A DNA stretch of 64,000 nucleotides from Orbicella franksi (Eukaryota). Under the pieces are notes generated by a model. The model was given only the letters and a program-made list of their open reading frames with translations, had not been told where the DNA came from and did not search any database. Position numbers and translations under genes: made by a program. The stretch covers positions 7,254,001 through 7,318,000 of the forward strand of contig OZ116707.1 of NCBI GenBank assembly GCA_964199315.1, given 5' to 3'. How positions within the stretch are numbered: position 1 is the stretch's first letter; each line of letters starts with the position of its first letter. Shown in pieces: positions 1 through 64,000 of the stretch.

Positions 1-434
1 CCATAATTGTGTAAAAGCCGCATAGCCTTATAAAGCTCTGACTCAAGTACCTGCAAAATTTCTTACGAGAAACATACAGCTTGTCACCGCATCAGTCACG
101 TCAAGCATCAAATGCTAAAAGAACTCAGATATGTATCAATCTTTTAAAATATTTTTTTGGATACCAATTAGAAAAGGACGTTTTGGTAAAAAAGGAAAGA
201 AAAAATAAGAGAGCTAAAAACTGCTAATGGTCAAAACCGGAAGCCAAGAGCAGTTTTTATGGTGTGCCAGAAACAATGAAGTTGTCAAAATATTTCCATT
301 GATGATTTACAAAATGATATCAGATTCGTTGCGACTCTTTTTACATCCCGCCTGTTTGTGCTAGCGCGTTCGTGGTCGACAATCGCTTTTCACCAAGCTA
401 CACAGAGTATTTGAAAAAAAGTATCGTCCCAAAG

Positions 435-2588
435 ATGTCAAGCAAAGCTGCTTTCAACTGTTCCTTTTTGGAGAAGGTGGACCTGAGTTTGCAATGCCGA
501 ATCTGGTGAGTTTCTTATGATAATGGTTCAATGTATTTATATTGAGATTTATACCATGTTGCATGTTGCTTTTCAGTTTAAATGTTTTCCTGAAGCCGGT
601 TACCCTGAATTGTGGACATTCGGCCTGTCAAAAATGCATCGTTACTCTGGCTAGAATTTCCCCAAAGTGCCATAGATGCCGTACGCCATTTACAGGGAAC
701 GGCCTTACAGTCAACTACATCTTGGACACCATAACAAGAGAGCTGAAGGTGAAATGTTTAAGTGAAGGCTGCACGTGGAGTGGTATATATCCCAGAGCGG
801 AGGACCACTACAATGAATGCCCTAAACTAGAGGAAACGTGCAAAAATGCGAACTGCAAGCACGTGGCAACCCAAGAAACCATACCTGCACATGAGGACGT
901 CTGTCCAAAACTTCTTCTCCCATGCAGTGACTGCAAATTGATGATACCTCAAGATGGCATACAACACCACCGTCAATCGACGTGCGTAAATTCACTGGTG
1001 CAATGCCCGTTAGATTGCGGAACAGTCTTACCACGGTATGTTGATTTTTCACAATTTCTTGAACAATCAATTTCTCAATAATTAAACCAGTTTTATAAGG
1101 ATCATGACATAAGTAGGATGTGCGCGGATTATGACGTATTTTCGAGGGACTTGAGAAAACACATAAATTTAGAAGCTTCTAAAATATACTAACTGTTGGA
1201 TATTTAAAATATTTTTTGGCGAGAATTAAAGGAGCTACGTCACGGACAACTAAACTTGAAAAAATTGGCAAATTTTTTCAAGTTTGTTGCTCATAATCCA
1301 TCTTAATCTTCATCAGTTGAAACCATCCTTGATTAATTTTCGTTGGTGTTTCTCTAACTATTATTTTGAGGTTTCCTTCAATTTGAAGCTAATCAGAAAA
1401 ATGACTTAAATGACTTACAGATTTCAAGTCCTCTGATATGTCTGTTTCAATTATGTGAAGATAAGGGACCATTCATTTTTTATGCCAAGGCTGGGCTTGC
1501 AAAACTAAGGGGTGGGTCACGATATCTCCAGGACATTTAGTGGTGGGTGGGGGAACATCAGGGAATCTGCGTACAAAGAGAGAGGCTATCTAGTCTTTAT
1601 ACTGTTGAACATTTTAATTTAATTACTTGCAAAAAACATTCAGACGACTTTACTCTTGGACAAAAAGTGTCCGAAATTTTAAAAGCACGAAATTTTTACA
1701 GTTACAAAGCAAGTTAATTACGTTATCAACAATCTTGAAAAGTCAATAATTTATGTCAATTAAAAACGTCTCTGTAAGGTATTTGTGGATAAAACCGTTA
1801 CCAGTCTTCGACTACCTTGTTACAATTCTTTGTTATATTGAAACTTGAAATAATAACCCATCTCAATTTCAGGAATCACGTTAACCTGCATTTGGAGCTT
1901 TGCAACAACAAAGCTATCGAGTGCAAGATTCCTGGCTGCAAAAGACTTGTGGCAAGGAAGGACTATCAGCAGCATGTAGTGGAGGCTGCTCAAAGTCATT
2001 ACCGCCTACAAGATGGGGAAATCCAACGACTCAATAGGATAATAAACAAAGAGGTAAAAAATATTGAGATTTAACACTATATTTATGACTACATTATACA
2101 AGCTTGGTTGTTTATTTCAAGTCAGTGAAAAGGACACAAAGGTAGTTAGCTTCAAAATATATTATTTTTTAAAACAGTATCTAAAACTTTTGCTTCTACA
2201 TCCAAAATGCAAACTTCCTGTTCAGAACTGGATTTATAATTAAATCAAAAGTCACCGCCTCTTCCCTATTTATGGGGCAGAAGCAAACATTTGCATTTTT
2301 AAATGACTGTGGATTATCCAGAAATGGCATACTCATCAACAAACTGTTAATGCATCCAACTTACAGGAGTGCAATGCAGAGAAAAAAGAGCTTAAAGTGG
2401 AAAGGGTTATCTCTTTTAAATGGGAAATAGAAGAGTTCCCCAACAATATGGATCTAATGAAGATGAGACAAGAGCCAATCACCAGCATCATATGCAGAAA
2501 CAAAAAAGACAGTTGGAGGGCACTGCTGACACCGGACATGGATTTGTTCCCGCAACTTGTGTCAGCAGCAAACCCAGTGACAGTATAG
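435..2588 (+). CDS. TRAF-like RING finger / TRAF zinc-finger protein; spliced exons ~435-505, 577-1035, 1873-2053, 2367-2588; MATH-like region ends at a probable premature stop
   Basis: ATG at 435. Canonical GT-AG junctions (gtgagt 506 / ttttcag 576; gtatgt 1036 / tttcag 1872; gtaaaa 2054 / ttacag 2366) join in frame to give a C3HC4 RING (CRICLNVFLKPVTLNCGHSACQKC...CHRCR), followed by TRAF-type zinc fingers (C-x4-C...H-x3-C). The last exon has a MATH beta1-like ISFKWEIEEF. TAG at 2586-2588 precedes an intact donor (ag|gtaaga). Confidence 0.8.
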
Positions 2589-2985
2589 ATAAGGTAAGAA
2601 AATCAACAATTATTCAATGAGTGTATGTTGGATAGAGGTAGATAGACAATGAGGCTCGTAGCTCCAGGTTAGCTTTAAACGTCTCATATTTGGCAAGCGC
2701 TAGTGGAATATTTGTTTCATATTCGAAAACCGAAAAATTGCATTAACAGCACTATCAAGCAGCTCTTAATGATGTTTACGCCTATACTGTGTAACAAGAA
2801 TATAAGTTTTCATTGAAATATTTGACTGGTATAACTTGGTTTCAATAGGTTTGTAGGCAAACTGTAAAAAATAATTGAAGCCGGAAATATGCCCAAATCA
2901 ACAGGTCAGTACCTATTATTTGAACCTATTACGAAGCGTAAAATATTAAGGCCGCGTATAGACCATTTATTTTCATCAAATGTAT

Positions 2986-3739
2986 CCCGGCGTGATCAGT
3001 CGATGACAATCAATCATCGGAAACCAATTGATCAATTGATATCAATCGATAACAATTAGTTAATTGTTATCGATTGCTATCGGCCAATCGATGACCAATC
3101 GATAATCACAAGCTCGAGTCCTTACTAGAAATACTTGGCTTGTATCTTGATATTTTAACCTATCTTTATGTAGTCACATCAATACGGGCCATAATGTGTC
3201 TGGTAGGGTCAGTCTATTTCTTACTTGTTCTGACTCGCGTCTTGAGATTGTTATTTGCAAGCTTCATGTTCGCAAGTATTAATCTTGTTTCATTTTTGTA
3301 CGATGGCAATGAGCAATTTCTTCCCATGGACGGCCAGTAACCAGAAAACTTTAAACCGTACGTTTCTGTTGTAACTTGAAAGAGTACGAACATTTTCATC
3401 CCAGTTTAGTTTGTGTTAACAATGTTAATTTTCTTGCATTATACCCGCATTTAGAGAGATCAATAAAGTTATTGTTACTGTTGTTGATGGTAACGATGAT
3501 CTTCACAATTACATGTCACCATATTTCTCCTGTCAAATCATTTTTTTACCTCCCCAAAAGATATGGTAATCGATGACAATCGATGACAATCGATGCCAAT
3601 CGATGACAATCGATGACAATCGATGGCAATTAAAAAACACAAATTTTTTGGCCATCGATTTCCGATATCAATCGATTAATTGTTATCGATTGCCATCGAT
3701 TGTTATAGATTATCGGTTTCATCGATTGATCACGCCGGG
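2986..3739. mobile_element. Non-autonomous TIR element (MITE) with ATCGATGACA-type subterminal repeats
   Basis: Ends CCCGGCGTGATCAGTCGATGA ... TCATCGATTGATCACGCCGGG are inverted repeats with 1 mismatch. Flanks AATGTAT on both sides (2979-2985, 3740-3746), or ATGTA if the terminal T/A is counted as part of the TIR. Confidence 0.85.
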
Positions 3740-4688
3740 AATGTATGTAACATTTTAACAGAACGTATAAAAATTCCAAGGTATGATCAGTGTTATATTA
3801 TCCTGCTGTGAATAAATGCAAAGTTAAGTATCCTCCAATAATGGTGTATGAAAATATCAAAAATATTGCAAACATAAATTAAAAATGAGAAAACATTTAA
3901 GGTAGCCTCCAAGAAATATGATGCATTGAATTGCATACATTTGGTATAACTGTACTTTTCAATAAATTGGTTACATTTTTTGCTGCCGTCAATCATCTTG
4001 GCATACCTGAAGAAATGAAGGCAAACAAATACTCACCTCAGCTAATTTATTCCCTTCAAATTGGAAAATTAGACTCCATTTTTTGGTTACTGTTTTCAAG
4101 GTTTATGCCTGGTTTTCAACCATATGCATGGTTGCAGTTGGAGTGAATAGCAATTTATATTTGAGTTTTGGAATTTTGCATGTTACTGAAAGGCACAATA
4201 AGTTAGATACTATTGACCCTTAGTAAGGGATTCTGATGCTTATATTATTACAACTGCGCACTTTTGTGATTGTATATAAACAATAAGTGAATTACTTACC
4301 ATTAACTACAATTATTTACCATCTTTATACATGAACATTAGAATATACATGAACATTTTTTAGGCATCAATGTTCGTATCACGATTAAAAATAGAATACA
4401 ATTAAACGACTGATTGAATGGTAAAGCAAGACTAAATAATGATGTAGCATGGTTTATTACAGACAACAAAGTTTTACATTTGTATAAAAAACTCTCTTAT
4501 GATGCAAACTGAAATATTACAAAATAAAAGAGAATCAATCTAGCCAACAGACTGTAAACTCATTAAGTTATCATCGTCATCATTATCATCATTATTATTA
4601 AATTACTAAGTAACTACAAACACCCGTTCTTCGTTCTTGTTTCCCCATGACATGTTTATTCAACGAGGGGCTCTGGGAGCAAGAAATA

Positions 4689-4832
4689 CAGTCGAATCCC
4701 GATAAACTCGAACCTTCAAGGAAAATCAAAAAAAGTGCGAGATATCGGGAGTTCCAGTTATCGAGGGTAAAATTAGTAAGAAAATGACCTGAAGGGGAAT
4801 CAAAAAAGGTTCGAGTTATCGGGATTCAACTG
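4689..4832. mobile_element. 144-bp Tc1/pogo-type MITE
   Basis: TA|CAGTCGAATCCCGATAA...TTATCGGGATTCAACTG|TA: inverted ends with TA target duplication. Confidence 0.85.
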
Positions 4833-6035
4833 TAATTTTGGAACCAGTCTATATCAGGTGTCGCCTGTCTCTGTCCCAGTCCCCTTAAAAATCAAACTCG
4901 AACAAGCAGTTTTGGGTGATACAAGCTCGATGATGTTTTTTGTTATTTTGAAAGTTTGTGCTCGATTATATTAAACAACTGTTTTCAAGCTCAATGAAAA
5001 GTAATCGAGTCGATAAAAAGTAATCGAGCTGGATGTAATTGCATAGTGCACGAATTAGATTTTCATACTTGACCAGATTTTATCGTGGTTTGTTGCCCAG
5101 AAAGGAAAATTGATCCTCTATTTGTTCCAACTAAATGTGGTGAACACCTAGTCATCTTGACTTCACTTTTGGCAAATAACCCATATATATCGCTGCCCAT
5201 TTTAACACAAGTTGTGCTTTCTTTCACAAACTCGCAGGATCAGTCAAAATACAAACAACAAGTAGAAATATACAGTAATAATGTAAATTGAAGCATCTAA
5301 AAAGAGAAAAAATTGAGCATATGTTTCCTGCAAGAGTAGTTTTTGGTTGTTGGGACAAATGCAAAATATTATTACTTCTGTACAAATTACTATACAAATA
5401 TTTTAGACACTAATTTTGTGTTCGTATTTTGCATGTTTTTTTGGTACAATAGTTTATGCAGTTTGATTTGCGATATGAAAGTTTTTCTTTACCTTAGTGC
5501 TTGTTCTTCTGTCCTGTTGATTTTCAATTGGACCCACTTCTTTTTTCCCTCCGTAGTCCTTTTTCTATCTTGGTTATCATTTGTACACTGCCGAGAAATA
5601 AAGACAAATTTGTCACTGTTATGTAAAAGGTGTACTGTGGTGAAATGTTGTATTTTATCCCATTTAAGTTGGGTAGCGAGTCTAAGGGCAAAATAATTTA
5701 TTCCATATTAGATTTGACCAAATTTGTAAAAATTATAAGAAATGACCACACCCTAAATATCTTGAATTTTACAAATTCCTTAAACTGCTAAGCAAGAATT
5801 TTTTTTCAGAAACTAGTTGAAAGAACTAAGAAGTCATGTGGAAACAACTTCACTCTCATTAATATTGTTTCTGATACAGCCCTCCAAAGAATGCCCAAAA
5901 TCGGCCAAATTAGCCTCCAGTACCATGAGTCCTAAACTTAAATGTCTCCTCTATAAAACACAGTTAAAAAACAATAAAAAGTTCAAGTTCCCAAAGTTCA
6001 CATTACTGAAGCTGAGAAAGTGATCCAAATGCATC

Positions 6036-6853
6036 CTAAAGTCGGAGTGCCCGGGAAACCCTGAGGAGGGTTTCTTCTGTTTCCTGAATGTACATGTTCT
6101 TGGCAGACTCCAAATGCCAGCCACCATGGCGCATGAGCAGTCTGTCGGGGATTGCTGCTGCAGCTGCTGCAGAAGCCCCATCGGATCTGAGGCTGTGTAG
6201 CCCATACTGCTTAGGATTAAGCCCTATGGCTTTCAACTGCTTCCTAACGAGCTCACTAGCTTTTGAATAAGTCAGCGGTTGCGGGCGGAGGGAAAAACCA
6301 TGTTTGGTATGGCATACCTTCCTGAATAAATAGACAGATAGGCCAGCGAGCAAGAACCTTTCCATCACTGCTACTGGGCAGGAAGAAGAACAGTTGCGTG
6401 CGACCAGGATAGAAGAACCTTCCCCCAACTGGTCGTTCTTTCTTTTTGCCAAGGAGATGGACATGTGGTTGCCGGTTATAAGCAGATCGCAACCCCTCAA
6501 ATCTTTAAGATCATCCCACCAAAGGCCGCAAAAGCAATGGAAATCAGGCATGTTATCTGGAGCTCACTGAGGTTGCCGCCACCAAACTTGCGTACCACTT
6601 CCTTGACTTGATCTGCTGTGATGGGCATTTTCCTGTTTATGGGACAAGTTCCTAGTATTCTAGTGCATGCCTCAAGCAGTTGTTTCATCAGAGTGTGATG
6701 AGAGGGGGATGGTAAGCAGGCTTTCTGATGTGCCCAAGCTACCCCAAAGGCTGCTGCTTGGATGGAAGCCAATGATTCAGTTGTCTGCAACAAATGCACT
6801 AAGTACAAGGAAAACTCAGGACCTGATGTTGGGAGGACTTTGATGCCTCTGGG
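6036..6853 (-). pseudogene. Tyrosine recombinase of DIRS/Ngaro-type retrotransposon, 5'-truncated and frameshifted
   Basis: N-terminal SAM-like integrase region (LYLVHLLQ...VAWAHQKA...LLEACTRILG...RKMPIT), then after a frameshift near 6520 KNDQ...SCPV...LF...YGLHSLRS(D)GAS...RHGGW...KNMY, matching the H-x-x-R, H/W and Y catalytic motifs of DIRS-type YRs. Confidence 0.85.
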
Positions 6854-6865
6854 TTCTGCTCACTT

Positions 6866-7070
6866 CAACACTTATAACTGTCGATCAACACTTGACAGTT
6901 ATAAGTGTTGATCAACAGTTGTAAGTGTCGATTGACAGTTATAAGTGGCGATCACCTGTTATAAGTGGAGATCGGCAGTTATAAGTGGCAATCGACAGTT
7001 ATCCTTTTCGACAGTTATAAGTGTCGATGGTCAGTTAATAAGTGTCGATGGACAGTTATTAAGTGTCGTA
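6866..7070. repeat. Tandem array of ~20-bp units (cgacagttataagtgtcgat), each quasi-palindromic
   Basis: About 10 degenerate copies read directly; the first copy is inverted. Confidence 0.8.
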
Positions 7071-7799
7071 AGAAAAAATAAAGAGATGCTTTCGATGACC
7101 CTTCTAAGCCACCGTACATATACCTGTGGCAGTCCCAGGAGTACTGATAATATTCTCACCCTCTTCCCTAGGACCAGCTTCAAGAACATCTGCACAATTA
7201 ATGAAAAGACACACACAACATATTGATACAATTAAAGCTATTTTGACTAAATCTTAGAAGGATTCAACTGCTTTCTCATGAAAGTTTGGTACATACATAC
7301 TTTATTTGATGAGTAGGTTAACAATAAGGCAGCCATAGGCTGATATGGACCTACTATATACAAATAACTACAAAATACAAACACTGCACATATGAATGTT
7401 ATCTGACCTCACAGGAATTCACCAAAATACATGTATGAGTAACAAATGAAATCAAAGGCATCCTGTGGTAAGCTCGTGGAGTAAATAAGATACTGTGTCA
7501 GGGAGCTGATATAGCGGATTATCAAGCCTATAGAGTGGCTGCAAATGCAGTGTAATACATTTTTCTGTCGCATGATTTCATTCGTTTGTTGTAGTTGTTG
7601 TATCTTGAGTCTTGCTCATTGATTGATATACTTTGTTGAATGGGAGTTTTGAAACCACTCTAGTAGAAGAGTAGTTTATTCAAGAAATACTGTAATAGCA
7701 AGTAACAGTTTATTAGCAATAACTGTAAAGGTACATTTATTCGTAAACGCAACTGTACTGCACAACTGAATGCCAGTGCATACATACTATTGTACTTTG

Positions 7800-8220
7800 A
7801 AGTATCGATGGAAACAGGACAGAATAAAGTTTGTTTGTCCCTTGAACGTGCTTGATCCTCTTTCTTCACGTTACATGCACTGTATATGTTAAACTCAATG
7901 TTGGCATTCAATCAATTGAACTGTAACAGGAAAGATCAAAGTCTGCTTGTCCTTTAAACATGATTGGTCTTCTTTTCTAGTTGTTTTAAACACAATAGCA
8001 GTGAAAATTTCAATTATATTGGTGACACACTATCGATGGGAACTGCAACAGGAAAGATCAAAGTTTGTTTGTCCTTAAAATGTAATCGATCCTATTTTGC
8101 GGTTGTTTTAAATACAACAACTGAACATTTCAGTTTTACTGCTGAAACACTATCAATGGGAACTGTACCAGAAAAGATTAAAGTTTGTTTGTCCTTTAAA
8201 TGTTCCACTGCTTGTTGATC
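7800..8220. repeat. ~120-bp degenerate tandem repeat (3-4 units) in the Helentron 1 3' region
   Basis: Recurring core (t)atcgatgggaactg..caggaaagatcaaagtttgtttgtcct near 7803, 7920, 8035 and 8155. Confidence 0.75.
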
Positions 8221-8227
8221 TTTGTTT

Positions 8228-10422
8228 TTAGTTAACTTTGTTGGATTTTAGTGGTTTGTCCTTTGTTTTCTCTGTTGCGTTTCTGTCCTTTTGTCTTGGT
8301 GTACTTTGTTTGTTTCTTTCTCCTTGCTGAGATTCCTGTGATTGCTCCTGGCTGCTGACATTGGGTATGGATTTCAGTAGCTGTTCATCTGTTACTTCCT
8401 CCTGAGGGTGCTGTCTCATGTTAGTTACAAGCCTTTGGTTAGGCGAAAGTTGGAAGTCTACATTTTCGATCAGCAGCATTTTTTCAATCAGGGTGTCGGT
8501 GTCTTGTTTATAACTGTATATATCTTCGGATAGGAAGGCGCTGATTATTTTGGGAAAAGCAGTAACCTTGTATATTGTGTCATCTTTCTCTAAGTGGAAG
8601 TTTATGTTCATTTCATAGTAACATTGCTTCAACAGCATTGCCCTGTTGCAGCTTCGACAGTGGATTACCCGTGATCCTGCTGTGTTGAGAGTGATCTTTT
8701 TTGAACAATCTTTGTTGTTGCAAACTGGGTAGGCATTTATGGCTACATTCATTATGCTTGGGTAGCACAGCCATTGGGTGTTGTCTTTGGTTATGGCACC
8801 CTGAGACAAGTCTTGTGGCTCAGCATTCATAATCTGTGTTGTCTTGGTTGTAGAGAGACACTTGCCATAATAATATCTCAGTTTGGTGTCTGTTATGGTG
8901 TAAAATTTATTTTCATCCAGTTGCTTGATATGATCTTGCCATACAGACAATTCGATTGTGCCATGCTATCATAGAGAAGCACATTTCTCACCACAGCCCC
9001 ATTTTTTTTCTGTAGTAGTTTCAGGGCCACTCCATTTAATCATTCCACTGACTGTAAATATACCAGATGTCAGGCTTGTGAGCAAAGAGTCAATCTTTGT
9101 TACTTCCTTTGTTGGTGGAGAAAATTTGAAGTCCACATCATGTGGAGGTGCATCAAATACTGCACTGCTGTAATTGAAGAAAAGAGTTCCAGTGCTTGAA
9201 ACTTGTAAGTGCTTTACCATAATTGGTTTTTGTGCAACCATGGCATCAAGAAACAGTTGACATTTTGAAAACTTGTGTGCCTTCACCATTACTTTGAAGA
9301 CCGTTTTTGTTCTTGTGCTCCTTGCAAATGGACATCAAAGAAGGTGTTGGATGACTGACTACTCTTCTGTATTTCAGTACAGACTTGCACATACCCTACC
9401 AAATCTGCAAGGTAAAACATACATGTTAAAAAGAGTTTGTATCATATATGGTTAGGGCTTGTCCTACAACATTAACATTGTTTAATCTCTTTTAGACCAG
9501 TCTTGTTTACCTGTGTTGATTATACATGTAGTAGCAAATGGTAGAGTGCATTTTGATTGGCCTATGGGAGTTTTTGATCAGAGTATGGATGCAGGATTGA
9601 AATCATGAATTGCACTCAGAAAGGTTTTCATCTCAAAATATTTTGCTTTTAAAATCATTGTATAAGACAAATTGATTCCATTTGGCAGTGCATGTGTACT
9701 CTTATAATGCACAGAGGACATCAAAATGTGGAAAGAATGTGAGTCACGGTACTTGGCTGTGGGTCATCGCATACACACCCTGTACTTCTTTGTTCTTACC
9801 ACGTTTTGATGTCATCCCTGCATTATAAGAGTACTGCAAAATGGAATCTATTTGTCAAATACATAGAGATGCTTGAATACATAGAAAATCAAATCTTACC
9901 GGTCATCTTGCTGGGTGAGCAAGGTGGTGATCCTCCAAATTTCATACGTTTTGGGCTCAAGAGGCCAGTGGGCAGTCCTATGCTCTGCCCTATAACAACA
10001 GATCACCAGAGAGTGTATAAATATTAACAAGAATATTGTTTTTTTTGTTGTTATTACTATTATTAGTAGTAGTATTATTATCTGGATTTCAACTTCTTTT
10101 TATCTCTTTGACTAGTGAAGTAAATTTTCATTGAATGAGGTGGTTCTAACTTCATCATCTTTGAACAAAACCATGCGAAATTATCACTTCTTAGAAAGCT
10201 AGTGAGAATTACTTTCATGTGGTGCTGTTAGTTTTTGAATATTGTGTAAATATTTTTGTCAAAGTTTTTTTCAGTTTATTACTTTTGTACACTTGGTATA
10301 AGAGCTAAAGGGTTACAAGAGTGGAAACTGCATTTTTCAAAGGGAAAGAAAATGCAAATTAATCAGAGGTTCTTACTTGTTGTGTCACTGGAGGGTGAAG
10401 ATGCAGGGCTTGAGGAAGCCAT
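8228..10422 (-). pseudogene. RPA1-like multi-OB-fold ssDNA-binding protein with Zn ribbon (Helentron 1 cargo), spliced and frameshifted
   Basis: First exon MASSSPASSPSSDTT (ATG 10422, donor gtaaga). Main exon DLVGYVQV...FFDVHLQ, OB-like FTVSGMIKW...GTIELSVWQD...YTITDTKLRYYYG, and CNNKDCSKK...CRSC (C4 ribbon as in RPA70 DBD-C). Frameshifts near 9290 and 8970. Confidence 0.65.
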
Positions 10423-10459
10423 TGCTGCAACTGTAAAGGAAAAGTAATCACATGATGTT

Positions 10460-11125
10460 TTATTTGCCATGGGACAAACAAATGAATATTGGCTTGTGAT
10501 CACTAACATAGGATTCTAGAGTACCCGAGTGTTCTACCTGAGCTGGTATACTAGTATAAATATGATCAAGGAGGGAATGGTAATCTGTTGTGCACTGAGA
10601 AATAATTTGTGTAATTTGTGTATTCTGCAACTTCTTCTTGCTTAATGATTCCTCTAGAAGATTGACATTGAAGTCACCAAGTATTACTACTGGAGTAGTG
10701 CTGGAAGATTCTGGTAGCAATGCATCCAACAACAGATTTAGTGTGTTAATTAAGACTTGCAGTGGAACTTTATTTTTTGAACGATATATCCCAATTATGT
10801 GTAAATTTGGAATTGGGTGTTTTAGTACTGTAACAGTTATTTCTACATCATTCATGTTAAACCTAGTTGGTGTGGTCAGACACGTTAATGTGTCTTTTAC
10901 ATAAACTGCAGTCCCATAACAAGTTCTAATATTGCTGTTTGGGCAGTAGTCATTCCTGAACTTGAAACCATCAATTTGGTAATGGAAAGACGAGTCTAAG
11001 GAACAAAGAGAGGTCTCAACACAAATATTTATATCCGCTTCCTGAACATTAAAGTCAGATGCAACATCCTCATGATGCAAATGGAGAGACCTTACATTGT
11101 GAAAAATGATTTTAAAGGTATTTGT
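10460..11125 (-). pseudogene. AP-like endonuclease (EEP) domain at the C-terminus of Helentron RepHel
   Basis: FKIIFHNVRSL...ICVET...YGTAVY...IGIYRS...ILGDFN...LDHIY...SDHKPI. In frame with the helicase ORF across a TAG at 11126-11128. Confidence 0.9.
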
Positions 11126-12390
11126 CTAGGTTTGTTTATATAATGATGGAATACAAGGTTCTAATGGTTGTGTTCTTAGTCTGTGCATTTCTTCACTGAC
11201 TTTAAGGGAGACAGAGACTTTCTTTTCATTCAAGTTAAGTATATGTAATCCTGAAATATTACGAGCTCTACTAAGCGCAACATAATGCATGTGATCCCTA
11301 CTTGTTGAGGGGAGGTCAGCAACTAATTCATTAAGTGTATCACCCTGGCAACGATGGATAGTGTTTGCTGCAGCTGGTCTTAAAGGAAATTGCCTTCTTA
11401 GAACTTGAAGTTGATTTCTGTTGGATATTTTGAATTGTCTTGTTATTTCGAAAATTGGTGTCATCTTTTCCATTTTATCTCTTAATAAAAAAGAATATTC
11501 TTTGCGTTGCTTATTGCCTATACTTCCATCTGAGAATGTTACCCAAATAATGCTTGGTCTCTGAGATTCTGCAACTCTATAGTCAATATCTTGCACTACA
11601 CATTCTGCTCCATTGGTTAGTTTATCACTTACAATGTACGTCAACATTTATGGTCAAGTCATACTTTGATCCTACTGTAATATTAAGTTTTTTGTATAAG
11701 CCCATTGTTTTTGAAGGATCATCAGGGATTTTTTTCTTTACTTCATCTTTCAATTCATCGGATATATCACCAATAACAATGTCTATAGCATTTCTCTGAG
11801 CTTTTGCACTTTGGGACAAATTGAACACAGCTTCATTGTAGGCGTTTACTAATGCATTGCTTGAAAATACATGTGTCAGGGAGGCTGGATAATTTGGTTC
11901 ACCTGGTTTTGATTTCAGAAGTCTTAATTTAAGTACTGTGATATCATCTTGGGTCTGCTTCCCTTCTCTTAAATGATTTAACAGTTCTGCAAAATCTTTA
12001 TCATCCTTTTGGCGCATTATTCCTGTTAGCTCAAACATGGAAAAATATTCTTTCCATATGTTGGTAGCAAATGCACTGTAAACATCATTACTTCTTTCAA
12101 AAATCCACTTGTCAAAAACTGGTTGCAGTTGATATAAGTCTCCTACAGCAATTATACTTAAGCCACCAAATGGTCTGTTGGTATCTGTTATTTGTTGGAG
12201 TCTCAGATTGAGAAAATTAAACATACCACTTCCTACCATTGAGATTTCATCAATAAATATAACTTGCAACTTTCTCAATTGTGTTCTAATGGTATTCAGT
12301 TGATCTCTGTCCAATGTGCAGTAACTACATGTAAAACCTCTGTTTACTGGTGTTTTGAATGCAGAATGCAATGTATTCCCCTTTATATTA
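11126..12390 (-). pseudogene. PIF1-family helicase part of RepHel (Walker A missing), frameshift near 11640
   Basis: GNTLHSAF, IFIDEISMVG, PFGGLSIIAVGDLYQLQPV, IMRQKDD, LTNG, RQFPLRPAAANTIHRCQG, YVALSR. Confidence 0.92.
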
Positions 12391-13717
12391 TGTGAGACCA
12401 CCTTGTTTCGGCTGCAGAAAATGAGCAGAACCAAGTTGGATTACCTAGTTGACCTATCATTGCAAACTTTTCAAAGTATGGGGGTGAACCTCTTAAATTT
12501 CTTAAAACTCTAAAGCCCTCATCGAGATTTATAAGTTTAGAAAGATAATCATCAGATTTAAGTTCACCAGCTGTGTATATTTTTCCCTTTGTCTTACATT
12601 TTCTTAATGATATTCTTGCGGTATCCTGAATTTGCTTTATTTGCAATTTTTTCAGTTTGTAAAATATATTTGGCACAGACTCTGCAACTCTCCTGTCTTT
12701 GCTTCTCAATTCCCATTTACATATAGTGCTATAGGAGACAGGCACTTCTCTCTCTTTGGAAGCTCTTTGTTTTCCACAAAAAATAGCAGGGAATGACAAA
12801 TATTCACACTCTGTGTCCATGAATATTCCAAGAGGTCTATTCCCTTTTCCTGGTGCAAAGCTTATAATTTTGTCAACACCATTAATCATTTCTTGGGGTT
12901 GTAGCAAAGTGTCCAATGAACCTGAGAAACGTTCTTCAACTTCACACCAGTCATCATTGTCACCAACAGAGTCAGTACTACATGTATTTGCACTTTCAAG
13001 GCTGTCTCCATTAACATTTACATCACTAGGACTGTTTTTAGACAAAATCTCTTGGGTTTCACTGAGAGTTTCTTGAGACTCATCAGAAGAACAGTCTGTG
13101 TTTGCTTTAGGATCTCTCAAAAATTCATGCCATTCATCAGTATTTTCAGAACATATATTGTTAATCCAACTTTCTTGCACTTTAATCCCTTTTTTAAATA
13201 ATTCACTTGTTTGCACAAGGTATCTGATTGCTTCTAGCACTCCACGAGGTCGAATGTGTTGAAATTGGTAGTGATGTTTATAGCTAAGGCGTCGCTTCAG
13301 TTTTATTGGAATTGTCTGTGAATCATTGAGAGATCGAGGTAAAGTGTTAACAGTGGAGCCCACATCAGCTGGTACATTGACAACACCACCATGAATAGAC
13401 AACTGTCCATCCCTTGGTAACTTACGTATTTGCATGAATGGAATTCTGGGGGAAATTAATCTTTCTTCAAGAGATGTAGGATTCAGGCAGGCAGGTTTAT
13501 TAGGAAATTCCATTTTGTTTGCTTTTGAACAAGGAGGGATTTTTCCACACCTAAGACATGAATTGCATGTGAAGCAAATCCAGTGATTGTCAAGTGTGAC
13601 CTTATCATCAATTAAATTGCACTTAGACAACACATTTTGGTTACATGATTTATAATTATGAACATTGAATTTCTTAAGAGATGTTTTGTACCATATTTGG
13701 CTCAACAGGAAGAACAT
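12391..13717 (-). pseudogene. Helitron Rep N-terminal region, truncated before the HUH catalytic motifs
   Basis: WICFTC...KIPPCSKAN...EERLIS...HGGVVNVP...IKLKRRL; PLGIF...EYLSFPAIFCG; ELRSKDRR; LRGSPPYFE...QLGNPTWFCSFSAAETRW, then an abrupt join to helicase motif Ia. Confidence 0.88.
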
Positions 13718-13854
13718 TCTGGCATGATTTTCTTTTCAATTTATTTCCCATTTTAGTTGATCTGTTCTGTTCTCTGGATTTTCTTTGATAAATTCTGTTA
13801 TTCTCTCTGGTCTTTTCAATATTAGTCATTCTGTGAGACCTTCTTATTTGATTA

Positions 13855-15160
13855 TCATGACTTTAATTTCTCATTTGATCTTCTTTTTCTCATATAGTCT
13901 CGAATATAGGTTTTTCTTTCTGTATTCTTCGTGCATTTGTCATCAGTTTTGTGTAAATTTTTACACTGGACTTGGTTGTTTGTAATAGTATCTGTTTCAT
14001 AAGTGCTTTTCACGTTGACAAAAGATGAACCTCTTACATTGTTCATGTCATCACAAATTGGAACAGTAGAAACATAATGCGTTTCACCTAGGTGACCAAT
14101 GGTAAGAGCCAGTGGTGGATTACCTTGATTATTCAGTGGTCTGATAATAGTCACTGGAGAAAAGGTCTCATTTGATTCAATTATCTGTATTATCAGATTC
14201 ATAGCATCAGCAACTGCTTGTATAATTAAGTGATCAGCCCAGGTACCCTGGGACGACATGTTACTAAGATAGGATGCCCACGGAATGTCTGTATTACTTT
14301 CAATAAACCTTTCTGGGTTGTTCATTAAAAAGCTGACACCACTACGGCGCACGATCATATGATTGTCAGGTGATCCATATAACTTTGTAGAGATAACTTG
14401 AAAAAAGCAATCTCCTTCGCCTCCACAATCTAAGTATCTCAATCCATTTTCAGCTAACCTGATTTGTAGCATTTCAAGTGGAGAATTCCTGGTGTTTTCT
14501 ATTTCTTTTGGTCCAGGGTTAAGCTCAATATCTCCAGACATGATTAAAATTTCCCTAGATGGACAAAACCTCTCATTGTGTCCTACTTTGCATGAAAGCG
14601 GACTTAATGGGTAAAATAAGTAAGACTTGCCAAAGACTTTTAATTTAGTTGTTGTTTCATAGTTTTTTCTCTTACACAAACATCAGCCAGATTGGATAAT
14701 CTTTTTTTCTTTTTTCTGTTTGTAAAACTATTGGTACTTTTCTTTTTGCGAGAAACGAAACAATGTGTGTGTTTGAAGTAAAATTTTCTGGTTTTGAATG
14801 TTTGCCTGGGATATTTTAAGTCGTCTCCCTTTTTGCTTTTTCGTGTCCATTCATGGATTCTGGACGATTTAGGAAATTCCTTAGCTATATGTTTACGAAT
14901 AATTCATCTTGTTTTTCTTGACTTGTTTAATAAACGATTAATTCTCTTAACAGGTAATCTGCTTGGTTCACAGTCAAACGTGTGACAATGAATTCGATAC
15001 CTACATGGCCTAGCTTTACCCGTGATAAACTTGTCGTATCGAGATCGACTATCTGTGACTGGCGCTTTGTCAAGTTTGCTTTGACATGGCGATTCAAACA
15101 CGTGCGCATGTATTTCAATCCTCGAAGTTTCTATCTGCTTATATACATGTATCTTGACTG
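13855..15160 (-). pseudogene. RepHel N-terminus: basic leader, 2A-like motif and OTU cysteine protease (frameshifted)
   Basis: OTU motifs DCGGEGDCFF, GTWADHLIIQAVAD and GETHYVS. Upstream SREILIMSGDIELNPGP at 14509-14560. Leader fragments in ORF 14904-15233 (HVFES...DCEPSRLP). Confidence 0.8.
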
Positions 15161-16299
15161 AATGGTACAAAAATAATATAATAATCAAAACAAACGCCAC
15201 AATGCTGCAAAGCACTGCAAAGTACGCCAGCATAACAACAAAGGATGCAACCGAGCACTAGTGTATATAACAAAGCGATGTGTAACGTATAACAAAGCGA
15301 TGTGTCCTCATAAGTAGATAAGCTTATATTTATTTTGCTTCTCACCTTAGGAGAGATGTAAATGGCTTTCTCCCGCTTTCTCCTGGTAACCTAAAGTGAC
15401 AAAATAGGTACCAGGAATAATTAACTTGGATTTCTGCTTTGGTTTTCATGTTTGCTTTAATGGATTGTGGACCAAGTCTTTTGGCCCTACGGTTGTTGGC
15501 TGTGTCTTACAAACCAGTGATTTCGGATTGTGTCTTTCAATCCAAGGACAAAAAGTAGTATTCAGAGAAATAATGACACAGTAAAAGACAATAAATGACG
15601 ACGAACTCACCTCCACTCCGTAAATCAATCGAACTCCAGGTCAATAGAACTCCTCAGAAAATGGCTACTCCTACACAATACATGTGATCAACCACATGTG
15701 CTGATTTGCCAAAGACATGTATCGAACACCCAAATATCACATGACATATTGAACGTCTTTCATTGGTAGCCGAATAAGAGCATTCTTAACGACCATTTAA
15801 CGAATGCATGAATGCCCCTGCCGAACTTGAGACAATCAGAAATCGAATACAAATTTTCTATTGTTTACGCCTGACATCCTGGTTTCCCAACCATCCCGAT
15901 AGCTCTCCACGAGCTAAAAATGTATTGTAAGTGGTAGTTATACAGGTGTACAAAAAAATGCTGTGAAATGTAATGACATACACATTCTGTTTACACTGAA
16001 TACCTGTTTGTGTAAGCTTCCTTTTGCCAAACTCAAGCCCCTATAGTTATTTGTGGAAAAAGAGGAGTAGTAAGTCTTACATTAAACTATCCTCTGAGAC
16101 CCAGGGGGCAGTTAGTTGGGGCAACAGAAAGTAAACTGTCAGTGCAACCTCATTCTTGTAAACTTTTTCTTGTAAACTTTTTTTGAAAAAAAGGGACAAA
16201 CCATCAAGAGTTCGTGTTTCAAATCAACTTTCAATTTAAAATAATTAATCTCATGCAGAAATCATATTATATGTACTTTTATTTCTTCAGATGCTATTG

Positions 16300-18620
16300 A
16301 TGCTTTAAAAAGGATTTCAGAATGCTTTTTCCACATGTGCTACTTACCTAAATGACACACTTACACTCTGCATCATCCTGCCAGCACTTAAGATGGGCTC
16401 CGCTCAAAGTTCAAGCAACAAGTGTAAAATTATTGACTAAAAATCTACTCACAGCATGTGGTAACTTTGAATACTATTTAAAACATCTCACCTTAATTAA
16501 ATTCTCTGAGTGACCCCACAGGTAAATTATCAAGCATTCTCGAAAAAGTAAATGTCAAACCTCGTAAGAATGCTTAATGCGTGTGTTGTTGTGTTTTCAA
16601 CTAACATGAAAGGATAACTTCAAGTTCAATTTTATCTCACGGGGTCAGCTTGAGAGCTTAAATCTTGATAACTTCTTTTTACTTTCACTCAAAACATTAC
16701 CATGCTATTATGTTTTTTTAGCAACTTTTTTTTGCCATTATTGCTTGACTGTTCTGCGGCAAGCATCTTAATACTTTTAATTAATTCATCCTGAGCAGAT
16801 GTTATGGACTTTGTTGACGGCACTGTTATATTGTTCATTCTCAATACAATTTCAAAACAACATGCCCTGTTATTGTAACGCCTGGGTAATATTTAGTTGA
16901 ACTTACATGTTAACTGTTAACTTAAGGTTTCATACCATATCAAATGCCTTTCTTTTCTTTGGCGTCATGGACAAGTAGCGTTTCTTGGTTTTAGGGGTTA
17001 ATTCCCAAAAACGTGACACTGACATACAATTTTACCTGTAAATATTTTAGTCAGGTTTCCACTTGTGACTCCGACAATCTAATTTCCCTAGATCGTTAGT
17101 GGAATCAGAACACTAAGTACTTACAACTCCTTCAGTTTGATTTAAACTGCACCATAACACTTTGCACTTCTGATTGTAACAATTTGCACTTGTGATTACT
17201 CGTTGCTGGTAAGAGCCAGCTTTAAGACAAGAAACTTATAAAATGCACATTGTATCTCTCCAACCATGATGCTGGCAATATATATGGGTTATTGACCAAG
17301 TGCGAGGTCAAGATGGCTGGATATTGGCCAAGTTCTTTTTTTTTACGTGTTTATGGACCAAGATGGAGTTGAGACCCATAAACTTGCAAAAAAAAAGAGG
17401 CCAATGTCAAGCCATCTTGACCAAACAAGCTTGGTCAATAAAGGACTTATTATATGGCTTTCAGGGAATTTTTTCTTGCAGGACAAGGTGGGTAGTCCCG
17501 AGCAGGCAAGATAGCTCCATCTTGGCTGCTTGGGTAGGATCCTGCTCACAGTGCAGGATTTGATTCATCTTGCCCGCTCACGGAGCTAGCCATATAATAA
17601 TGTGCTTTAGTATTATCATAAATAGTTGGCAGTAGAGTAGCACCCCATCCAGAAAAGGGTCACCCTGACTAATTTAGTTATTTATTTATTTGTTCATTCT
17701 TTTTTTCCTTCATTTGTTAGTTCTTAATATTTATTCATTTACTTACTCGCTCAGTCGTTCGCTCACTACCTCCTTCCGTCACACACACTCACTTACTTAC
17801 TGTACTGTACTATTTTTGTGCTTTCTTAATTGATTGATTTTTTTTTCCAAAATTCAGGATTGAAACTTCCATAAAAAGTCATTCTAAAAAAAGACTGCCC
17901 TTGATTATTTTATCAGTTTCATTTACTTACCTTTGATACATCAACATCAACTACTCCAGGTGGATTTGGTCTGCTGGGCCCTACCTGTACTTTCTCACAA
18001 TCAGTCTCGATCAGGTTAGCACATTAAGTTTTAAAAAAAATTCTCTCAAATGGCTTTTCGCTGGAAAAGACAACCCATGGAATGCATACTGGAATGAAAG
18101 CCACGATTCTATACACAATTTTTTAGTAACTAAAAATTTTTAAACAGAACTTACCTTTAATTGCCAAATTAATCGTCTTTTCCATATCAGCCAAAGCTGA
18201 TCTATCTTCCTCTGAAACTTCAGGACTTGCAACATTTATATGATTCATTTGAAGGGCTGTTTCTTCCTGTGGCTCCTCAATCTTTCCTGATGCTGTAAAT
18301 ACCACAAATACACCAAAAGAAATCAGTTGAACATAACTTACATTAATAGATAAACACTGGCAAAACTGAAAATAGATATTAACATAATGGCAAGCCACAG
18401 CAGGCCATTTTGATTATTAGAGTTTTTTCTGCAAAATGTTAATAAGTAAATAATGCCATTATTTTTTATTTCTCTTTACATCTTCCTTGTTTAGACTGAT
18501 GGCTTTCTGCAACAACTTTTTTAGTTAAACAATTCTTACACAGCTGGACCCACTTTTGTACTCTACTGGTGGCAACACGTTCAACAACAAAATATTTGTC
18601 ATAGAGTTGTATGGTCAAAT
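16300..18620 (-). pseudogene. Degenerate multi-exon gene of unknown product
   Basis: Short exon-like blocks with donors (…LAIK|gtaagt ~18155, …DVSK|gtaagt ~17932, …AFDM|gtatga ~16935) and partly compatible phases. Downstream blocks contain stops. Confidence 0.35.
17275..17600. repeat. Dispersed non-autonomous repeat with long internal palindrome
   Basis: Arms TTATTGACCAAG...GTCAAGATGGCT / GCCATCTTGACC...CTTGGTCAATAA (17289-17441). Confidence 0.65.
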
Positions 18621-18627
18621 AACATCT

Positions 18628-18712
18628 ATTATTATTACTGTTATTGTTATTATTATCATTATTATTGTTATTGTCATTGTCATTGTCATTATTATTATTG
18701 TTATTATTATTA
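18628..18712. repeat. (ATT/GTC)n trinucleotide microsatellite
   Basis: Read directly; explains the poly-N/poly-I ORFs here. Confidence 0.9.
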
Positions 18713-18814
18713 CCCTTTTGCCTGATCAGGAATTGATAAATTCCCAAGAATGCATGGTATCAAACTTTTTCTGTTTAATTATAATAGTAGTTGTTTGCTG
18801 TTACTCATTGACAG

Positions 18815-18982
18815 GTCAGTTTATAGAGAACCTGATGGCCGCCTTACCACCAGTGCTACAGGAAACCAACACATACTGATCAGTACCTAGCGTATGATTC
18901 ACACCACCCTCAGTCAGTAAAGCGTGGTATTATGAAGTGTCTGTACGACTGGGCTAAATGTCTTGTGACCAAACCATCAGTA
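18815..18982 (+). mobile_element. Penelope-like element fragment (RT C-terminal region)
   Basis: VYREPDGRLTTS, then a frameshift, then YRKPTHTDQYLAYDSHHPQSVKRGIMKCLYDWAKCLVTKPSV, a typical PLE RT thumb motif. Confidence 0.78.
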
Positions 18983-19253
18983 AGCAAGCTTCAGGTGGGA
19001 GTCGTTTCATCTGCTTTTAACAGTTTCTGTTTACAAGGTGTGCACAGAACCCTCATCCTCCTTGTGGGTGTGAAATGTAAACATAAAAAGAATAAAAGTA
19101 TCTTCGAGGTCAGCAAAGCTGTAATGTCAGTAATCAATATGCGAAGAAGTGACAATATTTTTATCAAAGAATTGTCTTCACTGGTATATACAAGGAGGTT
19201 TCACAGATTTTTTTTCCAATTGAAGAAGTATCTGCACAAGTATATACACCGAG

Positions 19254-20423
19254 ATGGCTGCCGCAAGATATTCGTCGGATGTTCTGCAAATGTTTTACAG
19301 CCTAATACCGAGGGAGGAAAACATAAACCTACCCGAACCGTTAGAACCAGATATAACCGTACTATATGACGGGTTTCAAATATCCCAAAATAATTTCCAA
19401 GAATGGCTTCGTGTGTGGAGAATGGATGTATCCGAAAGAAATCCAAACAATAAAGATCTTTTAATGTTTGCAAGAGAAAATAAAGAAAAGATCACTGATT
19501 TGGTGGAACAAGAAATCCTAAAGTTAAACAGTGTAAAAGTAAGTTTTGGGTTACAAGTAAAGTTTTCAATAGAAAGAAACGGTGGAACGCAAGACATGGA
19601 GCATTATTTTTTCGAAAAGTAACCGCATGTTTTCAACAGAAATGAGGAGGACCAGATAAAACAAAAATTTGACGAATTCATTGAAAAAGCAAAAGGAGAA
19701 ATAGAACACTGGTCTGAGAAGGGATCAGGATGGGAAGTTGAAAGGATAAAGATTGCGTATGTGAATATAGCACGCCATCAGCAACTGCGCAGAGGAACCT
19801 ATTTACCTCGTCCAGCCAATCTGGCAAAAAAGAAGGCAATAATCAACGTGAAAAACAGGGATAACGAATGCCTGAAGTGGGTGCTCAGAGCCGCTCTATT
19901 TACTGTACTGAAAGGCAAGAACCCAAATAGGCCAAGCAGCTATCCAGTTAACGACGGTATAAACTACGAAGGAATTGACTTCCCGACACCGGTAAAACAG
20001 ATATACAAGCTCGAGGCACAAAACGCAAACCTCACAATAATCGTATTTGCCTGGGAAAACAATTGTGTGACTGTGCGCCAGATAAGCAAAAAAGAAGCGA
20101 ATGTGCCACGGATAAACCTGATGTTAATTGAGTCAGGGGAACTCAGCACTATTGTTACGTAAAAAGAGAGAACGCTTTGCTCTTTGATCAGAGCAAGAAC
20201 AGAAATGCAAAGCACTATTGTATGTTGTGCTTAACTGGTTTCTCAAGAGCAGACTTGCTGGAAAGTCACAAAAGATATTGCAATGGTGTGAACGGCATGC
20301 CGACAAGGACTGAGATGCCAGAGGAGGGGAAAAACACCCTTTCCTTCCAAAATCAAAAACAGATGAAGATGCCCTACATGATATATGCGGACTTTGAGGC
20401 TTTAGTCAGAAAGATTCCAGGTG
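19254..20423 (+). pseudogene. Polinton/Maverick protein-primed DNA polymerase B, N-terminal part to exonuclease motif I, truncated
   Basis: GSGW, GTYLP, KKAIINVKNRDNECLKW, IDFPTP, HYCMLCLTGF and YADFEAL across three ORFs separated by stops and a frameshift. Confidence 0.82.
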
Positions 20424-20993
20424 AATCCAAAATTGAGGAACTTCACCACAATATGGTGGTCTTACCCAGAATTGGATGAAAACTGTAAACTACCAGAATT
20501 ATATTTGAGAGCAGATGCAAATGTTGATGAAGTCATGGATGAAGGGATAGAAGACGTAGAACCTAAATGTAAGAAGAGACCCAAAGACTTAGTAGCAATA
20601 GAGAAGAAATTGAGAGACAGCTTGAGTCAAGAATGTTTTGTAGATTACACACATGAAACACTCAAGTTGAGAATGGAAAATGAAAACTATTGCATTGAGA
20701 CATTGAGATACCTTGATAAAGCAGAGTCTGATGCAAGAAAGCGAATTGTTTACTTCTCTGCATTAAAAGGCCAAGTTCTGAAGAGGTTGAAAGAAATCAC
20801 TGGAAAGAAGATTAGGTCATTCTTGGAGATGACAAATTACAAACAGTCACATGCGTATTTCTTAGTCAATCTCCATGATTTAATACAAGAATACAATGAG
20901 TTAACGTATTCTGATGCATCTCTTTGTTTTTTCAAAAATAATATCAAAGAAATCAAAAGCATTTGCCAAAAAGACAAAATTTTTTTCAAGTGA
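20421..20993 (+). CDS. Probable Polinton accessory ORF (helical, uncharacterised), likely 5'-truncated
   Basis: 190-codon open frame abutting the truncated pPolB. It resembles uncharacterised proteins I associate with cnidarian Polintons (recollection, not verified). Confidence 0.45.
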   Translation: MNPKLRNFTTIWWSYPELDENCKLPELYLRADANVDEVMDEGIEDVEPKCKKRPKDLVAIEKKLRDSLSQECFVDYTHETLKLRMENENYCIETLRYLDKAESDARKRIVYFSALKGQVLKRLKEITGKKIRSFLEMTNYKQSHAYFLVNLHDLIQEYNELTYSDASLCFFKNNIKEIKSICQKDKIFFK

Positions 20994-21249
20994 GAGAATG
21001 TTTCTGATGCATTGGAAAAAAAATGTTAATTTCATTTGCAAAATAAAACCACCTACACATACAATAATTGCAGGCCCAAGAGAGGCCCGCAACCCTAATC
21101 TTGACAGTGACCAGTGGATTGCGTTTTATGCGTGCGCGCCACGTTAATAAAGAGCGAACAGAAAGCGGAAGTTGAAAATTTTCTTCTTCCACTAAGAACG
21201 TTCGGAATGCGAAAAATGTGTCAATCGCTACAGTTTGTTAATCACTAAC

Positions 21250-21780
21250 GTTTGTCACCTGAGATCGAGGCTTCTGTCACATGAAAAGGCTTTTCCGATG
21301 TTGTTCATGCACTGTCTGATGTTGTTCGCGTTCGTACAAACATTGCTTTGCTTTCGAGAAGGTTTGCTGTGAGCTGTGATATCGACGTTGTCTCAGAAGT
21401 TGTCACGATCTTTTGATTTATTGCTCTGAAAATAAGGTGAGTTAAGTTATAGTTATATTTTACAGTTTTCTCGGCGGTTAATTATTCTGGTAGAGCCCAA
21501 TCAATTCAATATTTCAAGGGGCATCTCTGTTGTTTTGATCTTTGAAGCTCTTCGCATGTGGCTCAACCTGTCACTTGAAAATCGAAGGACGTTTTGGTGA
21601 ACTTGTTGAGGCGATTTTCTGGGGATTTCCTGTGACTTTCAGCGTTGTCTGACAAGTTTTCACGATCTATTTGAATTCATATTGCCGTGAAGATAAGGTG
21701 AGTTGCGTTATATTTTATACTGTTAACTTTCTGGGCGGTTAATTTTTCTGGTAAACCACTTTTACTTTTTGAAGGAGCAG
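21250..21780 (+). repeat. Diverged ~300-bp tandem duplication of a probable 5'UTR exon with splice donor
   Basis: Two copies end in ataag|gtgagtt (~21437, ~21698) with similar flanks (cacgatct...; ggcggttaatt..tctggta). Confidence 0.55.
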
Positions 21781-22238
21781 TTTGACATGTTTCGATTTAC
21801 AGAAATCTACTACAGAACACTGTCTGTACAGAAAACATGGCAAATTTTTCCAAGTCTTATGCCACAGATGTTCCAGTCTTTATCTCAAAGGGTCGAATGC
21901 ATACCGATTTTTGTGCGTTTTTAACAAGTATGCATACAAAAGAGTAAAGCCTCGGTTTTGTCAAAAAGCCATGACCCAGTTTGGTCACCTGGTTGTGTTA
22001 GCCCACAAGTCGAATCAAAAGACGGCACAGTTTTGCCAATATTTGACCCAGTTTGGTCACCACTCATCAAATCAGCCAGAATAATTCAAACAATCGCAGA
22101 GCCTAAACTAGAACTATCACGGCTAACAAAATGGAGTCCAGTTATTTTCTTAGCATTGCCGGTACTGCAGAGAAAGTTTTGTTCTGCTCCGTTGGAAAGT
22201 GAATTTGTGCTTCCATTTAATTATGCCGCCCAGAAGAA

Positions 22239-23257
22239 GTGTTTGAAAGTATGTTGGTTGCTCAGCCTACTGAGGAATACCGTTGTAGAAGCATGTGTTT
22301 TGTTCATTCTAAGCAATCCCATCGCAGGAAGAGAGACAGAGAACCTTCTAGAATTCCTAAATGGAAATTCGTTAGTTTGTTTAATCATAGAAAGAAGAGA
22401 AAACAATTAAAACGTCTTTTAAAACAAAAGGTTCCAAGGTCTTCAGAACTGCATTACTTCTGCAAAAAAAGTGAGGTTACATTTTGGATTGCCAGATATT
22501 CTGGTGAAAGCTGTTTTGGTCAGTACTATTTAAAGAAAAATGCTCAAAAAATTAACTCCAACAAAAAAGGTTTCAGAAATAAAAGTATATTCGCAAGAAA
22601 ACAATGTGTACTTCCATTTCTTTCTGGTGGTATGAATTCTACAAATAACCAGTCAAATCAGATTGATGCTGCAGCGAGCTCCTATGATCATCTCGTTGAT
22701 AGACTATTACAGAAGGGTTTACAGCCAGTTGATGTTGGAGGCTGTGGTGATTGCTTTTTCTGATCAGTCTCCCATCAGTATTATGGTTCTCCTGAGTTTC
22801 ACATTGAAATAAGGCAAGCAGGTGTAAAATATCTTGAACAGCATCCTGAGTTGTTTGTAGAAAGTGTATCTGAAAATTCATGGAAAGTGTATTTGCAAAG
22901 AATGCGCACTCCTGGGACATGGTGTGATCATATAATTATTCAGGCTGTAGCCAATCAACTTCATTCTGTCATTCATATAATTGAATCACGGCTTTCATGC
23001 CCAGAAGGATCAACAATTACTACATCTGGTGGCCAGGAAATAACAAAAGTATTGTTTGTTGGGTACATAGAGGATTTACATTACGTTTCTACAGAGCCAC
23101 ACTATACAAATAAAAATGCTCTTAAATATCTCAAATTCAAATTATCTGAAACAGATGCTCACCGCAAAGAGAGGCTAGCAGCATACCGATCCAGGTATCA
23201 ATTTACACATAAAAGAAAGGAAAATAAAGAAACTCATGGAAAAAAGAAAGTCATGAA
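22239..23257 (+). pseudogene. Helitron 2 RepHel N-terminus: basic leader, LSGG and OTU domain (TGA just after the catalytic Cys)
   Basis: DVGGCGDCFF*SVSHQYYGSPEFH...GTWCDHIIIQAVAN...EDLHYVST, in one frame. Confidence 0.85.
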
Positions 23258-23542
23258 AGACAGCAATTACCATTAAAGCTTTCCTGGGCTATTACAATAC
23301 ACAAAAGCCAGGGACTTACTCTAGAAAAAGCTTGGATTGATATTGGTTCACAAGAACGAACAGCAGGCATGACATATGTTGCAATCAGTAGGGTGAAAAC
23401 ACTTGACTCTTGTCTTATTGAGCCAATGTCATTTGAACGCTTGAAGGCCATTAAGAATGCATCAAACTTTCAATTCAGGTTTCAAGAAGAGGAGCGCCTT
23501 TCTAGCTTGGCAAATCATACCACCTCAAATTTCACTTACTAA
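23258..23542 (+). pseudogene. PIF1 helicase C-terminal remnant of RepHel (no endonuclease)
   Basis: RQQLPLKLSWAITIHKSQGLTLEKAWIDIG...TYVAISRVKTL...* (not in the ORF track; translated by hand). Confidence 0.9.
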
Positions 23543-23868
23543 CACCTGCCTACAAATCAATGAGTTAATAACTTCATTCAATTCATAATTATAATTAATA
23601 TACTTTTGCTATTACTAAACGAGATTGATAAAATTACTTTAAAAAAATACAGTAGGTTACTGCAAACAACTTTTTCTTTTTTTTCAAACAAATATATTGT
23701 AAAAAAAGAATAATTTATTTATTATGACCATTATTATATGAACATAACTTAATGTATCATGTTGCTCATACTAAGTAATATTTTATACAACTGATTCATT
23801 AAATTTAATCTCTTTCATATCTTTTCTTTCCTTTTTTATTTTTTCAGTGCTGCCACATTTACAGTTCC

Positions 23869-25047
23869 ATGGCAGCAAAGTGAAAAGGTTTGTATTCTGA
23901 TTGTTGTTTTGCCACTTTACAAAAAAAAAAATAATTTTCTGTTTGTAATTTTTCAATTCCACTTACTTATGCTTGTTTGTATATTTGTTTTTGCAGACAC
24001 TCCTCCGGGTTTTGTGCACTTGGTGTCACCCATGAAAAAGGCAAAGACTGGTAGAGATTACTACACATTCACCTTCCAAACGTCACCAAATAAGTTTACC
24101 AAAGCTATTGGCTTTGACCAGAAATCACACCAGCAAGCCATCCACTTTGAGAAAACAAAATCACCTTCAAAAATATTGAGTGCCAGGGATGATGATGGCC
24201 AAATCTTCATCAACCAGTATGCCTCACTCATAAAAGCTAATTCGAGTGACATTAAATTTGATCCCTGCAAAGAGCCAGCTTCTGCAGGCAGTGCATCATC
24301 ATCCAACTTTTCCCGAGACATCTGCCACAGATATTACTTTACAACAGCTCAATAAGCTTAGCAGAAACCAAAAAGTAAATGTCAAAGCCACGTTGACCAT
24401 GGGTTCTTTGGACCCAAAAGAACTTTCCAAAAGGAATGGTTCCAAAGGAAGAGTCAAGGAAGACTGTGTGCTAGAAGACAAAACTGGCCATGCAATTATC
24501 CATCTTTGGGATGATACCATTACAGCATTGACCAGTGGACAGAGCTATGAAATCAAGAACCTCAGTGTTAAAAACTTTAATGGCAAGACACATCTGGGAA
24601 CAACGATAACAACCACACTCACGCCCATTGACGCAGTAATGCACGAGCTAAAAGGAGAGGAGTTGTTATCTAACATTAAGAAGAAAATAACAGTTAATGA
24701 ATTTAAATTCACTGACAAAGTGAACACTTTCATGCTTTGCCAAATTGCTAACTGCAAAAAGAAAATGCCGTATGCCGTGGACTGTAAAGTGATCACTTGT
24801 GCTGCATGTGGCACCTACCAAAAAGTGGAAGTGGTGGAAAGGGGGATGTCAGCTCGGCTCTGTGCTGAAATTGACAGGAGATGTCTGGCTGACTGCCTTT
24901 ACAGATGTCATGAACATTCTTATCAAAAAAGTCAATCTCTCTTCAGACAACACCACAGATGAACTCAAAGCAGGACTCCTTGAATTGGAAAATGTAAGCA
25001 TCATCATTGACACTACATTCAACTTCATCTTAGAAGTTTTGGATTAG
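23869..25047 (+). pseudogene. RPA1-like multi-OB-fold protein with Zn ribbon (Helitron 2 cargo), spliced and frameshifted
   Basis: Exon 1 ATG 23869 (MAAK*K, donor 23888) joins in phase to exon 2 at 23997 (DTPPGFVHLVSPMKK...YYTFTFQT). OB-like VNVKATL...VLEDKTGHAIIHLWDD...YEIKNLSVKNFNG; CQIANCKKK...CAAC. Confidence 0.7.
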
Positions 25048-25214
25048 ATCTGTTTTGCTACATGTCAATATCTCTTGCAGTTTAATTGAGAGTGAAACTT
25101 GTGTTCATGTTTTTTTAGAACATTCACCTGTAAAATACTTGACAATTTTTTTAGAATGTTTTGCACCTGTAGTTCTTAAAACTTATGTTTGCAGTGACAC
25201 TAAACAGACATTGT

Positions 25215-25500
25215 AGAGTATTCAAGTTATCAAAAGAATCATTTTTTCACATGTTCAAGTTGTCTAAAGAGGGACATTTTTCACATGTTCAACTTATATT
25301 GACAGAAACCTGTTTTTGCATGTTCATGTTGTCTTAGTGAGAAATTTTCCATATAAATTACGTTATTTAAATCTTCTCAACAAACATTTCTCACTTGTTC
25401 AAGTTCGATTAAGAGACATTTTTTTACATATTCAAGTTATCTTAAGGACATTTTTCACATTTCATGTTATCTAAGAGAGACATTTTTCACATATCAAAGT
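25215..25500 (+). repeat. ~32-bp degenerate tandem repeat (gacatttttcacatgttcaagttatctaagag)
   Basis: 6-8 copies read directly downstream of the OB-fold gene. Confidence 0.75.
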
Positions 25501-25726
25501 CAAAGTTAAAGTAACACTTAAAATTTTCCAATTTTATCAGTGACATTTTCACCTGTTAGTGAAAATGCTTGAAAAGTGTATTAATTTATACTCTTGAGTT
25601 ACATGTACCAGGTTATCTTTGTTACGTTCATTTCTACAACTTGGTACTTTTCAATAAATCTTGTTGTCTTCTCACAAACAATTATTAGACTTATTCCTCA
25701 TTCACCAGAAACACAAATATATAGGA

Positions 25727-26350
25727 AATAATACATGGGCACAAGTAGATATGGAATTTCTCTCTGAGTGTTCAACTTGATATCGCACAAGTGAATGTAG
25801 CAAACGAGTGACATAGATTTCAACAAGAGAAATAACATTTCCTATCTCTAAGCAAACATGTATTATTTTCTTCATTTTATAAACCTACCAATTACGAGGA
25901 TTTTTCATGGTTTTCTGAAAGTTTCCGACCACTTTCCAAAGATTTCCGAAGATTTATAAATATCGCCCAAATGTCATACGGTATTTCCAAACTTTCCCGA
26001 AGATTAGCGAAGATTGCCGAGGAAGATCCGGGTATGTTTCAACTCAAGATCAATAACCTTTGGCTCATTACTATTGAAACATGACAAATTTGACAACATA
26101 TCATTGGTGATATCAAACACGCGTAAAAAAATTATCGTCATTTTCGACGCATTGCGATACTGTTTTCCTTGGTAGTCAAACTGCTAATAAACAACCGCAG
26201 CTTATTGGCTCGTTAACATTGAAACAAGGCAAACTTGACAACATATGATTGGTGATATCAAATACGCGTAAAAAAATACCCTACTTTTGGACACATCACG
26301 ATACTGTTTCCATACGTCGTCAAACACCTAATAAACAACCGTCGTTTATA
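25727..26350. repeat. Dispersed repeat with palindromic head (25727-25867) and gaagatttcc motifs
   Basis: AATAATACATG...AGATATGGAATTTCTC / GAGAAATAACATTTCCTATCT...CATGTATTATT imperfect arms. Confidence 0.6.
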
Positions 26351-26554
26351 TAATAAATCTCAAATAGCACACTTATGCCACCTTATAGCAAACTTCCCAA
26401 AACCTTCAACTTCACTTCATTCTCCAATATAAAAAAATTTTCCTCCCCAGTACCTTCCCTTAACTGCATCAAGGCCCGCACTTTCTAACCTGTGGTTACC
26501 ACTAGTTTGTTTAGTGTTGAAGCCATTGACAAGTCAACCACAAAGTGAAGCCGC

Positions 26555-26908
26555 TCAGTAACCTTTCATAAAGATTTCGTCGTAGTTGTCGTCATACACA
26601 GGATAGCCAAGATAGTGTTTGACTCCATTTTTATAACACTCAGAACATAGTTCATTTCGGCCACAAGCACCGTCGCACTTATAGCAAAACATGACCTTTA
26701 CAATTCTTGATCGTTTTTTGCAGAAGGGTGCCTCTTCAATGGCATCATGTACCTCATCCCAACCCATTTCCTTCTTTTGCCTCCTTTTTATTGCTAGATA
26801 CTCCTTGTAAATTGTCTCATGAAGCTCTGGAGGGAGGTTTTGAATGGCCTCGGAAAGTTGACAGTTGTTCGATTACAGTACATCCGACGAATATCTTGCG
26901 GCAGCCAT
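26555..26908 (-). pseudogene. Small Polinton-associated Cys-rich protein with F-box-like LPPEL motif; one premature stop
   Basis: MAAARYSSDVL*SNNCQLSEAIQNLPPELHETIYKEYL...WDEVHDAIEEAPFC...CYKCDGACGRNELCSECY...LGYPVY. The first 290 bp are shared, inverted, with the pPolB relic. Confidence 0.5.
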
Positions 26909-28544
26909 CTCGGCGTATATACTTGTGCAGATACTTCTTCAATTGAAAAAAAATCTGTGACACCTCCTTGTACATACCAGTGAAGACAATTCTTTGATAA
27001 AAATAGTCACTTCTTCGCATATTGATTACTGACATTACAGCTTTGCTGACCGCGAAGATACTTTTATTCTTTTTATGTTTACATTTCACACACAAGGAGG
27101 ATGAGGGTTCTGTACACACCTTGTAAACAGAAATTGTTAAAAGCAGATGAAACAACTCCCACCATAAAACCGAGCGAACCTGTGAGCTGTTGGCTCAGGT
27201 TTGTACTCTTTAAAATATAAGTATCAATGTTGCTGTTATTCTTGACGAGTGTCAGTAAAATGAATTTTTACTCAGAGTTCTAATGTTTGTTTATTTGAGC
27301 TGCAACGCCATGAGTTGCAACGCCGTGATTCAAATAAAACGTAATTAATACGAGGTTTTAACCTTAGAAATATCTCAGAAATGGTGATTGTTTGTTTGTA
27401 GGTTTGTCTAGATCTGTTTCAGTTAAGGCTGTTACAAGCCTTCGGGGTGCAGAAGACGATGAGATTGAGAGACGAAAGAGGGAGGGGCTTGGGGCGAGGA
27501 GCATTTGCGCACTGTACTCTTCCCTATTCATTTTCTCGTACGCTTTTTTTTTCTGTCGAGTACCTTTGCACTGGCTGTTTCCTAATTAACCAGACAAGTC
27601 GCCAGAAACAGGCTAATTTTAATTGGGTATTCACAATTATAATAAAAACTGTGCTTTGATTATTTTGATCATAGGCGTATGCCCTAAATGCGGGACATCT
27701 TAGGCTTGATTACCAGCCGCTGTTCGGGAAAGGAGGAACGTAGACCGGACTCGAGAAAGCAGTGGAAATCGAGCCTAAGGACATCTGTGATATGTCAGAA
27801 CATTTGCCAGTCTGAAAGACTTGCCTATATATGAAGTTCGACCAATAAACATCGGCATGATTATAGTAAAGAGTACAGCGCCTGACACTAAAAGTGTCAT
27901 AGAAAACTCAACACAAGAGATTGTTTACGATTGTTTGTTTTAAATTTTGTATAAAGTTTCCCCCAGTTTTGTTCTCTTTATTGATTCAAGCAAAATGGTA
28001 CTGCAAACATATGTGGAGTCGCAGACTAGAACACTGTATTAAAAAAATAACCAATCATTTGTGACTTGATGAACAGTCGAATTATGAAGAAATGGATGTT
28101 AGAGAATTACAAAATGTCTACTTAAAGTGAGATCTAAAACAACGCAAACAGGTCCTTTTTCGCGTCGTTGTTTCTCTACACCCTCCCGGTGGGAATAATT
28201 TTGTTGTGTCACGCAACGCTACAGCAATCAAAGACAAATGTGCCCTTGGGTAAAGGAACATTTAGCTGAAATATATTTTGGGCTTTTTGAAAGCTTAAAC
28301 CTTGAAAGTGTACAAGATGTAAAATTTGGACGGAAAAAGGGATTGATCGATTCTAATATTTCCGATGAAATGCTCCATTCAAGTCAACGGGTGAAGTTAG
28401 AAGGTTCGCTGCCTCGAGTTCATTGAGCATTGGGAGGAAGAACTCACATGGATAACCAGGAAGCAACTTGCCTGGGGCAAATTTAAAGTCAGCCAGAAAA
28501 GGGTAAGACATTAAGGTAATTTTGTAAACAGAAATCTAAAAAAC

Positions 28545-29725
28545 AAGCTCTTCGCTTACATCCAAAGAAAAGTTTCAGCTAATGGCAATCATAGACGCAT
28601 TACCTGCACAGTGGTGACAACATTTAAAAACCTGCAATAATTTTTCAAAAAACTCCACATTTTCCAGTAATGCACAGTTACACCTAAATGGCCACAATGT
28701 AAACTTGGATAAGGTTATATCCAAGAGCATTTATAACGAAATTCGCTCAAAGAACGAGAGTGTACCAACTGCACAGCTAAGGTATACAGAGACATACATC
28801 AAGACACTGGAATGGGAAGAGATATATCAAATTCCCTTCAAAGTAGCTATTGATTCTAGATCCCGTGAATTCCAATACAAGATATTACATAGATATTTAG
28901 TGACAAACAAGTTTCTCCACAAAATTGGCCTAGTACCTTTGCCTCTGTGCACTTTCTGCAAAAAAGAAAGTGAGTCTATCGAACATCTACTGATAAAATG
29001 TGAATATTCCGACAGTTTCTGGAGAGAACTAATTAACTGGCTAAATACAATAGAAATAAAAATCGAAGCACTATCAGATGTTGACAAAATGTTTGGACTT
29101 TGGAACAGACAAGTAGACTTTTATCTTCTCAACCATCTGTTGATCTTAGCAAAACAACACATTTACTCCTGTCGAAATAAAGGATTTCCTCCGTCATTAA
29201 AGATCTTTCTCGAAAAAGTTTCCTCAGTATATCAAATTGAAACGCTTATTTCCGATTCTAATGGCAAGCGAACATTTCATGACACCAAGTGGAAGAAATT
29301 TATTACAAATAATTGTATTTAGGCCGGCAGCCTAAAAAATGTAACAATTGACGTAGTTGTATTAATATATTAGTAAGTATTTTTGGTATATTAGTATTTT
29401 CCTTACAAGTAGTGTTATTAGTAACAGTATTTCTTGTTTTTTTTCATCTATACTAGCGTTAGTCTATGTAGTTTCTTCTAAAAAAAGTAAAAATTAGCGT
29501 AGTTTTTATTCATTAATATAAATGGTTAGTAAGTATTTTGGGTGTATTAGTATTTTCCTCTTAAGTAGTCTTATTAGTAATAGTATTCCTTGTTTTTTTT
29601 CCATCTGTACTCACGTTAGTTTATTTAGTTTTTCTTTCTTTTATCTGCAAATGTAATTTCAATTGTTATTGTCACTCTTATTTGTAAACTTATATAAATA
29701 TCAATAAAATACAAAAAAAAATCTA
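28545..29725 (+). mobile_element. 5'-truncated Tx1/L1-clade non-LTR retrotransposon 3' end (zf-RVT region, 3'UTR, A-rich tail)
   Basis: REFQYKILHRYLVTNKFLHKIG...CTFCKKESESIEHLLIKC...FW...LLNHLLILAKQHIY (CCHC). Duplicated 3'UTR block; A-rich end near 29710-29730. Confidence 0.85.
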
Positions 29726-31731
29726 AAAAACAAGTTATTGCGAGCCAAGTTTTCAACAGTAAAGGCAAGCCGTCGTAGTTGTAAACATCAACAAACTGCC
29801 AAGGTCTCATGTTTCAACCAAATTTATTCAACTTTGGAGAGTTCGTGTGAAGCACAAATTGAATTACCCAAGTCAGTTTTTACATATGTCTTAGTACAAT
29901 GCTTAAAGACCTTATGGCTTGAGTCTCAGAGTAAACCAAGGTGTAGCACATGCCTAAAATTTTAATAGTGACTGTCAGCTAAAATGTAAAATGTTGTCGG
30001 TTAAGAATAAAGCAGTTCTAAAATATTATTGTTTGCTGTCCAGATTACTGCTAAGTTGAATATCTACCACCAAACTAGAAGTAAAACACTCTATGAATTA
30101 ATGCATCAGAAAATATTTGAGCTCACTTTCTTCCCTTTTGCATGCAAGCGACGTTTTGAGAACGGTCCATTTCGTCTTAAATTTTGGCTGTTTTGAAGTT
30201 CCCGACAGCAAAAATATATTTTATCAATTTCCTCCAATTTGACGCAGCCTTTCTGAAAATAAACTACATCACGTTTAGTTACTTACCAGTAGCTACTGAT
30301 GGGAAAAATATCAGCAAAAAAAATTTTCAGCTCTGGCCACAAAATTTCACTTTTGCTTGATTTTTCCAGGCATTGGCTCTTAAGCGCTCTTGCATCGTTG
30401 CTCGCTATTTTATGTAAGTTGATTCATCCATTATCATTTGTGTGTACTAGAATCAGGATCTTATTGTAATAGGACTCATTCATCGTTGAGATTAAACGAA
30501 CTGATCATTGAGGAGTCCTGTTTCTTCAGCTTTCATTACCATTATCAGTGGCTACTGACAAAACAGCATTTGCTTTTACAGGTAACAGTCAGCAAATCAG
30601 ATCTGGCAAAGGCCATTGTTACATGAAACAAAAAACTCATTGAAACGGTGAGTGTAGTTCAAATATTTTAGTGTGACACTGCAGACATGCTCTTTTTCTC
30701 TCAAACAGAATTATGCACAATTCTTTTGAATAGCTAGATAAGTTTTTTTTTAAGTTTGGATCTGTGACAACAGACTTAAGTGTGCAAACAAGAGGGAGAA
30801 TAATTTATTACAGTGCACTTACTGTTGCCGGGGTCACCTAGACAAAGCCCACTGCAGACTTGCAGACTTTCACTTCCGCTAGCCTGCTATACACTCCGGT
30901 TAGCCTAGCTACTATTCACTCTGGTTAGCCTGATTACAGTTAGCTCTCAATAATGGTAATGGTAATACAATATATTCTCACAGTGTGCAGTCTGCAAATG
31001 TCAGACACTGGAACAAGAACAATAGATTTAACACTCAAAGTAATGGCTGGTCATTGGACACTGTTCAGTCAAGATGACAATTTGTCCAAACAAACTTTTA
31101 GGCCTTTAGCAATGATGTTTTGAACATGTGACAATAGATATGATAATTGGCAATTAGTTTAAGCTCAAATTACTCTTTGACTGGTCAGAAATGACATGTG
31201 ACCGAGCTTAAATTTGTTTGGCCATTCAATATGACCGGCAACTATCCCAAAATTATTTTGCATCCAACATTTAGGGTTGAGTAGTTACACATGCTACGTA
31301 CTGTAAATGGATGCCGTGTATCATGTAAGTGAGCGAGAAGTGATTTCAAACAGTATGAAAGTAGTGAAGGTGATGGCTGTACATTTGTACATGTATGTAT
31401 GTTTAGGTAAATTGCATGGCAGAGTTAATTCTCAAACTCGACTGCCAACTGTCATTCATGAGCACTTCATTGGTTTCTTCATCTTCAAAGACAACTTGCT
31501 AGTGAAGGAATCTTTTTCAGAAAAAAGTTTATAGCGCAACTTCACTTGAATGTTTGTAATGTAAACCAGTGTTGAAAAATAACAGATATTCCAGTTTGGC
31601 AGTTGAGTTATTATTTTCCCGACAATTCAAAACAGTAAATACAACTTGCTCGACATGACTTCCTAACATAGAAAACTCTCTGGACTAGATTTTTTTTCAC
31701 AGAGCTTGAGATTTGTATAGGTACATGTTAT

Positions 31732-31901
31732 CACATGATTTGAGTGCAATTTTTGAAATAAATGAGCTCGAGCATGAGTAAATTTTTCAATGGCTAACAT
31801 AATTGCACAAGCCTGCAGGGCGAGTGCAATTTGTAGTCTTTGAAAAATTTACAAGTGCTTAATAATTTATTTATTCCAAATTGCATGAGAAAAATCATGT
31901 G
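31732..31901. repeat. Palindromic dispersed repeat
   Basis: CACATGATTT..TGCAATTT..GAAATAAAT / ATTTATTCCAAATTGCA..AAAAATCATGTG arms. Confidence 0.6.
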
Positions 31902-34900
31902 ATTACTTATTAATAATATACATGAAAAAAAGGACAGAAAGAAATAGAAAACAAGTTGAATTTTGACACCGCACACCTTTTCTGATGTTCATTCAAGTTA
32001 TTGGTTGAACCACAGCAAACACATGTCAAGTTCAAACTTTCACAATAGCAAAATATTCAAATTCATTCAGCTGTAGACTTGGGAACTTTTGAGGATTATT
32101 TTCAGGCTTTTCTAACATTTCAAAGCACAACTCAGTTAAGTAATGTTCCACGTAAGAACTAGGCAAGGCAAATGCATGGAATGTGAAAAGGTGCTAAATA
32201 TTAAATTATTAACTCATTAAAATGGAGCTCGCTGATTGGCCGAGAACTGAAAAAACGTGTAAAATTGACCAAGAAATAATTTTTTTTGGTATTTTTTTGA
32301 TAATTTCGTTCCCAGATTCCTCTTGCCTTTTTTTGCCGATTTTGACCATTGTGGCATATGGGGAACTGGTACTAATCATTGCTCATGAGCGATTGTTCAT
32401 GGCCGCCATCTTGGATGTGTGAGTTTCGGTGATCTATCAATCTGTGATTTCGCTTCTTTGCTAGTAGTGTCCGTTGGCAGTCTTTACGAAAGTAGTGTAT
32501 TTTGCCTATTTGTGAGCCTTATCGAGTTCAAAATGTTGTAAGCGTTATTTAACGCGTCGGAATATGCCTCCAAAACCCTCTTGTTGCTGCCCGCAACATG
32601 CTGCTTGGGGACATGCTGACAACTCTGGAAATCTCAGAATAGCAACAGAGAAAGAAATACGTTTGTGTGGAGTAAATAGTGATGGTCAACACAACAGCCG
32701 GAAAAGAAGGATTTGTATTTCTTGCAGAGAACGCTTTCAACTGGAAAATAAATGCAACCAGTTTCAGGTAAGCTAAACTTCTACATTCCTTTTTGGGCTT
32801 ACAATGTACACGTACTTTATGCAAGCAGAGCAATTTCTTCATTCCTTGCTCATCAATACTCTTTATCCACTGGCAATTCATTCACAAGTAATTGCAATGT
32901 TCTCGGTGGTATGTAGGACTAGTTCCACTTGAATTATAGTGCAGAAATGCTTCAGCTTGTTACTTAACCACCTTTTTTCTAACTCCTTGCTTTTTTCTTT
33001 GCTATATGTCAGAAAACAGTTGAAAATATAAATGAGAACAACCAGATCCTAGAAAGCATGGTTTTGACTGCAACTGTTCCCGTTTGTGATAGTCAGACAC
33101 AAACAGATCCAAGCACCTCATTGGTGTCTACCACCAGCCAAGGCATTCAGGTTGGAGAGTTTCCAAACAGACCATACCAGTCATATGAGTGCAGGAAACA
33201 GAGTGAATTGCGGACTGAAATCATTGAGAAAATCGTTGATTTGTTCAATATCTATGTACATGGGGATAGTCTAGCCTTGCCCAACCTAGTTCAGGATCTC
33301 CTTCTGTCTAAAAAATGGTCCACAACCTTTTGTCTACCAAGTAACAAAGATGATTCAGCTGTGCAGGATAAGGTACTGCATTCCATTGTGAAGGAATACC
33401 GAGAGTGTAAGAATAAAGAAGCCAATAGCCAAATAAGAAAGCAAGGCAGAAAGCTAAACCAGGCTATCAACATTTCAGAGACATTGGCAAACAGCTCAGT
33501 AGCATTTCAAGGTAGCACCCCTGATTGTTCTAGATCTCGAACAGAAGCAGCATGTAGCATGGGAAGAGTTGTCTGTTATTCTGCTGAGAGAAGAAGGCTC
33601 TTGTCTATTGTTGCCTGGGATTATCCCCAAGTATTCTTGACTAAACTTTTTCATTGCTCCAAGAGTACAATTACCGCCGCAAGAGTTCACAGCATCTTGT
33701 TTGGCAGAGGAGGAGTACCCCCAGCATCTTTGAAATTTTCTCGCCAGTGCGTCCCCCGAGAAGTACTCGATCAGTTGGCTGATTTCCTCTTGAGAGATGA
33801 CGTGTCAAGGCCATCATCTTGCAGAAGTGTGGTAGTTGGAGGAGAGGAATGCCCTGTACGATACTGGCAAGATTCCATAAAGCAGTTAGTAAAGCAATAT
33901 CTATTGGAATTTCCTAATGGGGTAAAGAGAAGCTACATTTATGCCCATATGCCAAAGAATTACTGCAGCAACACCCTGCTGGCCGGCCTTTGACTTATAG
34001 CTACTTGTTGTTCTGACCATGGTTTTACATCACATGTATGTGCTACAAAAATTATTCATTTGCTGTTTAGCAGCCACTGACTGAGACTCAGACGACATTG
34101 AAGAAACTTGATCCCTTAAAATATCGGATTGTATACTTTGTATTTTGCAATGTGTGGACAGAGATCCTCTAAACAAATTGCCACTCTTTTACATTTGCCA
34201 TTATCTGTGTCTTGTTAGGTACAGAGACATTTAAGTTGTCTAGAGTTGTGCATGAATTATGCATTTCAGTCATGTAGCAGTGGCCATGATGAAGAATGTA
34301 CCAAGTTTACAACTGTTTATGACATCCACACAAGAATGTCTGCTGCCATTGCTACAGCCCCAGCGAATAAGCAGCAAGGCTATAAAGATAACCTGGATGA
34401 GTTTTTGAAGACCTCTTGGGATTACCTTGCCCACATTCTTAGAACAAAGCACCAAGGTGATTATTACAGGTGAGTTAAGTGTCTGTTGTGAATCTTGTAT
34501 TTTTGTTTTAGTTAGGCTGAGTTTGTATTGTAATTACTATGACCAATAAATATATGTAATGTAGAAATTGTTAGAAAATGGAACATCTATCAGGGAAGTC
34601 AGTATAATTTCATTTTAACTTTTCCAGCATTTTAAGATTTTTTTTATCAGACCTATCCATTGATAACAATTCACTCCCTCCATTAGTTTTGCAGTACTTG
34701 TTTGTTTATTTGTCTCCCTTAAATCAGTCCCTTATGTTTTCCATTTTATCCCCTACAGTAGTAGTAATGAGTATATTATAGATCTCAATATCTTTGTTAT
34801 AGGTATGTTTTGAAGAATCTTCAGCCAGGAGAAACAGTGGTTATTGTAGATTATAAATGAAACTCGAGCTTGGTATGCATGCCAGGGAAGTCCAGCGAGG

Positions 34901-35239
34901 CTGGTACGGAAAGCGCAGTGTTTCACTCCGTGGCTTCTATGTCGTTGCGCAAGTTGGTCCTGGAGAAAAGCGAATTGAAGTTCTTGATGTCTGGAGTGAA
35001 GATACCGAGCAAGATACCTGGTTTACTCAAAGTGCCCTTGATGTTGGTTTCGCTTGGATGGAGAAAGTTTATCCAAACTTTCATGTCTATCTGTTTTCTG
35101 GTTGGTATTTTCTTTTCATGGATTTGGACATTTCATTCTAATAATATTATACCTTTCATAATTAGTGAAACAAGCTTGTTTCTCAGCTGAAGGGCCTTAC
35201 GATAAAAATAAATTATTTCTACATCACTCTGTAAGTTGG

Positions 35240-35470
35240 GTTAAATCTGCAGTCAAGCCTAGTGGCCCATCAGGCCATTGCTGATCTCCAGTACGTGTAG
35301 CATGAACCAATTATAGAAAATCCCCCCCCCCCCACCCACCAATGCTGATCCCTGTACCCATTTAATACAGCTGGCTGGAGAGAGGCACTGTGAAAGTTGA
35401 CACAATAAGTCCAACCTGAACTTGAACACAGACCTCCTAGTGTACTGACCATAAGGCCACCATGCCACCC
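35240..35470 (-). mobile_element. Probable SINE (Deu/Nin-type-like) in an intron
   Basis: Sequence gtggcccatcaggcc...gtagcatga...gtacccatttaatacagctggctggagagaggcactgtga resembles the reverse strand of common marine-invertebrate SINE cores (recollection). Confidence 0.45.
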
Positions 35471-37871
35471 ACATTGCATGTAAAGTGATGGACTAGCATT
35501 TCAATGTTTCTGGCATACTATTTCAGGAGCCATTGTGATGAAATCTGATCAGGTGTAAATGTAAATTCTGGAAATGATTATCCATATCAGACAAAAAACT
35601 CTTAAGTTTAATATTTATATTTGATAAAATGCAATTATAATACACTGCTGTCAACTGCTGCCTTTTTTGCAGACAATGGACCCCACTACCACAACACAGC
35701 TGTGTTGTATCTGGCAGAGGTGAATTTGTCTCTCAACATCAAATTATTAGAGTACAATAACTTTGAAACTGGGGAAGGAAAGACAGTCCTTGACACCCAC
35801 TTTGCCCATGTTTCACATAAAATAGTACGTTGGGTTCGTGTGGGCAATGACTTGGATTCAGGAGAGCAACTAGCAAATCTCTTGGAGGTATTTAGAAATT
35901 AAATTCTAACTGAATCATAATTTGGGGTACATATAGCCTTGAATAAGTCTCACCACTTTTTCTTACAGTGCTCAAAAGTTCAAAGCTAGAGGAGTGTGTT
36001 TTTTTTAAGTTTGTGTATTCAAGCTAAGTTTGTAAATTAAGGTTCCCATTACTCTTTTTTTCCAGTTAACCACTTGGCCATCATAGACACTACTATCAAT
36101 ATTTTCTTTGTAATAAACCTGTTTAACAAACAATTAACGTGATAGAAGTCGAGGCAACAAGAGATAAAACCTTGCACGCCAAACTATAATATTTCCAATA
36201 ACAAATGTAGTCATAACAGATGTATAGAGAACAGTATGGACAAAGGGGTAGCTAACAGAAGAAACTTGTCTTTTTGCTTTAGACCATGAAGAATGTGAGA
36301 TGCAAAAAACTGCTGATTGATCGATCAAAGGCTCCAGGCAGGATTGGAACTCTTAAAAACATCTCACTTTTTGGAAGTTTCAAGTTTCCTTGTAATGGAC
36401 TAAATGCTGGTGGTATTGTGGCACAATCTTTGGCTGGTCAAGGAAAAACTCTGAGGAAAACTAAGGCACAAGTCCAGACTCTTTCAATGCGAAGCGTGCC
36501 AATAGCTAGAGCCACAGGTGCTACTGTGATGGAAGACATGTGGCAACAATCAGACCAAACAGTGGATGTGAATACAAATTCTCAAAGTGATTCATACTCT
36601 GTACAGTTCATTCAGCTCTCTACAGCTACCCCTGAGGAATTAGTCCTTGTACCTCAAAATGAAGCTTCAGTCAATGATGACCTAAGGCCTGCACCTGGAT
36701 TTGCCCTGAAAAAAGGTGGTGCAAAGAAAACCACATTCACTAACGAACAAAAAGAAATGATTCAGTTCTACAGTACTGTGCAAAAAGAATGCAAACGAAT
36801 TTCCTTGAAATTCGGCTATTGTTCCCGCGAAATATCGTAGAAATTTCGAGCGAAGAATCGTGATTTATCGGGCGATATTTCGAAGAAAATTCGTTGAGCG
36901 ACACGAAAATTCGCTAATCTAAGAACGGTATTTCGATGAGATTTCACCAGAAATGAAACGAAAATTCGCGTAGCTAAACGAAAAATCACAATCCCGAAAC
37001 AATATTTCATTGAGTGTCGGTAAGCGTATGGTATTTATGAATGAATGGAACTGACAACTGTACACACAGCCCTTCGATGACCTTCAAAACAATTAAGCTT
37101 AAGCAATTAAGCTGAGTGTCAACACAACCCGAATGAAACTATTCAAAAGAATTCACAAGATATTTCAAACCTACAAGCTTAACGTTTATTCGATCAATAG
37201 TTTGTGTATGAAGAGATACGACAGTGTGATGCTCTTACCAGTTTGACTGTCAATAACGTTCTATCTAAGCTTACATTCTCCTCTGTCGTGAAGTCCTTCG
37301 ACTTTCCTTTGCCGTTCATCATTCACAAACAACTCAACATGTCGAGTCTCCTGTCGAGGCATGGTGTTGACCTCCACTGCCGTAAAATGAATGCCTAGCG
37401 TGCGCCGGTAACGTCAAGAAATGCGCCCTCTAATTCCCTCATGGACTGACGCCATTTTGGATTTCATTCCATTGTTTGCCCTCCATATAAGGAAGGTAGG
37501 TCCCAGTCTTCAGTGAGTTGTGTGTGTGTTTGTAACAGGCGAACGAGACGTACATGTATTGGGATGAAACAAAAACTTAACTTTTCCAGTTCAGACGTCT
37601 TTAAGTGTACACTAGTTCATGTCTACGAGCTATTTAATTTAAAAGGGGGTTTTATGTAGGTGATGAAAGGCAAGTTATTGGTTATAATCATTCAAAGTAG
37701 TCGCTTTGTGAGTCACTGCGCGAGTGAAAGTGCACAAAAGAAACCGCTTTTTGAAGTTTCTGTTTGCATGAAGATAAATTGTCTACATTCTTCGGCTTTT
37801 TCTTTGCCGAGTAAAGTTTTATCAAAAAATGGTTAAATTGTGATACAAACTAAACACAGGGTTGAGACGGC

Positions 37872-37975
37872 ATTACCGCATTGTATTGACGGCTAGTTGG
37901 GAGAAAATATATCCTGGCGGGGCCCAACAGGAGAATATATTTTCTACCAACTAGCCGTCAATATAATGCGGTAAT
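37872..37975. repeat. ~104-bp near-perfect hairpin inside the Tc1
   Basis: ATTACCGCATTGTATTGACGGCTAGTTGGGAGAAAATATATCCTG / CAGGAGAATATATTTTCTACCAACTAGCCGTCAATATAATGCGGTAAT. Confidence 0.85.
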
Positions 37976-38320
37976 TACATTATAATGACGAAACATGGAT
38001 TTTAATCTTGTCTATTTATTGCCAAATACAAATACAAGAATAGAACAGCAAAAGTGAAAAAAAAAGATTCCCAAACCTAGATCTATAGAAACATTGTGCC
38101 TATTGTTGAGAGGTAAAAAAAATGCCTAAGCTTGTCTATTTTTATTTCTGGTGTTTTGGCATCTCTTGCCGATGCTAACTTTGCAAGTTTCCCACATCCT
38201 GTTCAGCTCCTCAGAATTTCGGCACTGGTATCCGAATGTCTGCACAACTTCCGCTGGAAAAAAAGAGAAACTATGAATAAGTTTTGTGAAAATTCTCCAT
38301 CCTTAACCATCCTTGAACTT

Positions 38321-39329
38321 TTAGTACTTGGTTGCTGCTCCATGTAATTCAACCACAGCTGGAATGGCTTTGTACAAGACATGGTCAATATATCTCGCAC
38401 ATTTCGTTGCATCCACCTTCTTCCTCCAAAACTTCTTAATGCCGTCGATCAGTTCCTGTTTTGAGCGGGGCTTGACCTTTGTTTCCAGGTAGTATTTCAG
38501 CTCGTGCCAGAGGTTCTCAATTGGGTTTAGGTCTGGGCTCTCCGGGGGGGTTGGCCACCAGTTGATCCCATTCTCCTCAAAGAACATTTTGGCTGCTCAT
38601 GAAGTGTGCTTAGGGTCATTGTCCTGCATGAAGCGGTGATCCGGGAGCTGCGCATTGATGAAAGGCACCAGATGGCTTTTAAGGATATCGCAGTAAAGGT
38701 CAGCAGCCATGATTCCTTCGAAGATGCAAATTTTCATCCCATCTTGTCTGCTTATTCCAGCCCAAACGTGTAATTTCAGCGGGTGCTTCGGTTTAGGCTT
38801 TCTTCTTGCAGGTTCGCCGACTTTCCTGTAACATGTACGGCAAAATTGTTCAAGGGAGACTGAGCATTCATCAGTAAAAATGACGTTGTCAAAAGTATCG
38901 CCGGTCTCTAAAACTTTCTGGGCAAACTCTAAGCGTTTGACTTTGTTCACATCTCTAATCAGCTGACAGTATCTCGTTCGTTGAAGAGTCCAGCCCTGCT
39001 ATTTTCGGGATCTCCACACTGTTGATGGATGGACCACGACTCCACGTCTGGCTAACTTCTCTTGGATCGCGCGGCTGGTTGTTTCATCATCCTTCCGCAT
39101 CTGATCTTCTATAAATGCTCTGGCTTCAGCATTTAACTTTCTGGGTCTTCCAGTACTCATTCCTTTCTTCGTGGATCCCGTGAGTTTCAGTTTCTTGATT
39201 ATACGCGTGACCGTTGTGAAACTGACTTTCAAATCTTCTCCTTTTAACACCTTAAACATCTCCACTGGATGAAGATTTTGTCGATAGAGACTCAATTCGA
39301 GTACGCGTGTAGTTTGATACGGTGGGCAT
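38321..39329 (-). pseudogene. Tc1 DD34E transposase with two in-frame stops and a 5' frameshift
   Basis: GRPRKL, VIFTDE, LHVWAGIS, FMQDNDPKH, SPDLNPIE (34 residues between the second D and E). Confidence 0.93.
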
Positions 39330-40364
39330 GATTGCTCAGGAGTAACTGACGATCGATCTTTGAATGTATGGATATAAACAATGGTTGCCATGTTTACGCG
39401 ACCATTTGCATCACACTGTGAGCATGGAGATGAAGTCTCAGGAGAGTTAATGAACTGGGTAAGTTTGAATTTTTAAATACAGAGGGATGTTTACATCTGT
39501 TTTCAAACATTGTTCATAGAGTGAATTTTCGTGCGACTTTTCGCCGCGCTGCGAACTCTTTCTCTTGAAAGTTCGTTACTTTCAACAATATTTCGCGTGA
39601 ATATTCACGCGGTCTTGCGAAGAAGAGCCTGAATTATCGTTTTGATTAAAACAATAGACCTTTCGAAAATTCGTCGAACTTCGTACGAAAAATCGTTTCA
39701 CTCGAAATTTCTTTAAATTTCATCGAAAAGCACTGAAAAGTCGCGAAAAGTAGCGAATTTCGTTTGCATTCTTTTTGCACAGTACTGTATGAGCGCCAAA
39801 GGTCATCTCAGATAAGGGCCAATCCAGCAGATGTTATCAAAGCTATGAAGGATGCAGGTGTTCCTGAGCTGAAAGAAGCTCAAATCAAAAGCTGGTGGAG
39901 CAGGTACCACCGTAAACAGAAGCAGTTGGTGGATGATATGATGGAGGAAGCTCATCAACTGAGATCTCAACAGCAAGGTACTTTTGCATGAACAACCGTT
40001 ATCACAAGGATCCCACTCTGTTGTGAAAGGAAGATAAACCAGCTGCCTTCAGCTTGTTTACCTGCCTATAATATTCATATGATTTTATTGACTACTGTAG
40101 TTTAATACGTGTAGCTTACTCAAGGCAAATGACCAGCCCCGTGTCTCCCATGGCCAAACCAAGTAAATTAGACTTAGGTGTATGTGAAGATGTGGCAGTT
40201 TAGACGAAAAGATGGTTTGGAGGGCATACTGTTGTGGTGGACCCAGCTTAATTGGTGGATGTTGCCATCCCATGAGAAAAATCACTTTCCAAAGGATATG
40301 TGTTTTAAATTTGGCAACTACTATTTTATCTTGTGATTTAGTGTCATGTTTTGGATAACATTTC

Positions 40365-40507
40365 AACCTCGGGCGCTATATAAACAATAGCCTCCATTTG
40401 GCACAAAAATATGCTAGGATATTTGTCCACAGACATTACCTGTTCTGAGAAGCGAACAGTTTTCCGAGAGTACCTCCAGGAAAACTGTGAGCTTCAAGGA
40501 ACAGATT

Positions 40508-40538
<31 letters not shown>

Positions 40539-40710
40539 TGCCCCAAATGGAGGCTATTGTGTTTACTATTCTTCAGATCTTTTTCGCAATGAACAGTTTT
40601 GAAAATTGGGAATATTCTCAGATATTCCCCAGTTTTAGCTGGGGAATATTTGGTCACATGACATGTTTAGACCAATCACACACGAGCAAACATCTTTGAT
40701 GGATTATAAC
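40365..40710. repeat. Palindromic-core dispersed repeat (long copy) in an intron
   Basis: Arms AAACAATAGCCTCCATTTGG...GGATATTTGTCC / GGACAAATATCC...CCAAATGGAGGCTATTG (40382-40564). A second copy lies at 42157. Confidence 0.75.
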
Positions 40711-42156
40711 GTTCCATATTCCTACCACCTGAAGGGCTCTATTTAATAGATGATGTAAATGAGTACTCTGCACTGTTCTGGTATATGCATTCAGTGTGCA
40801 TGTATATATAATTCGCTTGTTTGTCTGTTTTTATTAAAGGTGCTGGAGTCAGTGGAATGCCAAGAGCTACAGATTCCCTCCCTGATTTCTCGCCTGATCC
40901 TGTTTCTCAGCCTGCTATTCCAGACCCAACTGTACCACATTCAACACCAAATCCAACTATTTCAGATCGAGCTGTTGCAGTCCCTACAGCTGTTTCAGAC
41001 CAACCTGTTCAAGCTAGAGTGCCCCCTCAACCATGGATCAGAGCGTCCACCTCTTCAAATTTGACTGGGGTCACTGAATGGGGTTTCAGTGAGTCTCAAT
41101 CAGACATCCAGGGAAGGACTGGGAGCAATGCTTGTGTGTTCATTGCTCTGTATATGGGCAAGCTGTGTTTTGAGAACAATTTGGCATGGCCCTCCGGCAA
41201 CCTTCTTCCTGAGTCCTGGAAAACATCACTGAGAGAAGCACTGATCAGAGGAAACCAAACTCATGATGACCTGTTTGACCATGAGGGAATAAATGTGACT
41301 GTGGATGATGCAGTTTCCATGGCTGGGGAAGAATGTGGAGTGCAAAGATTGGGACCGCAGGTGGACATCTTTGGTATCAACCCAGTAAATCAGCTGGCAA
41401 ATTTGCTGATTCGAGAAGCCCAGAATTTGTCAAGATCGTTTAATGTAATTGTTTTGCATGAGGGTGCATTTCTTATTACTGTGAACTCTGAACAGTCTGC
41501 TATTATTATTGACTCACATTGCCACATCAACAAAGGAGCTATAATTGCATGTTGTCAGACGGGAAATATCCTTTCCCTGGCGTTGTGGATGGATGCCATG
41601 ATGAATGCAACTTGGCAGTGCTCGTTAACCATAGCTTTGATATCTAAAGTATTTTACTGAAAATATGCAAATCCCGTTGGAAATGATTTCTTAAGAGTAA
41701 TATAACAAAGCAAAAGAGTGGAGGGCGTGTATTGTATCCAACTTAACTTTTATTTTTCTTTGGTTTTAAACATAAACTTGTCATATCAATTGTTTGATAA
41801 AATGGTTCTTATTTGAAGTCAAATTTCATTGTTTTTTTATCGATAACTACTTGTTATTTGTACAGGAATAAACGTAAGATAACTACATTATTTTGCAATA
41901 CAACTAACGATAAAAAATCACGACCTATCGACCTTAATTAATCGTTGATTTTTGTTGTAAAATCAAACTCTAAAAAAATACTCGTCAAGAACTACGCTAT
42001 TGTGACAACAATAACATGAACATTTAAGTTGCAAATGGAAGAAAATTTCATATTTACTACACGAGGTCCACGTCATTTTTGCTCTCAGGGAAGCAGTGTC
42101 TTCGTAACTTTTTTCCGTTTATATCGCACAATCATAACATCGAGAATAAAATTAAT

Positions 42157-42322
42157 AAACAATAACCTGCATTTGGTTCGGAAATATGCTCGGATATTTG
42201 TCCGTGGGCATTATCTGTTGTGCAAAGCTCACAATTTTACTCAAACTATGCTCTCGGAAAAATGTTCGCATCTCGGGCAAATATCCAAGCATATTTTCAC
42301 GCCAAGTGGAGGCTTTTTGTTT
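42157..42322. repeat. Second, shorter copy of the 40382 palindromic repeat
   Basis: AAACAATAACCTGCATTTGG...GATATTTGTCC / GGGCAAATATCC...CCAAGTGGAGGCTTTTTGTTT. Confidence 0.7.
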
Positions 42323-42627
42323 ATATATGCTCACGAGAATGGCTCATGATCGAGTCTAAAACTAAGCTTGCATCTAAAAAGTAATTCAATTAAATTTTAG
42401 GGAAACCCTCAACATTTTATTAAGTTTTGCGATTTATAGGAAGAATGTTGGAATTCCTTAGTTCACAAGTAATCAAGACGGCAGGTGATAACGCCCTTTT
42501 GTAAGAAATCGTGCCGTTATTTGCTCACGCGCATGATTAAACGAGTTGCACGCGTGGAAAATTTGCTGGGCTGTGCACCCTTAAGTTCCCCTGACTTGAA
42601 AAAGATTGCGTCATGTTTTAACAATTT

Positions 42628-42981
42628 CTAGAAACGAAACTTGTGCAAAAGTGCAACAATCACTGCACGTATCTGATTATATCGCAGATCGGTTTCATCA
42701 AAGATCTGTCGAAGGGTTACTCCGGGACTTGTTAGACATTCCACCACACGGGCAAATTCCCCTTCAGATATTTCCATTTCCTTTAGGAGTCGATCGCACA
42801 TCGCACTGTCTCCTCGTCCCTAGGCAATCATGTCAATGGTGTATATTTCAGCTGTGGCTTCTGCCACTTGGAATTTTTGGGTGATCTCCCAAAAAGATTC
42901 TCCATTACACCATCTTTGAAACGCCGCCTCTTTTTTCAGAAAATTTGTTATTTTGCCATATACTTTCCTCAAGCTACTAGC
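42628..42981 (-). pseudogene. Terminal exon encoding a helical domain resembling the RecQ/WRN C-terminal HTH (HTH_40-like); one internal stop
   Basis: After the acceptor cttag|: ASSLRK...AAFQRWCNGESFWEITQKFQVAEATAEIYTIDMIA*G...GVTLRQIFDETDLRYNQIRAVIVALL*. Translated by hand. Confidence 0.45.
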
Positions 42982-43122
42982 CTAAGATTTAAAAGAAGAC
43001 AAAAGATATTAGTAAAACTGTGGCTTTGCTCATTACACATCCTAGATTGTCTACAGTGGTGAACAGTCGGTATCCGGTTAGTGCATACTAACGCTTACCA
43101 TGAATATAACATAAAAGGTTGT

Positions 43123-46100
43123 TGTGGTGTTTGCGGAACAAACAGAGACTGGATTTGACAACACAATGTTTTGATCCGCCATTTTAGATGGTCTCTTCTA
43201 TTCAAGCACATGGTCACTTCCAAATAAGGAAATACCATATATGGACATACACTACATCCCTCCCTAACTTAATAAAGAGCTCCACAAAGTCTAATAAAAA
43301 AAAACATATGAACTAATCTTGGCTCTTTCAGTTCAGTGTCTCAAAACAAATGAATAAAATGTCGACAATTGATACACGATAAACAGTCTTTAGAGTTCAG
43401 TCACTTTTGGCAAATAAAGTCCTTCATCCACTTAGGGCTCTCTCTTTTTATGACTGGACGACTATCTGGCTTTTCTGGAACTGCAGAAGGTACAGTTTGT
43501 CTTTGGGAATCCAGCTGAATTCCATCCATCGAATCTTGCTCGAAACTAGCTCCTTCTTTGGGTGTGTCAGTTGTTTTTGACGGAGCCGGGGGCTCAGTTC
43601 CTGAAGCACCTGGGTCTACAAACTTCTTCATGTGACCAGTATTCCTCATTTTACTTTGGCCAGAAGAATTCTCAATGATAACTGCATTTCCATTCTTCTC
43701 TACTACTCGATACGGCTCGAGCTCAAATGTTGGTGACAACTTGTTCTCGCGGTTCTGACGTAGCAGGATCATGTCGCCCTCTGCAATGTCACTTGTTGTG
43801 GCATGTCTCTTTGAGTCAGCATACTCTTTCTCTCTTCGCTTCCTGCGAGCATACCTTTCTCTGAGAAGAATTTGCCACTCTGCTTCAGTAGCCTGATCAC
43901 AAGGTTTAACCTGTGGCAACTTATCTCTTAACTTTCTGCCCATAAGGAGCTCAGCTGGAGATAGTGAAGTGACTGTATGGGGAGTGCTGCGATACTGGAA
44001 AAGAAAGTCTTGTACTTCTCTCTTCCAATCTTTGCCTTGTAGTTGTGCTATTTGGATTGCCTTCAGGAGGGTTTTGTTGAGCCTCTCTACTTCGCCATCA
44101 CTTTGAGGCCAATACGGGATGCCCTTCTTGTGATCAATCGATAAGTACTCGAGGAATCCTTCAAATTCTCGTGAAGCAAATGGTGGACCATTATCACTTC
44201 TGAGGGTTTCAGGCAAACCATGAGTGCGAAACATGCTCTCCATGCATTTGATCACATTTCCTGCATCTGTCTTGGTCAGAAAAGCTATTTCTGGCCACTT
44301 AGAATAATAGTCAACTACAACGAGCAAGTGTCCCTTCTTTGGAATCTCTAGTAAGTCCACAGCAATTTCACTCCATGGGCCTTGAGGCAGTGGTGTTGAC
44401 CTTATTGGTTCTGGCTTTGGTCTGGGTCCAACCAGCTGGCATGGGTAGCAGGCTCGGATTAACTTTTCAACTTGTTTGTCAAGGTCTGGCCACCATAGTT
44501 TCTCTCTTAATTGAGATTTCGTTCGCACCATCCCTTGGTGACCCTCATGAGCCAGTTGAATGGTCTGGTTTCACAACTTTTCTGGAATGACAACTTTGTT
44601 TCCTCTCATAACCAGCCGTCCCATTATCCAGAGTTCATTTCTAACAGCTTTGTAGGTTGTTCCTTGGAGTTTCGACCAATCACCAGAAGTTATGGCATGG
44701 CGAACCGGTTGCAGGGTAGGGTCTCGCTCTGATTCACTCTCAACTTGGCGGGGTGCTAATGCTGCAGGTATGGCATCAGCAACTATGCTGCGTGCATATT
44801 CTTCTGTCTGCTTGATGGCTGCATCAGGAGTACTATCTACTGGCAATCTGCTCAATGCGTCAGCGGTGTTTTCTCTGCCAGGGATGTGTCTGATGCTAAA
44901 CTTGAACTGCTGCATGTATAACAACCATCTTTCAATTCTGGCTGAAGGTGGTTTTGAATGTGGACCAAACACAGTGACCAGCGGCTTATGGTCAGTGCAA
45001 ATTTCGAACTCATTTCCATGGATGTACAGGAAGAACTTCTCACAGCCCCACTTCACTGCCAGTGCCTCCCTCTCAAACTGAGAATATCTGCTCTCAGGTG
45101 GAGTTAGTTTTCGGCTAGCATAGTGTACAGGTCTGTACAGGCCATCAGCTTGCTTTTGTTCCAAGACAGCTCCGATACCTACTGGTGAGGCGTCTGTGGT
45201 GACACGGGTCTCCGCTCCTTGTTTGAAGAATGCCATGACTGGTGCCTGCGTCAGCTGCATTTTGACTGCTTGGAAAGCCTTCTCTTCAGCAGTGCCCCAT
45301 TTCCATTTGGCATGTGATTTGGTTAGATCCCACAGTGGGCTGGCAATGATCGCGAAGCTTGGAATGAACCTTGAACAATATTGTGCCAAACCAAGGAAGC
45401 TTCGCAGCTCTGACTGGTCCTTTGGTCTTGGTGCTTGCACAATGGTTTCAACTTTGTCACCAGATACTTGTAATCCCTCGTCAGTTAGCACGTTACCAAG
45501 GTACTCCATGCTATTCACGCCGATCTGGCACTTTTCATAATTCAGTGTTAAGCCACTCTCTTCTAATTTCTTCATGACTTGATTCAACCTTTCGTCATGT
45601 TCTTCTTCAGAAGCGCCAACTACACGGATATCATCATGAATATTGTGAGCGCCAGGGCAATCTTTGAGTATCTGCCAGATGATGTGTTGGAACTTCTCAG
45701 TGGCCATATTGACACCAAATATCAGACGTTTGTAGCGGTAAAGACCATTAGGTCCTGCAAAAGTGGTAATGTCTCTTGACTCTGGAGCAAGTTCTACTTG
45801 GTGAAATGCCATGTTCAAATCTAACTTGGAGAACACTTTTGCCCCTGAAATTTCTTGCAGTGTCTCTTCAATGGTAGGCACAGGGTGTTTTTCTCTTAAT
45901 ATCACTCGATTGGCTTGTCTCATATCTAAACATATGCGAACATCACCATTTGGCTTTTCGACACTAACAAGGGGGTTAATCCAACTTGTTGGACAGTTCA
46001 CTTTCTCTATCACATCAAGCTTCTCAAGTTCCTCTAGTTTGTCAACAACCTTTTGTTTCCTGCTGAACGGAATTCTTCGCATAGCTTGAGCAACTGGGCT

Positions 46101-47592
46101 GACACTTTCATCTACATGCAGTTTTAATTGGAAATTTCTCAATTTTCCAAGACCAGTAAACACTTGAGGGTACTTTGCCTTAAGGGCAGCCTTCTTATCA
46201 GTAACATCTTTGAGTTGACAAGCGTTCACAGAAACACCCACTTTCAAGACACCTAATTCTTCAGAAGGGCTCCTGCCCAGCAATGTGTCTGTGGAGCCTG
46301 GCATTACGAAGAACTCAGCTTTCAACGACGTTTGTGTATTAGGTACACTAATGTTCAACATGCATTTTCCTCTAAGCTTTAACGGCTGCTGAGATGCATA
46401 AGCATAAACTTTCCTGTCAGTCTCTAACAACTCTAGCTTTCCATTGGACACTTTATCAAACACTTGCTCAGACATTAAGTTGCAGGTAGCACCTGAGTCT
46501 ATGATGACATTGACAGGTTCACTTTCAATCATAAGAGGTAAAGTGTTTGACTCACCATCTGAGGTGCTAAAGACATAGAATCCATCATCTTTACTGACTT
46601 CGCTTCCTTCCACGTCATCTTGGTCAGGCTGGTCGCCTATGGTTCGTACGCCTTCTCGTTTTCTTCCAGATTTGCCTCTTCCTTTGCCATGTTTATCCTG
46701 TTTCGTGTGACAACAGACCTCCATGTGCCCACGTTTTCCACATTTGCTGCAAGTATGGTTACGAGAAACTTTACAATCTTTCGCCATGTGACCTGTCTTA
46801 TCGCATCTCCAACATTTGCCTTGCCATGGCTGCTTGCTCTTCGCTCCTTTATCGCCCTTACTTCGGTCTTCCCAGGTACGATTCACAGTTTCTTCGCTTA
46901 CGAGAACCAAGGCATCCTTATGGTGATAGGTGCTCACGATTTCCAGAAGTCTGGTCAGACTAAGGTTTTCTTCGCGGTAGAATTTGCCCTTCAGTTCCTT
47001 ATTCGTGATATGCGAAATCACAATATCTCTCACCTGGTTATCTTCTTCTTCACCATAGTCACAGTGTTCCGCTAAACTTTTCAAACGCGTAACGAAGTTG
47101 TTGATCTTTTCGCCCGGATTCGGCTGGCTGGCAAGCAGTTTTTGTCTCGCTAGAGGTACGTTCTTCTTCACTTTGAAATGGTCCGAGAGACACTTCATCG
47201 CTTTATCGAACTCTTTGTTGTCTCCTCGCACTTCAGCTGAATACGTTTTGAAAATTTCACAGACTCCAGGTCCTGCGAGATGTAGAAGTAGAGCTCACTT
47301 TTGCACTTTGTCTTCAACCCCCGAAGCTGCCACAAATAGTTCGAACTCAGCTTTCCACTTGTCCCAGCGTTGAGCCAGTGTGGCTGGTTCCCCAATGCAG
47401 TCGAAGGGAGATATGCACAGTAATCCACTTAATGTGACCGCCATCCTCGTCGCCAAAATGTGGTGTTTGCGGAACAAACAGAGACTGGATTTGACAACAC
47501 AACGGTTTAATCCGCCATTTTAGATGGTCTCTTCTATTCAAGCACATGGTCACTTACAAATAAGGAAATACCATATATGGACATACACTACA
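43123..47592 (-). mobile_element. Full-length compact Ty3/Gypsy LTR retrotransposon (4470 bp)
   Basis: 134-bp LTRs at 47459-47592 and 43123-43256 (TG...CA, 4 mismatches); 5-bp TSD GTTGT; PBS TGGCGACGAGGATGG (47441-47455), complementary to the tRNA-Ser(GCU) 3' end; PPT AGGGAGGGA (43257-43265). Confidence 0.97.
43401..47444 (-). pseudogene. Single-frame gag-pol (2 CCHC knuckles, PR, RT, RNase H, IN) with two in-frame TGA stops
   Basis: CWRCDKTGHMAKDC, CSKCGKRGHMEVCC, IIDSGAT, NIHDDI, TDASPVGIGAVL, EREALA, ADALSR, HEGHQG...CYPC, SDNGPPF, GEVER. All in one frame; stops at 47295 and 44571. Confidence 0.95.
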
Positions 47593-48413
47593 GTTGTCAC
47601 TTCAATTTCTATTACTATTATCATAGAAAGAGTGCAGACATTCGAAGTAGTAATACACTACGCTTACAGAAGTTGCCTTTTTGTGTTTCCACTCGCCACT
47701 GCTTCCCTGAGAGCATTCCCCTTCATCTCCGCCGGCAGGTCTTTTCAGGTTCCTAGGTAAGTGGATAAGAAAGCATGATGAATACACGCAATCTTCGCCC
47801 AACAAATTTTATAAACAGGTTCACCTGAAAAAAGATCATTCAAGAGGTCGCACTTACTTCCTTTCCATCTCTAAAGCAGAAATCTTGGTACGTGAACCTC
47901 AAATCTTCGCTTCGGTTGCACGTGCTTTGGCTAGTGTTTTCAGTATCAAGAAGTGGAAGAGAGTGGCACATTTGAATAAAAATTTTCTCACATCTGATGT
48001 AAAAAGGTGGCAAATTATTCTGAACAATGACCGAATAACAACTTCCCATTGTCTCGAAAACAAAAGGAACTTCAAAACAAGGGTCCTTGGTTTATGTGCT
48101 AAAGAGAAAAACAGACATGATTGAACACAAAGTCCGAAAGAAAAACAGTTTGTGAAGTCCACTTTCTTTTGGAGAGACCGGTGAGGACCAGATTGAAGAT
48201 GAAGTCAATTTCGTCAGTAAATGATGTATCACGATTTTATGATTCTGAGAGATCTTGGGAAAAATGTAAATTGTAAACTTATTCCAAAAAAATTCACACC
48301 AAATGAAACAGCACTGAAATGATTGCAGTCCGTGACTTGTGAATGCGCTTTTTGTGTATTGTGAGCACACCCCCAAAGGTATCACGCCAATTTAGTTCAA
48401 TATCAAGTTCAGC

Positions 48414-49025
48414 ATGGATGTTTGTTTGGTACTTTCGATTCATGTGTTTAGCTTTCTGGTGGATAAGGATCAAGTTAGCGCAGCAGGAGTGTGTTACAAG
48501 TGGTGGAAAATGATTTTTGGAAAGTTCTCAGTTCTAAGAGAAGTGGAGTGGCAAGAATTAGATATTTCAGGGACAGGAAGATTGTATCGTTTCATCCCAC
48601 TGAGGATGTTCGCAACATTGGAGCGCCTAAATATGTCCTCGACTATGATAACAAATGCTCATTTTCAACAGATAGTACAGGAGGCGAGGAATTTGGACAG
48701 TCTGAATATCTCTAACTGTTCTAGTTTAGACCAAAGCTGTATTTTTCAAGTCAAACAATATGTGAGCCAGCTGAGACATGTGGACATCTCCGGAAACGCA
48801 AAGTTTACCATTCTTACGGTCGCATGTCTTTGCTCTTGTGAAAATTTGGAAATCCTCATAGCGCATGAATACAAGTTTAGCGCAGAAGAACTACTTTTCC
48901 TGCAGAAAACTTTTGAATCGATTTCCAGCGGAACTTTGGAATTTGAAACCAACGATGGGTACAATGCACTGGACGTGATGACCACATTTGCTGAAGAGTT
49001 GTTCGGAGACGAACTGTTGTTCTAG
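48414..49025 (+). CDS. Intronless F-box/leucine-rich-repeat protein (203 aa)
   Basis: N-terminal F-box-like LSIHVFSFL...AAGVCYKW, then LRRs LDISG, LERLNMS, LDSLNISNC, LRHVDISGN, LEILIA. Confidence 0.7.
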   Translation: MDVCLVLSIHVFSFLVDKDQVSAAGVCYKWWKMIFGKFSVLREVEWQELDISGTGRLYRFIPLRMFATLERLNMSSTMITNAHFQQIVQEARNLDSLNISNCSSLDQSCIFQVKQYVSQLRHVDISGNAKFTILTVACLCSCENLEILIAHEYKFSAEELLFLQKTFESISSGTLEFETNDGYNALDVMTTFAEELFGDELLF

Positions 49026-51045
49026 CCTTTCTCGTTCTTGTCTATCCAGTTTTGAAAAGAATTAACTTAGCGTGTATCGTATGCCAGAGTTTGTTTCCTA
49101 AATAAGAACCGTGTGCGTAAAGAAATATTTCTTTTTTTTTTGCGAAATGCCATCGGCGGCACACTGTACTGGAGGTAATTTTCGAGCGAATTTTGACGTG
49201 TGAATAAACGAGAACCAGGCATATGACTAAGCCAAGAGTGTCTTGTTACCCTACGTGCCCTAGCTGGCAGCTGAAGTGATCAGAAATAATACTTCGCCAT
49301 TTATTATGCATCTGAAACTTGACAAGCTAGTAGTTTTGATCGTCATAAAGACATGGCAACTGTTTTTTATTTCGAAAATAGCGTGTTTTGTTCTGAAAAC
49401 ATGCTTACAAATTCAAATTTTGCGCGCTATTCGCAAATAGCCAATCGACAAGGCAGATTGTTAATCATTTTTTTTAATTATCGCCTTTGACTCCAACGGT
49501 AGATTGTGTAGTACACCCGCTGGTGTTTGCCTAGTTCTTGCGTGGATCATTACTTAATAATAACCCACAAAAGACAACCACAGAACATCTCTGAAACCAC
49601 TCTTGCCTCGTTGCTATCACATGGATCACAACAATGTCACTGTCTTCATGAACTGGTACACAAGAGCCAAAACAGAAGACAAAATAATGTGCAAAATACA
49701 ATGAAAAGCCAACAGCAATCATGATTGTTATCGCTGTGATCCTTTGTTTGTGATCATTGCAATTACATGGAATCAAAGTTAAAATATTAAGTTAACTATG
49801 AAACCAAAATTTGTTTTGCATTTTAATAGACTAAAACAGCTAGAGGTCTCATTACATTTTGATTATCCAGATACTCACGAGAGTGCTGAGTGTATGGTTC
49901 ATTCAGGGGGAATTGTTTTCAACACAAGGAGGACCTTGTGTGTCTGGTTTTGTGCTTGCTTATTTTCCCAAAAAAATTGAGCAACATAATAAAATTTATT
50001 ATACTAGTCACAGCAGCAACCCATCGTTAGAGCGGTTTGATTTGATATGCCCAAAGCCTGACACGTGTCAAGGTCATTTTATATCCATATGGAGTTGGTG
50101 GGGTTAGACAAAATAAGTTATCATAATTTCAGCTAATTTTAGCTGTTGAGTGGAAGTTCATTACCTAATTTTCACAGTCAATATTTTGCATTTGGGAGTA
50201 GTGAAATAAGTGCAGCATAGATACAAACCCAAACACTCAAAGGTTAGTCAGTAAGCACTTCAGAAACGGGCATCCATTAAAGAGCAACAAGAAAATTGTC
50301 TTGACAGCATAATTGTAAAAGAATATAAAAGTAATTTTGTGGAAACTACATGTACCTTCATCTTCTGTCTGCAGAGAAGAATATAATGTGATTCAAACTA
50401 AATCCAGTGTGGAATTCGAGTTGTATTACTTTTAGCTGCACAAAAATCAAGTACCAGAATAATTGAAATCCTGTTGCGTTTTTCTACCCTTTTTTAAAAC
50501 TAAAGATGTGAGTAATTTTCCGTGATAACACCAACAACAATTTCCTATCAGAGCCTGAGAAAATGAATTTCAAAGCTCACAAGAACCATGTTAACTATGG
50601 GTAAAATAGCTATCTTTTAAGTGATTCAGTGAAATTCAGTGGAATTTCGAACTTTGTTTTCGATGTGTGGTGTTGTTAGAAATGATTCCTTTTGATAAAT
50701 TATTTGAAACAGAAACACAAAATTTTGCAATAAGATGTAAATAGTTTTGCTACATAATTTTTTCCAGTTGAAGTCCTGGTTGATTCCATCTTAAACATAG
50801 TTGGATACATAGCATATAAAGTTAAACAGGAATTTCCAGAGGAGAGGAGGTGTTCCAACCAAGACACCTGTGAGGGGAGAATAGATATTTTGTGAAACAA
50901 TATATAATAGTGCATAATATTGTTTCAGACATTTATTGAATAAACATACACATAGTACATGTACATTAAATTAATCAATTCAGTGAGCTTTAAAAGAGTT
51001 ATTTCTACTTGCTAACAATGCTCATTGTCTTCCTAACTACAGCAC

Positions 51046-53212
51046 AGGTGCCACCTAGAGGATCTCCGAAATGCTTGGGTGTCTGAAGCCCGTGGTAGTA
51101 CAGAGACTGACCATGCCAGTGATGGTGAAGACCAAGAAAGTTACAAGTATGCATCAAGTAGTTCAGTAGACATCCACAAGTTCCCCACCAGCACTGGCTG
51201 GAGCAGCGACAATAAGGGTGGAGATGGTAAACACAGGTAAACACAGGTAAAAAAAGGAAAAGAAAGAGTACCACGGAGCTGCCCATTAAAAGGCTGTAAG
51301 TCCAAAGTAGTTCACCTCCCAGGCCACTTGAGAAATGTCCACAAGTGGACCAAGGAAGAGGCAAAGAAGGCCACTTCTAGATTTGGACTAAGGAAAAGTT
51401 TCCATCCAAAATATGTTGAAAAGCCTGTCCAACAGTCATCAGGGGCTAAAAAGGAGAAGAAATCAAAAGACTATCACCGCCACAGGAGGTGTCTATTGCA
51501 GGATGCAAATCAGTGGTTAAGCACCTGTCAAATCACATTCAACAAGTTCACAAAGAGATTAAAAAGGGCTCTCCTGTTTACAGATGCTTAAAGAAGCGTG
51601 CCCACTCAAGACCTGGAAACCATTGGGGGCAGCACAAGACAACCCCAAAGTTAAACATGAAGGCAACTTTTCAGAAGAGGAAAGTATGACGGATGATGAG
51701 CCTCATAATTTGCATGTGCATGTAGAACCACATGAAGAAGAAAATGAACTGAAATTTGCAGACGACACAGAAGAAGCAAGTGTTGAAGGCGACGGATTAC
51801 GAGACGAAGAAGAAGAAGAAAATGTGGAAATTTTCAATTCATTTTGCTAGTGGCTGCAAACAGCAGATGGTGGTAGGAAGGATACAAAAATGGCCAAGCA
51901 GCATTGCTCACAAGTATGAAAGATCTTGGTCACAATCGATCCAGAGAAAAACTTGACATCCCTTTTCAACAAATCTCTAGTTCGTGACAAATTCCTTAAA
52001 GAACATGCTGAACAAAACTACAAGCCAGACACAGTGAAGGCTCACTTACTGAGTCTGAGAAACTTTTGCTCCTTTGTTCTCACTGAGGAGCCAGAATGTA
52101 TAACAGTTAATGCAGCCATCATCCAGCAAGTTGCTGAGAAAGCACGTCTGTGGTCATCTTCCTACAAGGACAGTAACCGCAGACTTAGTAACTTAGTAAC
52201 ACCAGAAATGATATCCAAATTTGAACGCAGTGAATCAGCACAGATGGCTGTTAACTACATTGATGAACTTAGTGGAGCACACTCCCTACAAATTAATCAG
52301 TCAATCTACACTCTCATTAGAGATTATGTATTACTTGAACTAACAATTGCCAATGCACATAGGTCTGGAAGAAAGGTGGCATGGAAGGCCACATATGTGC
52401 GACTATTTTCAGAAAATCAACTGTAACCAAGGTACACGAGGATCACAAAGAACTGAAAGGTGATCTAGCTGACCTGATGGGGCACAAGACAACAACAGCA
52501 GAAAAATTCTATCGTCTGCCTAAAAAAGAAGCCTGCATTGAAGCAGCAAACAACCTAACTTCCATCATGAGAGCGCCGAAGGAAGTACCTGTTTCAGATC
52601 AGGACACACCTGGAAAAGCTGAAAACAAGACCCAGCTTCCTGAAAGCTTACAAAAGGAGCATTTTTCATGGAATGAAGAGGATGTGGCAGCTATTCGTGA
52701 GCTCTTTGCTGGGGAAATAAAAAAAGAGTCTGTCACTATGGCAATTGTCAGAGATAAATACGTGACCATCCTACTCTGCAGCATCTGGATGCTAAAAGAG
52801 TCTGTGACAGGGTTAGGAGTGAATGGTGGCACAGAGATCCCAAATATGAGGAAGTGGAAGATACAAGTGGCATCCTGCACTGCCTGAGCAAACAGAAAGC
52901 TCTAATGAGAAAATGGACCGCTTCTTTAAAGCTTGGCCATCTGACACAAGTATGTGCAGTTCATCAGATGTTGTTCCACCATCAAATCCCAGCTATGCAA
53001 CCAAGAACATCTTCAGTGATGAAGAAAGGAAATTGCTTCTCAGAGAGTGTGGTAGGATGGTAAGGGGAGGAATAATTTCAAAGCCAGCAGTCAAGCAAAT
53101 TCTTGAAAAAACAGATGAGGGGAAGGAACTTCTTCACAAGTTCAAGATTGATCAACTCATTAATCACCTGAAATATGAAAGGCACCTAAACAATTGTCAG
53201 AAGTCAACCTAA
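51046..53212 (+). pseudogene. Crypton-like tyrosine recombinase with two N-terminal C2H2 fingers and C-terminal Myb/HTH-like repeats; frameshifted, internal deletion near 52370
   Basis: CPLKGC...HLRNVH and C..x.CKSVVKHLSNHIQQVH; core-binding region YKPDTVKAHLLSLRNF; catalytic NAHRSG, ATIFRK, LMGH, EKFY; C-terminal FSWNEEDV...LF and FSDEERKLLL. Confidence 0.7.
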
Positions 53213-53660
53213 GAAGCTGGTAACACTAACATCTTTTAGGGCACATTCATTTGGGATCAATTCGGAATAAGAATAATAGCTGTTATTACAGTTGAGCCCA
53301 CGGTACAGCGGTATTAGTTGCAGAGTGCGCCAGGGGAATACAAGCGCCTCATGAGAAAACTTCGAGAAAAATAATAATAATTATGGATTCCTCTCCGGAT
53401 TTTGCATTTTTCTCACAAGAAGAGAGGCTACAATTACTCAGCGGAAACTGCCCTCGTCATTTGACAAAGCCTAGGCTGAGATCGTGGCTTTCATACCGTG
53501 TAGAAACAGCAAAAGATGGCAGTGCTTCGAGTGACGCTTACAAACGTGAACTAATGCACATCATTCTTCCTGCCCTATTTTCGTGCAGGAATAACAGTTT
53601 TTTGCCCTCTCAAACGTATATAACGTTTTCTTTTTTGTAGAGTTGTGACTTACATAAAAA

Positions 53661-54050
53661 ATGGATGAGAAAACAATTTCACTGAAAGTTGGAAACACTG
53701 CATCTGATGCGAAAAATAAAGTTGTTTCCTCGTCGAGCACGAGTTCTCCGAACACTCTACACGAGTTCCCACAGGCTGCAAACTGATGTTCCATCCAGAG
53801 GGCTGAATTTCCACCATTCACAACTGAGAACATGATGAATCACTTTATTAAGAGAAAATCAGGAGATTATGAAGGCAATAAAGACTATAAGAATTTAAAT
53901 TTAAATAGTAAGGCATTTGGACTATTCAGACATGGTCATGTACAAAATATCGAAGTTGCCACTACTACGTGATCCATATAAAGTACAAGCTCAATGTTAC
54001 CATGATCAATTCCAGAGAGAAAGCTGGTGAGATTACCTATGCCTGCTGCA
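53661..54050 (+). pseudogene. Truncated second ORF of ISL2EU (N-terminal, pre-SWIM part of a YqaJ-type protein)
   Basis: FPPFTTENMMNHFIKRKSGDYEGNKDYKN...KAFGLFRHGHVQNI ... GEITYACC. Assignment rests on family knowledge; the nuclease domain is absent. Confidence 0.5.
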
Positions 54051-54699
54051 GTCAGGATCTAGTTTTGTAACATCCCAGAGATGCAGCTTTTTCAAGATTG
54101 TACTCCACTGAGAGTTGTTATTGTGTACAGTAATACAGTAATACTTAAACTGAAAAAAATGCACCAATGTAAGCCTGTTATGTTAGGAAAAGAGTAAAAA
54201 GGTTTTTTGTTATTATTTGATATAACTGAAATGAAGAAGAGAAAAATACATGTAGTTGTTCATTGATCATGGTGATGTGTAAATAAGCTGAAATCTGCCA
54301 ACACAAGACTTTAGGGCACAACCCTTTCACCCCACCCCTTCCCTACTGGAACTGGCAGCTTAGGTTAATGCTAACAAAAAGAGCATCTTGTGTGATTGAA
54401 AACAATGATATGTAGCATGTAGCCTTGTCCCATGTGTTCAATGCATTTATTCTGTATTTTACTATTACATATTTGAAGGCAGAGCTCATTTGTGACATCT
54501 TAATCAAGGAAGGTACTTTTTTAAGTAAATATGCTAATTACAACAATCTATTTATGAAACATGCAATGCAACTGTGCTTGTGAGCTTCTTAACTCTAGAA
54601 AGCCCCTTCTAATAAGATACCTCACCAAGGGCCTAGAGGCCTGAACCAAACCCTAGGGCACTAGATATAATAGGGGAAAAACTATCTAAAGGTAGACTT

Positions 54700-56235
54700 T
54701 TACTTTACAAGAGGTGGCAAAAAATTAGTGAACATTGCACACACAAAGAAAATCATGTCAATAAGGCCACTCTTGCATAGAGTTGTTGGAATAAAGTCTA
54801 AAATATGGTAATTCTTTATACATTCAATTGCACATTCAACAGGAATTCTGAGGGTTGCAATCCTTCGGGTTGCCAGCATTTCCTGTTCAGTAAACTGTCC
54901 TGACTGATTCATGAGGGAACATTCACCTTGACACCTTTCGAGGCTAACATTTCTTGAATATTGAACCCCTGATCTGCCATGACCTCATCTCCTCGCTGTA
55001 ATTTGTCAATTAAACCAGATTTACTGGTTATTTCCTTATCAGAAATACAGCCAACATAGAGATCTGAAATAAAAACAAACACTGCCACTTGGAGTAATAC
55101 CGACCAATGCCTTGAGGGTATTAGTGTTCTTGTAAGTTGAAAATGTGAGCTGTTGTGCTTCTGGGTTACTAGGTTTTTCTATGTACATTTCAGTTGCATC
55201 AATGATTACTGTAGTTCCCTTGTACTTGTTTTTGAAGCATGCAGGCTTGTGTAACTCAATTATTTGTCTGTCGGGGAAAATGTCTAATTCTTTGAATCTG
55301 TAGTACATAAGCTTTGTCCAAGTAACAATAATTGTCACTTGGAGCTAAATCCTCCCCAAGTAGACTAACTTTGTAGCGACACAATACAAGGAAAAATTTC
55401 TCCTCCACTGACAAGGTCCTTTTTGGGCCTGCCTTCTCTCTTTTTTGAGCATCATTCTGTTCAGTGTTGCTGTACACAAGTTTAGAGGCTGCATCCCTAC
55501 CTAAAAAGCTAAGAACTATGCTGAAAACTCCATAGTTTGGAAACCAGTATAGAATCTCAACAACTTTGAATTACTCTTAATACTATCAATGTTAAAGAGA
55601 CTTTGTTGGAACATGCTTTCCAACTCTTTCCTAAGCTCTCGTTCTAGTTCAAGTTGTTTCATTTTTTCAATAGGTTCTTCTTCAAGTTCCTTCCTCTGAA
55701 CCTCTAAACATTCATTTAAGTGCTTCACTTCTTCTTCCTTTTCTTTAAGCTGCTCCATTCAAAGTTCTTCTTTGCTTTTAACCTCAGCTTTATCAGCAGA
55801 GACACTAGGAAATCCACATTCTTGACATGGAATATTAACAGATTCTAATTCAACTAATTTATTGACAGGGTTAGACTGAGAGTTCAGTATAACTTCATCT
55901 TTGACTTGGTGCTTTGTTGTTTTACGTGCAGCGGAACGATAAACAGGAGCTTTCCGCCTTGATTTTTCCTCTGGTGAAAAACTGAATCTTTTAGGAACAG
56001 ATCCACTTTTCAGATACCTTTTTCCTCCCACACACCACATAAAACAGTCTTCAGAAAAGTGTTCACTGCAGAGGTAAGAATGTTTTGACACAGGAGGGTC
56101 TTTTCTCTTCATTTTAAGCAACCAAGTTCGAAGAAACTTAGCATTATTTATAGGTAAAGAATGCCACGACAGTTTTGAACATTTGGGCTTGTTACTTCTG
56201 TTAACATATCCATAAGCAATGCAGTGCCTTACCAT
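54700..56235 (-). pseudogene. THAP + HTH + DDE_Tnp_4 (HARBI1-like) transposase, degraded
   Basis: THAP MVRHCIAYG...W...LCSEHF; RTLSVEEKFFLVL; IIDATE, TYKNTNTLKALVGITPSG, MADQGF, RI(P)VE. Confidence 0.9.
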
Positions 56236-56484
56236 GCTTTTCACGACAGAATCAGGCCAGATGAACCACCAGATCCGCAAACACAAATGAAGAGAACAGT
56301 CCACAGGTCAAAAGGACAGATGATTCCTTGTTGAGGTATTTTTGTTTGACCCGAAAGCCTCACTTTTGCGTGCACTGAAAGTAACACCACTGAAACGTGG
56401 GCTCAACTGTAATAACAGCTATTGGAATAATGCAAGTTAATGTTCGTTTGGCTGCTCTTCCTATTCCAGAATACTTGGATTTCC

Positions 56485-56516
<32 letters not shown>

Positions 56517-57748
56517 GCTGGAATATATTCCAGAATATATTCTTATTCCAGAATATTCCCAAACGAACACGCCCTTAGTCTTATGAAAATGAATTGTAAA
56601 ATCAACTTTACAACAAGAGACCATTTGAGATGTTTATGTCAAACATGCAAAGATTTATGTTAGTGATAGTAATGACTGCTTGAGGCTCACCAGATTGCTT
56701 AAACAGTATAACAGAATTCATAGGAAAGCTACCTTTACATTGTATGTTTGTCCCAAGGATGAAGAATTACATGCGTTTTATTTACTACACAGAGGCGTGC
56801 TGTTGATAAATTTCTCAACCAAATGACTAATTCACTTGTGCGACCAATATCCTTTGCACACACTATCTTTTATAACTACACATCTACCAGGAATCTTTGC
56901 GCATTTGGTATCATAATCCAAAATTAATGGTCTGTTGCATTTATGCTGTCATCAATCCTACAACTAAATCGAACTGTAAATACTGGTAAAGAAATATCTT
57001 CACCAATCACAAAAAATGAGGTATGGTGGCCATTTGAACCAGTTGACTTTTCTGAAAATTTAATAATTTTCATGTAAGATGATTGACTGCAGCATAAAAC
57101 ACAACCCTTACATGTACTCTGCTAGATTGAAAGGTATTCTGTGCCCAATAACAATCATTTGTGTTGGTTCTGGGGATTGAGGGAAACCTGACTTAAAGGG
57201 GCAGTAATACTACACCATTTAACCTTGCAGCATGTAGCTAGAACTACACACATTAATTGGGCAATTGAAATTGAAAATGATCAGACAAAAGTCAATTTTA
57301 TGTAAAAATAAATCTTGACAGTCCTTGGGGTGAAGCTACATGTACAGTGTACTTGTGGTGACACTTGACTCATTTTCAGCAGCTTTAACCTGAATGTGAC
57401 ATTTTTGGCAAATTTGAAACCAATTTCCTTTCCTGACTTGTGTTAGCAATCTACACTTTACACATTTCTTAGTTGAGGCAGCTGAAAAGGTTCGCATACA
57501 TGCATTAAATGTAAATTATACCAACCAGATACTTTTCAGTAGATTACAACGATGCCTACAGTAGAACAAACAGCAGAGTCATGCTGCACTTTCTCAAAAG
57601 AGCACACGTCTTTGAAAAAAGTGCAAAATTAAATAGATTGTATGGTAGGATACAAACAGCATGGCAAAATGTGTTTGTTTGTCCTTACATCTTGCAAGCA
57701 GGCAACATTATTACAAAAAGGTGGTCACTCTTTGGCTCTTTGCAGTGA

Positions 57749-57982
57749 GGGATTGGCCATTATAATTATTTTCCAGGGGTATGGGCTGGGCAATTTTTTT
57801 TCCTGAGCCAGATTTCTGTTATTTTTTTTTATTTTTTTTCCTTTTGCTTTGTTACATAGATGTATCTGCATTTGTTTCTTTGAAAAAGTTGTTTCTCTGT
57901 TTTTACTGTGAAGGAATTACTTTTGGACTTTTGGTAATACACCACCCCCCTCCTCTTCCTAAAATAATATAATGGCCAGCCC
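57749..57982. mobile_element. MITE with GGG...CCC ends
   Basis: GGGATTGGCCATTATAATTATTTT / AAAATAATATAATGGCCAGCCC inverted; TSD unclear. Confidence 0.55.
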
Positions 57983-58809
57983 AAAATTAATGAGATGTCT
58001 ATCAAAGTACTTTAAGTGAAATGTCAATGCAGAGAGATATCTTAAATTATGAGCTGTTGAATATTTTAGATGAGATTTTTTTTTGTTGATAAAGATGCTA
58101 TTTATTGAATATTTTAGATGAGATGTTATTTATTGATAAAGTTACCTGCACACTGTTAGAGTCATTTTATCTTGGACACCCAATCACCTGAGTATTGAAC
58201 GGTTGCATGATAAATCAAAAATTAGTTTTGTCACGATTTGATCTTAGAGAGGTCTATGGAAATAAAACATTTTTCAAACCACCGATAAGGAGTTCTCATT
58301 TCTGTCTTGGATGAGAATGTGGACCCCTGAGGAAACCACATTTTAATTGGCTTTCCCCTGATTTTAACATTATTTACAATACTGATTTGGCTTGGCGATT
58401 ATCCGGACGTATACTTTAAAACTGCAGCGATGTGGTTAGCTTCCCCCCCTCAAATACAGACCTGTAATTTACTGTTACTTCTGATTTACTTTCTGAACCA
58501 GTGAAGGTTTTATCCCCCACACTCGTTTTTCGCTCCACGCTCAATAGGTTATTAAGAAAAAAAAGGGGCTGCACCTATTGTAACACTTTCTGTACAGTAA
58601 AAGTTGCTGAAACTGCAAAAACAGCAAGCGAGAAATTGTGCTTACCGACGACTGACCATAGAATAGCTGGCGATGTGAATGTGTTGTGAACATAAAGGAA
58701 ATGCAACTGTACAGGACTGTTACTTTATTGCTCAAATTAATCGTACCGCTGTTGTTAGGCAACTGTAAAGAATTCTCTAAACTTAATGGCTTGACTGAAA
58801 AGAAAAAAA

Positions 58810-58920
58810 AAACGTAATTTAAGCGTTTTATGCACGTTACGTAAGTGCCCTATCTGATGTTACCAAAGTGCCTTAATGTTACGTAAGTGCCCTACTTGAA
58901 GTTACCAAAGTGCCCTATCA
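58810..58920. repeat. Short tandem gttac(g/c)(t/a)aagtgccct repeats (4 copies)
   Basis: Read directly; resembles TE subterminal arrays. Confidence 0.65.
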
Positions 58921-59103
58921 TTACATTGATTGCTCACTTTAAGAGAAACTTCTTGATGTATGTATGTGTATATAGATAAAAAAAATTCATGGATATATAT
59001 ATCTCTATATCTAGGTTGAGCACTCTGGCATGGCTTAGATGATACCACAAGTGTGGAATTGTTTGGGGAAACCATATGGCTTCTCCTTCATCCTAGCGTT
59101 AGC

Positions 59104-59149
59104 ACTGCACTGATGAGGCCCAGAAGGCCGAAACAGTACCGTCTGCAGT
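59104..59149 (+). ncRNA. Minimal type I hammerhead ribozyme (Penelope/retrozyme type)
   Basis: Stem I ACTGCA/TGCAGT; core CTGATGA (59110-59116); stem II GGCC-cagaa-GGCC; GAAA (59130-59133); short stem III; GTC cleavage triplet (59141-59143). Confidence 0.85.
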
Positions 59150-62100
59150 TATATCTATATCTATCTATGCTCAAACTGTATTACTGATGTCATTGATCAC
59201 ATTTTTCCTCATTAACATACGTCTTTGCACAAAGAAGGTATAATGCTAGATACAAATTGGCTACAAACATTTCAAGAGCTTGTGAAATTTAGTAATTGCT
59301 GAAAGTTTTGGCTCTTTGGGTGTAGTATGCAATGAGAAATTGGCTTCCAACAACATAAATTTCTGGCTGGCAAAACTGCTAATGAGCTCATACATTCTTT
59401 GTAAAATTTTGAGTTTTTAAAGCCATGTTGCACAAAAAGTATTCCATACATCGGGCGCAAATTCCTTGGGACAGTTAAGTGTGCTATGCCCTTTCAATAT
59501 TCATAACTGTTTCTGCAGCTCCATCAGAAACTGTATCGCTTATGCTAACGAGACAAATATTGTAAACAAAGATTCTCCTATACTGCATGTGACATGCAAA
59601 CTTTGTAAGACATTGTATCTCTCCTCCTTAGTTAAACAATTGATTCCCACACACTTTGTTGTTGACTGTAATGTTCAATTTTTTCAGTGTAAAGAGTGGG
59701 GGTTCCTTCTGTTAGAGATGTTAGAACAAGCCTTAGAACAGGTGATTATGGCCACCTTACTGTGGAGCACGTACCAATGCTTTTTCGGATGCATCATTAA
59801 TTACACCACTTGTCCAACCAGGGTTATGAGGCTGGACACAAGCCCCAAAGGCTGCTCTACTTAAGAGCAACCTCTCATGACTCATCAAGCAGTACTTCTT
59901 TGAGTAAGTTGAGATTTCAGTCTAAATGTTAACACAAATGATGTGGAAGTAGCAGGATTAATTCTTACTATTAACAGTTACTTGTGCTTTTTTCTTATGC
60001 TATAGCGGACCAAATCCTCACCCATATTTACACAGAGATGCTACTTGATATGAGGCAAGCATTCAGAGAGGCTAGACAGTCCATTACATCTGGTAATATA
60101 TATGATTGTCTATAGATGGGCTTGTCTTACAGGAGGGTTCCCAAGGAGTTAGTCATACCTCCAAACATGCACTGATGATAAAACAAAAACCCTTTGCCTT
60201 GATGAAAATGTCAACTCTAAGACCTGATTCCAGAAAATTCCTTTTTCTTTCTTTACATCAAAATAGTGCAATTAAAAGTAGGCAATTTCTTTACTTTTTT
60301 AACTTCCTTCTTTCAGGAGAGAAGCTGTTCTACTACAGAGGGTGTGGGTGGAAAGCTGAAAGAATGGTTTGGAGTGAAGAAGACAGAGAATGGATTGGAA
60401 AAATGGATGAGCTATTTACTAATCTGTTTGGTCCAGACTATTGTGAATATGAGTACTCAGAGATGACAAAGCACTGTGTGGTGGTACCAGGCCAATTTCC
60501 ACTCATTGATTACAACCATGAAGAGTGGGAAAGAAATTGTGAACAAAGCAGCAGCAAACCAGCCAGAGAACCACAACACCAAAGCAGCAACACTCTCAGA
60601 GTGGCACCAGCACCAGAAACAACATCACCACAACGGGATGACAGCAGCACAGGCAGAGACATGCCAAAAAAAGCAGCAGGGTTAACAACACAGCAGCATG
60701 GCAGCAACACTGCCCCAGTGGCACCAGTACCTGCAGCAGAGGCAACAACACAGCAGCAAGACAGCAGCAAGCACACAGCCACAGCAATGGCAACATCAAC
60801 TCTGCAAAACAGTAACAACAGCTGCCCCTCAGACCAAGTAAAACCTAACAATGTAGCCTGACACAGTAAAGAGATTTTGGAAAATCTCAATGTTCTTACT
60901 CATGGTGAAAGAGCATCTTTGCAACTTCCTGAAGTTGCCTTCATTTCAAAGCAAGACATTCAGCTTGTTCAGAGTCCAAATGAGGTCAGTAAACCACTGC
61001 TAGTCAATCTTTGTCCAGCAGAAAGTGCAGTGACACATGCTGTACAGCTTTTGAAAGAACTGTCAGGTACTAGAACTGTGGGGACTATTAATGTTGACAG
61101 ACCTGATGATGGGGATGAAGATGACAAAGCTACAGTGACTATGGGCAGACTAGGAACTTTAACTAAAGAATCAGTTGGTCTATATCAGACTATGAAAAGT
61201 CTAGCTTCAGAAGCTGTCAGTTTCAGAGAAGAAAGGTGGCTCGCAAACAACAGCAGCCCTGTATCAGACCTTAACAAAGTCAGAGATGTACTGTGTAATT
61301 CTAGGCCTAACGAGGAGATTATTACACAAGGCACATACATTATGGATGCTAATGACTTTAGCACTCTAGGTTGTGAACGCTATGTTAACGGTTTCACTAT
61401 AGACACTATAGACACGGTGTAAAACCTGATATCAGAGTTGGAAAGTATGAACCTATTTGTGTCAAATCTTAAATCTTTCTTTGTTTCTCAAGTGACTTTA
61501 TCCTTTCCAACAGTCTGTTAATTTCATGCCTGCATGTACAGTCTTGGTTTCTTTCACATCAAAGCCCTGCTACATCACCACATTATCATTATCTGATTTA
61601 CTCTTCAGTGGGAAATTCTCGTCCTAAACTGAATCTGTCTTGGCGGTAATGTTCATGCTATTGACACTTGCTGTTGAGGTAGATTTATTTTTGTCTTCCC
61701 CGGTTGGACATGATTTGTCCTGCAGTAAACTTGAAATGTCTACTGGCTACACAATATTACCACTTCTGAAATCCCTTGTTGGAAAAATTGAGGGTTTATT
61801 ATTTGTTCCATAATTGTGTCCTATCAGAAAAAGGGCACTACACACTTGGTCACTTGATTTCCACTTGTAGTTCTTATGTTGTAGACTCTGAGCTCTTATC
61901 TATTTTTGCCTTGATTGTTCTTCTTTTGGGAAAGAAGTATACTTCAGAGTGTTATTTTTCAAACTTTTAGGACTGCAACCCATTACAGTACAGCTAAAGG
62001 GAATCAGAACCTGCCTCTATGGACTCCGAGGCTGAGCACCATATTATTTCAAGGCTCTGATCCTTGATGAAACAAATTTTGGAATACATAAGGACTTCCC

Positions 62101-62599
62101 AAAAGAAATTGTCAACATCAGGAAATTGCTCTAAAAGCTGCTAGGAAATGTGGATGCACAGTGAAGCTGGGGTACGAGAAGTTTTCATTGATGGTCAGCT
62201 CTTCAAAGGATGCAATTAAATAATTATAAAGAAACATTTAAACATTGCATCCCGGTTTTCTGGTTTTGTATTTGTTACACCTCAATTTTCTCTCGGCTGA
62301 GATGCAGCACTTGTTTAAGTGATTCATATGACTTGCATCTTTTTTTCGGTCAATTTCAGCAGCCAAATCTAGAATGGATTCATCAAGAAATGATTAATTT
62401 TTTGGTAATAAGGCTATCTCATGTGTAATCCTTTTTTGTGTGTATTAATAAGTGTATGGTTTTGTTTTTGTTCAATGTTTTTAGCTTATTTTAGTTGCTC
62501 ACTAGGTCCTGTATCCTTAAACCTTAAGCTGTCTGATTACAAGCTAAAAGTTTACTGAGGTAAGTCAATTTCTCTTATTGTCATTATGTTACACTCTTC

Positions 62600-63260
62600 T
62601 TGCAGCACAATAAACACAAGGTGTCTCAATAACTTTCGAAAAGAAAGACAAGTTTTAAGATAGGTGTTCATAAATAAATTTTAAGTAATTTTTTTGCAAG
62701 AAACTTATTGCTCCTGTGAAATTGAAAAACTCTGGTTGGCAGAGTAGGTATGCAAAATATTTTTCTGTCGTGGTTTAAGACGTAGCAAAGTAACAGTTAT
62801 GATGTTGAATCTCTCTGTGGAGGTTGAAATTATTGAGTGTGCAACAAATGAAAAAAGTCAAATTGTAACACTAGAAGCCCAATTTCACGACATGAACTTT
62901 ATTTTTGTAAACATTAATGCTCATAACGATTTAGCAAAACAAGTGAAATTTTTTGAGTCTCAAGAGTAAGTTTGTAAAGTGTGCAAATGAGAATAATATT
63001 GTTTGAGGTGATTTTAACTGCCCTCTTAGACCAAGTTACAAAGGGGTGGCTGTCCCATTGAGAAAAAGTGAGCAGTGGTGTAAGCTATTTGTAGTCTTTG
63101 AAAAATGTTGTAACAAGAACTGTGCAATCTTCAAACAAAAATCTATCTCAATCTATCAGAAGAAAATGCATCTAAATTTGATGATGTGAAATTTCAATTG
63201 AATCAGTTATTGTTGCTAAAAACTAAGGAGGTTATGACGCGAAGCAAAGCTTGCTGATGG
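62600..63260 (+). mobile_element. Degenerate Tx1/L1 ORF2 AP-endonuclease fragment
   Basis: FLQETY...W...FVNINAHND...GDFNCPL, then after a deletion LNQLLLLKTKEVMTRSKA. Confidence 0.65.
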
Positions 63261-63285
63261 CAACAGGGTGAATGCAATTATAAAT

Positions 63286-63520
63286 AGACCATTTTACAGT
63301 TGTCTGCTCAGTGACCTGGCCTTTGTATGGCAGCGAGGCTAGAGTTGACCTTGTTTCGATACAGACCTCACTGCTTTTGTCATGTAAATGCACCTGGTTA
63401 GCATCAGAACAACTTGTTTTACACAACAAAAGCAGTGAGGTCTCTATCAAAACAAGGTCAACTCTAGCCTCGCTGCCATACAAAGGCCAGGTCACTGAGC
63501 AGACAACTGTAAAATGGTCT
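63286..63520. mobile_element. 235-bp foldback MITE with AG...CT ends and AT flanks
   Basis: AT|AGACCATTTTACAGTTGTCTGCTCAGTGACCTGGCC...GGCCAGGTCACTGAGCAGACAACTGTAAAATGGTCT|AT; ~90-bp near-perfect arms. Confidence 0.9.
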
Positions 63521-63698
63521 ATTCTTCTACCGCCTAGAGAGAAGAAATCACAGTACTAAGTACATAACTGAACAGAAACTCTCAGATAAAACAACTAGGA
63601 AAGAGATAATACATCCTATAAGTGTTGCATTTTTAAACTCGTGGCTACGTGAAGCATAGAAACGTGTTTGTTGCGGGGACTCCGATATGCAAATGTGT

Positions 63699-63728
63699 CA
63701 CTCACTCACTCACTCACTCACTCACTCA
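63699..63728. repeat. (CACT)n microsatellite, possibly within a Helentron-derived non-autonomous element
   Basis: cactcact... read directly; the parent element is inference. Confidence 0.7.
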
Positions 63729-64000
63729 GGTGTAGACACTGTTCGTAATTAGTCGCCCCAAACGAGAGCGCCCGAGTCAGACGCCATGTTGGAATAGTAA
63801 CTGAGCCCGACGCCATATTGGAATAGTAACTGTGCAGTCAGTGTGAGGCTACTACTCAATGCGTGCATCATGCCAGCCCGAATATTGATGACTTTGTAGC
63901 TTTTACATGACCATTAATATTAGGTGTTTCGCTAAATTGAAGTGGAGTAGACTTCGAATGTTCCAATTAGTACTATGGCCAACTTGAACGCTGAATTTCA

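Follow-up and report, generated by a model that had tools for sequence, protein, structure and literature searches.

A TTAA-flanked coral transposon encodes a DDD transposase fused to a predicted herpesvirus tegument-type deubiquitinase domain

Does the last exon of a decayed coral transposase gene belong to that gene, and does it encode a deubiquitinase (DUB) of the herpesvirus tegument type? The question was raised by an initial annotation of a 64,000-nucleotide stretch of Orbicella franksi DNA (contig OZ116707.1; hereafter the window), which described a Sola3-like transposase fused to a C76-like protease at 32564..41660. We propose that the locus is a copy of an anthozoan cut-and-paste transposon encoding a protein of ~1,200 amino acids, in which a DDD core, an HTH, a linker and a VTD are joined and the VTD is a predicted active DUB that likely protects the transposase; for this reading as a whole we estimate a probability of about 0.72. 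VTD is the name given in 2022 to a C76-type family that also occurs in Helitron transposons (PMC9741609).

The gene lies on the forward strand. Exon 1 (32564..32767), with a Cys/His-rich N-terminal finger (32582-32725), is joined to 33013 in the spliced contig L003 and has homologues in L004, L015, L017, L041-43 and L048. It is followed by exon 2 (33013..33993), which covers the N-terminal region as far as the CxxC belonging to a second Cys/His cluster, and by exon 3 (34219..34469), with an HxxC/CxxxH cluster and a helical region; C23, C26, H82 and C85 of P0170 are retained in 48-50 of 52-53 aligned rows. Exon 4 (34803..35100) holds the first catalytic Asp (34849-34851) and exon 5 (35673..35887) the second, its codon split by an intron, and the third (35792-35794). 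Exon 6 now lies in two parts, the first (36283..36770; alignment A2) with the post-core region and the start of a homeodomain-like HTH and the second (39788..39977) with the remainder of the HTH, while exon 7 (40840..41660) encodes a Pro/Ser/Thr-rich linker (40840-41069) and the VTD/C76-type protease domain (41070-41657). The motifs named by the initial annotation were all found as described: VDYK (34846-34857), S-D-N-G split by the intron 35100|35673 and LDTH (35789-35800) in the core; FTNEQKE (36736-36756) and QIKSWW (39881-39898) in the HTH, for which the homeodomain match is weak (E 0.79, L003 ORF); and GSNAC (41121-41135), GNQTHD (41250-41267) and D-S-H (41511-41519) in the protease. The predicted last-exon splice sites are present (donor GT at 39978, acceptor AG ending at 40839), and the junction 39977|40840 is exactly joined in L003, which is 95-98% identical to the window and has three further introns removed, and in protein P0001. 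On the other side, the contig listed in RNA run X15 is unspliced through the donor and runs to 40257, depth in X15 is lower on the VTD exon (14 against 24-44), and the spliced joint is not among the 15 listed of 140 joints in X15; in the raw polyA run X22, depth over the coding exons is nil.

The extent first assigned to the gene does contain its motifs and exons, but the element is wider, spanning 32136-49557, or ~9.9 kb (9,925 bp) once nested elements are subtracted. Its left end (32136..32166, forward strand) comprises a TTAA target site and a terminal inverted repeat (TIR) of 27 bp that begins GTAATG; it pairs with the right TIR and TTAA (49527..49557, reverse strand), 29 of 31 letters matching the reverse complement, and in three runs a contig starts at exactly 32136. 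L004 and L015 have a similar left end ~425-428 nt upstream of exon 1, like the window copy, and L006, L018 (where the contig ends at TTAA), L022 and L023 (TAAA) have similar right ends ~620-660 nt past the ORF of an accessory HTH_40 gene. TTAA was present at six of the eight element ends examined and TAAA at two; in the window it flanks the element on both sides and could belong to the TIR itself. Inverted ends, many families and decayed copies led us to reject a domesticated host gene, and read depth, which is not a copy number, suggests few copies of the element.

The architecture of the fusion gene is present in the window as annotated, but its broken state had gone unmentioned. This copy is dead, through a deletion, a frameshift and two insertions. 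Exon 2 is short of 152 nt at its 3' end, has lost its donor and meets a stop at 33991 (positions 1351-1502 of L003 are unmatched in the window, and contig 9 of X15 has 161 additional letters there), and a 1-nt frameshift follows right after the first Asp (34853-34856; one A fewer than L003). Exon 6 is disrupted within the HTH by a 3,017-bp Tc1/mariner insertion (36771..39787, reverse strand; inverted repeat I13) with a TA duplication and a degraded DDE_3 transposase (Pfam DDE_3 and HTH_32 both above cut-off); the joint 36758>39788, without this insertion, was seen in three of four runs. Downstream is a nested Gypsy-type LTR retrotransposon (43123..47592, reverse strand; 134-bp LTRs, 5-bp GTTGT duplication). 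A high-copy palindromic repeat (40379..40565, without strand; inverted repeat I4), where depth is very high and loose ends are numerous, lies in the last intron, outside the gene proper.

Two further genes lie within the ends of the element. The first is the remnant of the HTH_40 gene (42628..43062, reverse strand), convergent with the transposase and carrying an in-frame stop. Its window pieces gave no HTH_40 match in the Pfam search; homologues lie at the equivalent place in L006, L018, L022, L023, L027 and L044 (PF14493 at 40-43 bits for L006, L018 and L022; cut-off 27), and the gene is shared with relatives. The second, within the right end, is an intact ORF of 203 amino acids (48414..49025, forward strand) resembling F-box and LRR proteins (Pfam F-box-like and LRR_4, E 0.0033, both below cut-off), with stranded polyA reads at about 0.9x in X22. 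A tblastn search with it against the 48 loci described below gave no match, and we regard it as putative cargo seen, in that comparison, only in the window copy.

The core belongs to a DDD transposase, probably of the RNase H type. In L004, D179, D263 and D304 fall on the expected strand/helix pattern and the triad is identical in the window; the L004 core model is middling (pLDDT 70.7), Foldseek with it gave no match at E<=0.001, and the VIA scores for Mos1 (Z 8.3, rmsd 3.7, 161 aligned) and integrases (about 8) are tied with helical-bundle noise among the top rows. To which superfamily does it belong? Sola3 inserts specifically at TTAA, and most Sola3 elements have long TIRs starting GAG, with oomycete members as short-TIR exceptions. 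Cys/His clusters before the core and the lack of a Pfam match are shared with Sola. One explanation for the short ends starting GTAA, the ORFs of L004 and L015 with no Pfam family above cut-off and the conserved HTH_40 accessory gene, which is not known from Sola, is that the transposase belongs to a DDD lineage of its own, unnamed and targeting TTAA; the VTD is a further difference from Sola3. We consider this rather doubtful, as the DDD triad, 4-bp flanks, TIR length and size all lie within the published Sola ranges (DDD triad, 4-bp target duplication, TIRs of 11-1,124 bp, 2-9 kb with some >15 kb; PMC10741241) and Sola cores are likewise without Pfam matches (PMC5751038). Membership of the Sola superfamily seems probable; Sola3, as first annotated, is a candidate group, from whose typical ends those of the element depart. 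Kolobok elements also have TTAA duplications, short TIRs and a second gene, which in one Kolobok is a RecQ helicase carried on the other strand, and are marked by 5'-RR and YY-3' termini and a C/DxxH signature lying after the second D but before the last E (PMC9587614); this assignment was rejected, since the ends here are GT..AC and the 41 residues between the second and third Asp hold no C/DxxH. PiggyBac and a Helitron origin of the ORF were rejected, and the L004 and L015 ORFs contain no DDE_Tnp_1_7, KDZ (Zisupton/KDZ) or RepHel domain above the Pfam cut-off.

The papain-like, C76-type fold proposed for the last domain was borne out by modelling. The model (pLDDT 96.8) superposes on VTDs and on M48: VIA placed it closest to the zebrafish Helitron DrT1-VTD2 (8ADD; Z 19.4, rmsd 2.6, 176 aligned), followed by M48 (2J7Q; Z 16.7, 3.1, 177), Waddlia Wc-VTD1 (8ADB; Z 15.6, 2.8, 165) and AvrPphB (Z 13.7), and all seven Foldseek matches at E<=0.001 were six VTD/M48 chains and AvrPphB (rank 4). 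Profile A1 matched 8ADB in the PDB (E 1.9e-5), the Cys and D-x-H of the two falling in register, and in the Atlas the domain scored 0.96 against clusters in which 11-17% of members carry PF04843. A Pfam search with the domain returned no families at E<=1, so that the cut-off of PF04843 (Herpes_teg_N) was not reached, a PDB sequence search with the single domain returned no match, and identity to solved VTDs is 10-13%. The Cys...D-x-H site corresponds to C22, D148 and H150 (Cys 41133, Asp 41511 and His 41517 in the window), and all three residues, which were absent from the search pattern used to pick loci, are kept in 33 of the 34 loci covering them. Taken together, we are highly confident that the domain belongs to the VTD family, and activity on ubiquitin/NEDD8 is a likely prediction. 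The model ends in a strand, without the C-terminal helix that has been linked to K6 specificity of VTDs (PMC9741609).

We propose that the transposase would bind the element ends and insert at TTAA, and that the tethered VTD, by likeness to Helitron and herpesvirus VTDs, would cut K48, K63 and K11 chains and perhaps NEDD8 from the transposase itself or from proteins near the transpososome; such removal of ubiquitin would shield the transposase from ubiquitin-driven destruction by the host. That self-protection is the main role is something to which we give slightly less than even odds. Another possibility, though an unlikely one, is that an active DUB/deneddylase acts, where excision or insertion takes place, on chromatin and repair factors, or else on cullin ligases, and steers repair rather than rescuing the transposase. 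A long, unconserved linker ties the domain to a presumed DNA-bound protein, Helitron DrT1-VTD1/2 also cut NEDD8 (PMC9741609), and PMC2836005 proposes a similar function for Ulp1/OTU on Ginger1 transposases; against this, the role preferred in PMC9741609 for VTDs of transposons is to guard against proteasomal degradation.

The fold by itself is no proof of a ubiquitin substrate, because VTDs lie near non-DUB proteases of the YopT type, of which AvrPphB is the next structural neighbour here. With the low identity to tested VTDs, this could indicate a YopT-like Cys protease that cleaves either the transposase itself or a protein of host defence, which we judge quite improbable. The domain has the D-x-H order described as invariable in VTDs (PMC9741609) and not the Cys-His-Asp order of YopT, the linker shows no conserved cleavage motif, and an acidic pair, D79/D80 (41304-41309), lies 57-58 residues past the Cys and is D/E in 45/47 and 47/47 covered loci. 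This pair is likened, by spacing only, to D376/E377 of DrT1-VTD2, which sits 54-55 residues past the Cys and binds the R-x-R tail of ubiquitin (PMC9741609).

The initial claim that the transposase transcript includes the last exon is upheld by the splicing of L003 and by single ORFs in two diverged relatives, L004 (1,190 amino acids) and L015 (1,177 amino acids), in which DDD core, HTH, linker and last domain follow one another with no stop from before the first Asp through the VTD. Exon 6, HTH, linker and VTD also form a single uninterrupted ORF in P0015, P0019, P0155 and P0160, which fall in other clusters. Across 48 loci chosen by their VTD, core or post-core exons were matched in 31, and in six the frame stays open between the second Asp and the VTD; members of the lineage without a VTD are invisible here because of that choice. 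Among homologues of the core a VTD was found in 1/45, and those inspected stop inside or just past the core and so are uninformative on such members. Distances for VTD and transposase are correlated (Mantel r 0.76, p 0.0005; 22 sequences), and median VTD dN/dS is 0.23 (63 unsaturated of 231 pairs) and 0.06-0.22 in the five least diverged pairs; the VTD co-diverges with the transposase and is under purifying selection. The search for longer homologues returned P0001 alone with the last domain and, with alignment A2, P0169 alone, a gene model that lacks a VTD and is apparently chimeric; no relatives were found in the viral contigs searched, and the one match in genome_contigs (L049, a 1,128-bp MAG contig at 65% identity) is likely host contamination. 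An independent gene, or a single event of exon capture beside a dead transposon, would fit the unspliced X15 contig and the four loci (L037, L038, L040 and L047) with 2.6-4 kb upstream of the VTD and no transposase match, but is extremely unlikely given the exact splicing in L003 and P0001, the ORFs above and the congruent trees. We therefore regard the fusion of transposase and VTD as virtually certain.

What is already published is the presence of VTDs in Helitrons, of Ulp1/OTU on transposases and of unspecified cnidarian VTD-transposon fusions, the last in one sentence of PMC9741609 on fusion to 'transposon-associated domains'; 'Sola' is absent from its main text, and 'Sola' and 'DDE' from three of its supplements. 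A VTD on this DDD transposon lineage was not found in the literature searched. The fold and the Cys...Asp-x-His are shared with herpesvirus M48, UL36 and BPLF1, DrT1-VTD2 and Wc-VTD1 (8ADB/8ADC). Helitron VTDs likewise sit in a transposon protein, but their carrier is a rolling-circle element and not a TIR/DDD cut-and-paste one. Ginger1 and Mutator transposases, as described in PMC2836005, resemble the present protein in being multi-exon, cnidarian and equipped with a C-terminal ubiquitin/Ubl Cys protease, but that protease is of another class (OTU or Ulp1) and the transposase of another superfamily. Other cnidarian-type fusions, a RING-VTD transposon and Serinc-VTD proteins, have members of the same domain family that came from the same homologue search; they look like separate captures because they form separate clades and have other N-terminal partners. 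Perhaps the element represents a new, undescribed TTAA-targeting DDD lineage apart from the named Sola groups, carrying an active tegument-type DUB throughout the anthozoan radiation as one of several independent captures by coral transposons; we offer this as speculative and, on balance, improbable.

Transposases have acquired Ulp1, OTU and now VTD, with a role in transposition on which PMC9741609 and PMC2836005 speculate. The present family offers a compact test system: its ends are defined and 27 bp long, its target is TTAA, the ORFs of L004 and L015 are spliced and near-complete, and there is a single catalytic Cys. Through it, the reservoir of the herpesvirus tegument DUB family among transposons extends beyond Helitrons to elements of the cut-and-paste kind; it also forms a multi-family repeat of corals, wrongly split or fused in gene annotations (P0169, P0079). 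If the new-lineage proposal is true, it would point to ubiquitin-based host defence against transposases, a defence that the window copy may also exploit through its captured F-box/LRR gene.

The last exon, which encodes a viral tegument-like deubiquitinase (VTD) domain, belongs to the transposase gene, and the transposase-VTD fusion is real in the window lineage. The gene has seven exons on the forward strand (32564-32767, 33013-33993, 34219-34469, 34803-35100, 35673-35887, 36283-39977 and 40840-41660), with GT/AG sites at all five junctions checked, and the Cys/His finger, DDD core, HTH and C-terminal protease motifs named in the initial annotation were all located. The proposed exon fusion, 39977|40840, is joined exactly in L003, one of 48 loci obtained by scanning metagenome contigs with VTD alignment A3. 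At 95-98% identity to the window and free of the Tc1 element, L003 has further exact joints at 32767|33013, 34469|34803 and 35887|36283; because introns are cut out precisely it is read as a probable cDNA that keeps intron 35100|35673 and has its own stop. The first and last junctions are also joined in P0001, an internally deleted product of the window family. Loci from diverged families are stop-free from upstream of the first core Asp to the VTD end (L004, 1,190 aa; L015, 1,177 aa), and the frame is open from the second Asp to the VTD in 6 of 48 loci. Core or post-core exons were matched in 31 of the 48, exon 1 in a further four and the accessory gene in one; no transposase or accessory part was matched in 12, eight of which have little upstream DNA, and L037, L038, L040 and L047 have 2.6-4 kb upstream without any transposase match. 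RNA read patterns weigh against frequent splicing of the last exon: in run X15 the contig continues unspliced through the donor to 40257, VTD exon depth is below that of the upstream exons and the joint 39977|40840 is absent among the joints listed (15 of 140), while coding exons have zero depth in the raw polyA run X22 (other species label; about 12% sampled). Internally deleted derivatives (L041, L042, L043, L048 and P0001) retain exon 1 and the VTD and have lost the core, the gap being within 180 nt in L043; in L027 and L039 (about 4080-8350), core exon and VTD are separated by an inserted 4.3-kb element whose inverted ends measure 511 bp.

The window copy is dead because of a deletion at the end of exon 2 (152 nt absent), a frameshift of 1 nt at 34853-34856 and the splitting of the HTH by a Tc1 insertion (36771-39787, TA duplicated); the Tc1-free form is present in three of four runs compared. 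The window is repeat-rich animal genome (GC about 38%), runs containing its sequence include coral metagenomes, and named homologues come from stony corals and anemones. A core homologue at 79-447 of L049 (65% identity) sits on a bacterial MAG contig of 1.1 kb and is likely host contamination.

The last domain (41070-41657) had no match in Pfam or in a single-sequence PDB search. A full-library search returned 221 relatives, and a 55-sequence profile matched the Waddlia VTD, 8ADB (E 1.9e-5), with Cys and D-x-H aligned. Comparison of the domain model (pLDDT 96.8) with 48,161 chains was led by zebrafish Helitron DrT1-VTD2 (8ADD, Z 19.4) and herpesvirus M48 (Z 16.7), with 8ADB at 15.6 and AvrPphB at 13.7; Foldseek agreed, bearing out the C76-like fold originally suggested. 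PMC9741609 defines the VTD family, gives D-x-H as invariable and demonstrates that 8ADD is an active Helitron deubiquitinase cleaving K48, K63, K11 and NEDD8. C22, D148 and H150, which lay outside the search pattern, are retained in 33 of the 34 loci spanning all three (the remaining 14 do not span them). An acidic pair is also conserved; it is spaced roughly as D376/E377 are in DrT1-VTD2 and may correspond to them.

Median dN/dS for the VTD was 0.23 (63 unsaturated pairs of 231, pairs being non-independent), with a range of 0.06-0.22 for the five pairs that had diverged least. Distances for the VTD correlated with those for the transposase (Mantel r 0.76, p 0.0005; 22 sequences, with 27 loci excluded for short coverage), and their trees gave the same main groups. 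When 60 proteins and the 22 sequences were placed in one FastTree phylogeny, rooted at the midpoint and with labels assigned by pattern (39 unlabelled, P0021 wrongly tagged RING), all transposase-linked VTDs fell in one clade (support 0.89), and RING-linked VTDs, Serinc-linked VTDs and those following another transposase-like region formed separate clades. Since the VTD is missing from P0223, a full-length distant relative (31% across the core), the domain was likely captured after the split from that lineage. The VTDs joined to Serinc membrane proteins (P0113, P0121, P0128) form one well-supported clade, possibly a domesticated host gene. The short region ahead of the VTD in P0082, P0086, P0100 and P0110, which have their own clade, resembles the end of another transposase, without a Pfam match.

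The element ends in a 31-bp inverted repeat at 32136 and 49557 (29/31 identical) that includes TTAA at each outer edge, and contigs from three runs begin precisely at 32136. In the window, L004 and L015 a similar left end lies about 425-428 nt 5' of exon 1; in L006, L018, L022 and L023 a similar right end lies past the accessory gene. Because these ends supplied the motif, their position and not their count is the evidence. Excluding Tc1 and a nested Gypsy, the element is 9,925 bp. A convergent HTH_40 gene, a remnant in the window (42628-43062, reverse), follows the VTD in six loci. Inside the right end lies an intact F-box-like/LRR ORF (48414-49025, forward; Pfam matches below cut-off), of ubiquitin-ligase adaptor type and adjoining the predicted deubiquitinase. 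It is weakly transcribed in X22, as the sole part of the element with polyA reads there, is absent from the four relatives reaching the right end, and its exact sequence was not found in the protein collection.

The core Asp triad (D179, D263, D304 in P0170) lies on an RNase H-type pattern; the core model is of middling confidence (pLDDT 70.7) and matches Mos1 and integrases with Z values near 8, and Atlas neighbours are DUF7869 clusters (0.94). Sola3 elements target TTAA and mostly have long TIRs starting GAG; the target fits the window element but such TIRs do not. Sola as described in PMC10741241 (a DDD triad, duplications of 4 bp, TIRs between 11 and 1,124 bp, a length of 2-9 kb) fits throughout, and the element is here termed Sola-like rather than Sola3. 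Kolobok, given RR..YY ends and a C/DxxH signature in PMC9587614, does not fit, as the element has neither.

The combination had been considered new. The literature searched, which left most subscription papers and Repbase outside its scope, contained no VTD-bearing DDE/D transposase, Sola-like or otherwise, nor is the fusion described in the accessible portions of PMC5751038, PMC3985635, 10.1101/2021.09.26.461848, PMC4455052, PMC10294476, PMC5199201, PMC12314368 and PMC9297572. Any novelty would lie in that pairing and not in the general pattern, as PMC9741609 reports VTDs in Helitrons and, in one sentence, cnidarian VTDs fused to transposon-associated domains, and PMC2836005 reports OTU/Ulp1 on cut-and-paste transposases (Ginger1). 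A second transposon-borne deubiquitinase class is present in the window as the OTU of a degraded Helentron-type Helitron (10460-14682, reverse; also DUF6570, PIF1 helicase and AP-endonuclease pieces). A further OTU ORF (22764-23276, forward) is flanked by long inverted repeats (18994-19289 and 26873-27163); the ORFs that come after it (23795-24962) are similar to those at 8228-8965. The window also holds a RING/TRAF zinc-finger ORF (524-1081, forward), a tyrosine-recombinase-like ORF (6036-6563, reverse), a second recombinase-like remnant, read without a Pfam match (51920-52887, forward), and a THAP ORF (55759-56307, reverse).

DDE/D transposases use their core to cut at inverted ends and insert at a target, and the core here would do so at the element's own ends, with the HTH and Cys/His regions binding DNA. 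What the sequences show of the mechanism is a single protein, a conserved site and selection. Carried on a linker that varies in length, the VTD would remove K48, K63 and K11 ubiquitin, because the Helitron VTD is its nearest match and its model has no C-terminal helix of the kind that PMC9741609 links to K6 specificity. The VTD might steer repair, as PMC2836005 suggests for Ginger1. We favour over this the proposal that the VTD may shield the transposase from the proteasome, as suggested for Helitron VTDs in PMC9741609.
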